This document shows, piece after piece, positions 1-64,000 of a stretch of DNA of 64,000 bases. A program made the position numbers and the translations under genes. The notes below the pieces were generated by a model. That model did no database searches and was not told the origin of the DNA. It saw only the letters and a list, made by a program, of their open reading frames with translations. Each line of letters opens with the position of its first letter. Position 1 is the first letter of the stretch. The DNA comes from Candidatus Bathyarchaeota archaeon (lineage in GTDB: Archaea > Thermoproteota > Bathyarchaeia > Bathyarchaeales > Bathycorpusculaceae): the NCBI GenBank assembly GCA_963815095.1, contig CAWFFH010000003.1:480001-544000 (forward strand). Reading direction: 5' to 3'.

Positions 1-742
1 TGGCAATTTTGAGGAATTCTCGGCCTTCTTTTATGTCTTCAAGGTAGACGAGTATGACTTTGGTTTCTTTGTCGTGAAGTAGGTAGTGGAGGATGTCGGA
101 TTCGGTGACGTCGCATTTGTTTCCGAAGCTCACGAATTTGCTGACGCCCATCTGGCGCCCAGTTAAATAATCTAGGGCTGCTACTCCGAAGGCGCCGCTT
201 TGCGTAATCATGGCGATGTTGCCGGGTAAGGGTCTTGGAGTAGCCACAACGTCTTCGCCTGTTGTTAAAACTTTTGTTTCTGGCAGAAAGAGGGTGTCGA
301 TGCCGGTTTTTGAGTAGTAAACGCCAAGGCAGTTAGGTCCCAAAACGCGGATGCCAGCATTCTCTGCGATGGCTACAACTTGGTCTTCGAGTTCTTTGTT
401 TCCAACTTCTTTGAAGCCTGAGCTGATAATGATGGCGGTCTTGACTTTTTTAGTTGCGGCTTCCTCCATAACAGAAGGAACAACTTTTGCTGGAACGATA
501 ACAACGATTAATTCTATGTCGCGGGGAACCTTACTTAGAGACTTGTAGCATTTAAAACCCAGAATAGAGTCTTCGCCGGGGTTAACGGGGTAGAGTTCGC
601 CTTTGAAGACGCCGTGTTCTTTGTTAGTAACGAAGTTTTTGAAGATTACGTGACCTGCTTTGTCCACTTTTTTTGTGGCACCGATAACCGCAACTGAACG
701 TGGATTGAAAAATGCATCCATCTTCCGTAGTGTTTCTTCCAT
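1..742 (-). CDS. ADP-forming acyl-CoA synthetase alpha subunit (CoA-binding), N-terminal part, runs off the window
   Basis: Manual translation from ATG at 742: MEETLRKMDAFFNPRSVAVIGATKK, later GPNCLG and TQSG motifs; not in the ORF track because no stop codon falls within the window. Confidence 0.85.
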   Translation of the reverse strand, partial: MEETLRKMDAFFNPRSVAVIGATKKVDKAGHVIFKNFVTNKEHGVFKGELYPVNPGEDSILGFKCYKSLSKVPRDIELIVVIVPAKVVPSVMEEAATKKVKTAIIISSGFKEVGNKELEDQVVAIAENAGIRVLGPNCLGVYYSKTGIDTLFLPETKVLTTGEDVVATPRPLPGNIAMITQSGAFGVAALDYLTGRQMGVSKFVSFGNKCDVTESDILHYLLHDKETKVILVYLEDIKEGREFLKIA

Positions 743-843
743 ACTTATCCCGTCATTCCGCATAGGTGCTTACGAACCCCGTTTTATGTGTTACTCTCTA
801 AGAAAGCTCTTTTTCGGTAACTGGTTATTTGTTTTCGGGTGTA

Positions 844-1695
844 TTAACTTTGTCTAATGGTTTTTCTGACGATTACTATAGGTTTGTGCTTGATTGCCGA
901 GAGCATTTCCCAAGTTACTTCGTTGATGTCAACATGGAACCTTGCCGCCATGTCCCAAACCGTCGCACCTGAACCTGGACCGCGAGCCTTGTCGGCGATG
1001 TTGGTGATTTTAAGCACCTCACGTGGAGAGAGGTTGCAACCGACCACCGTGAGTGGCGTGGAACTCTTTTTGAGCTTAAGGATTCTTCCCACAATGAAGG
1101 CGGTGCTTGCACCCATTGAATGTATCCCTTTTATCGGCTTAGGTCGCGGCGTAAAGTAAAAGTTGCGGAACTTGTAGGTTTTGTCGGTGTCAGCGATAAT
1201 TACATAGACATTCTTTTGTTGCCTTTGCTGGATTTGGATTTGGATTTTCTTGGCAATTTCTTCTGTATTACTCAGTGGCAAACTCACATAGGAATAGGGC
1301 AAATTTGAGCCGTCAATTCCTCCTTCCGAACCAAACATAAGTGCCTGCCAAAACCCGGCGTGCTGCAGAGCAACTTGTTTGTGGCGGCTGCCAGACTCGA
1401 AGGGGTAATTTCGTAGTCGCTTCAATAGACGCGGACCAAAACCGCACAGAATCCCAAGCGGGTAACCCCAAACAAGCTGCATCCAGAAACCAGCCAAAGC
1501 TCTCGCGCTCCAGCTTGGCTTAACCCTGCTTTCATCAACCATTTTGGATAGTGCAGTGGATATTGCCTTTTCGGATACAACCACAAAGTCGCCGTCTTCA
1601 ACTTTCTTTTCGATAGCTTTGAGGATTTTGTCTGTGTAATTGCTTTGGGGTTTCCAGTAATTGGTTGTTACTGCCAACGATGTGTACTTAGTCAT
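844..1695 (-). CDS. F420-0:gamma-glutamyl ligase (CofE)-like protein
   Basis: DFVVVSEKAIS, GIDGSN and VIIADTD motifs. Confidence 0.75.
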   Translation of the reverse strand: MTKYTSLAVTTNYWKPQSNYTDKILKAIEKKVEDGDFVVVSEKAISTALSKMVDESRVKPSWSARALAGFWMQLVWGYPLGILCGFGPRLLKRLRNYPFESGSRHKQVALQHAGFWQALMFGSEGGIDGSNLPYSYVSLPLSNTEEIAKKIQIQIQQRQQKNVYVIIADTDKTYKFRNFYFTPRPKPIKGIHSMGASTAFIVGRILKLKKSSTPLTVVGCNLSPREVLKITNIADKARGPGSGATVWDMAARFHVDINEVTWEMLSAIKHKPIVIVRKTIRQS

Positions 1696-1790
1696 TGACT
1701 TGGCACTTTACAACTGCACAGTTTAGGTTTGCCCTAAATAAAGGCTTAAGACTTCGGCAGCTAGCCACAATCGAAACAAGCTATGAAAAG

Positions 1791-2888
1791 CTAAAACAAC
1801 GCATATGGAAAGCCCTGATTGTTCTGATAAAGTTTACCTTTTATCGGGATTTGTTGCCCGCACACGGGGCATTTCATGTCGTTTGTTAGGTTCCATTTTG
1901 TAATGTCGAAGCTGTTTCGTTTAATGACGGCTGTGTCGCAGTTGGGACAATAGGTGTTCTCGCCTGGATGACCAGGGACATTACCCATGTAAACGTAGTG
2001 TAAGCCTTGGTTTTTAGCTATTAAATATGCACGTTCCATGTCCTGAACGCTTGTCGCTGGAGTAGTCGTTAATTTGTATTCAGGATGAAAACGCAAGAGG
2101 TGGAATGGAGTATCTGGTCCCAAATAATTCTTTATCCACTTCGCCATTTCCCTGAGTCTATCCATGGAATCACCAATCTTCGGGACAACCAAATTCGTGA
2201 TTTCTATGTGCACTCCCTGAAGTTTGAGTTCTTTTAGTGAGTCATAGATTGGTTCAACGCTGGGCACTGACATGATGGATTTGTAGAAGTCAGGGTCACC
2301 GGCGCCCTTAAAATCGACCGTTGTCGCATCCAAGTATGGTGCGATAGTTTTTACAGCTTCAGGCGTCATGTACCCGTTAGTGACAAATGTGTTAAATAAT
2401 CCTGCTTCATGCGCAAGCTTCGCCGAATCATAAGCATATTCCATGAAGATCGTTGGTTCAGTGTAGGTGTAGCTGATTCCTTGGCAACCCGCGTTCTTCG
2501 CTGATTTGACCACTTCCTCTGGGGAAAAAGGGTTGCCAGCGACTTCATGGTCTTGACTTATCATCCAGTTATCGCAGAATTGGCAGCGGAAATTGCAACC
2601 AGCCGCCGCAACCGACATGACGAGTGCGCCGGGGTTGAAGTGTGAGAGCGGTTTTTTGCTGATAGGGTCCACGCCTGCAGAAACAGCTTTACCATAGTTG
2701 AGAGTGTAAAGGGTGCCACCCTGGTTTTTTCGGACCAAACAGAACCCAGTTGCATCATCACTAATCAAACAGCGCCTAGCGCAAAGGGCGCATTTTACTT
2801 TGCCCTCACTCTGACGTTCATACAGCATCGCTTCATGTAAAGACATAAAAATCCACAAAGAGAATAGGGAGTTTCTGTTTAAAAGCAT
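1791..2888 (-). CDS. AmmeMemoRadiSam-type radical SAM enzyme (PFL-activase-like)
   Basis: N-terminal CALCARRC, CNFRCQFC, YTYTEP, C-terminal CPNC/CPVC. Confidence 0.9.
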   Translation of the reverse strand: MLLNRNSLFSLWIFMSLHEAMLYERQSEGKVKCALCARRCLISDDATGFCLVRKNQGGTLYTLNYGKAVSAGVDPISKKPLSHFNPGALVMSVAAAGCNFRCQFCDNWMISQDHEVAGNPFSPEEVVKSAKNAGCQGISYTYTEPTIFMEYAYDSAKLAHEAGLFNTFVTNGYMTPEAVKTIAPYLDATTVDFKGAGDPDFYKSIMSVPSVEPIYDSLKELKLQGVHIEITNLVVPKIGDSMDRLREMAKWIKNYLGPDTPFHLLRFHPEYKLTTTPATSVQDMERAYLIAKNQGLHYVYMGNVPGHPGENTYCPNCDTAVIKRNSFDITKWNLTNDMKCPVCGQQIPIKGKLYQNNQGFPYALF

Positions 2889-2891
2889 TCA

Positions 2892-3224
2892 TTACAAGAG
2901 CTTGTTGAAAAAGCAGCTGTATTCACCCGTATGGCATGCGGGGCCAGTCTGTTCAACCACATACAGTAGTGAATCGTAATCGCAGTCGGTCGAGACAGAG
3001 ATGACTTTTTGCGTGTGTCCTGAGGTTTCACCTTTTATCCAGATTTCATTGCGGCTTCTGCTCCAGTAAGTTGCTTTACAGGTTTTGAGAGTGAGCTCAA
3101 CTGATTGTTTATTGGCGTATGCTTGCATCAAGATTTCCTTTGTTTTTGCGTCTTGAACTATAACTGGGATCAGTCCGTTGCCTTTTTTGAAATCCAATTT
3201 CAGTAGCAAATCATTGTTTGTCAT
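2892..3224 (-). CDS. hisI: phosphoribosyl-AMP cyclohydrolase
   Basis: [25 protein letters not shown] motifs. Confidence 0.97.
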
Positions 3225-4024
3225 GTTCGTATTGTCACCCCCATCTTACGAAGGTAATCCTTCACGACAGGGACAGGATAATTGTTATAGTGAAAAATTG
3301 AAGCAGCCAATGCTGCATCTGCTTTGCCCTCGGTTAAAACGTCCAGAAGGTGTTTTGGGATGCCGGCGCCACCGCTTGCGATAATGGGCACGTTGACTCG
3401 TTCGGAGATAGAGCGGGTTAATTCGATGTCATAGCCTTCTTTTGTTCCATCCTTATCCATTGAGGTTACGAGGAACTCGCCTGCGCCAAGCTTCTCGGCC
3501 TGAATTGACCATGCTAAAGCGTCGATGCCTGTAGGTCTTCTGCCGCCGTAAGTGACCACTTCAAACCATACTTTGCCCTCGCCAGTATCAACCATGATTT
3601 TGCCTTCACAAGGCGTGTGATTGCGCTTAGCGTCGATAGCTGTGACAACGCATTGCCTACCAAAAACGTCAGATAATTCGGTTATGACTTTGGGATTTTC
3701 TACTGCCGCTGTATTAACCGACACCTTGTCAGCTCCGCTACACAGAACCAGCCGTGCATCCGACACATTGCGGACCCCGCCTCCGACAGTGAAAGGTATG
3801 CTGATTGCTTTAGCGACCCCCTCCACGACACCTCTAAGAATGTCCCGTTTCTCGGAAGATGCAGATATGTCCAAAAAAACCAGTTCATCTGCTCCGTCAT
3901 CGGAGTAGCGTTTAGCCATTTCGACTGGGTCGCCTGCATGTTTTGGATTGAGGAAGTTTACGCACTTTACCACTTTTCCGTGGTCAACGTCGAGGCATGG
4001 AATGATTCGTTTTGCAAGAGGCAT
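3221..4024 (-). CDS. hisF: imidazole glycerol phosphate synthase cyclase subunit
   Basis: [25 protein letters not shown]. Confidence 0.97.
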
Positions 4025-4026
4025 TT

Positions 4027-4761
4027 TTAAGCTCCTATTTTTTTTATGGCTTCTTTTAACGTGAAGCGCCCTTCATAAAGGGCTTTGCCGATGACTGCGC
4101 CTTCCACTCCGATTTCTTTTAGAGCAACCAAGTCGCCTATGCTACCGATTCCGCCCGCTGCCACGATTTTGGCATTGGGAAAGAGGGCAGATTGGCTGAG
4201 TGTTTGCAGGTCCGGACCCGTAAGCATACCATCTTGTGCAATGGAAGTTATTAGAAAACGGTGAACGCCCAGAGATGTGTATTTTTCGAGGGCATCGTCC
4301 ACCGTCATTGCGGTTGCGGTTTTCCATCCCTCGACCATGATAAGCCCCTCCTTGTTATCTAACGCAACTATTACTGAGTCTGCGCCAAATTTTTTCTGAA
4401 TTTTGCCGATGACGGGGGGGTCACTGAAGGCCAAGGCGCCAAGGATTACTTGAGTTATACCTGTTTTGAAAAGTTTTTCTGCGGTTTCGTAACTACGAAT
4501 TCCTCCCCCGACTTGAATTGGTAATTTAACGTTTTTTGCAACCTCGGCAATGACTGAGTGGTTATTGCCAAGTGCGAAAGCTGCGTCCAAATCGATAATA
4601 TGTAGTTTGCTCGCACCTTCGTCTCGCCAACGCTGTGCAGCTTCGATGGGAGTTCCGAATTGGGCTTCGTAGAATTTGGCGGTTTTGGCTTCGCCACGTG
4701 TTAATCGGACGATTTTGCCTTCCATTAAATCGATTGCTGGAATTAACTGCATATAAATCAC
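4027..4761 (-). CDS. hisA: ProFAR isomerase
   Basis: IPAIDL, HIIDLD, QVGGGIR, GKALY. Confidence 0.96.
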   Translation of the reverse strand: MIYMQLIPAIDLMEGKIVRLTRGEAKTAKFYEAQFGTPIEAAQRWRDEGASKLHIIDLDAAFALGNNHSVIAEVAKNVKLPIQVGGGIRSYETAEKLFKTGITQVILGALAFSDPPVIGKIQKKFGADSVIVALDNKEGLIMVEGWKTATAMTVDDALEKYTSLGVHRFLITSIAQDGMLTGPDLQTLSQSALFPNAKIVAAGGIGSIGDLVALKEIGVEGAVIGKALYEGRFTLKEAIKKIGA

Positions 4762-5363
4762 TTCACAACTGTTTTGACGAAGTTTTTGAGGATTTTAATT
4801 CCGACATCTCCTGATTTTTCTGGGTGAAACTGAGTACCATAAATGTTTTTGCTGGTGACTGCTGAGGTGAATGTTGTGCCGTAATCGGTTGTAGTGCAAA
4901 CTATCTTCTTATCCTTGGGCACTGGATAGAGCGAGTGCACAAAGTAAACGTATGTGCCTTCGGCGATGCCGTCGAAGAGCTCGTTTGGTTTCGCGATGTT
5001 TAGTGTGTTCCAGCCCATATGGGGCACCTTAACGGTTTTAGGTAACTGAACGTTTCTGCCTTTGAAAAGCGCTAGACCTTTTCCCGGCCCCTCTTCGCTT
5101 GATTCAAAGAAAAGCTGCAAACCCAAACAGATGCCAAGCAGTGGAGTCCCTTCTTGGATTTTGGCTTGAAGAGTTTCTTTGACGGTGTCGAGTTTTTCTG
5201 AGGCTGCGGTGAAGCTTCCGACGCCGGGCATTGCGATGGCGTCTGCTTTCGCCAAATCTTTTGTTGTAGTGCCAATTGAAGTGGTTAACCCTGCCTTTTC
5301 CAACGCCGTCTTTAGGCTTAATAGGTTGCCGACACCGTAGTCGAATATGACTGCTTGCGGCAT
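4758..5363 (-). CDS. hisH: IGP synthase glutamine amidotransferase subunit
   Basis: PGVG, GICLG, VPHMGWN, QFHPEKS. Confidence 0.97.
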   Translation of the reverse strand: MPQAVIFDYGVGNLLSLKTALEKAGLTTSIGTTTKDLAKADAIAMPGVGSFTAASEKLDTVKETLQAKIQEGTPLLGICLGLQLFFESSEEGPGKGLALFKGRNVQLPKTVKVPHMGWNTLNIAKPNELFDGIAEGTYVYFVHSLYPVPKDKKIVCTTTDYGTTFTSAVTSKNIYGTQFHPEKSGDVGIKILKNFVKTVVK

Positions 5364-5938
5364 TAGATGACTCCCTTGGAGCTGGGCACGCCTTTGCGTC
5401 TTGGATCCATGGCTACCGCTTGGCGGAGCGAGAGTGCGAGGGCTTTGGTGGCGGCTTCTGCTTTGTGGTGGTCGTTGCTGCCGTACTCAACGAAGATGTG
5501 AACATTTGCTTGGAGTGCGGTGGCGAGGGATTCGAAGAAATGGTTAATGTCCTCAGTCGGCATCTCTTCTACTTTTTTGCCGCGAAGTTTAAGGTCGATT
5601 TTGAAGTAGGGACGTTTGACGAGGTCTACGGCCGCGAATGCTAGGGAGCAATCCATGGGTGCGGCTGCGCTGCCAAACCGAGTGATGCCTTCCCTTTTGC
5701 CCAATGCCTTGTTGAGTGCTTCGCCCAAGCCGATGGCTAAGTCTTCGACGCAGTGGTGCACCAAATCGCCCTTCACCGACGCCGAGATGTCGATCAGGCT
5801 GTGGGTTGCAAGCGAGGTAAGCATGTGGTCAAGGAACGGCACAGCTGTGTTAACGGTTGCTTTTCCTTCGCCTTCAAGGTTCACACAAACTTTAACTTCG
5901 GTTTCCTTAGTCTCGCGATAAACTTCCTCTTTCCTCAT
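5363..5938 (-). CDS. hisB: imidazoleglycerol-phosphate dehydratase
   Basis: RETKET, FLDHML, HHCVED, NDHHKAEA, PSSKG. Confidence 0.97.
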   Translation of the reverse strand: MRKEEVYRETKETEVKVCVNLEGEGKATVNTAVPFLDHMLTSLATHSLIDISASVKGDLVHHCVEDLAIGLGEALNKALGKREGITRFGSAAAPMDCSLAFAAVDLVKRPYFKIDLKLRGKKVEEMPTEDINHFFESLATALQANVHIFVEYGSNDHHKAEAATKALALSLRQAVAMDPRRKGVPSSKGVI

Positions 5939-7059
5939 TCGTCTTCCTCTGAAATCACTTTTAATGCTTCAACCAATTTAGCGTTCATTTCAGGCAACCC
6001 AACCGTGACGCGGAAGCAGTTCTCGTACTGGAGCATTTTGCCCCATTTCTTGACCATGATGCCTTTCCAAAGCAGCTTCTGGTTAACTATGTCCGCGGGT
6101 TTTTCTGTGTGCATCAGCACAAAGTTGGATTGTGAATCGAACGCTTGTACGCCTTCTATTTCGTTTAGTGCCTTTATCAGTTTTTCCCGTTCACTCTTGG
6201 TTTGTCTTACGGATTCAAGCATTAAATCAACGTTGTCGAGCATTTTGGAACCCATCCTGAGTGTGAAACCGCTCACGGGGTAGGGCAGGGGCGATTTTTC
6301 AGTTAATATCTTGGCTAACTCGGGGTTTGCCACCGCGTAGCCCAACCGAAGTGCCGCCAGCCCAAACGCTTTGGAAAAGGTCCTCAGAATAATCATGTTC
6401 TCAAACTCTTTTATCCTGGGCACAAAAGAGTAGTCTGCGAATTCGCCGTACGCCTCATCCAAAATAACGATGCCCGGGAAAGCGGTAGCTAATTTTTCTA
6501 TGTCTTCTGCTTTGTACTGTGTTCCTGTGGGGCTGTTTGGTGAGCAGAGGTAGACCAACCTTGTTTTCTCTGAGAACTTGGAGAGCATTCCTTTGACGTC
6601 GAGTTGCAGGTTTTTCTGGAGCGGAACCGCGACGTATTCGCCTTCTTGGCGTTTAACGCAGAGCCTTGGAATCGAGAATGAAGGCGCAAACGAAACTGCT
6701 ATGTCACCTTTCTCAACGAAGAGTCTTATGATGCGGTCGATTAATTCGTCACTTGCGTTGCCGACTACAAGGAAATCCTTTGGAACTTTCATGTAAACAG
6801 CTAGTTTCTCGCGCAGCTTACCTTCCTCATCTTCAGGGTACATGCGCAAATCGATTTCCTCCGCAACCTCTTTCACGAGTTTAACCTGCTTCACGCGGGA
6901 CATGAAGAGGTTCTCGTTGAAGTCCAGTTTAATTATCTGTTTTGTGGTGACTCCAAGCTGCTTGGCAACGGTTTCAGGTGTGGCTCCAGCAGAGTAGCAG
7001 TCTATTGCTTGGAGTTTTTCGAGTTTTTGTTTTATCCATTTTTGGTAGGATTCGCTCAT
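5935..7059 (-). CDS. hisC: histidinol-phosphate aminotransferase
   Basis: LCSPNSPTG, DEAY, RTFSKAFGLAALRLGY; operon context. Confidence 0.95.
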   Translation of the reverse strand: MSESYQKWIKQKLEKLQAIDCYSAGATPETVAKQLGVTTKQIIKLDFNENLFMSRVKQVKLVKEVAEEIDLRMYPEDEEGKLREKLAVYMKVPKDFLVVGNASDELIDRIIRLFVEKGDIAVSFAPSFSIPRLCVKRQEGEYVAVPLQKNLQLDVKGMLSKFSEKTRLVYLCSPNSPTGTQYKAEDIEKLATAFPGIVILDEAYGEFADYSFVPRIKEFENMIILRTFSKAFGLAALRLGYAVANPELAKILTEKSPLPYPVSGFTLRMGSKMLDNVDLMLESVRQTKSEREKLIKALNEIEGVQAFDSQSNFVLMHTEKPADIVNQKLLWKGIMVKKWGKMLQYENCFRVTVGLPEMNAKLVEALKVISEEDE

Positions 7060-8357
7060 ATTTCTAACCTTGCTTTAATTGCTTTATAGTGATTGGGAAG
7101 GTTCTCTGCTTCCGTCATTACTTTGACGCTGTCGCGTACACGTTCTAAACCCACTTTGGTGCACTCTACTATGCTTACCCGGCGCATAAAGTCCAAGGCT
7201 GATAAACCCGAGAACGATTTAGCAAAGCCACCAGTCGGCAGGACATGGTTGGTTCCGCTGCCATAGTCGCTTAACGCAACGGGACTGTAGGGGCCTAAAA
7301 GTATGAGTCCAGCGGTTAGTTTCTGTGCCAACTCTTTGGCGTTGGCAGTCATAACTTCTAAGTGCTCAGCCGCAAACTGATTAACTAAATTAACGGCTAC
7401 TTCCATGTTTCTGCAAATTATTATGAAGCCATATTTGGAGAGCGACTCACAGATTTTTTCACCTCTCTCAGCGCCGGCGGCAATCTTCGTGAGGTAATCC
7501 TGAACCTGCAATGCCACCTTCTCTGAAGTGGTTATGAGTCCTGCAACACTGTCGCCGCCGTGCTCTGCCTGCGAAACCATGTCGAACGCAATTAACCGCG
7601 CATCAGCACATTCATCCGCCAGCACCAGCACTTCGCTTGGACCAGCAGGCATATCGATTGCAACATCGGTAGAAACCAGAACCTTTGCAGCCGTCACGTA
7701 TTTGCTACCTGGACCCACGATTTTCCGCACGGGCTCCATGGTTCTTGTTCCATAAGCTAACGCTGCTATGGCTTGGGCTCCGCCAACTCTGTAGACCTCA
7801 TCGACTCCGCAGATGTCAGCTGCAACAAGGACCAGCGGGTTAACTTTGCCCTTGGCATCTGATGGTGAACACACAACTATTCGAGGAACACCCGCGGCTT
7901 TAGCTGGAACCACAGTCATAACAAGCGTGCTCGGGTAAGCGGCCTGTCCGCCTGGAACGTAGCAGCCTACACTTTCGATCGGCCGCAAAACAGTCTGGAC
8001 TGAAATGCCGTTGCCAGAAGAGTTGATTTCGGTTTTGGTAAGCAGCTGTTTTTGGTAGGTGTTGACTTTTTCCTTCATGAACTTTAAAGCTGAGATTTGC
8101 TGGGGAGTGGTTTTGTTGTAGGCTTCCTTGATTTCTCCTGGTTTAACTCTAAGGCCCCGTACATTGAGTTCGGCTTTATCAAATTTTAATGCCAGCTCAA
8201 CTAGGGCAGCGTCGCCATCTGCTTTAACCTGGTTTACTATGGCTTTAACGCTGAATTCGACTTCCAGCGCTGCATTTTCGTCTGCTTTCTGCCGTTTAGA
8301 CCAGTCTGGTGGCAGCGCGTCTGATTTCCAGATTCTCAGCTCGAACCCTTTGAGCAT
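7056..8357 (-). CDS. hisD: histidinol dehydrogenase
   Basis: YVPGG, DMPAGPSE, QAEH, AEHL, GTNHVLPT. Confidence 0.97.
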   Translation of the reverse strand: MLKGFELRIWKSDALPPDWSKRQKADENAALEVEFSVKAIVNQVKADGDAALVELALKFDKAELNVRGLRVKPGEIKEAYNKTTPQQISALKFMKEKVNTYQKQLLTKTEINSSGNGISVQTVLRPIESVGCYVPGGQAAYPSTLVMTVVPAKAAGVPRIVVCSPSDAKGKVNPLVLVAADICGVDEVYRVGGAQAIAALAYGTRTMEPVRKIVGPGSKYVTAAKVLVSTDVAIDMPAGPSEVLVLADECADARLIAFDMVSQAEHGGDSVAGLITTSEKVALQVQDYLTKIAAGAERGEKICESLSKYGFIIICRNMEVAVNLVNQFAAEHLEVMTANAKELAQKLTAGLILLGPYSPVALSDYGSGTNHVLPTGGFAKSFSGLSALDFMRRVSIVECTKVGLERVRDSVKVMTEAENLPNHYKAIKARLEI

Positions 8358-9349
8358 GTTCCTTCGTTTCTCCGCGCTATCTCATCGAGTGCCAGCACTT
8401 GACGTGGTTCATATACGACCAGTCCTTGGGCTAGTTTACGAATCTTGGGCAACAATCCGATTAAGCAGTCTTTTTCGATAACGGTGTTTACGCCAACCCA
8501 ACCCTCATCGGCTAAGGGTGATATTGTTGGATTCTTCAGTGCGGGTAATTCAGTTAGCAATGTTTGGAGGTTTTCTTTTTTGACGTTAACGAATATGTGA
8601 ATTCTCTTGGAACCGTCAACGACGCCTTTTAGCAAAGCAACTATGTCGTAGATTTTCTCGCGTTTCTCGGGGTCTTCTAGGCTTTTTTTGTTAGCGATGA
8701 GAATTGCCGATGATTTGAGGACGGTTTCTATGATACGGAGGTTGTTAGCGTCTATGGTCGTGCCTGTTTCTGTTACGTCCATGATGCAGTCGGAATCTTC
8801 CGGCGGCTTAGCTTCAGTGGCGCCAAAAGATAGGAAAATCTTGGCGCGTGAGTTGTCACCTTTCTTCCACCATGGCGTCACAAGCATCGGGTCAGAGCTG
8901 CCAAACCGTTTCTTGTATTGCGGAGTGTTCTTGAGGTATTCGGAGGCGATGTTGAGGTATTCGGTGCTGATTCGGAAGTCCCTGCCCTGACTCCAAATCG
9001 ACTCCATGTACTCACCCACTGTCGTTCCTTCAGGAACACTTTTGGGCACGGCTATGACGAGTTTGATTTTTCCGTATTCGAGGTTCTGGAGGATTTCCAC
9101 ATCGGCTTTGTTTTCTTTCACCCAGTCTTCCCCGGTGATGCCAAGGTCCTGTAAGCCTTCGTTGACGAAAACTGGGATTTCTTGGGGCCTTAGCACTTTC
9201 ATCTCAATCTGAGGGTCGTTTATGGTTGGGCGGTATGTTCGTTCTGTTCCGCCGATTTTGAATCCTGATTTAGAGAAGAATTCCGCTGTTGCTTTTTCTA
9301 GTGAGCCTTTGGGGATGGCAAATTTTATTTTATCCATAAATTTTTTCAC
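8336..9349 (-). CDS. hisG: ATP phosphoribosyltransferase (long form)
   Basis: AIPKGSL, DLGITGED, GATE, DVTETGTT and C-terminal regulatory domain. Confidence 0.95.
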   Translation of the reverse strand: MKKFMDKIKFAIPKGSLEKATAEFFSKSGFKIGGTERTYRPTINDPQIEMKVLRPQEIPVFVNEGLQDLGITGEDWVKENKADVEILQNLEYGKIKLVIAVPKSVPEGTTVGEYMESIWSQGRDFRISTEYLNIASEYLKNTPQYKKRFGSSDPMLVTPWWKKGDNSRAKIFLSFGATEAKPPEDSDCIMDVTETGTTIDANNLRIIETVLKSSAILIANKKSLEDPEKREKIYDIVALLKGVVDGSKRIHIFVNVKKENLQTLLTELPALKNPTISPLADEGWVGVNTVIEKDCLIGLLPKIRKLAQGLVVYEPRQVLALDEIARRNEGTCSKGSS

Positions 9350-9572
9350 CTAAATTTTTAGAGAGGTATCTAAGGGTTTTTTGTTTCGTTAAAACGATTT
9401 TTTGACGGGGTGCGCCTAATCTCAAATAGCTAATCGTTGTTACGCTTTCAATGAAGGCAATCGCCTTGTATGAACGCAATCCCTCATCATATACCACTGG
9501 AAGACACCTGAACCCCTGTCTTCCTAATAAATCTGTTTCCACATATTTAACTGTCGGATTCTAAAATAGACT

Positions 9573-10148
9573 CTATTTACGGTTTTTAAGCTCAAAAACC
9601 ATCGGAGGCACCGAATTTCGAGTCTCCAGTTCCACGCCCAGTAAACTTTCCATGATGCCCTTCCAAATCTCACAATCATTAATGAAAGGCGATTTCAAAA
9701 GCAAAAACTTGTCTTTAAGATAAAAATCACCGAACCCCTGCACTTTTAGCCTATTGAATACTGCGTCCCAAGTCTCCTGTTTGCTTGAATCTATTCCAAG
9801 GGTTGATTCAATGAAAACTTTTAGGGCATCACCCATTTTTCCGCCGACCTCATGCCATTTGTCCTTGGAAATCTGCTGGGTCAGTATATTAAGTAACTCA
9901 ACATTTACGAAAGCGGTGCGACTTATTCCACAGTAGTATTCGCCTGGGAAGTGCCAATCGTAAATCATCATGCTCTTGTAGATGTCAAGCATTTTGGAGA
10001 TGAGAGGTTTTATTCCGGGTTCTTTGCCTTCTTTGATTAGTGATTCGATGAATTCGCGTTCGCCCTTTTCTAATATGATTGTTGTTCTTTTTGCTTCTTC
10101 ATTCTTTTCTTTTGGCGCATTAGATAGGTTTCGTTTGCTATCGAGCAT
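9573..10148 (-). CDS. putative transcription regulator (ribbon-helix-helix-like N-terminus, V4R-like C-terminus)
   Basis: KRTTIIL beta-strand followed by helices; GFG motif in the C-terminal domain; weak inference. Confidence 0.45.
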   Translation of the reverse strand: MLDSKRNLSNAPKEKNEEAKRTTIILEKGEREFIESLIKEGKEPGIKPLISKMLDIYKSMMIYDWHFPGEYYCGISRTAFVNVELLNILTQQISKDKWHEVGGKMGDALKVFIESTLGIDSSKQETWDAVFNRLKVQGFGDFYLKDKFLLLKSPFINDCEIWKGIMESLLGVELETRNSVPPMVFELKNRK

Positions 10149-10333
10149 AGAGTCTATTCTTACTGGAATATCTAATATGCCTTATGTATTCAGCAAGCAT
10201 ATTCAAAATTAAGGTTTTTCTCTAAAAATCAAAGAATCTTAATAAAACAGGTTCTGCCTCTAAGGTGCCGCCGATGAAGAACCTAATTAGCTGATTTGAT
10301 GATGCACCCTAGGGTATCTGAGGCAACGTTTAT

Positions 10334-10564
10334 TCAATTACTTTCTTTCGGATAAGGAACAATAACAACACTAAACCAACTAGGAACAGCACAAGCACCA
10401 AGTGAGATAGATGCAATGTACTCAAAGTGGAGCACATCTGACAACAAGTATGGAACATAAGTTGGACCAACAAAAATCAAGAACACTGAAACTATCGTCA
10501 TTGCCACTTTCATGAATTTTGAGTCTAATCCGCTAACTTTTACATTTTCAATATCTTTAGTCAT
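10334..10564 (-). CDS. small membrane protein, probably with a 1-nt frameshift near the 3' end
   Basis: Hydrophobic helices; an alternate frame continues as LVLFLVGLVLLLFLIRKKVIE*. Confidence 0.55.
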   Translation of the reverse strand: MTKDIENVKVSGLDSKFMKVAMTIVSVFLIFVGPTYVPYLLSDVLHFEYIASISLGACAVPSWFSVVIVPYPKESN

Positions 10565-10578
10565 CGACGCCTATCTTC

Positions 10579-11283
10579 CTACTCTTCAGGTGCATTGTTT
10601 TCTACTAAACCTTCTTTTATCTCTTTTCCTAATGACTTCATTAAAAACTTAAAAACCAAGAAGCCAGCGCCCCTATCAGCCTTAAAACCCATAGTTGTAC
10701 CCAGCAAACTGATGCCATCGATCTTTCTTTCTTTCGCTAACGCAAGTGTAAGCCCTGTTCCGCCAACAATTCTGCCCTTACTGTAGATGACTGCGCCTTT
10801 TTCCATAAATTCAGTTGCCAACCGCGGCGATGTAGCAGCGATGTAAACCTGAGTCTTATCTTCAGTTATAGGTACTCCACCCATGGTTACGATGAATTTG
10901 CAACCTAAAGTTTCAACAAAATCAAGTACTGAATCACAAACGGTGTAATGCGCCACTACATCATCAAACGAAGGCTGAATTTCACCAGTCATGATTACTA
11001 GATTGTTCTTTTCCATAGGAGCATAGTAGAACTCGTAACGTGGCAAATGAGCAATGCCCTTTGAGCTGATCGCAACGTAATCTGGAAAAGAAGGCGAATA
11101 CAGCTCAGCAAATGGTTTGGCATCAAAGAACTTTATGAGCAGATGCGCTGCAATTCTGCCCACGTTTCCAAAACCCGGCAATCCTTGAACAAAAATTGGG
11201 TTTTCAAGAGTCGGAGTCGAAAGTCTACGTAAATACGGCTTATCCAAAGCAAACCATCCGTCCATACAAAGAATGTTCGACAC
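10579..11283 (-). CDS. PAC2 family proteasome assembly chaperone
   Basis: GLPGFGNVGRIAA, IVTMGG, IVGGTG. Confidence 0.9.
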   Translation of the reverse strand: MSNILCMDGWFALDKPYLRRLSTPTLENPIFVQGLPGFGNVGRIAAHLLIKFFDAKPFAELYSPSFPDYVAISSKGIAHLPRYEFYYAPMEKNNLVIMTGEIQPSFDDVVAHYTVCDSVLDFVETLGCKFIVTMGGVPITEDKTQVYIAATSPRLATEFMEKGAVIYSKGRIVGGTGLTLALAKERKIDGISLLGTTMGFKADRGAGFLVFKFLMKSLGKEIKEGLVENNAPEE

Positions 11284-11378
11284 TAAAATCCTTTTGCCGA
11301 CGAAAGAGAAAAGAAACTATTAATATTTGATAATTGAACTAATAGGATGCACCCAACAATATGGTGCATATAAATCGT

Positions 11379-11457
11379 AGCGGGGTGGGGTAGCCAGGAT
11401 TAACCCGCTGGGCTCATAACCCAGAGATCAGTAGTTCAAATCTACTCCCCGCTACCA
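11379..11457 (+). tRNA. initiator tRNA-Met (CAT)
   Basis: Acceptor stem AGCGGGG/CCCCGCT with A1-U72, anticodon arm CTGGG-CTCATAA-CCCAG with three G-C pairs, GTTCAAA T-loop, encoded CCA. Confidence 0.97.
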
Positions 11458-11584
11458 ACAATCCTTTCCTGCACATTTCTATTGGGAGTTTTACATTTGG
11501 CTTTTTTGTTCAAGCTCTAAATACACGGTTGTTTACTGTAAAAGTAAATAAACAGGTTGAACTTACATTAAAGAAACTTCACGA

Positions 11585-13399
11585 TTGGTGAATTCAGTGA
11601 AACGAACAATTACAACCCTCTTAATAGTGGCTTTCTCGTTAATGGTTATTTTACCAATTGCTTTGCCTTCTGGCCTTGTTTCTGCCCAAACCAGCGGCTA
11701 CACCATCAATCAGGTAGATCACCAAATTCAAATAATGTATTCCGGGCACGTCGTTATACTTGATACAATTCATATTTCTGGAACGGTGTCTGATGGCTTT
11801 ATGATTGGGTTACCATATAAGTACAGCGCCGATGTCCTCCAAGCGATAGCATTCGACGAGACTAATGTTTACCAGATGAATTTAGGAGTCCAACTGGGCG
11901 ATCGAAGTGGATTTTACGGTGCAACAGTCAACTTTAACGGAAACACCCCCAGCGTTTTCACCGTTGCTTTTATCCTATCCAATCAACTCCTAACCGAACA
12001 AGGCACTAATGGCGATACACTGGACTTTCCAGCCTACCCCAGTTTAACCCAAGATGTCGGTCTCTGCAACGTTACGATTTCTTTTCCAAGCTCGCCCACT
12101 AGCATAACAGTCAACAAGGATGACGGAGTTATTAACAACGCAGTTTACACAAAAACAGACCTGCCAGCATACACTTATGCTCCAGCAACAGCTATTTTCC
12201 AGATTCCCGTAGGAACTGTACAATTAACAACGATAAACAACATAAACCGCCAAATAACCATCGATCCAACAAGCAAAGTAACTGCTTCTGATAGTTACCA
12301 AATCATCAACAACTCTACAAATACACTAAAATCCTTCGTTCTAAGTTTACCTTTCGACGCAACTAATGTAGCGATAACAGACGAATTCGGAAGAACCTTA
12401 ACAACTGACCTAGGACATTCTTCAACGGGAGGCATATTCCTCGCAAATGCCACCCTAATAACATTCATATCAAACGGACTGTCAACGACATTAACGGCCC
12501 AGTACAATTTGCCCAGCGCAACCCTTCAAGGATCCAACTATGTACTATCAGATTTTAAGCTCTTTCCAAACTTCGCTTACTACGTTGATAAAGCAACCGT
12601 AACATTTACCCCACCTGAAGGAGCAACAATTGTCACTCCGCAAGCATCATCACTTGATTCATCTTCAACCTTAACAAGGCAAACTTACCAAGATACTCTC
12701 GCCATAACAAAAAACGGCTTAAGCTACGTGGACTATCTTGCCCCACAACAAAACGCCCTCCAACTGGCCTTCAATTACAATCCAGTTTGGGTTTCTCTGA
12801 GGCCCACTTTTTGGGCATCACTTTTGGCAGTAATCGGATGTGTTGCTGTGTTTTTCGTGAGTAGACACAAACCCAAAGAGGAAACATACGCAGAAAAAAC
12901 TGAGCGACTATCAACACTTGAACCAGCAACGACAGCCACGATAGCAAGGGGCGCCGAGACCAAAACTAACCAACAAGCTTCTTCAAGCACCGTTAAAGAA
13001 TTCATTGATGCATATGAGGATAAAAAACAGTTAACTAACGAATTAAAAGCGATGGATGCAAAGGCACAGAAAGGAAAGATTCCAAGGCGACAATACAAGG
13101 TTCAAAGAAGAGCTATAGAGGTCCGTTTAGAAGGCATAAACAGAAATATAGAAAGAATCAAGGAAACTTTCAAGAGCACAACTGGCGGTTATTCTGATTT
13201 GGTCAAGCAACTAGATTTGGCTGAAGCAGACTTGGTTGAAGCAGAAGAAAACATCAAAAACTTGAATTTGCGTCAAAGTAAGGGAGAAATTTCGCTTGAA
13301 GTCTATAAGAGCAGCATCGGAGACTACCAGAAACAGAGAGACAAAGCTGAATCAGGTATAAATGGAATCTTGCTGAGATTACGTGAAAAAATCCGTTAA
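11585..13399 (+). CDS. ribophorin I (Ost1)-like single-pass membrane protein
   Basis: Signal peptide, beta-rich ectodomain containing LPFDATNVAITDEFG and TPPEGA, one TM helix, C-terminal coiled-coil bundle. Confidence 0.6.
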   Translation: MVNSVKRTITTLLIVAFSLMVILPIALPSGLVSAQTSGYTINQVDHQIQIMYSGHVVILDTIHISGTVSDGFMIGLPYKYSADVLQAIAFDETNVYQMNLGVQLGDRSGFYGATVNFNGNTPSVFTVAFILSNQLLTEQGTNGDTLDFPAYPSLTQDVGLCNVTISFPSSPTSITVNKDDGVINNAVYTKTDLPAYTYAPATAIFQIPVGTVQLTTINNINRQITIDPTSKVTASDSYQIINNSTNTLKSFVLSLPFDATNVAITDEFGRTLTTDLGHSSTGGIFLANATLITFISNGLSTTLTAQYNLPSATLQGSNYVLSDFKLFPNFAYYVDKATVTFTPPEGATIVTPQASSLDSSSTLTRQTYQDTLAITKNGLSYVDYLAPQQNALQLAFNYNPVWVSLRPTFWASLLAVIGCVAVFFVSRHKPKEETYAEKTERLSTLEPATTATIARGAETKTNQQASSSTVKEFIDAYEDKKQLTNELKAMDAKAQKGKIPRRQYKVQRRAIEVRLEGINRNIERIKETFKSTTGGYSDLVKQLDLAEADLVEAEENIKNLNLRQSKGEISLEVYKSSIGDYQKQRDKAESGINGILLRLREKIR

Positions 13400-13465
13400 A
13401 ACACCTAAACCCTTTTATTTTACTCATCAACTTTTGGAGTAAAATATCCCAGAGGTAAGACAAAA

Positions 13466-13645
13466 ATGGTAAAAATTGTTGTCGATCCTAAATGCACTGG
13501 ATGCGAAACTTGTGTCAACACTTGCCCAGTTGGCGTATACGAAATCAAAGCCGGCAAGTCAGTGCCCAGCAAATCGAGCGAATGCCTTGTTTGCAGAGCA
13601 TGTGAAGCACAATGTCCCGAAGGTGCAATTCAGGTAGTCGAATAA
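13466..13645 (+). CDS. 2[4Fe-4S] ferredoxin (59 aa, not in ORF track)
   Basis: MVKIVVDPKCTGCETCVNTCP...CLVCRACEAQCP; GAGGT Shine-Dalgarno upstream. Confidence 0.95.
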   Translation: MVKIVVDPKCTGCETCVNTCPVGVYEIKAGKSVPSKSSECLVCRACEAQCPEGAIQVVE

Positions 13646-14097
13646 AATAGGTTCTATCTAATCTCTCGTTAGCTGAGAGAGTTTTCCCTTTTATTAGTCA
13701 ACTTTTTTTCGCGAACATTTTTAAGACAAAAGAACTAGCCAAAAGTTTTTTGTTAGTCTTCGATGTTTAGTAAAAACTCAACTATTCGGGCAAGTTGCTT
13801 TGCCGTCGCAATATCTAGGCTTTGTTCTGCCTCTATATCAACGAGCGTGTTATTGGTTTCCATAGTTCACCCTATTGGCTGCTTTTGTTATAACAATATC
13901 TCTGGCGTGTACTTCGAAGTTCGAAGTTAAAGGAAAACACAAGTTGACGTTTTAACATTTCCATGTAAATTTTAAGGAAATAGATACGGTTTGATACATG
14001 GAAATTTACTGGAAACAAGTCAATCCATGTTTTCGCCCGAAAAATAAACAGGTAAATTAAGTAAAAGTTATATGCCAAAATAACACTAAAATATAGT

Positions 14098-14373
14098 ATG
14101 CCAGACAAAGTTCATTGTTGCCATATATTAGTTAAAACACTAACAGAGGCGCAAAACGTCAAAGCCCGTCTCGATAAAGGTGAAAAATTCGGCGCCGTAG
14201 CCCAACAAGTTTCCCTCTGCCCCTCAGGAAAGAAAGGCGGAGACCTGGGGACATTTACAAGAGGAAAGATTGTTAAGGAATTTGAGAAAACCGCTTTCGA
14301 ACTCGAGAAGGGTCAAACTTCTGCCCCTGTCAAAACACAGTTTGGCTACCACATTATAAAACGAATAGAATAA
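14098..14373 (+). CDS. ppiC: parvulin-type peptidyl-prolyl isomerase
   Basis: HILVK, SLCPS, GGDLG, TQFGYHII. Confidence 0.93.
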   Translation: MPDKVHCCHILVKTLTEAQNVKARLDKGEKFGAVAQQVSLCPSGKKGGDLGTFTRGKIVKEFEKTAFELEKGQTSAPVKTQFGYHIIKRIE

Positions 14374-14433
14374 ACTAACGCACTCAGGTCAAGTTTATTC
14401 TGAGAACAGTTTTCCTTTTTAACAATTTATATA

Positions 14434-15198
14434 ATGATATTGCAGGAATTAAATGTGAATAGACGATATCTTAAGTTACCTCCAAAGAAACATTCATTCT
14501 ATTTGGTTTGTTTTGCGTTTCTTTTGGGCTTTTTGCTTGTGACATTTTTTAGAGCAAGTTTCCATTCGCTTGATGTTTCAGTTAACCTGTGGATACCCTT
14601 GATCCAATCAAAGGCTTTGACGTTAGTTGCTCAAGGAGTCGCGTTAATCTTTGACACAATCAGCCTCGTCATAATTTCACTCATAATTTCTGCATACCTT
14701 TTTCTGAAGAATTACAAGTCACACGGTCTGCTACTATTGGGGGCGATTGGCAGCGATGCCCTAATTGTTTCGATTCTAAAAACTGTAGAGCATGTTGTCA
14801 GACCAACAAATTCAATTGTTCCCGATTCGGGTTTTTCGTATCCGAGCGGTCACTGTACCGGGTGTATTGTTTTTGGTGGGGTACTTGCTTATTTTGCTTG
14901 GCGGCACTGGGAAAGCACACGTTCAAGGGCGATTATAGGTAGTGGCATGGGCATAGTGGCTGGTGTTGTGGGTTTTGATAGGCTATATTTGAATGTTCAT
15001 TGGGTAAGTGATGTGTTAGGCGGGTTATTGTTTGGGGCGTTTTGGTTGTCTTTTGTAATTTTATTGTTTAGGCAGGTTAAGCAAACCAAAAGGTTTGAGT
15101 CGGATAGATTTGATTTTGTGGCCAACTTGCTCTATCTTGCTGCGGTTATGGTTTCGGTTTTTGTTATTTTGTTTAGCTTATATGGTAATTTCTTGTAA
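14434..15198 (+). CDS. PAP2 family membrane phosphatase
   Basis: K-x6-RP, YPSGH, RLYLNVHWVSDV. Confidence 0.9.
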   Translation: MILQELNVNRRYLKLPPKKHSFYLVCFAFLLGFLLVTFFRASFHSLDVSVNLWIPLIQSKALTLVAQGVALIFDTISLVIISLIISAYLFLKNYKSHGLLLLGAIGSDALIVSILKTVEHVVRPTNSIVPDSGFSYPSGHCTGCIVFGGVLAYFAWRHWESTRSRAIIGSGMGIVAGVVGFDRLYLNVHWVSDVLGGLLFGAFWLSFVILLFRQVKQTKRFESDRFDFVANLLYLAAVMVSVFVILFSLYGNFL

Positions 15199-15349
15199 TT
15201 GTGGAGTAGACGACGTATCTTCTGCGCGGCATCCTACAAAGCAAATTTGCCGGTAGCAAAGGTTCAACAGGCCATAGCTGCAATTGCGGCCACGGCCACA
15301 GCTAACCATTATTGTTAGCCATTAACGTCTTTTCTTTTTGCAATCCCGT

Positions 15350-16048
15350 TTATGGTTTGTCTGGTAGAGGCATTGTGACTTTTTCTTCTGCAGGCAACTT
15401 CTCTGAGAATGCGCCAAGCAATACGTTTTCAGCAAAAAGGTCCTCATTGAATGCTCCCATAAACTCTACTGTTTCGTTGATTATTATCTTTGGAACCCCA
15501 ATTACGTTGTATTTCATGGCTAAGTCGGGGAATTCGCTGCTTTCTATAACGTCGGCTTTGACCATGTCGCTTTCGATGGCTAATTTATGTGCGACGGCGG
15601 CTGCGGCGGGGCAGTGTGGGCAAGTTAGAGTGACGAAGACTTGGATATGGACAGGCAATTTTACATCAGACAGTATCTGTTTGGTTTTGTCGGAGAGGTC
15701 GGTTTTGCCCTTTGAAACATTAATGACTGCCTCAATTAGCGTTTGAAGTTCATACCCATAGGGAATTCCATATATTCTTACGCCATAATCTTTTTTGCCT
15801 ATTATTGCTAATGCTGGAATCTTGTCAATCCCATATTCCTTAGCTTTAGCTCCGTCAGCAACAAAATCGTAAACTTCCGTCGTTATCTTGCTATTAAGAG
15901 TAGATAGTTCTTCAGCGAGTTTTCTTGTGTCCGAACAGTATTTGCACTCAAACTCCTGAGTAAACATGACAATTCTTACTGGATCTACTAGTTTTTCCTC
16001 AAAATCTTTCTTAAGCAATTCTTTTTTGTCGTCGGGTAATAAACTCAC
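15350..16048 (-). CDS. protein disulfide oxidoreductase (two thioredoxin folds)
   Basis: CKYC and CPHC; likely GTG start at 16048 after a GGAGG Shine-Dalgarno. Confidence 0.9.
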   Translation of the reverse strand: MSLLPDDKKELLKKDFEEKLVDPVRIVMFTQEFECKYCSDTRKLAEELSTLNSKITTEVYDFVADGAKAKEYGIDKIPALAIIGKKDYGVRIYGIPYGYELQTLIEAVINVSKGKTDLSDKTKQILSDVKLPVHIQVFVTLTCPHCPAAAAVAHKLAIESDMVKADVIESSEFPDLAMKYNVIGVPKIIINETVEFMGAFNEDLFAENVLLGAFSEKLPAEEKVTMPLPDKP

Positions 16049-16211
16049 GTTTCTGCCTCCGCAAAAATGTTTGCCAATATGGCGTCTACCAGTAGACTTT
16101 GTTGTTTCCGACATATAACTGTACAGATTGAGGAGAGTTTGGGAACGAAAGTCATATTAAGAGATTTCACGAATTTTTCTTTGATAAGTCAAGTTTTGGA
16201 GAAAGATAAAC

Positions 16212-17399
16212 ATGGTTAAAGTTACCTTAAAGGATGGAGTATACTGGGTTGGCGTCATTGATTGGAACATACGGGACTTCCATGGCTATATAACAAACCG
16301 AGGAAGCACCTACAACTCATACTTAATTCAAGATGAAAAAACAGCCTTAATTGACACAGTGAAACATCAATTCTCCGAAGAGCTTGTACGAAAAATCAAG
16401 GAAATAATCCCGTTTGAAAAAATCGATTATATAATTGTTAACCATGTTGAAATGGACCATTCAAGCAGTTTACCCGAAATCGCCAAATTGGCCGTTAACG
16501 CCAAAATCCTCTCTTCAGTTAGGGGCAAAGACGAATTAATCGAGCATTATGGCAAAGAGTTTGAACGGGTGGAAACAGTCAAGTCTGGTGACGAAGTCAA
16601 ACTTGGAGGTAAAACTCTTCGTTTTGTTGAGGCACCGATGCTTCACTGGCCTGACAGCATGTTCACTTATCTTGTGGAAGATAAGATTTTGATGCCTAAC
16701 GACGCCTTCGGCGAGCACCTGGCATCTTCCGAGCGGTTTGATGATGAAGTGGACCAGCATATTCTGATGGAAGAGGCCACTATGTACTACGCTAACATCC
16801 TCATGCCGCTATCACCTCTGATTGTGAGGAAGATTCAGGAGGTAATCGCTATGCATATTCCTATCGATATGATTGCACCTAGCCACGGCATAATTTGGCG
16901 TAAAGACCCGATGAAGATAGTTAATGCTTACCTTGACTGGAGCCAAAGCGCAACCAAAAACAAAATTGTCATTGTGTTTGACACCATGTGGAACAGCACT
17001 GACAAGATGGCAAGAGCCATAGGCGAAGGAGCTGCCAGCTTAGGCGTTGATGTTAAATTGCTTAAGCTTCGTTCCTACGCAATTTCTGAAGCTATGACCG
17101 AAATCCTAGATGCCAAAGCCATTTTGGTTGGTTCACCGACACTAAATAATCAAATGTTTCCAACACTGAGCGCATTTCTAACATATGCCACCGGGTTGAA
17201 ACCTAAAAACAAAGTATGGAGCTTCTTTGGTTCATATGGTTGGGGAGGCGGAGCGGTAAAAGGTATGGCCAAAGTTGCTAAGGAGGCAGGCTTTGACGTT
17301 GTTGAGCCAGGTCTAGAAATCAAATTTGTACCTGATGAAGAAGATTTGAAAAAATGTTTTGAATTTGGGCAGCAAATAGCCCAAAAACTCAAAACATAA
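16212..17399 (+). CDS. fprA: flavodiiron protein (O2/NO reductase)
   Basis: HVEMDH, HWPD, DAFG, PSHG plus a flavodoxin domain. Confidence 0.95.
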   Translation: MVKVTLKDGVYWVGVIDWNIRDFHGYITNRGSTYNSYLIQDEKTALIDTVKHQFSEELVRKIKEIIPFEKIDYIIVNHVEMDHSSSLPEIAKLAVNAKILSSVRGKDELIEHYGKEFERVETVKSGDEVKLGGKTLRFVEAPMLHWPDSMFTYLVEDKILMPNDAFGEHLASSERFDDEVDQHILMEEATMYYANILMPLSPLIVRKIQEVIAMHIPIDMIAPSHGIIWRKDPMKIVNAYLDWSQSATKNKIVIVFDTMWNSTDKMARAIGEGAASLGVDVKLLKLRSYAISEAMTEILDAKAILVGSPTLNNQMFPTLSAFLTYATGLKPKNKVWSFFGSYGWGGGAVKGMAKVAKEAGFDVVEPGLEIKFVPDEEDLKKCFEFGQQIAQKLKT

Positions 17400-17406
17400 C
17401 ATTTTC

Positions 17407-17940
17407 TTAATTTATTTTCATGAATTTGTCTTTAGCAGTAGCACAGATCGGGCAATTGTCGGGTGTTGTGCCTTCGAAGGTGTTTCCGCAGACGGGACAA
17501 ACGAACATGTCTGCTTTTGGCAGTTCTTTTTTGTTTTTGAGTGCGTCTAGTGCTTTTTGGTAGAGGTTTGCATGGATTTGCTCAACCTGGTTTGCATAAT
17601 TGAAGCTAACTTCTGCTTTTTTGTTTCCTTCTTTTTTGGCTTCGGTAATAAAATCAGGGTACATCGTTTTGAACTCGTAAGTTTCCCCCGAAACTGCGGT
17701 GCCGAGGTTGTCAAGGGTCGATTTGACTTGTCCCATAACGTTTAGGTGGTTCAGGGCGTGGACAGTTTCGGCTTCTGCCGCTGCTCTAAAGAGTTTTGCA
17801 ATTTGGGTTAAGCCTTCTTCATCGGCCTTCTTAGCAAAAGCCAAATACATTCGATTAGCTTGAGATTCGCCTGCGAAAGCAGCTTTTAGGTTTTCATCAG
17901 TTTTAACCATAAAATTCACTGGAAAATAGTAAAGTGACAA
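17407..17940 (-). CDS. rbr: rubrerythrin
   Basis: GESQA, ETVHA, EQIH, C-terminal CPVC/CPIC. Confidence 0.95.
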   Translation of the reverse strand: MSLYYFPVNFMVKTDENLKAAFAGESQANRMYLAFAKKADEEGLTQIAKLFRAAAEAETVHALNHLNVMGQVKSTLDNLGTAVSGETYEFKTMYPDFITEAKKEGNKKAEVSFNYANQVEQIHANLYQKALDALKNKKELPKADMFVCPVCGNTFEGTTPDNCPICATAKDKFMKIN

Positions 17941-18101
17941 GCTGGTAATAAGCTATACCGTACCTTTCAAAAGTAGTGTTTTAAGATCACGCGACCCTCA
18001 CTGATGAAGACCTTCTCTCCCTTTTGTAAAGCGACCAAAAAGGCGATCACTAAGAATCCAGTAAGGTAAAGTATATTAGTTGTTTTTTCCTTTGGAAAAG
18101 G

Positions 18102-18734
18102 GTGATTTTGGTGAATTTTATGGAAAAAATAAAATCTTTTACTCTACCCAAATTGCCCTATGATTACAATGCGCTTGCACCGTATATTTCAGAGGAACAA
18201 CTAAAACTCCACCATGACAAACATCATCAGGCCTATGTAACCGGCGCCAACGCTATCTTTGAAAAAATCGACAAAGCACATCAAGAGAATGTTGCATTAG
18301 ACACCAAAGCAGTTGCAAAAGAATTATCCTTCCACATTGGCGGTCATATGTTGCACACGACTTTTTGGGAGAACATGGCTCCAGCAGGCAAAGGCGGCGG
18401 AGGACAACCAGGCGGAGCAGTTGCAGATATGATTAACATGGGTTTTGGAAGCTTTGATCACTTTAAAAAGCAGTTCTCAATGGCTGCTAATAGTGTTGAA
18501 GGTTCGGGATGGGCAACATTAGTCGCGCACCCGTGCATTGGACGGCCTCTAATCATGCAGATTGAAAAACACAATGTGAACGTTTTCCCTAATTTCCAAA
18601 TTTTGATGGCATTGGACGTTTGGGAACACGCCTACTATGTTGATTACAAGAACGACCGCGCCAAATTCGTGGAAGCTTTCTGGAACCTTGTAAACTGGGA
18701 CAAAGTCAACAAAAACCTTAGCCTTGTAAAGTAA
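18102..18734 (+). CDS. sod: Fe/Mn superoxide dismutase
   Basis: [18 protein letters not shown]. Confidence 0.97.
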
Positions 18735-18797
18735 GCTTTTGCTTACTTTTTCTTTGTTTTGTTTTATAAAAAAATTAAAGCGCTTAAGAAAGCGCGC

Positions 18798-19115
18798 TTA
18801 TGGCTGTGGAGTAATTTTTATGGCTGCGGCAGGACACTGCATCTCACAGGCTAAGCATTGTATGCAGTCTTTTTCGCGTGCAGGGTCAGATTTGCGTTCA
18901 GATAGTGGGTGTCCAGGCGAATCAGCCCAATCATAGAGAGATACGGGGCAAACGTCGATGCATACGCCGTCTCCGACGCAGCTATCCCAGTCTACCGCGC
19001 TGGTTGTTCCATGGATTCCAAGTTTTTGTGGGGCTTCAACTGGTCCCCAGACTTTGTGACCATTATGTTCACTTACAACTTGTCGTTTGGTTTGAAAATC
19101 AGGGTCTATTGGCAA
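18798..19115 (-). CDS. zinc-containing-type ferredoxin
   Basis: N-terminal extension PIDPDF..HNGHKVWGP..LGIHG; CVGDGVC and CIQCLACEMQCP; TTG start inferred. Confidence 0.88.
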   Translation of the reverse strand: MPIDPDFQTKRQVVSEHNGHKVWGPVEAPQKLGIHGTTSAVDWDSCVGDGVCIDVCPVSLYDWADSPGHPLSERKSDPAREKDCIQCLACEMQCPAAAIKITPQP

Positions 19116-19209
19116 AAAATTCACCGTACTAACGTGAGGAAACCGCAAATATTAGGGTTTCTACCTGAATCAATCCGCAAAGCATTTTGGGGTAGCCGCG
19201 TATCATTGT

Positions 19210-19998
19210 TTGATTTGTATGAGTCAATATTACCTGCCCATTGGCATGAGATATGCGACTTTGGAGGAAAGAAAACAATTCTACGCCCAAGAATTCAACC
19301 TTAGTAAAGTATCCGAATGGTTCACTGGAGGCCTTGGCAACACAAAGTTTGCGGTAATTATAGGCAGACATACAAAAATTTTCCCCGAAAAATACAAAGA
19401 CGACGCTTCAACCACCATAATAGTTGATGATTTTAAGAATCTGGAAGATGTACGCGAGCAAATCCTTGAGTTTTTGCCCGAAGCCGTCTACTACGACCGA
19501 AACAACTACGACAAAAAGGGCAACAAAACTGGACAGGAGCTAGCTTTTGACCTTGACCCCGAAAACATCACTTGCCCCATCCATGGGAGTTTGGCAGATA
19601 AAATGAAGCATCATCAGGGATTGAGCTTTTGCGAAGTTGAACTTGACATGATTAAGAAGGAGGCAATTGGTCTCTTCGATTTTTTGGGGCGCCGTTTTTC
19701 TGATTTGCGGGTTGTTTATTCGGGGAGAGGTTTTCATTTGCACGTTTTAGACCCAGAAGCCTACTTGCTAAGTACTGAAGAGCGATTGACCCTTGCGCGG
19801 CAGGTAAAAGCTTATGGCTTCCATATTGATGAATGGGTGACTTCAGGCGAATTCCGGTTGATACGACTTCCCCACAGCCTAAACGGTTTAGTTTCAAGAA
19901 TCGCGTTACAATTGAAAAAAGATGAAGTAGAAAGTTTTGACCCCGTTCACGATGAGCGGTGTCTGCCAAAGTTTTTGGTTAAAGAAGCTACTTCTTAA
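19210..19998 (+). CDS. archaeo-eukaryotic primase small subunit-like protein
   Basis: ELAFDLD, YSGRGFH, ID..VT, RLIRLPHSL. Confidence 0.85.
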   Translation: MICMSQYYLPIGMRYATLEERKQFYAQEFNLSKVSEWFTGGLGNTKFAVIIGRHTKIFPEKYKDDASTTIIVDDFKNLEDVREQILEFLPEAVYYDRNNYDKKGNKTGQELAFDLDPENITCPIHGSLADKMKHHQGLSFCEVELDMIKKEAIGLFDFLGRRFSDLRVVYSGRGFHLHVLDPEAYLLSTEERLTLARQVKAYGFHIDEWVTSGEFRLIRLPHSLNGLVSRIALQLKKDEVESFDPVHDERCLPKFLVKEATS

Positions 19999-20080
19999 CT
20001 GCTTTAGCTTTTTTTTCAGCCTTACTATAATATGCTGCTTTTTTCTTTTCTTCTTCCGCGGATTTAGGTTTTTTTGACAA
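19988..20080 (-). CDS. putative 30-aa lysine-rich microprotein
   Basis: TTG start after a GTGAGGT Shine-Dalgarno; MSKKPKSAEEEKKKAAYYSKAEKKAKAVKK*. Confidence 0.45.
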   Translation of the reverse strand: MSKKPKSAEEEKKKAAYYSKAEKKAKAVKK

Positions 20081-20207
20081 CAAGATACCTCACATACAAG
20101 TAAACCTGCGGACGCTTAAAAGATTTTTTAGATCAAGCCTTAGCAATTGAAAAGTTTATTTGCCTTCGATTCTTCATTTTCTTGTGCACACTTGAGGTCT
20201 ATTTTTT

Positions 20208-21596
20208 ATGGAGCAGTTTGATGTAATCGTCATCGGGTCGGGTTCAGGAATGCTCATTGTATCTGCAGCTGTTGACCAAGGTTTCAAGGTGGCGTTAGTT
20301 GAAGGAGGAAAGATGGGTGGTACCTGCATAAACGTGGGATGTGTCCCTTCGAAGATGCTTATTTACCCCGCAGACATCCTTGCCACCATCAAAGACACAG
20401 AAAAACTCGGCATCAATACAACAGTCAACTCGATTGACTTCAACAACATCATTACTAGAATGCACAGCCTTGTTAACCATGACTCGGGGCAACAAGCAGC
20501 AGCTGTTGAAGCCACTCCAGAGCTGAAGTGGTTTAAACAAAAAGGTGAATTCATCTCAGACTACACAATGCAAGCAGGCACCCAAATCATTTCAGGGAGA
20601 CTTATTTTCATAGCTTCAGGCGCACAGACAGCAATTCCGAATGTTAAGGGTTTAGAAAACGCAGGGTACCTAACAAGCGACACTGTTCTGGAGTTGCAAA
20701 CGCTGCCCAAAAGCATCATAATTATTGGGGGAGGGTACATAGGCATGGAGTACGGACACTTTTTCTCAGCCCTTGGCACAAAAACCACCATAATCCAGCG
20801 ACCCCTCCGTCTGCTTCCTGAGGAGGAACCAGAAATCTCCGACTTACTAAAAACCGAAATAGAAAAGCGCATGGAAATCAACTTTGGCTATGAAGCTCTC
20901 GAAGTAAGGCAAGAAGGCGACGTAAAAATAATTGCTGCCAAAAACCGCCAAGACGGCAGCATCAAAGAGTTCTCTGCCGAAGCCTTGATGGTTGCCACAG
21001 GTAGAGTTTCAAACGCTCATGCCCTCAAACTTGAAAAGACAGGTGTAAATCTTGACGAGCGTGGCTTCATAAAAGTAGACGATTACCTTGAAACCAGCAA
21101 AAAGAACATTTACGCGTTCGGCGATGCCATAGGCAAACAAATGTTTAAGCATGTAGCCAATTATGAGGCAGGTATAGCTTGGCATAATTCCAACCATGAC
21201 CTCAAGGTTAAGATGAATTTTACAGCAGCGCCGCACGCGGTCTTTACACATCCACAGATTGCTTCGGTGGGTTTAAAGGAAGAGGAAGCTAAGGCAAAAT
21301 ACAAGATTTTGGTTGGAACTGGGTTATACAAGGATACGGCAATGGGTGCAGCGTTAGGGTTCCCGGAAGGCTTTGTGAAAGTCATCGTTGAGCAGGAAAC
21401 AGGCAAAATCCTTGGCGCTCACATTATCGGTCCTGAAGCATCTATTCTTATCCAAGAAATCACAAATGCCATGGTTACAGAAAAAGGCGACTTCGGACCA
21501 ATCGCAAGAGGCATGCACATTCATCCAGCTCTCAATGAAGTAGTTCAGAACGCTTTCGGCAATCTTCACGAACACGACCACGAACATGAACACTAA
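20208..21596 (+). CDS. pyridine nucleotide-disulfide oxidoreductase (dihydrolipoamide dehydrogenase / mycothione reductase-like)
   Basis: GSGSG, GGTCINVGCVPSK, GGGYIG, HP-x3-E, His-rich tail. Confidence 0.9.
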   Translation: MEQFDVIVIGSGSGMLIVSAAVDQGFKVALVEGGKMGGTCINVGCVPSKMLIYPADILATIKDTEKLGINTTVNSIDFNNIITRMHSLVNHDSGQQAAAVEATPELKWFKQKGEFISDYTMQAGTQIISGRLIFIASGAQTAIPNVKGLENAGYLTSDTVLELQTLPKSIIIIGGGYIGMEYGHFFSALGTKTTIIQRPLRLLPEEEPEISDLLKTEIEKRMEINFGYEALEVRQEGDVKIIAAKNRQDGSIKEFSAEALMVATGRVSNAHALKLEKTGVNLDERGFIKVDDYLETSKKNIYAFGDAIGKQMFKHVANYEAGIAWHNSNHDLKVKMNFTAAPHAVFTHPQIASVGLKEEEAKAKYKILVGTGLYKDTAMGAALGFPEGFVKVIVEQETGKILGAHIIGPEASILIQEITNAMVTEKGDFGPIARGMHIHPALNEVVQNAFGNLHEHDHEHEH

Positions 21597-21658
21597 AATT
21601 CAACTAATCTAAACAGTTATATTCGGCTTAAACCCAATTTTATTGGTGAGATTTTAGT

Positions 21659-21943
21659 ATGCAATTCTCCAAAATTTCTGGTAAAAAAAATAACCACAAA
21701 GTTGCCCTCTACGCTTTAAGCACTTGTGTTTGGTGCAAAATGACAAAGCAATACTTAAACGAAAACGGCGTTGAATATGAATTCGTTGATGTTGATTTAC
21801 TTGACGACAACGACAAAAGTAGAGTACACACAACAATCATCAGTAAAGGTGGAGTATTGAGTTACCCCACTATAATTGTTGATGACAAAACTGTAATTAC
21901 TGGTTTCCGTAAGGACCAGCTCAAAGAGGCACTGGGTCTTTGA
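21659..21943 (+). CDS. glutaredoxin (NrdH-like)
   Basis: CVWC, YPTI, GF motif. Confidence 0.9.
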   Translation: MQFSKISGKKNNHKVALYALSTCVWCKMTKQYLNENGVEYEFVDVDLLDDNDKSRVHTTIISKGGVLSYPTIIVDDKTVITGFRKDQLKEALGL

Positions 21944-22500
21944 CCACAATAGAGCAGACTCGCAAAAGAGCCGAAGCAGACGCGAAAACATACGGCTACT
22001 TCCTTACGCCTCAAACTGACCTTCTGCAAATGTTCCTCGAAGGATTAAAGGTAAACGAGGACCGTTACGGTTATCCCTCATGCCCCTGCAGACTAGCCAC
22101 AGGTAACTTTGAAATCGATCGAGACATCATTTGTCCTTGCGACTACCGAGACCCTGATGTCTCAGAATTCGGCGCATGCTACTGTCGACTATACGTTAAC
22201 AAAGCAGTCTATGAAAGCCAAAACCTACCCGATGTCCCTGAACGCCGGCCACTTGAAAAGCAGGGAAGAGCATACGGAATTCCTAGCATTACTCAACAAG
22301 CAACTTCAGAGGCACAAAAAAACCCTACCATACCAGCTACCCCACAACAACAGAAACCAGAAATAAAAAAGAAGTTATGGTACTGTAAGCAATGCGGCTA
22401 TGTGGTTTATCGTGAGGATCCACCGTACGTTTGCCCAATATGCAAAGCTAAAAAGGAATTTTTCGCCGAAATAGAAACAAAAGTGGATTTCAAAGGATAA
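21940..22500 (+). CDS. ferredoxin:thioredoxin/disulfide reductase catalytic subunit fused to a rubredoxin-like domain
   Basis: CPC, CPC, CYC motifs; C-terminal CKQC/CPIC. Confidence 0.9.
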   Translation: MTTIEQTRKRAEADAKTYGYFLTPQTDLLQMFLEGLKVNEDRYGYPSCPCRLATGNFEIDRDIICPCDYRDPDVSEFGACYCRLYVNKAVYESQNLPDVPERRPLEKQGRAYGIPSITQQATSEAQKNPTIPATPQQQKPEIKKKLWYCKQCGYVVYREDPPYVCPICKAKKEFFAEIETKVDFKG

Positions 22501-22503
22501 AAA

Positions 22504-22653
22504 TTATTTTTGGATTTCTATCTCGATTTTTTTCCAATCCCCTTTTATGCCCTTCAATGAACCGACAGCACCAGTTATAGTTCCATTCATTATTTTTTCA
22601 ACAAACTCGTTTAGAGGAATGTCTTTTCCGTCAACTTTCAGTTTTAAACTCAA
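22504..22653 (-). CDS. 49-aa small protein resembling the C-terminal domain of archaeal MobB
   Basis: AGGTGA Shine-Dalgarno; MSLKLKVDGKDIPLNEFVEKIMNGTITGAVGSLKGIKGDWKKIEIEIQK*. Confidence 0.65.
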   Translation of the reverse strand: MSLKLKVDGKDIPLNEFVEKIMNGTITGAVGSLKGIKGDWKKIEIEIQK

Positions 22654-22899
22654 GCGTTATCACCTGAAGTATTGTTTAAACCTGTGTTGGTGTAAAAAGG
22701 TTTGTGTTGGCCGCGTTTTAGCTGTTGTAAGTTCAATAATTTTTTTCTATTTCCTTTTTGACAGAGTTCAATGAGTGAAGTCTAAAAGTAGAACCTGCTG
22801 CGAAAGTTGAGATTAACAATGGAATTAGGTCCGATAAAAGTTAAGAATTAATAAACGAATAATAAAATTAATCAGTCGTAGACTACAAAAATTGGATAA

Positions 22900-23490
22900 T
22901 TAAGTTCTTGACCCAGCGGGTTTCACTGTAACTCTTAGCTTAGTCAAGTTCTCTTTTATCTCAGCTTTAACGCCCATCGCAGTAAAGTATTCCTCTAGAA
23001 AAATGCGAATGAAATCCTTAGAAACCTCCGAAACCAACACCAGGGTGTAGTCATTTGGAGCGTTCTTGGTTAAGCGATAAAAGTTGCATACCTCAAGCCT
23101 ATATAACATTTCTTCTGGCGAATGAACTTTGGTTTTTAGCTGCTCCCAATGGGCACGGGCCACCTCTTTGTGCTCCTTCCAGAACGTTTCTTTCTCAGGT
23201 GAGGAAGCTATGAGGCGTAGGAACATGAGCCAATGGTCAACGTCTAAGATTATATGTTCGCCTGTTAGAAGCATATCTATGTAAGCGAGGATTTTTTTCT
23301 TTGTGACTGGATCTTCGAGTACTTTGTTTTCGTGATAGAATTTTAATGCGCGGCGCATTATTTCGCTTTGCGAGACTTGGGCGTCGGTGCTTATTTTTTC
23401 AAGCAGGTCGGCTGTGGTTTTGTCAAAGGCTACTGTTATTCTTGTTGGGTTTACCATGTTCCCACTTAAGTTTAATTTACACATTTTCAA
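22900..23490 (-). CDS. CopG/RHH family transcription regulator with C-terminal domain
   Basis: RITVAFD...SQSEIMRRAL. Confidence 0.75.
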   Translation of the reverse strand: MKMCKLNLSGNMVNPTRITVAFDKTTADLLEKISTDAQVSQSEIMRRALKFYHENKVLEDPVTKKKILAYIDMLLTGEHIILDVDHWLMFLRLIASSPEKETFWKEHKEVARAHWEQLKTKVHSPEEMLYRLEVCNFYRLTKNAPNDYTLVLVSEVSKDFIRIFLEEYFTAMGVKAEIKENLTKLRVTVKPAGSRT

Positions 23491-23653
23491 ATAGCGGAAA
23501 TTATATAAACATTATGTATAGAATAATTGTTTTTAGATTTGCATATTTAGTGTACAACAACATATTTTTAAACAATTGTCCAGTATACAAAAGCATCTCC
23601 CAAACAAATTCAAAACTCTTTTATCCATTACTAATCAATAATTATCAGGTGCC

Positions 23654-24328
23654 TTGGAGAATAAAAACTTGAAAACACCAGAAATATTCCTCGAACCTAA
23701 ACAAAGAACAGAAAAAATAATCACATTACTCGAAAAACAATACCCAAACGCTAAAACGGCCCTAAACTACACCAACCCACTGGAAATTCTCATCGCCACC
23801 ATACTCTCAGCACAAACAACTGACGTAACAGTCAACATAGTAACCCAAAAATTATTCAAAAAATACCACAAACCCGAAGACTACGCAAACGCAGACATAA
23901 AAGAACTTGAACAAGACATCCACTCAACCGGATTCTATCACAACAAAGCCAAAAATATCCAAAAATGTTGCCAACTCCTCGTGGAAAAATTCCACTCCCA
24001 AGTTCCCAAGTCAATGGAGGAACTCATAGAGCTTCCGGGTGTTGCCCGGAAAACAGCCAACATCGTCCTCTACAACGCTTACGGCACGACAGCTGGCATC
24101 GCTGTAGATACCCATGTAACAAGGCTCTCGCAAAGACTCGGGCTGACACAACAAAAAGACCAAAATAAGATAGAACACGATTTAATGCAGATTACACCCA
24201 AGGAGAAGTGGATGCCACTAACAGACTTGCTGATTTTTCACGGGAGGCAAGTATGTATGGCAAGAAAACCAAAATGTGAAATATGTGTGCTAAACAAAAT
24301 TTGCCCTTCAGCATTTACTTTCGGCTAG
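23654..24328 (+). CDS. nth: endonuclease III
   Basis: LSAQTTD, LPGVARKTAN, VDTH, C-x6-C-x2-C-x5-C. Confidence 0.96.
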   Translation: MENKNLKTPEIFLEPKQRTEKIITLLEKQYPNAKTALNYTNPLEILIATILSAQTTDVTVNIVTQKLFKKYHKPEDYANADIKELEQDIHSTGFYHNKAKNIQKCCQLLVEKFHSQVPKSMEELIELPGVARKTANIVLYNAYGTTAGIAVDTHVTRLSQRLGLTQQKDQNKIEHDLMQITPKEKWMPLTDLLIFHGRQVCMARKPKCEICVLNKICPSAFTFG

Positions 24329-24368
24329 GCATTAGCCATTTATACAAGCATTATCTTCTCTTTTTGTA

Positions 24369-24863
24369 GTGAGGTTTGATTCTATGATAAACCAAATTAA
24401 AGTCGGAGAATATGCACCTGATTTCACGTTGCCCGACGTAGACAAGAAACCCAGAAGTCTAAAGGAATTTTTAGGTAAAAAAGTTGTATTAGCCTTTTTT
24501 GTGGGCGCTTTCACTTCAACATGCACCAAGGAAGTTTGTACTTTCCGCGATTCTATGGCCCGACTTGTAGATTTAAACGCCCAAGTCGTTGGCGTAGCAG
24601 TTACCGACCCTTTCTCAAATAAAGCTTTTTCAGAAAAAAACAGGCTGCCCTTCCCCGTGTTAAGCGACTACAACCGCCAAGTCATCAAACAATGGGGACT
24701 AGAACTGCCAGATTTTGCTGGACTAAAAGGGTACACAGTTGCCAAACGTTCAATCTTTATCCTTGATGAGACAGGTACAGTGCGGTTTGTTTGGATTTCA
24801 GAAGACCCATCGGTTGAACCAAACTATGAGGAAATACAGAAAGTCCTCGAACAAATTCCGTAG
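24369..24863 (+). CDS. peroxiredoxin (Bcp/PrxQ-like)
   Basis: [18 protein letters not shown]. Confidence 0.9.
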
Positions 24864-25110
24864 AAAGAAGGTTACTTTTTGTAACAAATTGTCTATTCTT
24901 TGACTCCGCTCGGGTTTAGCGTCTTCACAAAAAGGTAACATCTTCTTTAAAGAATATTGAGGTTTAATTGGTGGATGTATTGTGTCCTTTGAAATCCAAG
25001 AGTTACCCGTTGTTATCAGGGTCATTGTTTCATTGAATTTAAGCAAAGGCACTGAAAGTAACGCTTACTGAAACTACAGTTATCGTGGTAATAACAACTT
25101 ACTTTCACTG

Positions 25111-25548
25111 TTACTTAGAGACATTAGCTAGACGCCGGTGCTCAACCATCAAACACCTATCCATAACTACAACCAACCCCATCCGCCTTCCAGCTTCTGC
25201 CGCCTGCTCATTAACTATACCAATCTGCATCCAAACATCAAAAGGCCTGCCGAATTTGGCTTTGAGCTGGATAGCCTGCTCAATGATAGCATCAACATCC
25301 ACAGGTTTTCTGAAAATGTCTATCACATCGATGTTTTTCTGGATTTCCTCGGGAATTTCAAGAAGACTTCTGTAGCTTTTTTCACCCAAAACCTCGTCGA
25401 TAAAGGGGTTAACGGGAATAATTCGGTAGCCATGCTGTTGTAGGTAAACGCTTACTTTATAACTGTCTTTTTGGGGCTCTCTGGATAACCCAACAACTGC
25501 TATGGTTTTGGCTTTTTCCAATATATTTTTTATTTGTTCTTCGCTCAA
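25111..25548 (-). CDS. CoA-binding protein (YccU-like)
   Basis: IAVVGLS, PVNP, WMQIG, DRC. Confidence 0.9.
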   Translation of the reverse strand: MSEEQIKNILEKAKTIAVVGLSREPQKDSYKVSVYLQQHGYRIIPVNPFIDEVLGEKSYRSLLEIPEEIQKNIDVIDIFRKPVDVDAIIEQAIQLKAKFGRPFDVWMQIGIVNEQAAEAGRRMGLVVVMDRCLMVEHRRLANVSK

Positions 25549-25769
25549 ACCGAAATTCTCCTGCGAAAATAGTTCTATGGGGTTTCAAGGAGTCTTAACT
25601 CAAAGAAGTTTTCCTTGTCATGACGTGTGAACAAGTTTTATAGTGCTTATGTTGACTACGCTTTTGCTTACTTTTTCTATGATGGCGTAGACAACGTTCT
25701 TATCATAACAAAAAAAGTGTTTCCGCAAAAACCAATTTAACGCCGTTTTTAATAAATCTTAATTGCTGC

Positions 25770-26159
25770 CTATTCTCGGCAAAACAAACATTTTTCTGCC
25801 CATGCTTGGGGCATTTCTTTTTGGCAGTGGCTGCACATTAACCCTTTTTCTCTAATGGTTTGGCAAGTTTGGCAGAATAGTTTGAGGAATTCTGTTTTGT
25901 TTTCGGGTTGTTTTACAATGTGGGTAACCATTTGGTCAATTAACGCTAATATTTCGGGGGTGGTTTCGATGTTTAAGAGGTTGCCTCTTTCGCGTCCGAC
26001 GTACCTGCTGACAGCAGATTGGGATAAGCCAAGGAGGTCTGCGGTTTGTTTTTCGTTTAAGCCGTGTTTTTCCACAATGGATCTTGCCATGACGGCTTTT
26101 ACTGCAGGTAGAACTGTTTTTACGCCCACTTCGCATGGTAGTATCAAATTTCGCACCAA
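25770..26159 (-). CDS. HTH transcription regulator with Cys-rich C-terminus
   Basis: PCE, ADLLGLSQSAVSRY, CQTC. Confidence 0.8.
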   Translation of the reverse strand: MVRNLILPCEVGVKTVLPAVKAVMARSIVEKHGLNEKQTADLLGLSQSAVSRYVGRERGNLLNIETTPEILALIDQMVTHIVKQPENKTEFLKLFCQTCQTIREKGLMCSHCQKEMPQAWAEKCLFCRE

Positions 26160-26201
26160 TTACTGTTATTTCTAGGGGAAACTTATTTAAATATGTCGCC
26201 T

Positions 26202-26216
26202 GTCATAAATTATGAC
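26202..26216. promoter_or_regulatory. palindromic operator candidate between divergent regulator genes
   Basis: GTCATAA-A-TTATGAC perfect inverted repeat. Confidence 0.45.
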
Positions 26217-26218
26217 GC

Positions 26219-27259
26219 GTGTCAAGACGGATAGCAGACAAAAAACAGTTCTACACCAACCGCAAACTAAACTCGCCTGTCTTCTCACACGCCAACAAAG
26301 GAGGAAAAAAGCAAATGGATAATGTCCTTCAATCAACCCGAAACAGCGAAAACCGCGACTTATCATCAATGTTAAAAACACTAAACGCTGAATGCAGAAA
26401 TTGCGCACCAACATCACCCTTAGAATGCGTAACTCGCTGTCAAGTCTACAAGCTAAAAAATGAACTAAGAAAATTAAGCGAAACTATGGACAATCCCAAC
26501 TACATAAAAGAGTTATTCAATGTACTAAAAAACGAAACACGACTTCACATCCTAAAATCAATTGTTAACGGCAGGTACTCAGTAAGCCAACTCCAGCAAG
26601 AACTAAAGAAAACTGGGCACTCACATAGCCAAGACACTATAAACGAAGAATACCTTCAACCCTTAATGGCAGTTGGATTAGCAACCGAATCACGAGACGA
26701 ATACTACGCAACCACGTTTGGAGGGCGATTAACGAACTTGATTGGAGCCTTCCCCGAGTTTGCAGAAATGCTACCAGCACACTCCGAGTGCTACGAGGAA
26801 TCACTTCTGCGTGCATTGCTGACAGGCCCTAAAACCTTTGAAGAAATTGAAAGTTTAATTTCGTCAAAGATAGCATCGCGAATCCTCAAACGATTACGCT
26901 CCGTGGGATTAATAGAAACCCCAGAAGAGCGAGACTACATATTCTTCTTTAAATCCAAACGTGACCCAAGCAAAGAAAACTTCACAGAAACCGAACACAA
27001 AGTCTACGAAACACTACCAAACGAAGGAATCTCTGCGGGAAAACTCGCCAAAGAAACAGGACTCTCAATGAGGAGAACCTACAAGTACCTTCGAGGGTTA
27101 AAAGGTAAAAAACTCGTGTTCATCAGAAGAACCCCAAAAGCCTATGGCTTAACCAACAAAGGCGAAATGTTAGCCACGCTACTACAGGATCTCCAGCAAA
27201 TTGTCGACGAAACCTGGACCTCTTCACAACAAGTAATAGGCAGCGCAGATAACGCTTAG
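26219..27259 (+). CDS. multi-winged-helix (ArsR-like) DNA-binding protein with Cys motif
   Basis: CRNC..C..C, LKNETRLHIL, tandem wHTH; true start probably the internal MDNV. Confidence 0.7.
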   Translation: MSRRIADKKQFYTNRKLNSPVFSHANKGGKKQMDNVLQSTRNSENRDLSSMLKTLNAECRNCAPTSPLECVTRCQVYKLKNELRKLSETMDNPNYIKELFNVLKNETRLHILKSIVNGRYSVSQLQQELKKTGHSHSQDTINEEYLQPLMAVGLATESRDEYYATTFGGRLTNLIGAFPEFAEMLPAHSECYEESLLRALLTGPKTFEEIESLISSKIASRILKRLRSVGLIETPEERDYIFFFKSKRDPSKENFTETEHKVYETLPNEGISAGKLAKETGLSMRRTYKYLRGLKGKKLVFIRRTPKAYGLTNKGEMLATLLQDLQQIVDETWTSSQQVIGSADNA

Positions 27260-27291
27260 CAAGCCCTAAACGCATTTTCTTTTTTTTTGTT

Positions 27292-27780
27292 TTATCCGCC
27301 GCCAGGAGCGCCGTGGAACGGAACGTTTTCCCAGAGCATCTTCCACCAATCAGCCTCTGTTATGGTTTCGCCATGAACAATTATTTCTAAAACCATCTTC
27401 AACATGGCATGGTGACGAACCTCGTCTTCCAATATGGCTTTTAAAAGAAAAACTACCTTTTCGTTTTCTATTTTCGGTATTTTTTCTTGGAGTACTTTGA
27501 TCAGTTTTGATTCAATCTCTATGTGTTTTTTGATAAGTTCTCTTTGTTCATCAAGATTGCCTTGATTTAAGGCAGTAGAAGCCTGAGTCAACAAGGTAAG
27601 GGCTGCAGAATAAAGCTCCGCATGCTTCACTGAATCCAAAGAAACACCCTTCAAGACCCCTTTTACAGCTGGATTCTTCATCCCTACGAGCGCTTTCTCA
27701 AGGGAAGTCACGATTTCATTTTCCACTGTAACCTGGTTCTTCAAAAAATCAAGCAGATCATTATCTTTCTTTTTTTCCAT
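27292..27780 (-). CDS. ferritin-like (rubrerythrin-fold) protein
   Basis: DSVKHA and DEVRHH helices. Confidence 0.75.
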   Translation of the reverse strand: MEKKKDNDLLDFLKNQVTVENEIVTSLEKALVGMKNPAVKGVLKGVSLDSVKHAELYSAALTLLTQASTALNQGNLDEQRELIKKHIEIESKLIKVLQEKIPKIENEKVVFLLKAILEDEVRHHAMLKMVLEIIVHGETITEADWWKMLWENVPFHGAPGGG

Positions 27781-27804
27781 AAAATTTTCGCCTAATATTT
27801 ATTG

Positions 27805-28269
27805 CTAAGCCTTATTCATCAAGCTTTCGGAAACTCTTTTTCCAAGGTCCTTGCACGCATTGAGGACAGTTGAGTCAGGCAGATACTTTGCAAGTAAAGG
27901 TTGTTCAACCACTTGCATCTCAAACTTGAACTTCATAATCTCCAAGATAAGTTTTGGTGCCTCTCCACTCCAACCGTAAGAACCAAATGCTGCGCCCATT
28001 TTACCCTTCAAACTTATACCTGCCACGGCAGCTTGCTCGAAAAGATTCTTGAATTCAACAGGCATATCATGGTGGTAGGTTGGTGCCCCGACAAGTATAG
28101 CATCATAAGAACTGAGGTTTTCAGCATCCACATGATAGTTTAATTCTACTTCAACGGTACCATTTCTTTGTGCGCCTTCAGCCACGGCGTTTGCCATTCT
28201 TTCCGTGTTCCCAGTTCGGCTATAATATAAAACAAGTACTTTCTTCATAATCAAAATAAAAGCTAACAA
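27805..28269 (-). CDS. flavodoxin
   Basis: YSRTGNT, GAPTY, FGSYGWSG. Confidence 0.9.
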   Translation of the reverse strand: MLAFILIMKKVLVLYYSRTGNTERMANAVAEGAQRNGTVEVELNYHVDAENLSSYDAILVGAPTYHHDMPVEFKNLFEQAAVAGISLKGKMGAAFGSYGWSGEAPKLILEIMKFKFEMQVVEQPLLAKYLPDSTVLNACKDLGKRVSESLMNKA

Positions 28270-28367
28270 GTTATTTCAATATTTTGAATATTTGATTCGG
28301 ATGAAGTTACAAATGAAGAGTGAAATTATCGTGTTTTATCGTACCGACGGGTTTTTGGACTTTGGCC

Positions 28368-28529
28368 TTAACTTGGTTTCCCTTTAGTTTCAGTTGCCTT
28401 GTTTTTCCTGCTTTCGCCCCCCTTCCTGCCAATTTCACTGTAGAACCCTTCGTTATGGGTTGCAGAAGTCTTCAATCCACCTTTGCGACCTGCCTCTTCA
28501 ACTGTCATTTTACCTTTCTTTTCTTCCAA
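28368..28529 (-). CDS. second KGG-repeat stress protein (53 aa, not in ORF track)
   Basis: GAGGTGA Shine-Dalgarno; MEEKKGKMTVEEAGRKGGLKTSATHNEGFYSEIGRKGGESRKNKATETKGKPS*. Confidence 0.8.
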   Translation of the reverse strand: MEEKKGKMTVEEAGRKGGLKTSATHNEGFYSEIGRKGGESRKNKATETKGKPS

Positions 28530-28613
28530 AAAAATCACCTCATCTTAAAAAATGAATAAATCTAGGAGACGGGAAAGAATAAGCCTCAATAATAAAATAT
28601 CTTAAGAACCTGC

Positions 28614-28940
28614 TTATTCTTCCTCGTGTTCCTTTCCTGCCTGAATCAATCGTCGGACTCTCTGTCCACCTCTATGACCGGCTTCTTCAAGGCTTGTTTT
28701 GCCTGCCGCCTCCGCGGAACCTTCATGTTGCTTGGCGCGTTCAGAGCCTCCTTTGCTGCCTATTTCGCTGTAGAATTCTGGACCTCGTTCTTGAGAAACT
28801 TTTTCGCCGCCTTTGCGTCCGATTTCTTCATAGAATTCTCGTCCATGAGTTGAAGCGGTTTTTTCTCCACCTTTCCTGCCAGCTTCAGCAACGGTCATTT
28901 TACCTTTTCGTTCTTCCGTTCGTGTACTCAAAAAATTCAC
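28614..28940 (-). CDS. KGG-repeat (GsiB/Em-LEA-like) general stress protein
   Basis: Repeated EIGRKGG / EAGRKGG. Confidence 0.9.
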   Translation of the reverse strand: MNFLSTRTEERKGKMTVAEAGRKGGEKTASTHGREFYEEIGRKGGEKVSQERGPEFYSEIGSKGGSERAKQHEGSAEAAGKTSLEEAGHRGGQRVRRLIQAGKEHEEE

Positions 28941-29169
28941 CTCCTACTTTGCTGCGCTAAAAGTTAACAAGAATTAGAGCCGAACAACCGCTCATAAACT
29001 TATGTTGTTGTAGCTAAGCAGTAACATGCCAGCTAAGCACCAAAAAAATGGGTCAATATTGATAATTAAACATAAATCAGTTAAAGATGTTATAGCTAAA
29101 CGTTAACTGTCATCATAAATTAATTTAAATATCTCCAACAGGCAACTAAATAATCACCAGGTACACCCA

Positions 29170-30645
29170 ATGAAAGTGCTTCTTATCAATCCGCCGCAGA
29201 CATTTTATCCAGGCTCAGAACAACCTGCGGGCAACTTACCTATAGGCTTGATGTACATAGCCGCGGTGCTCCAGAAATCTGATTACAAAGTTGAAATTTT
29301 GGATACTTTCATGGCGGCTACATTCCAAAAAAACGGTGATACCATAAGCGTTGGTATGCCTTTTGAGCAGATAAAGCAGGAAATAAACTCAAAAAAACCA
29401 GATATTGTGGGCATATCGGGACCATTCACTTGCCAAATAGAAAACTCTGTCAAAGTAAGCAACTTAGCCAAAGAGATTAACCCAGACATTTGGACGGTTA
29501 TTGGTGGTCCTCACGTTACTTTAGTTCCGAGGGAGTTTTTGGAAGAAGCAAAAAATGTTGATATCGCAGTTATGGGCGAAGGAGAATACGCGATGCTTGA
29601 CATTGCCCAAGCGTTTGAAGGCAAAAAACAGCTAAGTGAAGTCAAAGGCATAGCTTATCGCCAAAATGGCGAGGTAGTCGTTAATCAACAGAGACCGTTC
29701 ATTGAGAATCTAGATGAGTTGCCTTACCCAGCTTATGACCTGGTTAATATGGAGCAGTATCTTAACCCCAAAAATATTGGATACCGTAGTTTCCAAGACC
29801 GCGCCATATCCATGATTACAAGCCGAGGCTGCCCGTTTAACTGCTGCTTCTGCGCAGTCCACTTGCATATGGGGCAAAAATTCAGAGCGCACTCAGCCGA
29901 ATACGTATTAAATCACATTCAATATGTCGTGAACAAGTTTAAGGTTAAAAACATCTTTTTTGAAGACGACAACTTAACATTGGATATTAAACGGTTTGAA
30001 GCAATCTGTGACGGAATAATTGAGCGAAAGATAAAGATTGGCTGGGAAACCCCCAACGGTGTTCGCGCAGACTGCCTAAATTTGGAACTGCTAAAGAAAA
30101 TGAAGCGATCTGGAGCTAACAGCATCTTTGTCGGCGTGGAATCAGGCGACCAACAAATCCTCGACAACGTCATCTGCAAAAGCCTCGACTTAAACCGCGT
30201 AGTTGAATTCGCCAAAGATGCCAAGGAAATTGGGTTAAAAACGGGCGCCTTCTACATCATCGGTTTTCCGGGAGAAACCAAAGAGAATATGCAACGAACT
30301 GTCAATTTCGCGTTGGAGCTTAAGCGCAAGTACGACGTGGGCATGCACCTGTTTGCTGCAACGCCGTCTTATGGTACGCGCTTGTATGAAGAATGCAAAG
30401 CTAAAGGCTACTTGCCAGAAGATCTTTCATGGAACAGCTTCGCCCAGGCACGACAAGCCAAAGGCATGCCCCTGATAACCACTAACGAGTTTACGCCAGC
30501 AGAAGTCAAGGAAATAGCAGCCAAGGCTTTGGCTGAGTATAAGAAATTATCGCTGTTGGGTCACATCAAGGACCCTGGGAAAACGCTTAAAACAGCGTTT
30601 AGACAGCCGCAACTCATTCTAAAATATATTAAAAATCTGTTTTAA
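29170..30645 (+). CDS. B12-binding-domain radical SAM protein
   Basis: GGPH, GEGE, TSRGCPFNCCFC, DDN, GVESG. Confidence 0.92.
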   Translation: MKVLLINPPQTFYPGSEQPAGNLPIGLMYIAAVLQKSDYKVEILDTFMAATFQKNGDTISVGMPFEQIKQEINSKKPDIVGISGPFTCQIENSVKVSNLAKEINPDIWTVIGGPHVTLVPREFLEEAKNVDIAVMGEGEYAMLDIAQAFEGKKQLSEVKGIAYRQNGEVVVNQQRPFIENLDELPYPAYDLVNMEQYLNPKNIGYRSFQDRAISMITSRGCPFNCCFCAVHLHMGQKFRAHSAEYVLNHIQYVVNKFKVKNIFFEDDNLTLDIKRFEAICDGIIERKIKIGWETPNGVRADCLNLELLKKMKRSGANSIFVGVESGDQQILDNVICKSLDLNRVVEFAKDAKEIGLKTGAFYIIGFPGETKENMQRTVNFALELKRKYDVGMHLFAATPSYGTRLYEECKAKGYLPEDLSWNSFAQARQAKGMPLITTNEFTPAEVKEIAAKALAEYKKLSLLGHIKDPGKTLKTAFRQPQLILKYIKNLF

Positions 30646-31064
30646 CTATGATAGTGACCAGTCGGGATTAAAATCTGGGAAGCGTAAAGAACATTGTTCA
30701 TAAACTTAGCTTAAAAGAAGAAGATTAGAAAATTTGCTTTTCTTCTTCTACCGTTAAACGGTTGCTTTATTGATCAGTAGAACAACAACAGATGGCAGTG
30801 AAGTGTTGTTGTTCTTCTTCTCTTTAGTTTCAGAGTTAAGTTGAAAGAAGAAGAAATCATTGAAAAAAATGTCAATTTCTTCTTCTAATCGATAGCTATT
30901 GTGCACCAAAAATAGGGCAACAGAGCTTTCTGCTAACTTTGCGAACAAAATAAACAAATACCTAGAAATCTTAAAGTTACAAATTCAACCTTTTGAAACA
31001 ATTTATTCACGGATACAAGAAAGAAAATGGATGTAGAGTCTGGAGAGCAAATTCGTTGTGGTGG

Positions 31065-31081
31065 TGGCGGGCCCGCTGGGA
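31065..31081 (-). mobile_element. tRNA 3'-end remnant (att-like), Lys/Arg-type acceptor
   Basis: Minus strand reads TCCCAGCGGGCCCGCCA; GC-rich in an AT-rich context and lies at the core/accessory transition. Confidence 0.6.
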
Positions 31082-31215
31082 CTAGCCCCTAAAAGGGGTC
31101 GGAACTTAAACTCAGAAATCGCTTAGGCAATTCAATCACGCCTTTAGTAATTTTTTGCTTGCTTTGCAATAGTTCTTTATTTGCTGACTTAATCAGTGTT
31201 GATAAATGCAAATAG

Positions 31216-31353
31216 AAGGTGATGGCACGCCTTGGGCTGGAGGTGCCATGATTAAGGATCGGATGATGTTTTTCGAAAGGGGTTACTAACTTCTAAAAGC
31301 TAACCCTTAACCGCTTCTACATCAATAGAGATAGCATAAAAGTTTTTGCCAAT
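31216..31353 (-). ncRNA. structured non-coding element, copy 1
   Basis: Homologous to 43534-43673; conserved stems plus an upstream TATA-like box. Confidence 0.55.
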
Positions 31354-31429
31354 TTCACGACTCAGTGACTACAACATAAGTTAGTGAAGTTTCCGTTGAA
31401 AATTTTAAAAAAGAAAAGAAAATGGAGTT

Positions 31430-32566
31430 CTATTTACTTCTTTTTTTGACTATCAATGTAATTGTTGCTACTACAATTACGACTACTATGACCGATAGTA
31501 TAGCTACTATGCCGAGGTTCAGTGGTGCCTCATTGGTATTGGTCAATTGAGATGATGGTGATGTCGTTGGTAATCCAGAGTCTGCACTGTCAACTGGAGG
31601 AAGGTCAGCTCCGCCGTAAGCTTGGTGTTGTACGAGATGTACTTCTCCTGTACCAGCCCAGACTTCGACTAAGAGTTCTGTGACACTACCAGGATATGTT
31701 CCGTTAAGGGGTAGGGTGACAGTCCAAATGGGGTACAAGACATTGGCTTCTTTTGCCAGCGGGTGTAAGACTGTAACTGCTTTATTCTGAGTGACATTGA
31801 ACCCCGTTACAACCCAGTCATCTGACATGCGATATGAGTAGTTCTGTATTGCATTCATTGCAATTTTTATGGCTTGTTCTTTAGAAATGTTTACGCTCGT
31901 ATCGCCTATTGAATTCACGGCTCGACCGTCGATTAGGCCTGAGAATACGCCGTCTTTGAAGCTAACGTCTAATGATAGATACTCGCATCCATTGAAAGTT
32001 TGTACCCAACGATAGTCAATTGAGTCACCAAAGAAGGTGCCAGTTGCATCAATGTGGGTTATATTAAGCTCAAGGTTGTCAGATGTGACAGTTGCATTGT
32101 TGATTGAATAGACATTTGACAGCATGGAGATCATGTTTTTTGAGTCCATCCCAGAGTAGGCTTGGTATTTCTGTAGAAAACCCTTGGCGGCATCGACTAC
32201 ATTATTGTATGATTGGTCGCTAATGGCATTTCCTTTAACAACATATGCGGCCACCATAGATACAGCATTATTTTGTATAGTGCAAATCACATCCACAGCG
32301 CTATCTTTTGATTCCAAAGAGTACGTTAGAACTTCTTGTTGGCCATTGATAGGTTGAGTCGAACCAAGGTCAGGTAGTTTTGGCACATCATAATTCCGAA
32401 GTGTTATATTATATTGCGTAGTATCAAACGGTAGCACGTTTTTTATGAAGGCTAATGCTTTATCTTGAGCTGTTGAGACTGACGAGTGCACCAAAGAAAC
32501 TCCGCCAAGCATTGTTATGATTGATAGTATAAAGATCGCACATATTACTTTGTTTAGTTGTTTCAT
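31430..32566 (-). CDS. secreted, C-terminally anchored protein with PepSY-like segment
   Basis: Signal peptide; ISKEQAIKIA...YPIW...VWAGTGEV; C-terminal TM followed by KKRSK. Confidence 0.65.
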   Translation of the reverse strand: MKQLNKVICAIFILSIITMLGGVSLVHSSVSTAQDKALAFIKNVLPFDTTQYNITLRNYDVPKLPDLGSTQPINGQQEVLTYSLESKDSAVDVICTIQNNAVSMVAAYVVKGNAISDQSYNNVVDAAKGFLQKYQAYSGMDSKNMISMLSNVYSINNATVTSDNLELNITHIDATGTFFGDSIDYRWVQTFNGCEYLSLDVSFKDGVFSGLIDGRAVNSIGDTSVNISKEQAIKIAMNAIQNYSYRMSDDWVVTGFNVTQNKAVTVLHPLAKEANVLYPIWTVTLPLNGTYPGSVTELLVEVWAGTGEVHLVQHQAYGGADLPPVDSADSGLPTTSPSSQLTNTNEAPLNLGIVAILSVIVVVIVVATITLIVKKRSK

Positions 32567-32581
32567 TTTTTATTTTCACTC

Positions 32582-33472
32582 CTAATATGATAGTACCATG
32601 TTCATGTTGCCCCATACAACCAACTGGTTGTTAAGCGGGCAGCTTTGGAAGTTGGCGGATCCATAGATAGTAGTTGCCAAATAGTTTAGAGTAGTTCCAA
32701 GACTCCAAGTAGGGTTGTTGTGCATATAGTAGAAGACTGCTGTAGCAAATTGAGCCCATTGCCAATTGGTATTTTGGGGGATACGATTCTCAAATTGAGG
32801 TGACGTCCAATCCCAACCTGCATAGACAGCTGGACCGCTAGTGCCGTACTTAGTCATATCAACGCGATGTGTAAAGGCTAAGGGCATTCCGATGTATCCA
32901 TAAGCATCTGAATATGGGTATGCAACAGGGTAACTTCTTGATGTGCCGCAGTGCCAAATAAAGTCAAAATGGCATTTTGCCTGATTGGTGGCTAAAAAGA
33001 TACTGTTGTCAGTTGCAACATCAGGATTATCTGTGCATAATAATTCATAGTGAGCGCCATTCCCCCAAGGAACACAGTGGCCTTTTGAAAAAACTGTAAC
33101 TTTGTTATTGCTTTGCTCTAAGGTGGTAAGCGTATTGTAGTAGGTGCTCGGATAAACTCTAGGGTTGGAAGGGGGATTAGGAGGAGTAGTGTCGCCATAA
33201 TAAAAATAGCAGGTGCCATCGTAATGGGCATCGAGATAGTTGTATATATACTGACAACTTTGTTGTGTTAACGATAGTTCATTGGCTGTGTCGCCAGCGC
33301 CGTTAGGGGGCGGGTCTGGTGACCAATTGTTGGGGCAGAAGACACCAGCGCCATAGTTCGTAGCACTCGCAGTTTGTATTCCCATTGAAAGTACTGGTAT
33401 AGATAGCAAACATAGAATCAAAATTGCTCCGATTGACATAATTTTAGGTTTCATGTTTCTTATCTCCGTCAA
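32582..33472 (-). CDS. secreted putative caspase/gingipain-fold cysteine peptidase
   Basis: Signal peptide; VFSKGH and FIWHCG suggest a His-Cys dyad; C-terminal VWGN. Confidence 0.5.
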   Translation of the reverse strand: MTEIRNMKPKIMSIGAILILCLLSIPVLSMGIQTASATNYGAGVFCPNNWSPDPPPNGAGDTANELSLTQQSCQYIYNYLDAHYDGTCYFYYGDTTPPNPPSNPRVYPSTYYNTLTTLEQSNNKVTVFSKGHCVPWGNGAHYELLCTDNPDVATDNSIFLATNQAKCHFDFIWHCGTSRSYPVAYPYSDAYGYIGMPLAFTHRVDMTKYGTSGPAVYAGWDWTSPQFENRIPQNTNWQWAQFATAVFYYMHNNPTWSLGTTLNYLATTIYGSANFQSCPLNNQLVVWGNMNMVLSY

Positions 33473-33866
33473 GACTATTTATCTTGCGTTTCTATGTTAA
33501 TGGGCATGGAGATTTAGCGCTATGCTTTAGGACAAAGCGTACACAAAGTAGGACAGGTCATTAACTCATATCAAGCTAAAGCAAAATCATATCTTAAAAA
33601 TCATCGATGAAGAATAAAAAAGGTTTAATGACCTAATTTGTTACGCTATTTTTGTACCCATGTTTCCCAATCATAGCTTACCGGACCAATTCAGCTTGTG
33701 ATCCAATTGTCTTTGAACCCGTAGTGCCATGAATATCGTGATGGTGCATCAAAAGAAGATTAGAGAACTTAAACCAGAAATGACTGACTTTTACGAAGTT
33801 GGAGTCACAAAAAAATGAAAGTGAGGGTTTTTATGGTTGGATATCGCGGTTGAGCGTCATATCCAT

Positions 33867-34360
33867 TTAATTTGTCATTGTATAGTTCATGGTTGTTGAT
33901 TGGAAAGTTGCTGTTTCTTGCATCGTAGAATGGATTTGGTGCATGGTGTTATATTCAAAGTAAATCTGGTAACTCAGGTTCGTGTTCATGGTTGTGTTTG
34001 AGGCCTCAACTGGCGCTGTAACGTTTAAATTTTTTAACGAGGGCGATGGTGTGTTAATGGTCATGGCGAGGTTGTTGCTGGTCAAATCTACCTCAAACAT
34101 TTTATAGGTGCCTGCAGGTACAGTGAGTTCTTTATAGCCTTTGAATGTCAACGTTAAATCGCCGGTTGTTTGGACCGATGATGATAGATTTCCAGGTAGG
34201 GCTGGTTACGGGATTGTTACTGAGTCGCAGACTTTTGCTTCTGGTTTGCTTAGCAGTTGAGCAAGATACTGATCGTTCGCTGGGCTACCGCCCGATACTT
34301 CCTGTGAGGTGTTTCCCAAGTTAACAATCGTTGTGGTGTAGTCAGGTTGAGAGGAGAGAA
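33867..34360 (-). pseudogene. fragmented paralog of 40043-40924
   Basis: LTFKGYKELTVPAGTYKMF matches FSGFQDLTVPAGTYKTF; split frames; 5' part lost next to the IS630 relic. Confidence 0.65.
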
Positions 34361-34509
34361 TTTGGTTAGAAACGTCATGGCGTTTTGGCGCTATACGCTG
34401 CTTTGAAGGTTCATGAAGGTGAGGTTTGCTAAGAAGGAGGAGAAGCATCCGCATGTGGAGTTTTTTTGGTTTTCTATAGGACGTCTACGATAGGGGTCAA
34501 AACAAGGAT

Positions 34510-34817
34510 TTGCATATTATTATGGATAATTTTAGTGCTCACAGGACTGCGGAAATTAGGCAGTGGGTTGATAAACATAAGTCTGTTCATTTCCATTTTA
34601 CTCCTACTCAAGCGTCTTGGCTTAATCAGTTGAGTTGTGGTTTTGTATTTTGTCGAGGCAGTTGTTGTCTAAGCAGGATTTTGAGTCTGTGCCTGATTTG
34701 ACTAGTCAGCTTTTAGCTTCCATCGAGCAGTTTGATAGAACTGCTAAGCCGTTTGCATGGGCGTACAAGGGAGAACCGTTAAAAACTAATCAAGGATTTA
34801 AAAGGACTGAGCACTAA
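34510..34817 (+). mobile_element. IS630-family transposase remnant (C-terminal, frameshifted)
   Basis: HIIMDNFSAH, FTPTQASWLNQ, WF..LSRQ, PFAWAY spread over two frames. Confidence 0.8.
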
Positions 34818-34871
34818 TCAGGGTCTGTTTTCGATTGGTAATAAAAACTTATTCGAAAACTTTCTATCTTT

Positions 34872-35156
34872 TCAGTCGCCATCTAATTCCTCAAAATGGT
34901 CTTTCCTGTGAATAACTCGGTTTACAAGGACTCCACTAGCCACTATTGTAAATGCAATTAGAGCGGCTAAGCCTATCCAGAGGAGCGCCATAATAAGTTC
35001 TTTTATGAATGATGACTCAGGCGTTGGAAGAGGCATCCCATTGTTTGAATTAGCGGGCGCGAGAAGATAGCCTACTTCAACTACTAAAAGACCTAACAGT
35101 ATAGCCGCTATAGCTGCCAGCGCCATTTGTGTCTTTAATCCTAACACATTTTTCAA
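34872..35156 (-). CDS. small two-TM membrane protein
   Basis: Two hydrophobic helices; divergent from the wHTH regulator. Confidence 0.6.
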   Translation of the reverse strand: MKNVLGLKTQMALAAIAAILLGLLVVEVGYLLAPANSNNGMPLPTPESSFIKELIMALLWIGLAALIAFTIVASGVLVNRVIHRKDHFEELDGD

Positions 35157-35203
35157 GCTCTAATTATCTTAAAACAAACACGCTATTATTTTAATGCTAT
35201 TTT

Positions 35204-35728
35204 TTGGAAGAGTGTACTAATTGCTGTACACTTATGGCAGTGACCAATAGAAAGAAAGTGCTTAAATGTTATGTCACCACTTTAGATTTCGAGGGGGGGG
35301 GAACTTTGAGTGACAAAGAATCCAGCGACGTTCTGAAAGGAACTGCACTTGATATTTACCGCTTTATGTTAAAGGCTAATAAACCCATTGGCGTTAGGGA
35401 ACTTGCACGAGCGCTGAAACTCAGTAGTCCTTCGGTAGCTCAGCACCACCTCATTAGGTTAGAAAGTTTGGGTTTAGTTAAGCGTGAATGCGGCAACTAT
35501 GTAGTTAACAGGATTGCATTGGATAACTGCATAAGAATTAGCCATTTTCTGATTCCCAGATATTTCTTTTATCTGCTATTTGCAGTTGTTATTCTGGCAG
35601 CTGAGCTTACCACTCTTAAACCGCTCGTTATTGACCAATTTTATCTCGTCGCAGTAATTGCAAGCATAATAGTTGTTGCTATTTTTAGCTATGAAGCCAT
35701 CAAAGTGTGGCGTAAGGGTGGACTATAG
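35204..35728 (+). CDS. membrane-anchored winged-helix regulator
   Basis: LKGTALDIY...GVRELARALKLSSPSVAQHHL followed by 2 TM helices; paralog of 62225-62665. Confidence 0.8.
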   Translation: MEECTNCCTLMAVTNRKKVLKCYVTTLDFEGGGTLSDKESSDVLKGTALDIYRFMLKANKPIGVRELARALKLSSPSVAQHHLIRLESLGLVKRECGNYVVNRIALDNCIRISHFLIPRYFFYLLFAVVILAAELTTLKPLVIDQFYLVAVIASIIVVAIFSYEAIKVWRKGGL

Positions 35729-35855
35729 AAAAAATTTTGGTTAATTTGCTCTCCTGCTAATGAAACGCTGTGTCCTATCAGGTAGTACACCCTGTCCTAG
35801 ACTATAGACGTTAATACTAATTATCAGCATCTAAAGCGCAAAGAGAGGTGATAAT

Positions 35856-36825
35856 ATGATTAAGAAGAAAAGCGCTTATAGTTTAACTGCAATACTTCTT
35901 GCCTTTTCGATGCTCTCTGTGATGACGCTTACAACGGCAGCGCAGACAGATAACCAAACTTCAGGCATCGATTCTTGGCAGCCCCCGCAAAACTTTGTTG
36001 ACCCAGTAACTTTAAAGATACAAGAGTTTAGAACACAAGGATTAAGCAATGACCAAATAACTACTGAGTTAGGAAAGCTAAACATGGGTTGGGATTCAGA
36101 GACAGGTGCAACATGGCTTGGGCATGCGTTGACTTCTGAAGAGCAGGCTAAAATGCCAATCAGTACACCAGCAAGCCTTCGAATGAAAATACAGTTACCA
36201 ACCAACAACCCAATGCAGCAACTTCTTTATTCGAGAAAGATTTCAAACATGAGGACCAGTGGATATTCATGGACAGGAGTTAGTACTGAGATAGTTTGTG
36301 GCTCTATGAATGTAGCTTCAGGTCAAACTCTAAACCACTATCTTGTGTCCAATTAGGAGACTTAAATGGCATTACTAACTGGGCTGAAGTAGTTGTTACC
36401 CATGATCTAGGTGAAGCTTACAAGTGGTATACTTATGATTCCGATGAAGGCGGAGGCAGCATGACATATTACATGGACAAGAACACACCCTCAACTGCAA
36501 CGGATACATTTGTAATGATGTTAGATGGCACCCAGGACAGCAATGTTGGAAATACGATGTCTGGATAAATTACAATTGGGTCAGAAGCGGACACCTATCA
36601 AACCTTTGGGTTCAAGGAGGCTTCCAGAACGAAGTATACAGCAACGGACAATTCACCAACGACGCCTCACATTCGACATTCTACCGGAACTGGCTTCACA
36701 ACGCTGGAGGCTGGTCCTACTGGACAAATTCAGTCAGCACAAGTTGGGGTACCGCATCTCCAGTGCATGAAAGCCACTACATGAGCACCTACAGCTACTA
36801 CTGGGACACATGGGTACAAAATTAG
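35856..36825 (+). pseudogene. frameshifted secreted protein, possibly neprosin/glutamic-peptidase-like
   Basis: Signal peptide; reading continues across at least two frameshifts (CVQLG..WAEV; WKYDVWIN..GFQNEVY..WDTWVQN*). Confidence 0.6.
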
Positions 36826-36986
36826 AAACCCATTACCAACTACTTTTTTCTCTTTTTCCAGCATTTTTATTCTTCTTGATAGGAGGGCAGTCCGGCAATC
36901 TGTACTGAGTTTAGTACACAGTGTCCTAGAGCGTAGAAATAACTAACTCTTGTTTATTAAGACAAGATAGAATAGGGCGTGAAAAA

Positions 36987-38816
36987 ATGAAAAAAAAGAT
37001 TTCTATTATTTGCCTAATTCTTATCGGCCTATTGCTGTCAACTTTTCTTTTTATAAGACCAGCAGCCGCGGAAGAAATAGGCTACCAAAACATTTCGGTG
37101 CATGATGCTAAACAAATGATAAAACATACACCAGACATATTGATTCTGGACGTTAGAAACCAAAGTGAATACAATCTGGGTCACTTATATGACTCAATTC
37201 TGATACCGCTATTTATCCTAGAGAGCAATGCTACTAGTAAAAATCAGCTTGCAAACGATACGATAAATATAAATGGAGTTACTTTGCCTGTTATTAATCA
37301 GCAAAATGAAATTCTTGACCTCCAAAAACACATCAATGATCCAATTATAGTCTATTGTGCAGCTGGAGCAAGAAGTGCGCCCGCATGTCAAATTCTGGTA
37401 AACCTTGGTTTTACCCACGTTTACAACATGGAAGGCGGCATAATCAGTTGGATACAAGCGGGGTATGTTATCTACACTAGTCAGCACACAGTTACAGTTA
37501 GTGCCAAAAATGACCACAAACTCTCGGTAAATATCGAGCCATCTCTTCTGTATCAGGACAGTTGTAGTATTTGTCAAAGCATCGCAGCAGCAGGAGACAA
37601 CTCCGTAAACTTAGCCCCAAACGGCACAACTATAAATGAACAAAATAATGGCAATCAGACTATTTATACGGTAACAAATGATGTTAACGATACACAACAA
37701 ATATACACAGTTGATGAAACCACTTTATGGAGCCAAAATCAATCTACTAGCGAGTACAATAAGACAATGAGCCTAATATCTTTGAACATTACCGGAGATG
37801 GTCAATCCATTCAAATAATGCATCTTTACGACAGTATCAAATCCCAAAACTATAACCTTTCAATACTGACAATTCTGATACCATTGGATTCACAAACATA
37901 CAACGTTTCTTCAACTGTCATTGATTTTGCACCGAGCGACCAGACTGGAATTTCATCTCTTGAGCAAGTTGCTTTCAACACATCAGTTACGTTATCACAA
38001 CTGTATACGGGTTTAAGTAAAGTCACCGATGACTTAGGAAAAATTTATCAGAAAAGCGCAGATGCTAATTTAACGAAATTTGCAGATCGATATTATACAA
38101 TTGTCGATGCATTGAATTCGTTATCGAAAACAGTAGAAAAACAACTGCCCACTTATAATTTAAGGATTTTAAACAGTACCGCTATGATACGAGATGATAG
38201 CTGGCAATGTCTAGTATGCCAAATCGCTTTTAACGCCGCTATTGGGATTGGATGCGCTATAATATGCGCTTGCAGTGCAGGAGAAGGATGTGTCCTCTGC
38301 TGGCAAATTTGGAATCAGCGTGCACTTTGGAGTCTCGGAGTATACTACGTTTGCCATAATGTTATCAATTGCGATGGAACTACTGCAACCTATTATTATG
38401 TATCAAGCATCAACTCATATAGCACATATAGCACACACGATCCATATTCGGCATCAGTAAACAATCCTGGCAATCTAGTGGGATCATCACCCAATGGTCA
38501 GTACGCAACTCTCTATGCGGGAAATTATGGAGATCAAGCAATGATTATTGGGAACATGAATGTTGGCGGCGAGCATGGTGACATATCGGTTTACTGCTAT
38601 AGCGGATCAGGCTATTACAGCAACCTATATGTCTACGTATCTTACGACGGCAATACTTGGTATGAAATCAATTCGCCTATAACGGTTTCTTCAACATCGC
38701 CAAGTTGGATTGATTTCGGCTATACTAATACGTGTTTCAATTACATTGCAGTCGTTGGTTATGATACCGGAAACAGCGTATTATTGAACATAGATGCAAT
38801 ACGTTTGACACCCTAA
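36987..38816 (+). CDS. secreted rhodanese-domain protein with Cys-rich halocin-C8-like segment and C-terminal beta domain
   Basis: LDVR..EY..GH, YCAAGARS, MEGG; CLVC...CAIICAC...CVLC. Confidence 0.7.
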   Translation: MKKKISIICLILIGLLLSTFLFIRPAAAEEIGYQNISVHDAKQMIKHTPDILILDVRNQSEYNLGHLYDSILIPLFILESNATSKNQLANDTININGVTLPVINQQNEILDLQKHINDPIIVYCAAGARSAPACQILVNLGFTHVYNMEGGIISWIQAGYVIYTSQHTVTVSAKNDHKLSVNIEPSLLYQDSCSICQSIAAAGDNSVNLAPNGTTINEQNNGNQTIYTVTNDVNDTQQIYTVDETTLWSQNQSTSEYNKTMSLISLNITGDGQSIQIMHLYDSIKSQNYNLSILTILIPLDSQTYNVSSTVIDFAPSDQTGISSLEQVAFNTSVTLSQLYTGLSKVTDDLGKIYQKSADANLTKFADRYYTIVDALNSLSKTVEKQLPTYNLRILNSTAMIRDDSWQCLVCQIAFNAAIGIGCAIICACSAGEGCVLCWQIWNQRALWSLGVYYVCHNVINCDGTTATYYYVSSINSYSTYSTHDPYSASVNNPGNLVGSSPNGQYATLYAGNYGDQAMIIGNMNVGGEHGDISVYCYSGSGYYSNLYVYVSYDGNTWYEINSPITVSSTSPSWIDFGYTNTCFNYIAVVGYDTGNSVLLNIDAIRLTP

Positions 38817-38849
38817 GCCATTCTCATCTTTTCTTTTTTTTAAAAAAAA

Positions 38850-39012
38850 CCATATGTCCATAAGTAACATACAAGGCTTTTCCCTGTTGTGCGAGGTTCT
38901 TTACCCCCCTCAATCGGCAAAGCTTTTTCCATACCGAAAGATAGCTTCCTTACCGTTTTCCCCTCCTAAAAGAAGTTAACCACAAGTTTGTATGCTGGTT
39001 ATGGACATATGG
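38850..39012. mobile_element. MITE (163 bp)
   Basis: TIR CCATATGTCCATAA perfect for 14 bp and 22/25 overall; flanked by A8 on both sides. Confidence 0.75.
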
Positions 39013-39194
39013 AAAAAAAAGCACAGAAGCCTTTTAGTTAAGAATTTTTGCACTAAATAAAATATATTGTGACTGTTCTAAGAATTGATTTGACTAATCC
39101 AAAGGATTATAAGGTAAAATTAGAAACAATCGATCTGATGTATAGTTACTTTGAAAACCAGCCAAATTTGCAATCGAGAAATTTTCACTTTTAT

Positions 39195-39944
39195 TTACAG
39201 GTCGGGATTATAATTTTGAGTTCTGAAATGTCTTTTTTTACCAAAGTTGTATGATGCAATTGCTCCTACAGTTGGAGCTATTAAAAGTGAGAAGATAAGA
39301 TACCCGTCGCTCCAAAAAAATGCGTAAAGCGGGTCACCTGGTTCAAACTGTTTTCCAAGTAGCCTCGAAATGCCTACAAAAGCAAAGCCTCCTGCGATAA
39401 ATGCGATGGTTATACCTAAGAAGACTCCAATAGCTATGTATACCATTTTAGCTATTACGAGCTGCGCGTTTTTCGAGAGCACATCTCTTAATATGTGCTG
39501 GATCATGTAGCAAAATCCCATGATAAGTATTAGCGAGACTAAATTTTCATACAAATTAGACGAGTTAATGTAACCTGCTGAGTATGCTGCAAAATAAATA
39601 ACAAAAAAAGAGATAAAGGATACCATTGCTCCCAGCCAGAAACGTCGCCACCATTTAGGTTTCAGCCCAAACTGTTGTCTATTAGCTTCGGGGAAATCAG
39701 TTAGCAATCGTGATGCCAACATGCCTTTTTCAGTAAGTGCATAATTTCCGTCTTCTCTTTTCACAACTAACTCGTTAAGTATTTTAAGATGATAGTTCAT
39801 TTTTCCAGTGCTATCTATTGCAAGACCATTCATTAATTCTGTATAGCTTAAGCTTACTTTTTCATGCAGTAAGAGTAACATTTTGCTTCTGGTTTCATCT
39901 TTTAGAATTTTATGTAGCGAAGCAATTCCGGAACTCATGAGCAA
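39195..39944 (-). CDS. ArsR-like wHTH regulator with four C-terminal TM helices
   Basis: LKDETRSKML...STGKMNYHLKIL...YALTEKG followed by a hydrophobic region. Confidence 0.8.
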   Translation of the reverse strand: MLMSSGIASLHKILKDETRSKMLLLLHEKVSLSYTELMNGLAIDSTGKMNYHLKILNELVVKREDGNYALTEKGMLASRLLTDFPEANRQQFGLKPKWWRRFWLGAMVSFISFFVIYFAAYSAGYINSSNLYENLVSLILIMGFCYMIQHILRDVLSKNAQLVIAKMVYIAIGVFLGITIAFIAGGFAFVGISRLLGKQFEPGDPLYAFFWSDGYLIFSLLIAPTVGAIASYNFGKKRHFRTQNYNPDL

Positions 39945-40042
39945 TATATAGTGTGCTAAAGCATTTTAGGCTTTTTGACAAAATATTTAGTCAAAACACC
40001 TTAAATCTCTTAGCCCTCAAATAGACAATTGGAGATGTTTAC

Positions 40043-40924
40043 ATGTTTAGACAAGAAAATACGAGTTCATCCCATCCTATTTTTAACCTAAGCCAACCCA
40101 AAGAGAAAACGATTGGCCGGAAGCATCACAAAAAATTGTACACAATAGCCGGAGGATTAGCGGTCTTGGTCATAATTGCAGTCACGGCTCTGTTAATTCC
40201 CCAAGGATCTAGTTCACCAGTACAACTAAGCTTACAGTATACGGTAGGCGACCACATGGTTTATGACATCTCAAGCACTGTTACTGGCCAGCAGACAGGT
40301 ATTCCTCTGTCATCCCCCACGGTTTATAACTCAACAATATCTTTAGACGTCTTAAGCTTCGACGGGGAAAACTATGTCTTAAACGAAACTCTAACAACAA
40401 CGATAATAAATCATCCGTTACCGCCAATAACCCTTAATGTGAGCAAAAACAACTATTATGATAACTTCATGGCGCCCGGCGGACCAGCTATCTTTTACAA
40501 TATCAACAACAATCCAACATTGGTATCCTACTTAGCAAAATCACAGGTTAACATTGGCGATGTCTGGCAGATGCCGGTAAACACAGGCAACGCCAGCTTG
40601 GGATTAACAGGTGAAATAACAATGAAGTTCAGCGGATTCCAAGACCTCACAGTGCCAGCAGGTACATACAAAACATTCAAAATAGACACATCAACGGATA
40701 ACCTGACAATGCACTATGACCCAGCCTACTTGCAAAGCATCCACTTGGCATTCAGCGGCAACTATTCCTTGCGACTAAGCGGCACCACCTATCTAGAACA
40801 AAACACATGCCGATTAATCCAATCCGACCTAACACAATACGGAACTATGACACAACAAAGCGCTGGTAACAACGGCGTCACTACCATAACATCTACAATC
40901 TGTACAGAGAAAACGCTAACATGA
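40043..40924 (+). CDS. membrane-anchored extracellular protein (TVPAGT family)
   Basis: N-terminal TM; IGDVW and TVPAGTY motifs. Confidence 0.7.
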   Translation: MFRQENTSSSHPIFNLSQPKEKTIGRKHHKKLYTIAGGLAVLVIIAVTALLIPQGSSSPVQLSLQYTVGDHMVYDISSTVTGQQTGIPLSSPTVYNSTISLDVLSFDGENYVLNETLTTTIINHPLPPITLNVSKNNYYDNFMAPGGPAIFYNINNNPTLVSYLAKSQVNIGDVWQMPVNTGNASLGLTGEITMKFSGFQDLTVPAGTYKTFKIDTSTDNLTMHYDPAYLQSIHLAFSGNYSLRLSGTTYLEQNTCRLIQSDLTQYGTMTQQSAGNNGVTTITSTICTEKTLT

Positions 40925-41027
40925 GATACATAACCTATCCTTCCTTTTCAGTAATTCTCGCTAAATTGCTGTTGACGAGATTTTTAGTCAAAAAAAATTA
41001 AATGCATTGAGAGCGTATCTTAGCTTA

Positions 41028-41187
41028 ATGACTTCAACCCGTGAATCACTACATAAAATTCTCAAAGATGAGGCGTGAAGAAAAATCGTTCTTGTACTCA
41101 ACGAGAAAGGTAGCTTTAGGCTACACCGACTTGATGGATAGTTTAGACGTTCGTCACTACTGGCACACTAAATTACCACTTGAAGTT
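41028..41187 (+). pseudogene. decayed paralog of the 39195-39944 wHTH regulator
   Basis: MTSTRESLHKILKDEA*RKIVL...GYTDLM...TGTLNYHLK with an internal stop and frameshifts. Confidence 0.75.
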
Positions 41188-41220
41188 TTCGCATGAGTCG
41201 CAAATTATACAAACCTCTTT

Positions 41221-42543
41221 GTGCTACAGTCAGGCCTTTTAAAGGATAATACTTCTGCCGTCAACGAAATAGGCGATTATGCGGTATCAAAAGGATTACA
41301 CTTTGCGGCTTACTTTGACGCTTCAGGTCACGTCCAAAATGCAATGTGGATAGGAACTGCCAAGCAACAATGGGGAGACATGTTCGTGGGCGTCTATTTG
41401 GGCGATGAACCTGGAGGCAAAATGCTTGATGGCTCCGCTACTTTCACTCTCCAAGGAATAACAGTGAATAAATCGAATGATGGCATCGTAAGTTACGATG
41501 ACGGCAATGGGTGTTTAACAGCATTTTTTCCAGACGGCAAAATTACAGTACAGAAAAGCAATGATGGCTTTTCGTCAGAGCTTGACCCTAACAATTCTTC
41601 TATAACGATATCTAACACGCTAAGTAACACCAACTTGACCACTTATGAGCCAAACGGCTCAATAACAGTAAGGGAAACAATCACAAGTACAACAAATAAA
41701 GTATACACAGGCGGTTTACCTTATGGCCACTATGATGCAGGGGACTCTTATCAAGTACTGAGAAATAATTTCTATACAATGGAAAATGGCTCAGACCGTA
41801 TTGCTCAAGAAGAAACTTATCAGCAAGTAAAGAGCACAAACCCAATACCTAACGGCGATACCGCAGCAAATCTCTTTATAGCCAAAACCAAAGGACCCAT
41901 AGATAACTTGAGAAATCAATATAAAATAAGCAAAGGGGATTTTCCAATTTTTACGTCTGATTATGGTCTTTACTGGTGGGATTACAAGAGCGGATACGAC
42001 GTGGTTCTTGCGCAGTTAGGTTGGAACAATTCGGTTGCCCAAGAAATCGCCTTAGTGCGCGGCGCTGCAAATCTGCAGGGCAAAAGCTGGGGAACTATCT
42101 TGACATGGAAATACACCCAAGCCCCATATCTTGCGGATGGAAACGAAATTTTTAACCAAATGAAAACCTCCTACGAAAACGGAGCCCAATACGTCATACT
42201 ATTCAACTATGCAGATGGCATGTCAGGACCATACGGAACCCTACAAGAGGAACATTTCCAGGCATTAGAACGCTTTTGGAATGAAGTAGTCCACAACCCC
42301 ACTGTAATCCATGGTGGCGTTAAAGCTCAAGCAGCGCTGGTTTTGCCAGAAAATTACGGATGGGGCATGCGAAACCCAAACGATACTATTTGGGGCATAT
42401 GGAATGCAAACGGTACTTCACAGCAAATCTGGAACCAGGTACAAAGCAAGCTTACCCAATATGGCTCAAAATTGGATATAGTCTATGATGACCCAGCATA
42501 TCCTATCACAGGAAAATATGGCGAAACATACTATTGGAAATAA
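41221..42543 (+). CDS. 5'-truncated paralog of 60427-62031 (possible glycoside-hydrolase-like barrel)
   Basis: DEPGG, FTSDYGLYW, RGAA, YGWGMR shared with 60427; lacks the N-terminal anchor. Confidence 0.65.
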   Translation: MLQSGLLKDNTSAVNEIGDYAVSKGLHFAAYFDASGHVQNAMWIGTAKQQWGDMFVGVYLGDEPGGKMLDGSATFTLQGITVNKSNDGIVSYDDGNGCLTAFFPDGKITVQKSNDGFSSELDPNNSSITISNTLSNTNLTTYEPNGSITVRETITSTTNKVYTGGLPYGHYDAGDSYQVLRNNFYTMENGSDRIAQEETYQQVKSTNPIPNGDTAANLFIAKTKGPIDNLRNQYKISKGDFPIFTSDYGLYWWDYKSGYDVVLAQLGWNNSVAQEIALVRGAANLQGKSWGTILTWKYTQAPYLADGNEIFNQMKTSYENGAQYVILFNYADGMSGPYGTLQEEHFQALERFWNEVVHNPTVIHGGVKAQAALVLPENYGWGMRNPNDTIWGIWNANGTSQQIWNQVQSKLTQYGSKLDIVYDDPAYPITGKYGETYYWK

Positions 42544-42938
42544 AGAATAAATCCAATAACCTCACCAAAGAACATTCTATTCAGAAATAACTCAAAATCC
42601 GTTCATCCATCGGTTTGTCCTATGTTTAGTAGAATAGTCGTCGCTAACATAACCTACGAATTGCCCACCTTTAGCGAACCATAAAGTCCTTGAAATCAAT
42701 ATGCTCTATGCCATTTATGCGTTTTAGCCTTGTTTGTTTTGTAGGTTTTTGCGGTATAACAAATTTACGTCACCTAGTTTTCTTTGATTAGTGTGGCAAA
42801 CTTTATCCTGATTTTGCGGTGTACAGGCTACCGCAAGAATGTGTCCTTTATCTATAGTTTGAATCAATAATGACTTAGCCCCTTAACCATGCCCTAGATT
42901 AAACAATATGCAAAGCAAAAAATGGCTAAACCTTAGCC

Positions 42939-43340
42939 TCAGAGGCTTTGCGTATTCGTCGTTGCTAGAGTTGATTTCGGTATTGGCATTGATTGAGAGT
43001 TCGGCGTTGACAATACGGGGATGAAAACGAGTGTACCAAGGCTTGAGTTGTTTTTGGAATCGTAGATAGACTGGCTTATTACTACTGTATCTGTTGTTCC
43101 CCACCAATTATTTGAGGCATTAATGTAGGTAGCTTTAGAAGAAGCTTCAAGTTTTATGCTCATGTTGATATTTCCGTAAATATTATTATCCATTAGAACA
43201 GATTGGTTTGAGAAGGCACTAACATCTAATCCTACCGAGTTCTCGGTTATAGTGTTCCCCCTAATTATTATTGGAAATGGACCCCAAGTCCCCAGGCAAT
43301 ACTTGTTAAGGCCCCAACACCCATTTATTTGCTCCCTCAA
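42939..43340 (-). pseudogene. parallel beta-helix (NosD-like) surface protein fragment
   Basis: GNTITENSVG, NNIYGN, ASNNWWGT; N-terminus missing. Confidence 0.55.
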
Positions 43341-43533
43341 TAGCTGGAATAGGATGGATAGGTTTAGCTATAACAATAATTACCTCAACTGTAATCAGCC
43401 TGTTTCTAATTGACTTTCTTATTAAATTCGCTGGAAAACAAAAAATTAAGTACCTGACTGCCACGCTTGGAATAATCGCAATAGCCAGCGGACTGCTATA
43501 CTTAGTTCTCGGACCTTGAGAAAGAAAGCATAA

Positions 43534-43673
43534 AAGGTTGATGGCACGCCTTTTGGCCGCGCCATGATTAAGGGTTGAACGCTTATTTTTTTCGAGAAGG
43601 GGTTTAAAGCGTTTGGGCAGACCCTTAACCGTTTGAATATTAGTAGAGATAGGATAAATAATTTTTCCCAAAT
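43534..43673 (-). ncRNA. structured non-coding element, copy 2
   Basis: Homologous to 31216-31353 with stems preserved. Confidence 0.55.
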
Positions 43674-43773
43674 CAGGTGGCTTATTAGAGATTTGCTTGC
43701 GTTTGTCATAATGGTTGCTACGCACAAGTTGTTAATACCTAAACTCTATCTTAACAGTTGCTTGGGTTAAGTT

Positions 43774-44067
43774 ATGAGGCGCTCCAAACTAGAAATGTAC
43801 GTTGACATTCTCAAGGTGATAGCACAAAAAGGACCGCTAAAGTTGACGCATGTTATGTATAAGTCAAATGTTAACTGCAGCGTTTTAAAGGAATATTTGG
43901 ATTTTCTAATCAAACAAGGACTAATTGAGGAAAGAACCGTTGGAAAAAGCAGAGTGGTTTATGCAAATACTGCTCGCGGAACAGCAGTTCTTAAAGGCTT
44001 CAGAGAACTGAACAAAGCGCTCCCCATAAAAGAAGAAGACCACAAAATCCCGCCAGAGCTATACTAA
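43774..44067 (+). CDS. archaeal winged-helix transcription regulator
   Basis: MRRSKLEMYVDIL...THVMYKSNVN...TARG. Confidence 0.85.
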   Translation: MRRSKLEMYVDILKVIAQKGPLKLTHVMYKSNVNCSVLKEYLDFLIKQGLIEERTVGKSRVVYANTARGTAVLKGFRELNKALPIKEEDHKIPPELY

Positions 44068-44542
44068 AGAAATCAGGTCAATTTTCACCTATGCTCTCAC
44101 TATGCAACTAAAAGACTATCCAGACAGTGCCACGCAAACTAAAGGCCACTTTCGATTGCCTTATCTTATCAAGTCCTGACGCCTCAAAGAAAGGGCAATC
44201 TTAGCATATTCCTCTAGAAAATTACCGGAATTGATGGATCAAAGAGAAGAGAAACAATTGTTAGTAAAATGTCAGACATCTGGCCCCTTTCCCGAACTTA
44301 CACATCGACGCTTAGCAAAAGTTTACCCAATCCTGAGAGGTGATCATATCGAATCATGACGGCATGTGCTGGGAATTTTTATGATCACCTACTGAAGAAT
44401 CAGATAGCATGTTCGGACCACTAATGGTCTGAGATCTTATCTCTGATATAACGAAATAAGACTATTTTCTTAAATTTTCATCACAGTTTGAAGCTGCCAA
44501 TTTGTCCCTTGCACTCTTTTCATAGTCGAGCTTTTCGATAAG

Positions 44543-44866
44543 CTATCTTTTGCGGGGATAGTCTGGTTTCGAATGACCCAATTTCTTCACCCATATTACT
44601 TCATTCTCAATTATCCAATAGTGTGATTGACACGGAAAACTCCAATTTCCAATAGATGGATCTAAAGTCACCGTTTCTCCATTCCATGTCAAACTCCAGT
44701 CTTTTGGTTTAATTGGTGTCACTACGATTTCGCCACAACCGCAAGGGCACCTATGGGTTGCCGTTGCGTAAAGTACGGAGATGTAGAGAATACCCTCCTC
44801 AACCTTTTCAGGAATATAGCGCACAAACTTAGGCGTGATCCGTTTTCGTTTCAATTGGCAAGTCAT
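44543..44866 (-). CDS. DUF6527-like Zn-binding protein of a Ubl-conjugation operon
   Basis: HRCPCGCG, LDPSIGNW, CQSHYWI; overlaps the stop of the E1 gene. Confidence 0.8.
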   Translation of the reverse strand: MTCQLKRKRITPKFVRYIPEKVEEGILYISVLYATATHRCPCGCGEIVVTPIKPKDWSLTWNGETVTLDPSIGNWSFPCQSHYWIIENEVIWVKKLGHSKPDYPRKR

Positions 44867-46022
44867 CGTTAATCAGCTCATTTGTGGGAATACTATAGAC
44901 CGTATGGTGCTCGTGTTCCAAATCTGCGTAAAATCCGCAGAGCTTCTTCCACTTAATGACGGCAAGAGCCGCATTTAACGCATTCATCTCCACAATCTGA
45001 ATATTACGAGAATAAACCTCGTCTTCTCCGTTAATGAAGTTGATTCTTCTCGCAACGTGTTCATGAAAGGATGGTGTGCAAGCAGTCACTCGAACTGCGC
45101 CACCTATCGCTTCATTCTGAACTAGACCCATTCCGACATCAATAAATGAAATATTTTTTTCTACAAGGTACTCGACAATAATCTTCTTTGCTTCTGGATT
45201 ATCAAGGCAAAGAAATACGAAGTCCATAGTCTCTAATTCTGAGACGTTCGTATCGTCAATGAATTGGAAATGAGGAATTATTTTCTTCCGCATTCGTGAG
45301 TAATTTTCAGCAAACCACTCCACCTTAGTTAGCTGCTTTCCTAAGTCTTCGCATGACGGTGCCCCTGGACTGCGGAAGGCATTGTGCTGAAGGAACCTGT
45401 CACCATCGAATAGATGAATCTCATTGACCAATGTCTTTGCGACAAAATCAAGGATGTACGCGCCAGTTCCCCCCAGCCCAACAATCGCGATACGTGCTCT
45501 GAGTTTCTCGTTTATCGCTGTAGTGCCTGCATGGCTGGAAGCGTTATCCACGTAGCAAAAGACGGAATCCCCATCGATTGTCCGAATAACCGGGTGGGTT
45601 TGGGCGGTAGCGGTAGGGTCAATAACATGTGCTTCCGCCTCAAGAATCTTGATGTACCTGCTCATCTTTTCGTGATAATTGGCATAGCCTCCATCGGGTT
45701 TATGAGAGAACTGACAGGTAGTTTCAAGTCCTTCGCTGATTTTCAGCCGAAAATTCGGATCATTGACAAGTTTTACCATCTGTGAACCTTTGGAGTCACA
45801 TGGGTATTCTCCGACCCAATAGACGACATGATTGGATGGTTTGATAGTCTTGTCGCCAGCCAAATCTAGCGGGGATACCAACGTTCCATATGCAACTTGT
45901 TTCTTCGAGTTAACATATGGTACGTGTGCGACTAGAAGATGCCCGCTTAATACACTTACTTCGTAGCCTTCGTCTTGAAGTAGCTTTAGGTCATCATTAC
46001 GACTTATCAGTTGGAGTGACAT
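44829..46022 (-). CDS. E2-like (DUF6791-like) domain fused to a ThiF/E1 adenylyltransferase
   Basis: N-terminal VPYVN, HVVYW.GEYPC, FSHKP; C-terminal GLGGTG, FDGD, HNAFR, CLD, YSRNIQ. Confidence 0.88.
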   Translation of the reverse strand: MSLQLISRNDDLKLLQDEGYEVSVLSGHLLVAHVPYVNSKKQVAYGTLVSPLDLAGDKTIKPSNHVVYWVGEYPCDSKGSQMVKLVNDPNFRLKISEGLETTCQFSHKPDGGYANYHEKMSRYIKILEAEAHVIDPTATAQTHPVIRTIDGDSVFCYVDNASSHAGTTAINEKLRARIAIVGLGGTGAYILDFVAKTLVNEIHLFDGDRFLQHNAFRSPGAPSCEDLGKQLTKVEWFAENYSRMRKKIIPHFQFIDDTNVSELETMDFVFLCLDNPEAKKIIVEYLVEKNISFIDVGMGLVQNEAIGGAVRVTACTPSFHEHVARRINFINGEDEVYSRNIQIVEMNALNAALAVIKWKKLCGFYADLEHEHHTVYSIPTNELINDDLPIETKTDHA

Positions 46023-46245
46023 CGAATGCCATACCGCTCTTGACCTTTACGGTTTGTCCCTCTGCCAGAGTTCCCTTAGGGTTCTCCTTGGGACCCTTGG
46101 TATAGTCAACTGTGAATATCTCGTTTGGTTTTGGTGGGCGAGGGAATCCCAAATTGACAACCTGCACATAATTGATCGTTTCCTCGTCCCAAGGCTTTCG
46201 ACTACCATTAACAAAAATTTCGAATTTTTTATGTTCTTCAGGCAT
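45997..46245 (-). CDS. ubiquitin-like (multi-ubiquitin family beta-grasp) protein
   Basis: IFVNG, INYVQVV, VDY, G.L..G..VKVKSGMAFDV, C-terminus TDKS; ATG at 46245 after GGAG (the ORF track starts it at 46281). Confidence 0.85.
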   Translation of the reverse strand: MPEEHKKFEIFVNGSRKPWDEETINYVQVVNLGFPRPPKPNEIFTVDYTKGPKENPKGTLAEGQTVKVKSGMAFDVTPTDKS

Positions 46246-46672
46246 TGTACATTCTCCACTTGTTATAGGTTGTTGACTCATTGGTTAATGACAGAAATAA
46301 AGTTTATTGACTTATTCCCGTTACTTTTTAGGTATCACATTTTATTTGATTATCTTTTTTTTTATAATAAGCCTCTGGCAGCATCTCCAAGGGGTCTGAA
46401 TCTATCTGAAAGTGACAACATTACTTAGGGTCGATTGCCGTCTTTTTCCTTTTAAAGCATTAAGCAGGTTTTGGCGAAGAAATTTTTGATGACATTATAA
46501 TCGCATACATTTTTTACCTCAAATATCGAACAATCATAAGCCTAATCAGGTGCGCGATACCAAACGAAGTTTAATTCGATTTGTGGAGCGTTGATTTCGA
46601 TATTTGGCCGAGTAATAGCACAGTTTGTTTCAGTTTTTGGGCCTTCAACCAAAAAAGTCTTGAGAGCTTTTT

Positions 46673-46894
46673 CTAAATTTTTTTTACGCATTCTTTGCAG
46701 TATAACGACAACGCAAATACGTCTTCATTCATCCAGTTCTTAATAATTTTTCCATTGCCACCTACTAAATATGCTTCCTCAAACGAAAATTTCTTGCGAC
46801 AGTTTGCGCATGAAAAAACTAAACGCTGTTTCGAGTCACATTTTAAAGAACGCTGATATTTGATCTTCTTAGGGGTAATAACGATTTTCACCAA
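46673..46894 (-). CDS. small Zn-ribbon protein
   Basis: CANC...CKEC. Confidence 0.5.
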   Translation of the reverse strand: MVKIVITPKKIKYQRSLKCDSKQRLVFSCANCRKKFSFEEAYLVGGNGKIIKNWMNEDVFALSLYCKECVKKI

Positions 46895-47086
46895 AATAAA
46901 TCAACTCGAATGAGTTTGGCGCCATAACTCCTGAGCATTTCTGATTCTTGATTGATTCGGAAAGATATTTCGCTTTCCTTAAAAACCGAATGCCTCATGC
47001 AAACACATCTCATAGACCCTGCCTTAAAATAATCCTTTTGCGAAATCTTCCGCGTCGGAAACGAATATCATTCCCTAATTTCATTA

Positions 47087-47344
47087 TCAGTTACCTGTCC
47101 CGTTAGGAACAAATTCTAAAAAGCTTATAATTAAGTCAAATTGTCCAGCCCTTGCTCGAGTACGTGCTAAGGAAGTTATGGATCCTCCAGCTTTTCTTTC
47201 TACGTATAAGTCTGAACAAGTCCATCCTTCGCTCTGAATAAACCGTATGCACACTTGAAGTTGACTTGAAATAATTGATTTTTGATTGTTTGTCGAGAAA
47301 GCGCAAATGTAAATTGCTGCTCTATTCTGAATGGCAATAGCCAT
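47087..47344 (-). CDS. degenerate serine-resolvase-like catalytic domain
   Basis: RAAIY...Q...SQLQVC..F...GW...YVE...RAGQFDLII; no YxRxS motif. Confidence 0.55.
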   Translation of the reverse strand: MAIAIQNRAAIYICAFSTNNQKSIISSQLQVCIRFIQSEGWTCSDLYVERKAGGSITSLARTRARAGQFDLIISFLEFVPNGTGN

Positions 47345-47379
47345 ACCACTTTCACATTTGCTAGGGTTCCGAGAGTCAT

Positions 47380-47592
47380 CTACTTTTCGGCAACATACAT
47401 TTTTGCTCTTCCCACTATCCTCGAAATCTTCACTTTTCCACACTTTTCTAATCCAAATACATATTTTGAGATAGTGTTCCGATGCACGCCGGTTTTTGCG
47501 GCTATTTCTTCTATTGAGAAGTCTTTTGGATACTCTTTCCGAAGGAATTCCAAGACTATTTTTTCGATATCTTGGTTCATTTTGTTGTGCAC
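47380..47592 (-). CDS. small winged-helix DNA-binding protein
   Basis: SIEEIAAKTGVHRNTISKY...GRAKMY. Confidence 0.8.
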   Translation of the reverse strand: MHNKMNQDIEKIVLEFLRKEYPKDFSIEEIAAKTGVHRNTISKYVFGLEKCGKVKISRIVGRAKMYVAEK

Positions 47593-47679
47593 TGGTGAAC
47601 ATCGTTATCAAACAACGCTTATATAGTTGGTTGTTTATTAATGTTGTGCATTAACGCACAGCGTTAAAGGTGACGAAAA

Positions 47680-48084
47680 ATGGAGAAAAAACATATTGAG
47701 AACATGGCAAACAAGAAGACCGCCCAGATAATGAAAAAAGAAAATTATCAGCAAACAACTATGATATTAAATAAAAATGCTCAATTGGCAGCTATTTACG
47801 TTTCCGACGAAGCAAAAAAAGAAGTTAACATTTCGAAACAAGTAGAGGCATGTCAGAAGTTTCTTAGCGAAAAAGGGTTCAAATTTTCAGGGGATCTTTT
47901 TCTAAAAAAAGAAGGGACTGACCATATTGATGAACTTGTAAGGGCTCGAGCACGGTCGCGAAGATTTGATTACATGGTAAGTTACCTTTTATGCCCAGGC
48001 AAATCACCGGGATTTTTTATTGGAATGATCGTTTGTTGGAATGCCCAAAACTTCCTAATAAAGCCTATTCAAGCGTTAAGGTGA
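47680..48084 (+). CDS. second degenerate serine-resolvase-like domain
   Basis: AAIYVS...SKQVEACQKF...GF...RARSRRFDYMV. Confidence 0.5.
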   Translation: MEKKHIENMANKKTAQIMKKENYQQTTMILNKNAQLAAIYVSDEAKKEVNISKQVEACQKFLSEKGFKFSGDLFLKKEGTDHIDELVRARARSRRFDYMVSYLLCPGKSPGFFIGMIVCWNAQNFLIKPIQALR

Positions 48085-48167
48085 CGAAAAAATGGTTTGG
48101 AAAGAAACTAGTTTTTCTCTATTTAAAAGAAAACTGCAAAAATAAGTCATCAAAGGAGTAACTTATT

Positions 48168-49313
48168 ATGAATACAGTTTTAGCAAAATGTCCAATTTGT
48201 GGAAGCGAAACCTCCAACTTCAAGATAAACGAGGACAACTTGAGATTTCTCGAGCAACGTTTCCATGATAATAATCTCGACCAAGCAATTGTTCTTGCCA
48301 GCATCGCCTGGAACAACTTTCCGGGGTTGAGGCTTAACGCGGACAGCAGAACATTGATTAATGGTCTATTGAAAAGCGTTCAAGAACAAGTAGCCAACGC
48401 TCTAACGCCCCTAAACATGGTCACTAAGATGGTTTATCCGCTAAGCGAGAAATTAGAGGCGCTAATTGAAACCCTTCCTGAGGGGGTCAAAAAAGAGTTT
48501 TGCGAATTAAAAGTGCAACTAACCGAAAAATTAGAGTTAATACATGAAGCAGCCACCAGCGCTACTGAACCTGTCCAAAGAGATCTAAAAGAGCTAAACG
48601 ACACCATCAATCAACTGATCAACAAACCAGTTAGCAAGGGTCTTGTAAACGAAGAGACACTGAAGCTTAGTTGGCAAGAGGTTTTTGTTAAAGACCAGAC
48701 ATTTAAAAAAGGAGGACCCGGGCAGCCAGATCTTGTGATTATCCCCAGCATTCAACTCAATGGCAAATGTTTCGGTCAGAAAATTATAGTGGAACGAAAA
48801 GCGGGTAGACAAAAATATTGTGGGACACATTTGGCGGAAACCATTCAACACACGAAGGCTGAGGGTTCGACCTACGGAATACTAGTATACGACGCGCCTT
48901 CCAACCTTCTCGAGGTTCAGAAACCGTTTTACGTGTCTATGTCTCAAGGAGTTACCATCGCCATAACTGATATTGAATCTGGCGGTTGGAAAACCGCGCG
49001 ACAAATTTTTGAGGTGTTCCAATCGGTTTTGCCCAATGATGCTGCAGATAACGCAAGCAAAATAGACATTGGAAAGCTGCAAAGGGCCATAGACGAAATC
49101 GCTACCGTCAACCAACAAATTGAAACACTCCGAAAATGTAACAATTCTGCGCTTTCTAACTGCGAAAAGTCTAGGACCCTGATAAACAGATTGGAAGAAC
49201 TAATAGCGGCCTATCAGGAAAAACTTAGAGAACTGCTTTGCCCAAGCACTCCTCCTCCTCAGATCTGGTCATCAGAAAAACTAATTCAGGAAAATAAAAA
49301 CTCGCTAGTATAA
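48168..49313 (+). CDS. coiled-coil protein with PD-(D/E)xK nuclease domain (DUF2130/RmuC-like)
   Basis: CPIC, coiled coils, KG..E, PD, VERK. Confidence 0.6.
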   Translation: MNTVLAKCPICGSETSNFKINEDNLRFLEQRFHDNNLDQAIVLASIAWNNFPGLRLNADSRTLINGLLKSVQEQVANALTPLNMVTKMVYPLSEKLEALIETLPEGVKKEFCELKVQLTEKLELIHEAATSATEPVQRDLKELNDTINQLINKPVSKGLVNEETLKLSWQEVFVKDQTFKKGGPGQPDLVIIPSIQLNGKCFGQKIIVERKAGRQKYCGTHLAETIQHTKAEGSTYGILVYDAPSNLLEVQKPFYVSMSQGVTIAITDIESGGWKTARQIFEVFQSVLPNDAADNASKIDIGKLQRAIDEIATVNQQIETLRKCNNSALSNCEKSRTLINRLEELIAAYQEKLRELLCPSTPPPQIWSSEKLIQENKNSLV

Positions 49314-49370
49314 GATTAAGTATACAGTTCTTTCTTGCCCCTTTTTGAAAAAACTTTTTGAGGAATTTTT

Positions 49371-50558
49371 GTGGACAAAGCTTTCAAAGCAACAAAGAAC
49401 AGCCCCATCAGAAAGATAGGCGAAGATCCAAAACCAACTTCGCTAGGGTGCTCTGTAAGTGAAGCTTACCCACAAAGAAGGGGAAAGAGAGAGTTCAGCG
49501 AACGAGAAATGCGGGGGCTCGCGATTTTAGCAAAGGGCAGCATGATTAAGAGAAATGATGAAAACACGTACTTAGTACGATCATCAAACATGGAAAGATG
49601 GTACAAAGTATATTGGAATGGGAAACGGTGGGTCTGCGAATGTAAAGACCACGAAAAAAGACTTCAATCGTGTAAGCATGTATATGCTGTGCTTTTTCTA
49701 AACAGATTGCCCTACATTCTAATGGCGAATTTTCAATCCGGAGAGATCAGATGTCCAAAATGCAATTCAAACCGAATAATAAGAAAAGGACTAAGCCATC
49801 ACAAAGAATTTGCAGATCAGAGATATATGTGCAAGGAATGCAAGCATAAATTCGGTGATAAGGGTGAGAGTAAAGGTCTGAAAGGAAATCCTCTAGCAGT
49901 AATCGCGGTGGCAGACCTTTATTTCAAAGGATTAAGCCTCCGTGCGATAGAACACCACATGAACAGTATCTACTCATTACATGTTTCGTATCCAACGATA
50001 TTCCGATGGATAAGGCGCATCATAAAGAACATGAAAGCACTGGAGAAAGAACACAGTTTGCATGTTGGGAAAACGTGGCATGTGGACGAAACCCTGATAA
50101 AAATAAGAGGCAAGCTCGCTTATCTGTGGAATGCTTTGGATGCGGAAACAAAGATATTGCTGGCAAGCGAGGTAACTTTTGGAAGAACAAGCGAAGACGC
50201 TGAAATGGTAATACGCGAGGCATTAAGAAAAGCTCAGTCGGGACTTGGAGAAATTGAAATTGTGACAGACGGCTTGAAAAGTTACAATATCGCCTTATCA
50301 AAGGATTATGATTGCAAAATAAAGCATCTATCGAAGCCTAAATTTACCGACCCAACTAACAACAACTTAGTTGAACGAGTAAACGGAACTCTTAAAACGA
50401 GAATAAAAAACTTCCGAAGACTAGACAATCTGTCTTCTTCAGCCCAACTTCTCGATGGACTTCGATTATACTATAACTCCAAGCGTCCTCACTCAGCTCT
50501 CGGAGGGAAAACACCAATCGAAGCCAGCTCAGAGTTAAACAAAAGAGTCCAAAGTTGA
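49371..50558 (+). CDS. IS6-like DDE transposase with N-terminal SWIM and Zn-ribbon domains
   Basis: CECKD..CKH, CPKC/CKEC, WHVDET, TDG..SY, NN.VER.NG, YN..RPH.AL..KTP. Confidence 0.85.
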   Translation: MDKAFKATKNSPIRKIGEDPKPTSLGCSVSEAYPQRRGKREFSEREMRGLAILAKGSMIKRNDENTYLVRSSNMERWYKVYWNGKRWVCECKDHEKRLQSCKHVYAVLFLNRLPYILMANFQSGEIRCPKCNSNRIIRKGLSHHKEFADQRYMCKECKHKFGDKGESKGLKGNPLAVIAVADLYFKGLSLRAIEHHMNSIYSLHVSYPTIFRWIRRIIKNMKALEKEHSLHVGKTWHVDETLIKIRGKLAYLWNALDAETKILLASEVTFGRTSEDAEMVIREALRKAQSGLGEIEIVTDGLKSYNIALSKDYDCKIKHLSKPKFTDPTNNNLVERVNGTLKTRIKNFRRLDNLSSSAQLLDGLRLYYNSKRPHSALGGKTPIEASSELNKRVQS

Positions 50559-51356
50559 ATCTTTGGGCTTGGATCTTTTGCTTCGTTTTTTTGGGCTAAT
50601 ATTTTTCTTGTAATCAATTGCAAGTTTTATTAGAGGGAGCCAACTGTGTTTTCCATCGATTGATTTTTTGTTTAGCGCAACTTCTGCTGGTGTCATATCG
50701 CAAAGGCTTGGACTAGGGTTGACAAAATTATAATCAATTACTACACCCTTTATTATTAGCGGTGATTTTTCTTTACTGTGCAAGCTTTTCATTGCGTTAA
50801 ATCTAGCCCTAAATACGCCGTTATGCCCTTCAATCGCTTGGTTTTGTCCCATGTCACCTTCTCTTTTATTTACTGTGAGTTTTGTTTTGGGTCCACACGC
50901 ATCTTTAACCGCCTTATCATATACTGGCAGGCCATCGCATCTCACTTCAACAGGGGATTTTTTGGCCATTGCCACGGCATTTTTAAAAGCTATTTTTACT
51001 GTTTCAATTGTAACTGGATAGTCTATATTTATGCCAAGATCAAAACCAGTCTTTAGATCTCTAACCACCATTAATGCTAACTCATTCTTTCTAAGCTTAA
51101 AGAACATTTCATCCGTTTCCCATATGTCCCCGAACTGAAACTCAAAACCGTATTCACCTTTTTCAATATAATATGGTAGAGCTTCGTCTACTGCTCCTAC
51201 CCAGTACAATATTCGGCGGAGTATAGTTGCAGGAGAAATCGGAATTCCGTAGTGTGCCCTAAACAAGCGAGAAATCTTTCGTAGACACATTCCCGCATAA
51301 AAAAGATCAAGCAAATAAGCATACTGTTCTAAAGTCAACCGATAGCCCAATATCAA
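50535..51356 (-). CDS. second IS6-like DDE transposase/integrase
   Basis: HTH, WETDEM, CDGLPVY, NQAIEGHNG, YNFV.P...TPAE. Confidence 0.75.
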   Translation of the reverse strand: MILGYRLTLEQYAYLLDLFYAGMCLRKISRLFRAHYGIPISPATILRRILYWVGAVDEALPYYIEKGEYGFEFQFGDIWETDEMFFKLRKNELALMVVRDLKTGFDLGINIDYPVTIETVKIAFKNAVAMAKKSPVEVRCDGLPVYDKAVKDACGPKTKLTVNKREGDMGQNQAIEGHNGVFRARFNAMKSLHSKEKSPLIIKGVVIDYNFVNPSPSLCDMTPAEVALNKKSIDGKHSWLPLIKLAIDYKKNISPKKRSKRSKPKDSTLDSFV

Positions 51357-51555
51357 TTCCTCCCAAAAATTTTAGGTCCAATTATTGAAACAGTAACTTT
51401 CATAAAAGACAAGGACCAGCCCCTGAAACAATACCGTTGCTGGTTCTGTTTCAAATCACCAGCTTTTGCCGCTTGACTCACTACTGTTTCAAATGTGGAC
51501 TTACAATGGACTGTTTCAATGTGCTCAGTCGGATAAATTGAGCATTTCTTTTTTT

Positions 51556-52023
51556 TCAAAGTTTTTCGCTCGCTCCAAGTTTCGGTTCTAGATAGTCAAA
51601 AATTTTGTCGTCTTCCAGACCCCATTCACGGATGGTACTTTCGACTAGTTGCTGTATTTTCAATTTTTTACTCTCTTGCAGCATGAACGCCCAGACTTCC
51701 GAAGGTACTTTGTGAGACCACTCGATTTCCATCCAGAAAATAGCGGCCTCACCTTTATCCGGCTGGCAGTTGGTCCATTCCTCTTCGATTTCTTCAGCAG
51801 AGAAAAAAGCGGTTTTTTGCCCATGAAGAGTACGTTTTAGATTATCATAACAAATGATAAACTCACTTATGCCCGTCCAGTCTCTGAAGGCACCAGTTTC
51901 TTTAGAACCACACTTAGTAGCCAACAGTTTTCTAACTTCCACACATATGTCTGCAAACTTGTCAATGTCAGATTCTTTACCAAACAGCCAATTATCACAA
52001 CTACCCATTGTTTTACCACCCAT
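51556..52023 (-). CDS. hypothetical protein
   Basis: 155-aa ORF co-oriented with its neighbours. Confidence 0.55.
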   Translation of the reverse strand: MGGKTMGSCDNWLFGKESDIDKFADICVEVRKLLATKCGSKETGAFRDWTGISEFIICYDNLKRTLHGQKTAFFSAEEIEEEWTNCQPDKGEAAIFWMEIEWSHKVPSEVWAFMLQESKKLKIQQLVESTIREWGLEDDKIFDYLEPKLGASEKL

Positions 52024-52041
52024 AAACGATTTTACAATTTT

Positions 52042-52230
52042 TCATTTGTAACTTTGACCTCTACACAACCTAAGCCAAATCGGAACCCAAAGAAGAAATG
52101 TAGCCTTGTCAAGTGAATCATCCAAGGACAGAATCGTTTCCCTTAAGGCATTTCCAGGCGGCAAAGACTCGGAGACGAAAGTCTTTAACCTTCTAATGTT
52201 AACGTACTTGCTGCTTTGCAATTGTTGCAC
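52042..52230 (-). CDS. small hypothetical protein
   Basis: 62-aa ORF ending 18 nt before the next gene. Confidence 0.45.
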   Translation of the reverse strand: MQQLQSSKYVNIRRLKTFVSESLPPGNALRETILSLDDSLDKATFLLWVPIWLRLCRGQSYK

Positions 52231-52373
52231 CGCTAATCAAACGAGGCGGTATCATGGTTGTAAGGCTTTTGAGGACGTTTGGTATCCGAGAATTGCCCAT
52301 TGGTATTTTTTCGTAGTGCAAAAAGAGTTTGTACTGAAAGCTAAGTCTGAATATTGGAGACATTTTATTAATC

Positions 52374-54005
52374 GTGGCAATATTAGGATGCAATGACCCC
52401 AAAATGAAGACGCTGACTAAAAGCAGGATTGCACATGACATACTGCGAACCTTTTTTACTGCAGATATGAAAAGACAACCGTTTGTTACCGACCGTGCTT
52501 TTAGAACTTTAAAGCACAACCGCAATGAAGTACACTATGTAAAGAATGATTTGCTAAAGGCTGGAATAATAGTAAGGCAAAAGCACGCGTATGTTTTGGG
52601 TGGAGGGAGCTTTGAGCGACGAGACAAGATACTCGAATACCTTGATTTTGTCAGAAGTGGGGATCCAATTCGTATTCAAATCGGAACCTATAACTTGCGC
52701 AGAATCTTTAGCGCTGCCATTTATCCTGAACCGGGGAAATTTGAAGATTTTCTTGGAAATTCTAATTTGAAGGAGTTAATTCAAGGGCATGATGTTGTTG
52801 AGATAACACGCTCGGATGAAGTTTGGAAGCTATTTAATGAGGTCTTGAATGACTATAAGAAGTTCGATTGGCAACTACTTTGTTTGATAGATGTTATATT
52901 AAAAGCTGTAAGACTCGTCAACAAGAATGAGAACAAAGATTTTTGGAACAAGCGGTTCGATGACAGAACATTGGGTGAGGGACTTATTCTTAATGTTAAA
53001 AAAGCCATTTTTGACATTATCTGTTCTGAAATATACGCCGAAACATATTCTAAAACGCATTCGATATATGAAAAAATTGTCATAAAACTTGTGCTAACAA
53101 TCAGAGAAGTAGATATGCAAAATGCCGCTCTTGTCAGTACCATCAAAGGGCTCTTTAGTTTGCCTCAGAAAAGCACTAACTTTTCAAGATTGGACCTGTC
53201 TGCTGCTGAATTCGACCGAGCTCCAGAGCAGCACGGGATTCCAGATATCTGGCACACACAAGGAGCCTACAGCGATTTATTTAAGGTAATTTATCGAATA
53301 CTTGAAAACTTAGAAAGTGTATCTATCCGGGACTTGCTGGAAGACTGGTTAACTGAAAAAGACACGAACCTCAAGTTTACCGCTCAGATTTTCTATTATT
53401 TTTTAATCAAAGATAGACTGTTAAAGAAAGCCGCTTGGTCAAATGATGACCAAAAAATTTACAATAACACGTTGGACTATAACATTCAACTTAAGCATAG
53501 CCAAGACCTTGTAAAAGGAATTCTTGCAATCAATGAATTTCTTCCACAATTTACACCTCAAAATGACTTCTACAAAGGTAATTTGCTTAGAGGAATAGGA
53601 AAGAGACAAAAATTACAAGCCGATCCTGAGATGTGGCCATTCGTTTTGCAACATCTCGGCGTCGATTATCCCCATATTATTGAGCTTTTCAAAAGATGCA
53701 AATGCCTTTTAGACAAAATCCAATATCTTGAAACCCAGGATGAACGAATAGAATGGGAAAGGATAACGAAGGAGGCTCTTGAAGACAAGTCAGAGCGTCT
53801 TAATAGCGTTCCAGAAGTAAAAGAGACAAATAGTACTGAAGAAGCTGAAGCGACTCTATCTTTGACTGAAGTGGAAAGGTTCGAGCTAGAAGAAGAGACA
53901 TCAAATACTAGATTCGAACTTGAAAATCAACTAAAAAATTTAATGCGGAATGTTAGGAACGGTGAATTAATCAAAGGCAAATGTGATCTATGTCAAAAGC
54001 ATTAA
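52374..54005 (+). CDS. large helical hypothetical protein (possible N-terminal wHTH, C-terminal CxxC)
   Basis: 543-aa ORF; ends GKCDLC. Confidence 0.65.
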   Translation: MAILGCNDPKMKTLTKSRIAHDILRTFFTADMKRQPFVTDRAFRTLKHNRNEVHYVKNDLLKAGIIVRQKHAYVLGGGSFERRDKILEYLDFVRSGDPIRIQIGTYNLRRIFSAAIYPEPGKFEDFLGNSNLKELIQGHDVVEITRSDEVWKLFNEVLNDYKKFDWQLLCLIDVILKAVRLVNKNENKDFWNKRFDDRTLGEGLILNVKKAIFDIICSEIYAETYSKTHSIYEKIVIKLVLTIREVDMQNAALVSTIKGLFSLPQKSTNFSRLDLSAAEFDRAPEQHGIPDIWHTQGAYSDLFKVIYRILENLESVSIRDLLEDWLTEKDTNLKFTAQIFYYFLIKDRLLKKAAWSNDDQKIYNNTLDYNIQLKHSQDLVKGILAINEFLPQFTPQNDFYKGNLLRGIGKRQKLQADPEMWPFVLQHLGVDYPHIIELFKRCKCLLDKIQYLETQDERIEWERITKEALEDKSERLNSVPEVKETNSTEEAEATLSLTEVERFELEEETSNTRFELENQLKNLMRNVRNGELIKGKCDLCQKH

Positions 54006-54192
54006 CATAGAAAATTCGTGCCTTAAATGAGACGCAAAAATTTCCATCCTATTTATCAATTGTTAATTGTGTGTATGTTTTGCAGATAAATGCTATTCAG
54101 GGATTTTTTACACAATTGGCGTTGAATACAGCTTAAAAGATTCTTTTGGGGTCATTAAACATTGGGTGACGAAAATGAAGCACAAAAAATGC

Positions 54193-54975
54193 CTATTTCC
54201 TCGCAAAGGCAACTGCCAAAGAGTCGCTCTTAACAAGGCTTGCAGTCTTCAAAAATCCTATCCGTTGGTTAGCCTTTTCCACTTTTGGCGCATATCTATC
54301 TCTATAGCGGCAAATTCTTTCAACCGCATATCGTTTGGTATCTTCATCTTTAGCTAATGCTCGATCCCATAGGCTCATTTCCTCCTCTGGCTTTGCGAGA
54401 TTTTCGGGCGAAATAAGAAAGAAAAAATCAGCGAAGCTTTCCAGCGTCATCTTTTCCATCTCCTGCTTTGTCATTTTTTTGAAACCAAAACCAGCAAGCT
54501 TATCGATTAGGTCTTGCTCTGATCTTTGATATTGTCCAGTGTTAAAGTTGAGGAACATTCGGATTGTTTTTACCGCTATTTCCCTGTTGGCGAAATAGGG
54601 CGAGAATATGATGGGAAGCAGCTTTTTACCTTGGTTGGATACTATTTTGTCAATTCTATCTTTTAAAGCATAGTCAGCCAATTCTTCCAAAAAAACGCCA
54701 TCTAAAACACGAAGCAATCCCCACAAAGTCAACTCTATGAACTGCCCTTCCTGACCAACTTGAGACGCCTCAACTTTTATGAAGCCATCCTTTAAAAGCC
54801 TCTCCAAAGAACGTTTGACTCCCTGAACTGATATTTCACGAGCGGATTTTCCAGACTGCGAAGCTACTCTGCCCCTTAGCCTCTCAAAGTCGCTGAGACA
54901 ACAACCATTCAACTCGCCCGCAACTGCTAAAAGCAAGTCGTCATCATTGACTAATCGATTACCCATGGACAACAC
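54193..54975 (-). CDS. hypothetical protein with N-terminal wHTH-like region
   Basis: VKRSLERLLKDGFI...ELTLWGL. Confidence 0.6.
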   Translation of the reverse strand: MLSMGNRLVNDDDLLLAVAGELNGCCLSDFERLRGRVASQSGKSAREISVQGVKRSLERLLKDGFIKVEASQVGQEGQFIELTLWGLLRVLDGVFLEELADYALKDRIDKIVSNQGKKLLPIIFSPYFANREIAVKTIRMFLNFNTGQYQRSEQDLIDKLAGFGFKKMTKQEMEKMTLESFADFFFLISPENLAKPEEEMSLWDRALAKDEDTKRYAVERICRYRDRYAPKVEKANQRIGFLKTASLVKSDSLAVAFARK

Positions 54976-55153
54976 CTCATTTCTGATATTTTGTAATTGC
55001 AGCTATCCTCATTTTTACCTTTAAGCTTTTTTGCCAGTAAAGTAGCGACCGCTACAGCATTTCCTTTTCAGGGTTCTGTCAAGTTGTCGGTTGAGAAGGG
55101 GTCGTGTAAACTTTCGGTTGATTTGCGAAGAGACAAAAAGAAAAGGTGGTGGT

Positions 55154-55543
55154 TTAGGTTGGTTGCGGCGAGAGAGTTTTTCTTTTTTTGCTTCTTGCCC
55201 ATGCCGTCCAGATGACTATTATGCCTGCAATGGCGGCGGCTATGGTGATTGCGAAGAATATCAATCCATAGTCAGGTTGGGATTCTGGAGTTGGTGTTGG
55301 AGCTATGGTTGGCTCGGTTTTAGGTACACCGGGATTGGAGGGTTCGCTGGGAATGTTTATGTCTAGGTTGTTTTGTTCATCTGGTGGCAGATTGTAGTTA
55401 GGGATTTGCGGCGGCTGAAAATCTTGTGCGAGGACAAAACTGGTTGACGTTAAGCACAGGAGCATAAATAATGCTGTTGAGATAACAATTGTTGTTTTGC
55501 TTTTCTGGTTGATTGTTAAGTTGACCAATTGTTCTCCATCCAA
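55154..55543 (-). CDS. small secreted/membrane-anchored Pro-rich protein
   Basis: Signal helix, PTPTP linker, C-terminal TM. Confidence 0.6.
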   Translation of the reverse strand: MDGEQLVNLTINQKSKTTIVISTALFMLLCLTSTSFVLAQDFQPPQIPNYNLPPDEQNNLDINIPSEPSNPGVPKTEPTIAPTPTPESQPDYGLIFFAITIAAAIAGIIVIWTAWARSKKRKTLSPQPT

Positions 55544-55666
55544 AGGTCATAGTATTAAATCGTAATACATAGTGTCGAAGGGCATATATAACATTTACTT
55601 ACGTTTACATACAATTACAGATAACCCCTAAACAGCACTGCAAACATAAGACCCTCAGGATACAGG

Positions 55667-55825
55667 ATGACTAAACTAAAACTAACCGTCAGTCTTAACC
55701 CCGAACAAATACACTGGATAGATGAGCAAGTCAAACTAGGACACTTCGCAGACAGAAGTCACGCAGTCCAGTTTTCACTACTAAAAGTAAAAGAACTAAT
55801 CAACAAAGGCGAAATCAAGTTCTAA
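55667..55825 (+). CDS. ribbon-helix-helix (CopG-like) regulator, 52 aa, not in ORF track
   Basis: MTKLKLTVSLNPEQIHWIDEQVKLGHFADRSHAVQFSL. Confidence 0.8.
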   Translation: MTKLKLTVSLNPEQIHWIDEQVKLGHFADRSHAVQFSLLKVKELINKGEIKF

Positions 55826-56505
55826 GACTTCAAGGCTTTGGAGTGAGTTCCGTTTCTGGTTGCGTTACGTGTAAGCTTTTCTTTTAATTTTTGGACATCT
55901 CGGCTGGTCACTTGAAATACTTGTGCTGCTTGCCTTGTCTCTTGTGCTGTATCCTCAATTTTTTCAGAGGCAACAAGCAAAAGTTTGGGAAGATACTTGG
56001 AACTTAAGAGGTCCCGTTGAACCTTTGGTGGAGAAAAATTGATGTCCGCCAAGAACTCTGATGTTTTGCACAAAAGTTCGTTTGCTTCAAAGATTCTTTT
56101 GTAGCCAAATTCATCTAGTGATAAGATAATCAATCCTTCGTCATGACAAATAAAATAATTAGATGAAGTAAACTCTGAAATTTGGCAATTAATTCTCTGT
56201 GCTATTTCCTCCAAACCTTCTCTGATTTCTTTGAGACTTCGCTTAATTTGAGCCATCTTGAGGAGTTCATCCTCTTTCAAAACGATGCTTTCAGAGTTCA
56301 AGTCGTTTGACTCCGGATTACCTCGTTCTTTTGAGACACTTTTTTCTATTGACGCCCAATTGACAGCAATCTCCCTTAAAGAATGGGCAACTTTATCTAT
56401 TTCTTTGGTTTTTTCCCAAACCTGATTGCTTAATTGTTCATTTTCAAAGTAGTGGTTAGTAAGGTCCGAAAGTATTCTAATTAATTCGTTTTCCATTATT
56501 TGCAC
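55822..56505 (-). CDS. coiled-coil hypothetical protein
   Basis: 227-aa helical ORF with GAGGTG at the start. Confidence 0.6.
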   Translation of the reverse strand: MQIMENELIRILSDLTNHYFENEQLSNQVWEKTKEIDKVAHSLREIAVNWASIEKSVSKERGNPESNDLNSESIVLKEDELLKMAQIKRSLKEIREGLEEIAQRINCQISEFTSSNYFICHDEGLIILSLDEFGYKRIFEANELLCKTSEFLADINFSPPKVQRDLLSSKYLPKLLLVASEKIEDTAQETRQAAQVFQVTSRDVQKLKEKLTRNATRNGTHSKALKS

Positions 56506-57056
56506 CTCAAATAGGAAAAACTTGCATTATGTGCTTCTCTTGCCGAAATTATTAAAATTTTTGTACTTCTAAGTAGCGACCGCTACAACTGTGGTTCGCG
56601 CGTTATCTGAACAAGGCACAGTTAACCATCCAGAACCTTTTACAAGCTTGAAGGTTAAGAGCAACTCCTCTTTCGGCAAGAAAAAGATTTCCATAGCCAC
56701 TTACTCTGTAGCCACGCACTATTTCATTTTTTGGTGGCAACTGGAAGGGAACGGGGTAGGCGCATTAACCTTCGAATTAACAGACTGCCCATAACTCAGG
56801 AACTGCATAAACCTTTTTTGTTTTTAGCAAGTCATCTTTTCAAAAATTGTAAATTATAACAAGCAAACTATTCTATGGTTTAGCACATTCTTTCTAAAGT
56901 GTAGAATTAAGTAACTCTTGCTAATTAAGAGATTATGTAGTTTGCTCTAACAAAGCAAACTCCACCAAGACTTATTGTCTTAGGGGCGTGTCACCGCCTA
57001 GTCCTAAGCGAAGGGCAGAAAGAGAACAACAATAAAATGACTCTGAGGTTAAAAAA

Positions 57057-57884
57057 ATGACTAAAAAACATCAAATGCTTAAGCTGTCTGTACTCTTGGT
57101 TGGTTCATTGATGCTTTTAGCGGTATTTGGTCAAGTTATAACAGCGCAGGCTATGTCAACGACTACAAAAAATGGAATTATGCAAAATTTCGTCAAGCTA
57201 TCCCAAGACACAGGAAGCACTGATAACTGGGCAGGATATTTAGTAATGGGAGGAGCGCAACAAGTCACAGCTGCTATAGCATCATGGAAAGTACCAGCGG
57301 TAAGTGGAAACGGTTACTCTAGTTTTTGGGTTGGCATCGATGATTATGGAAACGACTTGGAACAAATCGGCACCATGTCTCAGATGGTAAATGGCGTAGC
57401 GACTTATTTTGCATGGTATGAGTACCTTCCTAGCAATTGGGTAACCATAACTAGTATGACTATACATCCAGGTGACACCATAATTGGAACCGTTTATGAA
57501 ATAGGCCAGAGTGGAACGTCCTACAATATTCAAGTGAATATCTACGATGTAACACAAGGCGACACACAGTTCCACACAACTCAATGGATAGCCAATTGGC
57601 ATGGTAACTCTGCTGAATGGATAGCGGAAGCACCCATTGTAGGTACCCTTCAACCCTTAGCAAACTTTGGCACAGCATACTTTGGTCAAGACTACACTAG
57701 CTGTATTCCATCATGCGAAGCAACCATCAATGGCCAGAGCGGTTATATTAGCTCGTTTGGCGTAAACAACTGGGTGCAGATAACGATGATGTCAGAAAAT
57801 AATCAGTATGTCAAAGCTGCCACGTCAGCCTTAAGCAGTGATGGCTCGAGCTTTACGGTCACTTGGGAAAACGCTGGACCATAA
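57057..57884 (+). CDS. secreted G1-family glutamic peptidase (eqolisin / Peptidase_A4)
   Basis: NWAGY, WVGID..LEQIG, AWYE, SAEWIAEAP. Confidence 0.9.
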   Translation: MTKKHQMLKLSVLLVGSLMLLAVFGQVITAQAMSTTTKNGIMQNFVKLSQDTGSTDNWAGYLVMGGAQQVTAAIASWKVPAVSGNGYSSFWVGIDDYGNDLEQIGTMSQMVNGVATYFAWYEYLPSNWVTITSMTIHPGDTIIGTVYEIGQSGTSYNIQVNIYDVTQGDTQFHTTQWIANWHGNSAEWIAEAPIVGTLQPLANFGTAYFGQDYTSCIPSCEATINGQSGYISSFGVNNWVQITMMSENNQYVKAATSALSSDGSSFTVTWENAGP

Positions 57885-58292
57885 GAAATAAATAAACCCT
57901 TTTTTTCTTTTTTGTTACTGTTATAACGGAAACTGTTGCCACAACTTCAATAACTTGTTCTTAATGTCGACCAGCCAGAATATCGTTGGTGTTTGTCGGA
58001 AAGGCAGCATATTAGTGAATAATTTAAAAAGCCTATAGAGTAGTCGTGTGCTTTATCGAATTACGAATTTTTTTATTGCTCTTAACGTGATCGCCCTGCT
58101 GATTGCCAACAGTTTGCCTTTTGAAATATTCGCGAACAAAAGGGCTCCACACGATTGACAGACAGAACTAAGGAATCAAATTTTCTAATCAGTTACGCTA
58201 GTGCGAAATCAAGTATAATGGCAAACAGCAACAGCTAAAATAGGGAAAACAGGGCCTGAGTAACGCTCGGCGTGCGCTAATTAAAAATTCCG

Positions 58293-58949
58293 TTAACCTA
58301 GATTAAGGCATGGTAGAGTCCCCGTGTAGGGTTGAGTTCCAACATTAACAATGGGAGTGCTAAGACTCGTTGAAGGCAGTCCAAGGACGTATAGCCCATC
58401 TGACCCTCCCGAAGTGACAATGTAGTTAACAATCACTTGATAGTAACTTACCTGTGTCACACTTGATTCAGTGACACTCAATCCTGAGCTAGTTACAAGC
58501 GTGCCATTCGATAACACATTTAATACAGGAACTGGATTCGTGACTGAAAAGGCGGATATCGATAAATTGTTGTAGTCGAATCCTGTATATGTGACTGTAA
58601 ATTTACCTACACTATTTGGTAACAGAACAAATTCAGTTGTTCCCGAAGTTGGATAAGTAGTCGTCACAAAACCAGTCTCGTTCGAAAAGGCCAAAGTCGC
58701 GAAGATGGCAGGACCCCCTTCAGTGACATTAGGAACTACAGTTGAACTACCGGTCGGCTGAGGAGAATTTACACTTTGACCCCCAACTAAACCAACTTTT
58801 TGCTGGGGAGAGGTTCCACTTTGCTTCTGAGGTAGGTAGCCAAATTGATAGTAAAGCGGAACCAACATAATAGCAACTAAAACTGACACTATCACGTAAA
58901 TCCATACGTGTTTTCTAATCCCTTTTTGCATCTGAAAGTCACCAACCAA
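58293..58949 (-). CDS. membrane-anchored extracellular protein
   Basis: N-terminal TM and Ser/Thr-rich beta region. Confidence 0.6.
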   Translation of the reverse strand: MVGDFQMQKGIRKHVWIYVIVSVLVAIMLVPLYYQFGYLPQKQSGTSPQQKVGLVGGQSVNSPQPTGSSTVVPNVTEGGPAIFATLAFSNETGFVTTTYPTSGTTEFVLLPNSVGKFTVTYTGFDYNNLSISAFSVTNPVPVLNVLSNGTLVTSSGLSVTESSVTQVSYYQVIVNYIVTSGGSDGLYVLGLPSTSLSTPIVNVGTQPYTGTLPCLNLG

Positions 58950-59474
58950 ATGATGGATGAACCGTTATTATTAATACTATACTTTAGGTCATATCACTTT
59001 CGAGGTGTCCACCTTTTGGAACGACTTGTTCTTGTTAACCAATTAAAACTTGGAAGTTAGAAAGTACCAACTGCGCTTAACCTTTTTCAGTTTTTAGGGC
59101 AATACCCTCTTATACAATAATTGCACCTTTCACGGTCGGTGTTAGTGCAAGCAGTAGCGGTGTAGAAACAAGCAGTTGGCTGAGAAGCAATAGACTGGTA
59201 TTTGTTTTAGTTAAAGACTTCATATTGAAAGTCTCCGTTCAGCAAGTAGGTTAATGGGATACAAACCGTTTAATTCTATACTTTAATGCTTATGCTAAAT
59301 AGTAGAACGGCTTGGTTGTCAAAATTCTCAAACTTTGAAAAAGCGGTGAGGCAACAACAATTTCTGCTCCTGTCAAGCCATAAACGACTCGAACGGTTCC
59401 GGTCGGGAAATAATGCTAAATTTGTAAATACTAGAAATTAAAAAAAAGGAAAAGATTTGGATAACTTACGACAA

Positions 59475-60293
59475 TTATCCTGTTTGAGTATATTGACCGT
59501 ACCAAGCATTGTTGTTGTAGTAGTTCACAGGAGAGAAGTGGTTGAAGTCGTTCAGGTATAAATTTTGGAAATTGACATTGTAATTAGCTCCATTATTCTG
59601 TTGGTAATTAACGCCGCTCCATTGTCCAAAGATATTTCCCTGAATCCCTGATCCGATCGTTGACTCACATGATGAGAAGACATATGACGTCGAAGTGAAG
59701 CCGGTATAGCGATTGCCTATTTCTTGCCACCCTGCACCCTTGTTGAGGTTGTAATATCCATGCCAAGTTCCTTGGTATTGTCCAACAGCAAGTCCAATGG
59801 TTTGACCAAGTGCGAGCCCTGATGGTGTTGCCGTTGTTTCAAGGACGTTGCTATCATGACCACCCCACCAAGTTGTTAAGTACACGTAAGGTGTTCCCCA
59901 GCCGTTGTTGTAATCAACTGCAATGCCAACTTCAGCCGCGGCATCCAGATTTAGGTTAGAGACAGCTGCCAAACCCATCCAGTTCGTAAAAGAATTCGAA
60001 CCCATTCCTATTGCGTCGAGTGCCACTTGAGCGTTCACCTGGGTCACGAGGGTTTCGGACTGGTCAGGTTCGCAACCATACGAAGTAGAGGCTTGGGGCG
60101 ATGCGCCAGATTGTGTCGTGTTCATTCCTGATGGCGGTAATGGCTGAGGAAACGTTCTCGGTCCTGCGCTATTACCTGCCGTGGCTGCCTGTGCAGGCTG
60201 CATGAGCAAGTTTGCTGCCATCAAACTAAATAGTAAGACGGCGATTGCTCCAATCATTTGTTTGCTAGGTTTAATTTTAACCATTTTAGTCAT
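59475..60293 (-). CDS. secreted protein, possibly neprosin/glutamic-peptidase-like
   Basis: Signal peptide, Pro-rich propeptide, AEVGI and CES acidic motifs; weak. Confidence 0.5.
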   Translation of the reverse strand: MTKMVKIKPSKQMIGAIAVLLFSLMAANLLMQPAQAATAGNSAGPRTFPQPLPPSGMNTTQSGASPQASTSYGCEPDQSETLVTQVNAQVALDAIGMGSNSFTNWMGLAAVSNLNLDAAAEVGIAVDYNNGWGTPYVYLTTWWGGHDSNVLETTATPSGLALGQTIGLAVGQYQGTWHGYYNLNKGAGWQEIGNRYTGFTSTSYVFSSCESTIGSGIQGNIFGQWSGVNYQQNNGANYNVNFQNLYLNDFNHFSPVNYYNNNAWYGQYTQTG

Positions 60294-60426
60294 TCCTTCT
60301 ATAGCCCTATGGTTTGCTGAGCACTGCTATAATTCTACACATTAGCCTGTTTTTCTAAATTTTAGAACAAGAGCACTCTAAAATACTACGAGTAAATCTT
60401 TAGCAAGTACTAAATCAGCCTAGTTC

Positions 60427-62031
60427 ATGGAAGATAGCCACTTAACTTGGCTTTGCAAGTGTGAATCTAAGATGAAAAAAAACCTAATAATCGCTTTATC
60501 ACTTGTGGTAATAGTGGTCGTTGTATTGTCATCGTTTACCGCTGTAGAAGTTTATCGGTCTTTTTCCACTCATGTTGCAGCCAATAAATCATTTTATGTG
60601 GGAGTTACATTCGGTGGAGATTCAGTAAAAGAGGCGAAGCAACTGATTGATAGAGTCAAGAGTTATACTAACCTGTTTGTTTTGGCGTCGGGTACATTGA
60701 TGCAAAACGTAGCCGCTACACAGCAGATCGGCGATTATGCCACTAACGCAGGATTAAATATAATCTTGTATTACGGCAGAAGCGGCGACCCTAGTACTTG
60801 CGTGTCTCTGCTCAACCTTGCTAAAGCCCGTTGGGGCAGCCATTTCCTTGGGCTATACTACCAAGATGAACCAGGAGGCAACATGCTTGATTCCCAAGTA
60901 CCGCTTTATGCGGATGGCAATGTCACGGCAAACAACGCAATCTCAAAAGGCGCAAACGGAACGATTTCGACGTCAAAAATTTTCTATGAAGGATCAAACA
61001 CCACTTGGGTCACTATTTCATTTGAACCTTCAGGAGTAATCAATTTGCAAACCACCATAGAAACAAATAGGAGTACGCCGCTTTCATTCCCATTTTCTAC
61101 CGCCGTTCCCTCGGTGAATACCACACACCTCCCCGCGAGCCTTGATAGCTACGTATATACTTCAACATTTTTGACTTATTACACGAACGGGACAATTAAC
61201 TGTACTTTCAACAACGACACCTCAACAATTGAGCCGCTAAACTACTATCCAGATGGCACTGTGCAGTATGAAAATGGCACATACGCGACTGATGAAGGCG
61301 ACATTTCTCAGTTTGAACCTTACCAGCAATTATGGGATTCTAATCCAATTCAAACTTATGCTGAAGCAGCAAACGACTTTGTGAATACTGAGAAGATGAC
61401 ATTGACTTCGATTGGCAATGAATCAAATGTCAGGCTTTTCACTTCAGACTATGGCCTCTACTGGTTCGACTACCTGAGCGGCTACAATACTGTATTTGCA
61501 GAGTTATTCGGAACGCAAACTGACTCAGAGACTTTAGCACTAGTTAGAGGCGCTGCTGATATGCAGAACAAAAGTTGGGGTGTAATGATTGAGCCTGCAA
61601 GCCAATCACCGATTACTCTCCAAACTGGCAACCAAATATACGGTGAGTTGCAGCAAGCTTACGAATGCGGTGCGACATATGGTGTAGTCTTTAACTATGC
61701 ACTAAACAACACAGATGGAGTTTTGCAGGACGAACAGTTCGCTGCAATTCAAAAGTTTTGGAATAACAATATGAATAGTGCGAGAGACACCGGCGCCTTT
61801 ACCGCTCAAGATGTGTTAGTATTGCCCGCAGATTATGGATGGGGCATGAGGAGCCAAAATGATAAGATATGGGGTATCTGGCAACCGGATGCTAATTCAC
61901 AGCAGGTCTGGGACTCAGTACAACAGTCCCTAGCCACCTATGGTTCAAAACTTGACATTGTGTATACAGATCCGTCCTTCTCAATTGCAGGGAGATACCA
62001 ACATGTCATTTATTGGAACGGAACAGCCTGA
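60427..62031 (+). CDS. membrane-anchored extracellular protein (possible glycoside-hydrolase-like barrel)
   Basis: YVGVT, YTNLFV, DEPGG, FTSDYGLYW, YGWGMR. Confidence 0.7.
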   Translation: MEDSHLTWLCKCESKMKKNLIIALSLVVIVVVVLSSFTAVEVYRSFSTHVAANKSFYVGVTFGGDSVKEAKQLIDRVKSYTNLFVLASGTLMQNVAATQQIGDYATNAGLNIILYYGRSGDPSTCVSLLNLAKARWGSHFLGLYYQDEPGGNMLDSQVPLYADGNVTANNAISKGANGTISTSKIFYEGSNTTWVTISFEPSGVINLQTTIETNRSTPLSFPFSTAVPSVNTTHLPASLDSYVYTSTFLTYYTNGTINCTFNNDTSTIEPLNYYPDGTVQYENGTYATDEGDISQFEPYQQLWDSNPIQTYAEAANDFVNTEKMTLTSIGNESNVRLFTSDYGLYWFDYLSGYNTVFAELFGTQTDSETLALVRGAADMQNKSWGVMIEPASQSPITLQTGNQIYGELQQAYECGATYGVVFNYALNNTDGVLQDEQFAAIQKFWNNNMNSARDTGAFTAQDVLVLPADYGWGMRSQNDKIWGIWQPDANSQQVWDSVQQSLATYGSKLDIVYTDPSFSIAGRYQHVIYWNGTA

Positions 62032-62224
62032 AAATCCTTTAATTGATAAAGCAGTTACTGAATCACCACAAGCTCGGCACAATGCGGTTCATATCTCTAT
62101 CCTTTAGAGGTCAATTATAAATGAGTCTAAATAGCCGTCTAGCTATCTAAAAAAGATGCGCATGGTTTCGTTAACTTTAGTTAAAAGTCGCTTCCAAATA
62201 CCTGCCTCTTTAATTTTTGATCTA

Positions 62225-62665
62225 TTATTTTGATTTTATCCAGTCTCTAAGCGTCTCATAACATAATATTACTACTATGAGCGCGATCGCAACAGTCTCA
62301 AAAAAATAGCTTCTATCAAGGAAAGCAGGTCTAAAAAAGACAAGCGCTATTATTAGGACTAAAATGGAGAATAGGGCATAAATGAAGTGTCTTGGAACCA
62401 AAAAGCGATTGATTTTTATTGAATTATCTAAAACAACTTTTGCAATTACAAAGTTACCATTTTCACGTCTAACAAAGCCAGACTCTTCTAGTTTACAAAG
62501 GTGATATAATGCTACTGATGGACTGCTAAGCTTTAGTGCGTGCTGAATCTCTCTCACACTTAAAGGCTTGCTTGCTTTCACCATGTAGCGATAAACTACA
62601 TAAGTAGTTCCTTTTAGTATTGACAATTCTTCTTTAGTAACAGTTAATCTCCCTCTAGGGCACAA
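62225..62665 (-). CDS. membrane-anchored winged-helix regulator
   Basis: LKGTTYVVY...VREIQHALKLSSPSVALYHL followed by 2 TM helices. Confidence 0.8.
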   Translation of the reverse strand: MCPRGRLTVTKEELSILKGTTYVVYRYMVKASKPLSVREIQHALKLSSPSVALYHLCKLEESGFVRRENGNFVIAKVVLDNSIKINRFLVPRHFIYALFSILVLIIALVFFRPAFLDRSYFFETVAIALIVVILCYETLRDWIKSK

Positions 62666-62761
62666 ATGGTAGAATAAAATAATCGTTAATATTATTTGTT
62701 ATTTATTCCTATTCTAAAATTTAGAACACTTTATTAAAGAAATAGAATTATAAGGACGCCT

Positions 62762-63013
62762 TTGCAGTTCAAAGATATGCAAGAAGTAAAAATGACCACT
62801 GCAATCATAGTAGCACTGACGTTAGCTATTTCGCTGACTCTAGTTACAATCTATCTTTTACCACAAGGCAATGCTCCAATACTACAAATTTCTGAACCGC
62901 AGGAACAAATCCCTTGGCAATATCTAGCGCTAGGCTTAACCGTTGTTTTTGTTGGTGGGGCTACTTGCATTGTGCTAGCCATAAAACGCATGGTTCGTCA
63001 ATCAATATCCTGA
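62762..63013 (+). CDS. small two-TM membrane protein
   Basis: Two hydrophobic helices; divergent from the wHTH regulator. Confidence 0.55.
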   Translation: MQFKDMQEVKMTTAIIVALTLAISLTLVTIYLLPQGNAPILQISEPQEQIPWQYLALGLTVVFVGGATCIVLAIKRMVRQSIS

Positions 63014-63243
63014 ATTGATTTAGTTTGGGTTTATTTAACTTAAGTTGCAATTAAGGTGAAGTATTGCGTGTTCTAAAATATAGAATTAAGTATTATTGCA
63101 CAGTAAGACTTGGTTGTTAACACTAACACTGCTCAATAGCACACTTAAAACTCGATATACGTGCAATAGTCAAAAGCTGCCCCCTCCTCCATGACTTCTC
63201 AGAGTCTTTTTACTTATAACTCCCATCTGGGGGGTAGACATAG

Positions 63244-63537
63244 GTGGCGCGGAAGATGGGCAAGGGTGCGGAATTGGAAGTGTTCAGTGGTCGACAAGCC
63301 AAACTAAACCGTGTTATATTCATGATTCTTGATTCTAAGAACCTCTTGACAAGCTATGATATGTACCTAGAAATCAGGCGAATTAAGAGTTTTAGACATG
63401 TCAAAAGGCAAAGCGTTGACAGGCGAATGAAGGCATTATGTGAACAGGGCTGGACAGTTAAGTATGGAGTGAGACCTGCAAAAGCCCATTTTCTTTCACC
63501 TTTATACGCATTAAGCATCGAGCATAAGCCGCCTTAA
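63244..63537 (+). CDS. wHTH-like protein, possibly truncated
   Basis: VFSGRQAKLNRVI...SVDRRMKAL..GW. Confidence 0.5.
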   Translation: MARKMGKGAELEVFSGRQAKLNRVIFMILDSKNLLTSYDMYLEIRRIKSFRHVKRQSVDRRMKALCEQGWTVKYGVRPAKAHFLSPLYALSIEHKPP

Positions 63538-63672
63538 CGCTGAGCAAGACAGACCTGAATGTCTTCATTCAAGTAGCCGCAGGCTATTTTACCGAATTAC
63601 CTTTTGTTAAATAGTCTCAGCCGTTCTTCGCGCTAAAAGAGTTTAAAACAGGCTAAACAAATGATTTGGATA

Positions 63673-63700
63673 TGGTGCAGGGGTTGAGGTTTGAATCCAC
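63673..63700 (-). mobile_element. degenerate tRNA 3'-half remnant (Leu-like acceptor), att-like
   Basis: Minus strand GTGGATTCAAACCTCAACCCCTGCACCA: T-loop-like TTCAAA, acceptor 3' strand and ACCA. Confidence 0.5.
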
Positions 63701-63859
63701 AAATCTTTTCTATTATTTGGGCAATCATTGAAATCATGTATAAAAGAAATTTTGATGTTCTTTAAATAGTGAAATGGCTTTATCCATAGCTATAAATCGA
63801 CAATCTCCAAAAAGCGGCTTTAACCTTTGTAAGAGAAACTTTGAAGGAAGTTAGTTAAA

Positions 63860-64000
63860 ATGCAATCAATCAGAATCGAACAAAAAGAAGAAAAACATAG
63901 AATATGTCCTGACTGCAAATCAGGGTCGCTAATAAGAGAGACGAAAGTATTTTTTTCGTGTTCAAAATGTGACAGCATTTACCGCGATTCACCCTCCAAG
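63860..64000 (+). CDS. Zn-ribbon protein, partial
   Basis: MQSIRIEQKEEKHRICPDC...CSKC, open to the window end. Confidence 0.5.
   Translation, partial: MQSIRIEQKEEKHRICPDCKSGSLIRETKVFFSCSKCDSIYRDSPSK

Follow-up and report, generated by a model that had tools for sequence, protein, structure and literature searches.

Can a ubiquitin-like cascade that runs on oxyesters, a chemistry described from bacteria, belong to the genome of an archaeon, and if so, how is it carried and what might it serve? The question is raised by three overlapping genes in a stretch of 64,000 nt (the window, positions 480,001 to 544,000 of contig CAWFFH010000003.1 in assembly GCA_963815095.1) assigned to a Candidatus Bathyarchaeota archaeon. 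The Bub pathways were defined late in 2024, as bacterial, and are the only known ubiquitin-like cascades built on Tyr/Ser oxyesters rather than Cys thioesters. The main text of the defining papers, supplementary tables aside, makes no mention of archaeal examples. The Type II Bub operon (formerly 6E.2) was described as BubA-BubBD-BubE, with one to three Multi_ubiq-type beta-grasp domains in BubA (Ye et al., bioRxiv 10.1101/2024.11.21.623953).

The three ORFs lie on the minus strand where a sequence-only reading of this DNA had placed them. bubA (45997-46281, 94 aa, ending in TDKS) is the first gene and shares 26 nt (45997-46022) with bubBD (44829-46022, 397 aa), which in turn shares 38 nt (44829-44866) with bubE (44543-44866, 107 aa). 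The reading had claimed a Bub-like set of co-oriented genes encoding a ubiquitin-like protein (Ubl), an E2-E1 fusion and a third protein, and had named four families for HMM searches, all of which were matched in Pfam: Multi_ubiq in BubA (E 9.3e-16, 58.2 bits against a cut-off of 24.5), DUF6791 at residues 10-159 of BubBD (E 7.8e-54), ThiF at residues 174-298 of BubBD (E 1.2e-14) and DUF6527 in BubE (E 3.6e-25). The entire 397-aa BubBD is furthermore covered by NCBIfam NF004805 (PRK06153.1-4) with 540.6 bits against a cut-off of 352. A motif scan recovered FSHKP (105) and YSRNIQ (337) in BubBD and CPCGC (40), PSIG (70) and CQSH (79) in BubE, and found no CxxC motif in any of the three proteins, as the reading had noted for the E1. 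No JAB/MPN domain was detected by Pfam among 33 neighbouring ORFs; the sole Prok-JAB match in the genome lies on a contig (C4) other than that of the operon. The order BubA-BubBD-BubE was found in all 16 non-self loci compared and in three of three further loci from the same genus, while in a sample of Pseudomonadota BubE was present at 7/7 loci and BubA at 6/7. At the level of sequence, the Type II Bub gene set (Ubl, E2-E1 fusion and DUF6527, without JAB) as defined by Ye et al. is thus confirmed.

BubA is a single beta-grasp ubiquitin-like domain, which aligns with beta-grasp domain 3 of the solved E. coli BubA (PDB 9cd2) with E 4.2e-12. Since its nearest homologues begin there, the protein may start at Met13 (46245), giving 82 aa. 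The absence of Gly-Gly from the TDKS end had been taken as a non-canonical trait. The observation stands, whereas the peculiarity does not: the terminal serine (Ser94) is invariant in 19/19 aligned sequences and 9cd2 also ends in TDKS, so that a non-Gly C-terminus is the norm for Type II Bub.

BubBD consists of an E2-like, BubB-type domain (DUF6791; 45582-46022, minus strand, approximately residues 1-147, with Ser106, His65, Lys108 and Cys75) and a ThiF-type E1 adenylation domain (44829-45530, minus strand, approximately residues 165-397, with the loop G182-G187, Asp206, Arg217 and Tyr337). Ser106, Arg217, Tyr337 and His65 are invariant in 130/130 homologues and Lys108 is kept in 128/130; among 120 listed homologues, archaeal names stand only on P0033 and P0080, the other 118 carrying no taxonomy. 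In a separate alignment of the E2-like domain, H65, C75, F105, S106, K108 and K119 were invariant in 18/18. In E. coli BubBD, R219A, Y342F and S106A were each reported to abolish BubA-BubA conjugation (bioRxiv 10.1101/2024.11.21.623953). Ser106, Arg217 and Tyr337 probably correspond to E. coli S106, R219 and Y342, a match read from their invariance and near-identical numbering rather than from a direct alignment; when the complete E. coli genomes were all searched by distant blastn with bubBD of Photobacterium (L014), no match for the E. coli counterpart came back. Ser106 and Tyr337, which had been put forward as candidate Ubl carriers, keep that standing. The Lys and His partners of the E2 serine were identified from the text of the preprint, not from its figure (bioRxiv 10.1101/2024.11.21.623953). 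The E1 domain has no invariant Cys in the 130-homologue alignment. In the E2-like domain, Cys75 never varies in the smaller alignment and is kept in 128/130 of the larger one, and this invariance is left unexplained by a cysteine-free model.

Predicted structures place both domains close to those of Type I Bub from Citrobacter. The full-length model of BubBD reached a pLDDT of 83.8, with low confidence for loop 331-340, which holds Tyr337, and the best eight Foldseek matches of the E1 domain were all Citrobacter BubCD chains (top E 7.6e-13). For the E2-like domain (pLDDT 89.7), VIA-align gave Citrobacter BubB 9eav_D as best match (Z 9.6, rmsd 3.4 Å over 120 residues), followed by a row at Z 5.9 and then by UEV/UBC folds. 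Foldseek with this domain alone found no match at E <= 0.001 and ranked BubB fifth at E 0.29, so the E2-like fold that had been proposed for the N-terminal domain is supported through VIA-align. A BubBD homodimer was predicted with an ipSAE of 0.83 (0.86, 0.83 and 0.83 in three runs) against 0.00 for the best control, the runs having at least 96% of contacts in common and a partner pLDDT of at least 87. In the calibration of the tool the dimer mark was reached by 20/30 solved pairs and by 1/23 solved single chains. The score may simply mirror likeness, because dimers of BubCD and of other E1-like proteins have already been solved.

In BubE, a predicted zinc-binding serine peptidase, H38, C40, C42, C44, W57, S71, C79, S81 and H82 are invariant in 18/18 aligned sequences. 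The claim that the locus has no deubiquitinase was correct as regards JAB. It does not extend to DUF6527, for which the preprint describes a deconjugating serine peptidase whose S92A and H102A variants in Citrobacter each abolished cleavage (bioRxiv 10.1101/2024.11.21.623953). A hydrophobic or conserved terminal extension was also described for BubE (bioRxiv 10.1101/2024.11.21.623953). The conserved C-terminal tail is kept in 15/17 homologues, which measure 117-153 aa in 16/17 cases and 103 aa in the remaining one (L025), and it is degraded here and ended by an in-frame stop. With this tail gone from BubE, the system may be braked differently.

The operon had been described as lying next to a mobile block. 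It lies in fact inside one, an integrative element of 34,849 nt (31067-65915; in-window part 31067-64000) that ends 1.9 kb past the window end. Both ends of the element are marked by a 15-nt direct repeat, GCGGGCCCGCTGGGA, which is a putative att site; its left copy occupies 31067-31081, and its right copy (65901-65915, that is G000:C3:545901-545915) forms the 3' end of tRNA-Arg(CCG), which spans 65901-65977 in extended coordinates. Near-identity to the contig G467:C9, from a congeneric genome, starts at 31048, and near-identity with G467 and with a further genome, G410, breaks off no more than 20 nt from the repeats. The element is 99.6-100% identical to G467:C9, and positions 51442-65919 match G410:C6 at 99.99%, whereas the core DNA of the compared genomes (window 1-20000) is only 75-86% identical. 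Beyond the element end, the sequence of G410:C6 has no match in 124 kb of the present genome, so that contig shows no trace of a circular, excised form. Base composition does not mark the element, the GC being 0.37-0.44 inside and 0.39-0.43 in the 20 kb leftward.

At the right end of the element, beside tRNA-Arg(CCG), lies a 436-aa ORF, a putative tyrosine recombinase. It scores 0.99 in the ESM Atlas to archaeal clusters auto-named 'Tyr recombinase', in one of which 24% of members carry PF00589; this is a lead, and the ORF had no Pfam match at E <= 0.1 and no PHROGs match at E <= 0.001. The element also holds an IS240/IS6-type DDE transposase (49371-50558, plus strand; DDE_Tnp_IS240 3e-19, rve_3 3.8e-13) and a second, partial copy (50535-51356, minus strand; Pfam 4.5e-05). 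A sister element in the genome G472 shares 98.6% identity in its integrase and 95% in a backbone block, with a Bub allele of ~60% protein identity at another position. Judged from these sequences, the operon behaves as an exchangeable cassette. No cassette ends were found in 43700-47700, where the only two-copy matches (14-22 nt, 73-86%) are taken as chance. Among the flanking genes are those for a small HTH protein (HTH_45, 43774-44067), a zinc-ribbon protein (46673-46894) and a second small HTH protein (HTH_11/HTH_3, 47380-47592), the latter two upstream on the minus strand of the operon. Across 15 loci compared, no neighbour is conserved save in the related G472 element, and on this ground the three genes are argued to act autonomously.

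The host is a genuine archaeon, since the 1.53-Mb contig of the operon also carries, ~360 kb away, an archaeal SSU rRNA gene (1486 bits). The operon is rare: 4/119 other genomes in the genus have it, as do 3/400 in the class and 3/400 in the phylum. Archaeal and bacterial BubBD sequences separate in the tree with UFBoot 100, and BubBD is 44-54% identical to the bacterial members of the 16 non-self loci and 37-47% to those of the Pseudomonadota sample. Horizontal acquisition, as the sequence-only reading had it, is strongly supported. A phylogeny against bacterial Bub had been called for, and the rarity in relatives agrees with acquisition, while the nearest kin of BubBD proved archaeal, not bacterial; a direct bacterial donor is therefore unlikely. 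Taken together, we assign a probability of roughly 0.87 to the reading that a 34.8-kb element, inserted in tRNA-Arg(CCG) of a Bathyarchaeia-type archaeon, bears a Type II Bub operon as cargo.

A working scheme may be drawn by analogy. What this locus itself shows is the gene set with its domains, the conserved residues, the likeness in fold, a predicted dimer, an archaeal host and a place within a mobile element; we infer all chemical steps of the scheme and the role of BubE from the E. coli and Citrobacter literature. First, the BubBD homodimer would bind BubA and ATP, and the ThiF-type site (G182-G187, D206, R217) would adenylate the carboxylate of the C-terminal Ser94. Second, Tyr337 on the flexible crossover loop would accept BubA as a tyrosyl oxyester. 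Third, the loop would deliver BubA to the E2-like domain, probably in the second protomer, and there to Ser106, whose reactivity His65 and Lys108 would raise. Fourth, BubA would be transferred to lysines of targets or of another BubA. Finally BubE, expected to be a beta-sandwich that zinc stabilises through Cys40/42/44/79, with Ser71 and His82 as its dyad, would strip BubA from its targets and so restrain the system. Metatranscriptome contigs offer a weak hint of transcription. A 276-nt contig at 45896-46171, across the bubA/bubBD overlap, and a 151-nt contig at 45413-45563, both given by X1 and X2, are 100% identical to the locus, and a 194-nt contig of a third run (X3) has three differences. 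These come from three runs of three studies and are all short; the records of X1 and X2 are identical, maybe one data set, and RNA libraries can hold DNA, so that the contigs prove no transcript.

As to purpose, our leading guess is that the operon defends against viruses or competing mobile elements, in which case BubA would tag the proteins of a virus or invader, and we put this, tentatively, at somewhat less than even odds. The patchy occurrence described above and the cassette-like exchange, with a different Bub allele in the related element of G472, suit such a role, and the related Bil systems are reported to tag phage proteins (bioRxiv 10.1101/2024.11.21.623953). Against it, the defining papers tested for protection from phage and saw it with none of the Bub operons (bioRxiv 10.1101/2024.11.21.623953; EMBO J 2026). 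In addition, PADLOC matched no known defence gene among 10 other element ORFs scanned, and consequently the element is no recognisable defence island; PHROGs families were likewise absent from 10 large element ORFs scanned. The label 'anti-virus' given by the sequence-only reading is not supported.

A second purpose, which we regard as possible yet doubtful, is a module for stress response or element maintenance that modifies proteins of the host or of the element without any link to viruses, for example by stabilising the element or regulating its excision. The authors of the defining papers leave 'antiphage immunity or stress response' open (bioRxiv 10.1101/2024.11.21.623953; EMBO J 2026). 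The operon moves with its element at ~100% identity across genomes, and the same-strand HTH and zinc-ribbon genes upstream would fit such a module, though neither belongs to a neighbourhood conserved over the 15 loci outside the related element of G472.

Decay of the cargo, with pseudogenisation setting in at the truncated tail of BubE and the regulated pathway lost, is improbable. Degradation is seen in the tail itself and elsewhere in the family: BubBD is split in two ORFs at three archaeal loci (L004, L015 and L019), the DUF6791 match is split in G605 and BubE is reduced to 103 aa in L025. Yet all three ORFs are intact across their catalytic cores and keep every invariant residue, and the copy in G467 is 100% identical, which makes the present copy too young to show decay; the RNA-library contigs identical to bubA and bubBD add the same weak hint as above.

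A sulfur-carrier or cofactor system (ThiS/MoaD-ThiF/MoeB or SAMP/UbaA), or a CBASS-type Cap2, in place of Bub is very improbable and already contradicted by the domain, NCBIfam and structural matches: the weak ThiF, MoeB and PADLOC 'E1-E2' matches that could speak for it (best 34.2 and 27.9 bits) are far under curated cut-offs (ThiF NF006395, 34.2 bits against 159; the SAMP-activating E1 UbaA NF047750, 13.6 against 450), the Gly-Gly terminus and CxxC motif are missing, those pathways make no use of an E2-like domain of this kind or of DUF6527, and no CD-NTase was found among the neighbours scanned. A bacterial contaminant or assembly chimera can hardly be credited either, for although the contamination of the genome is estimated at 4.2% and DNA identical in three bins could in principle mislead an assembler, the operon shares its contig with the archaeal 16S gene, the limits of the element are clean and coincide with the direct repeat of an archaeal tRNA gene, a second assembly (G467:C9) has the same operon and context between its own diverged archaeal flanks, the closest BubBD relatives are archaeal, and the operon GC of 0.43 lies within the 0.37-0.44 of its surroundings.

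What is new in the reading of a Type II Bub operon on an archaeal element is this operon as cargo of the 34.8-kb tRNA-Arg(CCG) element. An operon that is complete and has kept every catalytic residue, on an archaeal chromosome and in an archaeal branch of the family, widens the range of the chemistry. The locus gives a clean example of operon movement, with ~100% identity in the element against 75-86% in the core and a sister element bearing a different allele, and the single-domain, Ser-ending BubA and tail-less BubE are natural minimal forms for tests of mechanism. More speculatively, and with about as much doubt as attaches to the stress-response role, Bathyarchaeia, Nitrososphaeria and Thermoplasmata may share a monophyletic archaeal branch of Type II Bub, passed as three-gene cassettes by tRNA-integrating elements and acting against viruses or invaders. 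If true, it would be the first cysteine-free ubiquitin-like tagging in the domain thought ancestral to eukaryotic ubiquitination, and its minimal form, with one beta-grasp domain and a tail-less BubE, would suit biochemistry well.

Among known systems, the archaeal SAMP/UbaA pathway and the eukaryote-like Ub-E1-E2-RING operon of Caldiarchaeum likewise combine a ubiquitin-fold modifier with ThiF-family activation. SAMPs carry a Gly-Gly end and work without an E2, whereas BubA here ends in TDKS and an E2-like domain is present; the Caldiarchaeum Ub operon has a cysteine E1 and E2, a RING E3 and Rpn11. Bil (BilABCD) is also a mobile, patchy conjugation system with a Ubl, E1, E2 and peptidase, and its separate cysteine E1 and E2, JAB peptidase and demonstrated anti-phage function, as described in the literature, do not apply to this locus. 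Cap2 of Type II CBASS is, like BubBD, an E2-E1 fusion in one chain; the PADLOC 'E1-E2' models gave weak matches over the ThiF part of BubBD (best 2.5e-07, 27.9 bits), and the Cap2 structure 7to3 ranks 44 among the structural matches. Cap2 nevertheless has catalytic cysteines, acts on a CD-NTase rather than a Ubl and is accompanied by the JAB peptidase Cap3; no CBASS cyclase, effector or JAB was found among the neighbours scanned.

Type I Bub of Citrobacter (BubAB/BubCD/BubE; PDB 9ea4, 9ea5, 9ea8, 9eae and 9eav) stands nearest in structure for the E1 and the E2-like domain of BubBD alike, while the similarity in sequence is weak (phmmer E 0.0012, E1 domain only). By analogy, the oxyester logic, with Tyr on the E1 crossover loop and Ser in the E2, would be shared, and the DUF6527 peptidase is common to both. 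The Type I fusions are Ubl-E2 (BubAB) and JAB-E1 (BubCD), whereas here the Ubl is separate, the E2 and E1 are fused and JAB is absent; the Type I Ubl ends in Gly once processed, in place of TDKS, and its E2 serine is described as flanked by His and Asp, that of Type II by Lys and His (bioRxiv 10.1101/2024.11.21.623953).

The closest counterpart is the Type II Bub operon of E. coli ZDHYS365, from which the present locus differs in several respects. The host is archaeal and BubBD falls in a separate archaeal branch. [quoted passage not shown] The likeness is nonetheless extensive: the same three genes stand in the same order, with a DUF6791 and ThiF E2-E1 fusion, DUF6527 and no JAB in both; Ser106 is shared, Arg217 and Tyr337 here would correspond to 219 and 342 there, both BubA proteins end in TDKS, and in each case the operon is borne by a mobile element sited at a tRNA gene.

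Three co-oriented genes on the minus strand make up the operon: bubA (45997–46281) encodes a ubiquitin-like protein (Ubl) of 94 residues with the C-terminus TDKS, bubBD (44829–46022) a 397-residue fusion of an E2-like and an E1 domain, and bubE (44543–44866) a DUF6527 peptidase of 107 residues. The overlaps are 26 nt for bubA/bubBD and 38 nt for bubBD/bubE. Pfam matches were obtained for Multi_ubiq in BubA (9.3e-16), DUF6791 (7.8e-54, residues 10–159) and ThiF (1.2e-14, residues 174–298) in BubBD, and DUF6527 in BubE (3.6e-25), all four exceeding the curated cut-offs. The ORF list and these domains agree with the sequence-only reading, which had described three overlapping co-oriented genes and named the same four families; the motifs it quoted were placed at residues 105, 337, 40, 70 and 79. 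Its further claims, of an E1 devoid of CxxC and an operon devoid of a JAB deubiquitinase, also held: no CxxC motif was found in a scan of BubA, BubBD and BubE, and no JAB domain in a Pfam scan of 33 neighbouring ORFs. The single Prok-JAB match in the query genome lies on a different contig from the operon. NCBIfam model NF004805 (PRK06153.1-4, titled just 'hypothetical protein') covers the whole of BubBD at 540.6 bits versus a cut-off of 352, and the NCBIfam models of ThiF, MoeB and UbaA were rejected, as BubBD scores far under their cut-offs. PADLOC (2023), which holds no model for the small proteins BubA and BubE, gave weak Cap2-type 'E1-E2' matches to BubBD, confined to its ThiF part.

Structure prediction has been employed to place both halves of BubBD. 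The AlphaFold2 model built from a 47-row alignment has a mean pLDDT of 83.8, with low confidence in the inter-domain linker and in the loop 331–340 that carries Tyr337. In a Foldseek search of the PDB, the best eight matches are Citrobacter BubCD chains (best E 7.6e-13), followed by UBA5, MoeB, ThiF and MccB. The N-terminal 150 residues, modelled separately (pLDDT 89.7), found no Foldseek match at E ≤ 0.001. Exhaustive comparison with VIA-align placed Citrobacter BubB (9eav_D) on top with Z 9.6 and an rmsd of 3.4 Å over 120 of 128 residues; the runner-up scored 5.9, and the other rows shown were mostly UEV, UBC or RWD folds. Judged from the model, the N-terminal domain is a diverged E2 fold of the BubB type. 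A BubBD homodimer is supported by predicted complexes, which scored 0.86, 0.83 and 0.83 against 0.00 for the best control; they have ≥96% of their contacts in common, and the partner pLDDT is 87 or higher. Of 30 proteins whose structures were solved as pairs, 20 reach this mark, as does 1 of 23 solved as single chains. As E1-like dimers, BubCD among them, have already been solved, this score speaks for likeness and is not independent proof.

The gene order BubA-BubBD-BubE was found at all 16 non-self loci and at three of three further loci of the same genus. In the Pseudomonadota sample of seven loci, BubE was present in seven and BubA in six, little upstream DNA having been fetched for the seventh. 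In a comparison of 15 loci, the flanking genes showed no conservation, save in one related element. BubE ends in a tail motif, W..S.I..GR..D...K..Y, which is kept in bacteria and archaea alike. In the window the tail is degraded and cut by an in-frame stop (44543–44590 plus 80 nt downstream), and the read-through frame past this stop retains no more than a faint likeness to the full tail of the BubE at locus L008. Within the genus, BubE of locus L025 (genome G464) is short too, at 103 residues, and the tail at L023 has diverged. BubBD is split into two ORFs at three archaeal loci (L004, L015 and L019), and the DUF6791 match is split on contig G605:C342; such splits are due to frameshifts, decay or errors in sequencing.

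A bacterial contaminant is made very unlikely by a full archaeal SSU rRNA gene (1486 bits) on the same contig, of which the window covers 480001–544000; the host of the operon is an archaeon. The named relatives of BubBD are from Bathyarchaeia/Bathyarchaeota (68% and 56% identity), Nitrososphaerota (60%) and Nitrosopumilus (59%), with bacteria at 44–54%, and two database matches are titled Thermoplasmata archaeon and Nitrososphaerota archaeon. Twenty-nine rows, without unnamed matches and with four split genes entered as their largest piece, were put through a careful IQ-TREE analysis, in which one branch parts 13 archaeal from 16 bacterial BubBD sequences (UFBoot 100, SH-aLRT 99). The same split (SH-aLRT 99) appeared in a quick tree of 52 rows, and all 30 unnamed matches included there fell on the archaeal side. 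By sequence, then, the window operon belongs within the archaeal branch of BubBD. If these unrooted trees are given a midpoint root, this branch would nest among bacteria. Within the archaeal branch, BubBD from genomes of the window's genus falls in two or more separate places, which points to transfer among archaea. Among the bacterial rows, a Gammaproteobacteria MAG (L010) and an Ilumatobacteraceae MAG (L011) have near-identical BubBD, BubA and BubE, with tree branch lengths of 0.013 and 0.025; as the records name different bacterial phyla, such near-identity indicates either a transfer that happened very recently or a mistake in binning.

BubBD, traced by DUF6791, is a single copy in its own genome and was found in 5 of 120 genomes of the genus (4 of 119 without the query), in 4 of 401 sampled from the class and likewise from the phylum (3 of 400 without the query in each), and in none of 14 control genomes. 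As the bacterial phylum of locus L014 gave 9 of 401 (8 of 400 without the query), Bub is about equally sparse in these archaea and in that phylum.

An integrative element carries the Bub operon as cargo. From 31048 to 65915–65919, running past the window on the same contig, the DNA is 99.6–100% identical to contig G467:C9, with 28 of 33 one-kb bins at 100%, and from 51442 on it is 99.99% identical to G410:C6; the core DNA (1–20000), by contrast, is 75–86% identical to G467 and 78–79% to G410. Over 9,191 nt, a locus from a public genome collection (L007), counted with G467:C9 as one genome, shows 100% identity. Direct repeats of 15 nt, GCGGGCCCGCTGGGA, flank the shared block at 31067–31081 and 65901–65915, giving an element of 34,849 nt, and the right-hand one forms the 3′ end of a tRNA-Arg(CCG) gene on the minus strand (65901–65977). 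Adjoining this tRNA is a 436-aa ORF with no match in Pfam or PHROGs; in the ESM Atlas it scores 0.99 to archaeal clusters with the automatic names tyrosine recombinase or integrase, a lead that makes it a putative enzyme of this type. Within the element there are also two genes for IS240-type transposases and many ORFs of no family, and PADLOC recognised none of the 10 element ORFs submitted to it. On the left, synteny between G467 and the query genome returns once 12.8 kb of G467's own DNA have been passed, with 81% identity. This stretch (G467:C9:37304–50113), missing from the query genome, separates the element's left end from the syntenic radical-SAM gene; a second insertion at the same site may have put it there. 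For the sequence past the element's right end in G410 (G410:C6:14481–38493), no match was found within 124 kb of the query genome, and ARAGORN found no tRNA in G410:C6:1–32000 (L031 and L042); G410 may have the element at a different site, or this contig may be a chimera.

A sister element was found in genome G472 (G472:C17, 1–20000) and compared with window 44543–55056. It has an integrase of 98.6% identity and, over a 7.4-kb block (window 47676–55056), 95% identity, whereas its BubBD shares only ~60% protein identity with that of the window, and its operon follows the 7.4-kb block which the window's precedes. Because both the allele and the position differ, Bub behaves as an exchangeable cassette, and it looks like one that is swapped within a single element family. 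Upstream of bubA and on its strand (minus), the ORF 46673–46894 encodes 73 residues with two pairs of Cys and matches no Pfam family; a 57%-identical copy of it lies in the sister element, there apart from Bub. The divergent ORFs 47087–47611 (minus) and 47680–48084 (plus) gave no Pfam match; the first is 34% identical over 70 aa to the G472 counterpart of the second. They appear to be distant paralogues and, by eye, may resemble serine recombinases in their N-terminal part. Two other neighbours, the 3′ part (41948–42539) of a 440-aa ORF (41221–42543) and an HTH_45 winged-helix gene (43774–44067, matched over 43780–44038), are multi-copy families, with many matches at 64–89% identity in nearly every genome of the genus.

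The BubBD alignment has 130 sequences, of which 16 come from fetched loci and 114 are database matches of at least 385 aa. In it, Ser106, Arg217, Tyr337 and His65 are invariant and Lys108 is kept in 128; Ser106, His65 and Lys108 are invariant too in an alignment of 18 N-terminal domains that includes eight bacterial rows. In canonical E2 enzymes, the histidine of the HPN motif and the catalytic cysteine are spaced ten residues apart. Cys75 of the E2-like domain (45798–45800) lies 10 residues past His65 and is invariant in 18 of 18 N-terminal domains and in 128 of the 130 sequences. It is not discussed in the available text of the preprint that sets out the cysteine-free Bub model (bioRxiv 10.1101/2024.11.21.623953), with which it does not fit neatly.

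Bub operons were defined by Ye, Gong, Chambers and Corbett in that preprint, according to whose accessible text each of R219A, Y342F and S106A in E. coli ZDHYS365 BubBD abolished BubA-BubA conjugation. Matched by numbering and not by direct alignment, these positions correspond to 217, 337 and 106 in the window's BubBD, and the earlier proposal of Ser106 and Tyr337 as candidate Ubl carriers gains from this as well as from their invariance. His38, Cys40, Cys42, Cys44, Trp57, Ser71, Cys79, Ser81 and His82 of BubE are invariant in 18 of 18 sequences; for Citrobacter BubE, the same source reports cleavage abolished by S92A and by H102A and a zinc proposed to be held by four cysteines. We infer the conjugation chemistry of the window's Bub proteins by homology. 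As for function, no phage protection was found by the authors of the preprint, and a 2026 article of the same laboratory (PMC13373217), as far as its available text goes, regards protection as still undemonstrated and allows a general stress role. Cap regulators, companions of many bacterial Bub operons, were not recognised among the neighbouring ORFs scanned with Pfam, and the hint of expression consists of short identical contigs only, in metatranscriptome libraries. The literature on Bub operons, DUF6527, DUF6791, BubE and BubBD, in the text available, yielded no report of archaeal Bub, and supplementary operon tables may list archaeal entries; the first Bub paper uses the word 'archaea' in its main text only within a structural comparison, and in that of the second it has zero occurrences. 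Archaeal BubBD homologues are already in public databases under the title 'ThiF family adenylyltransferase'. The C-terminal serine of BubA is invariant in 19 of 19 sequences, inside a [T/S][D/N][K/R/Q]S motif, and the solved E. coli BubA (PDB 9cd2), which aligns to residues 18–94 of the window protein (4.2e-12), likewise ends in TDKS; as a rule, then, Type II operons encode a Ubl that lacks Gly-Gly. The three genes found here are exactly the set of a Type II Bub operon as defined by Ye et al. (bioRxiv 10.1101/2024.11.21.623953), and the operon is a new, archaeal member of this known kind.
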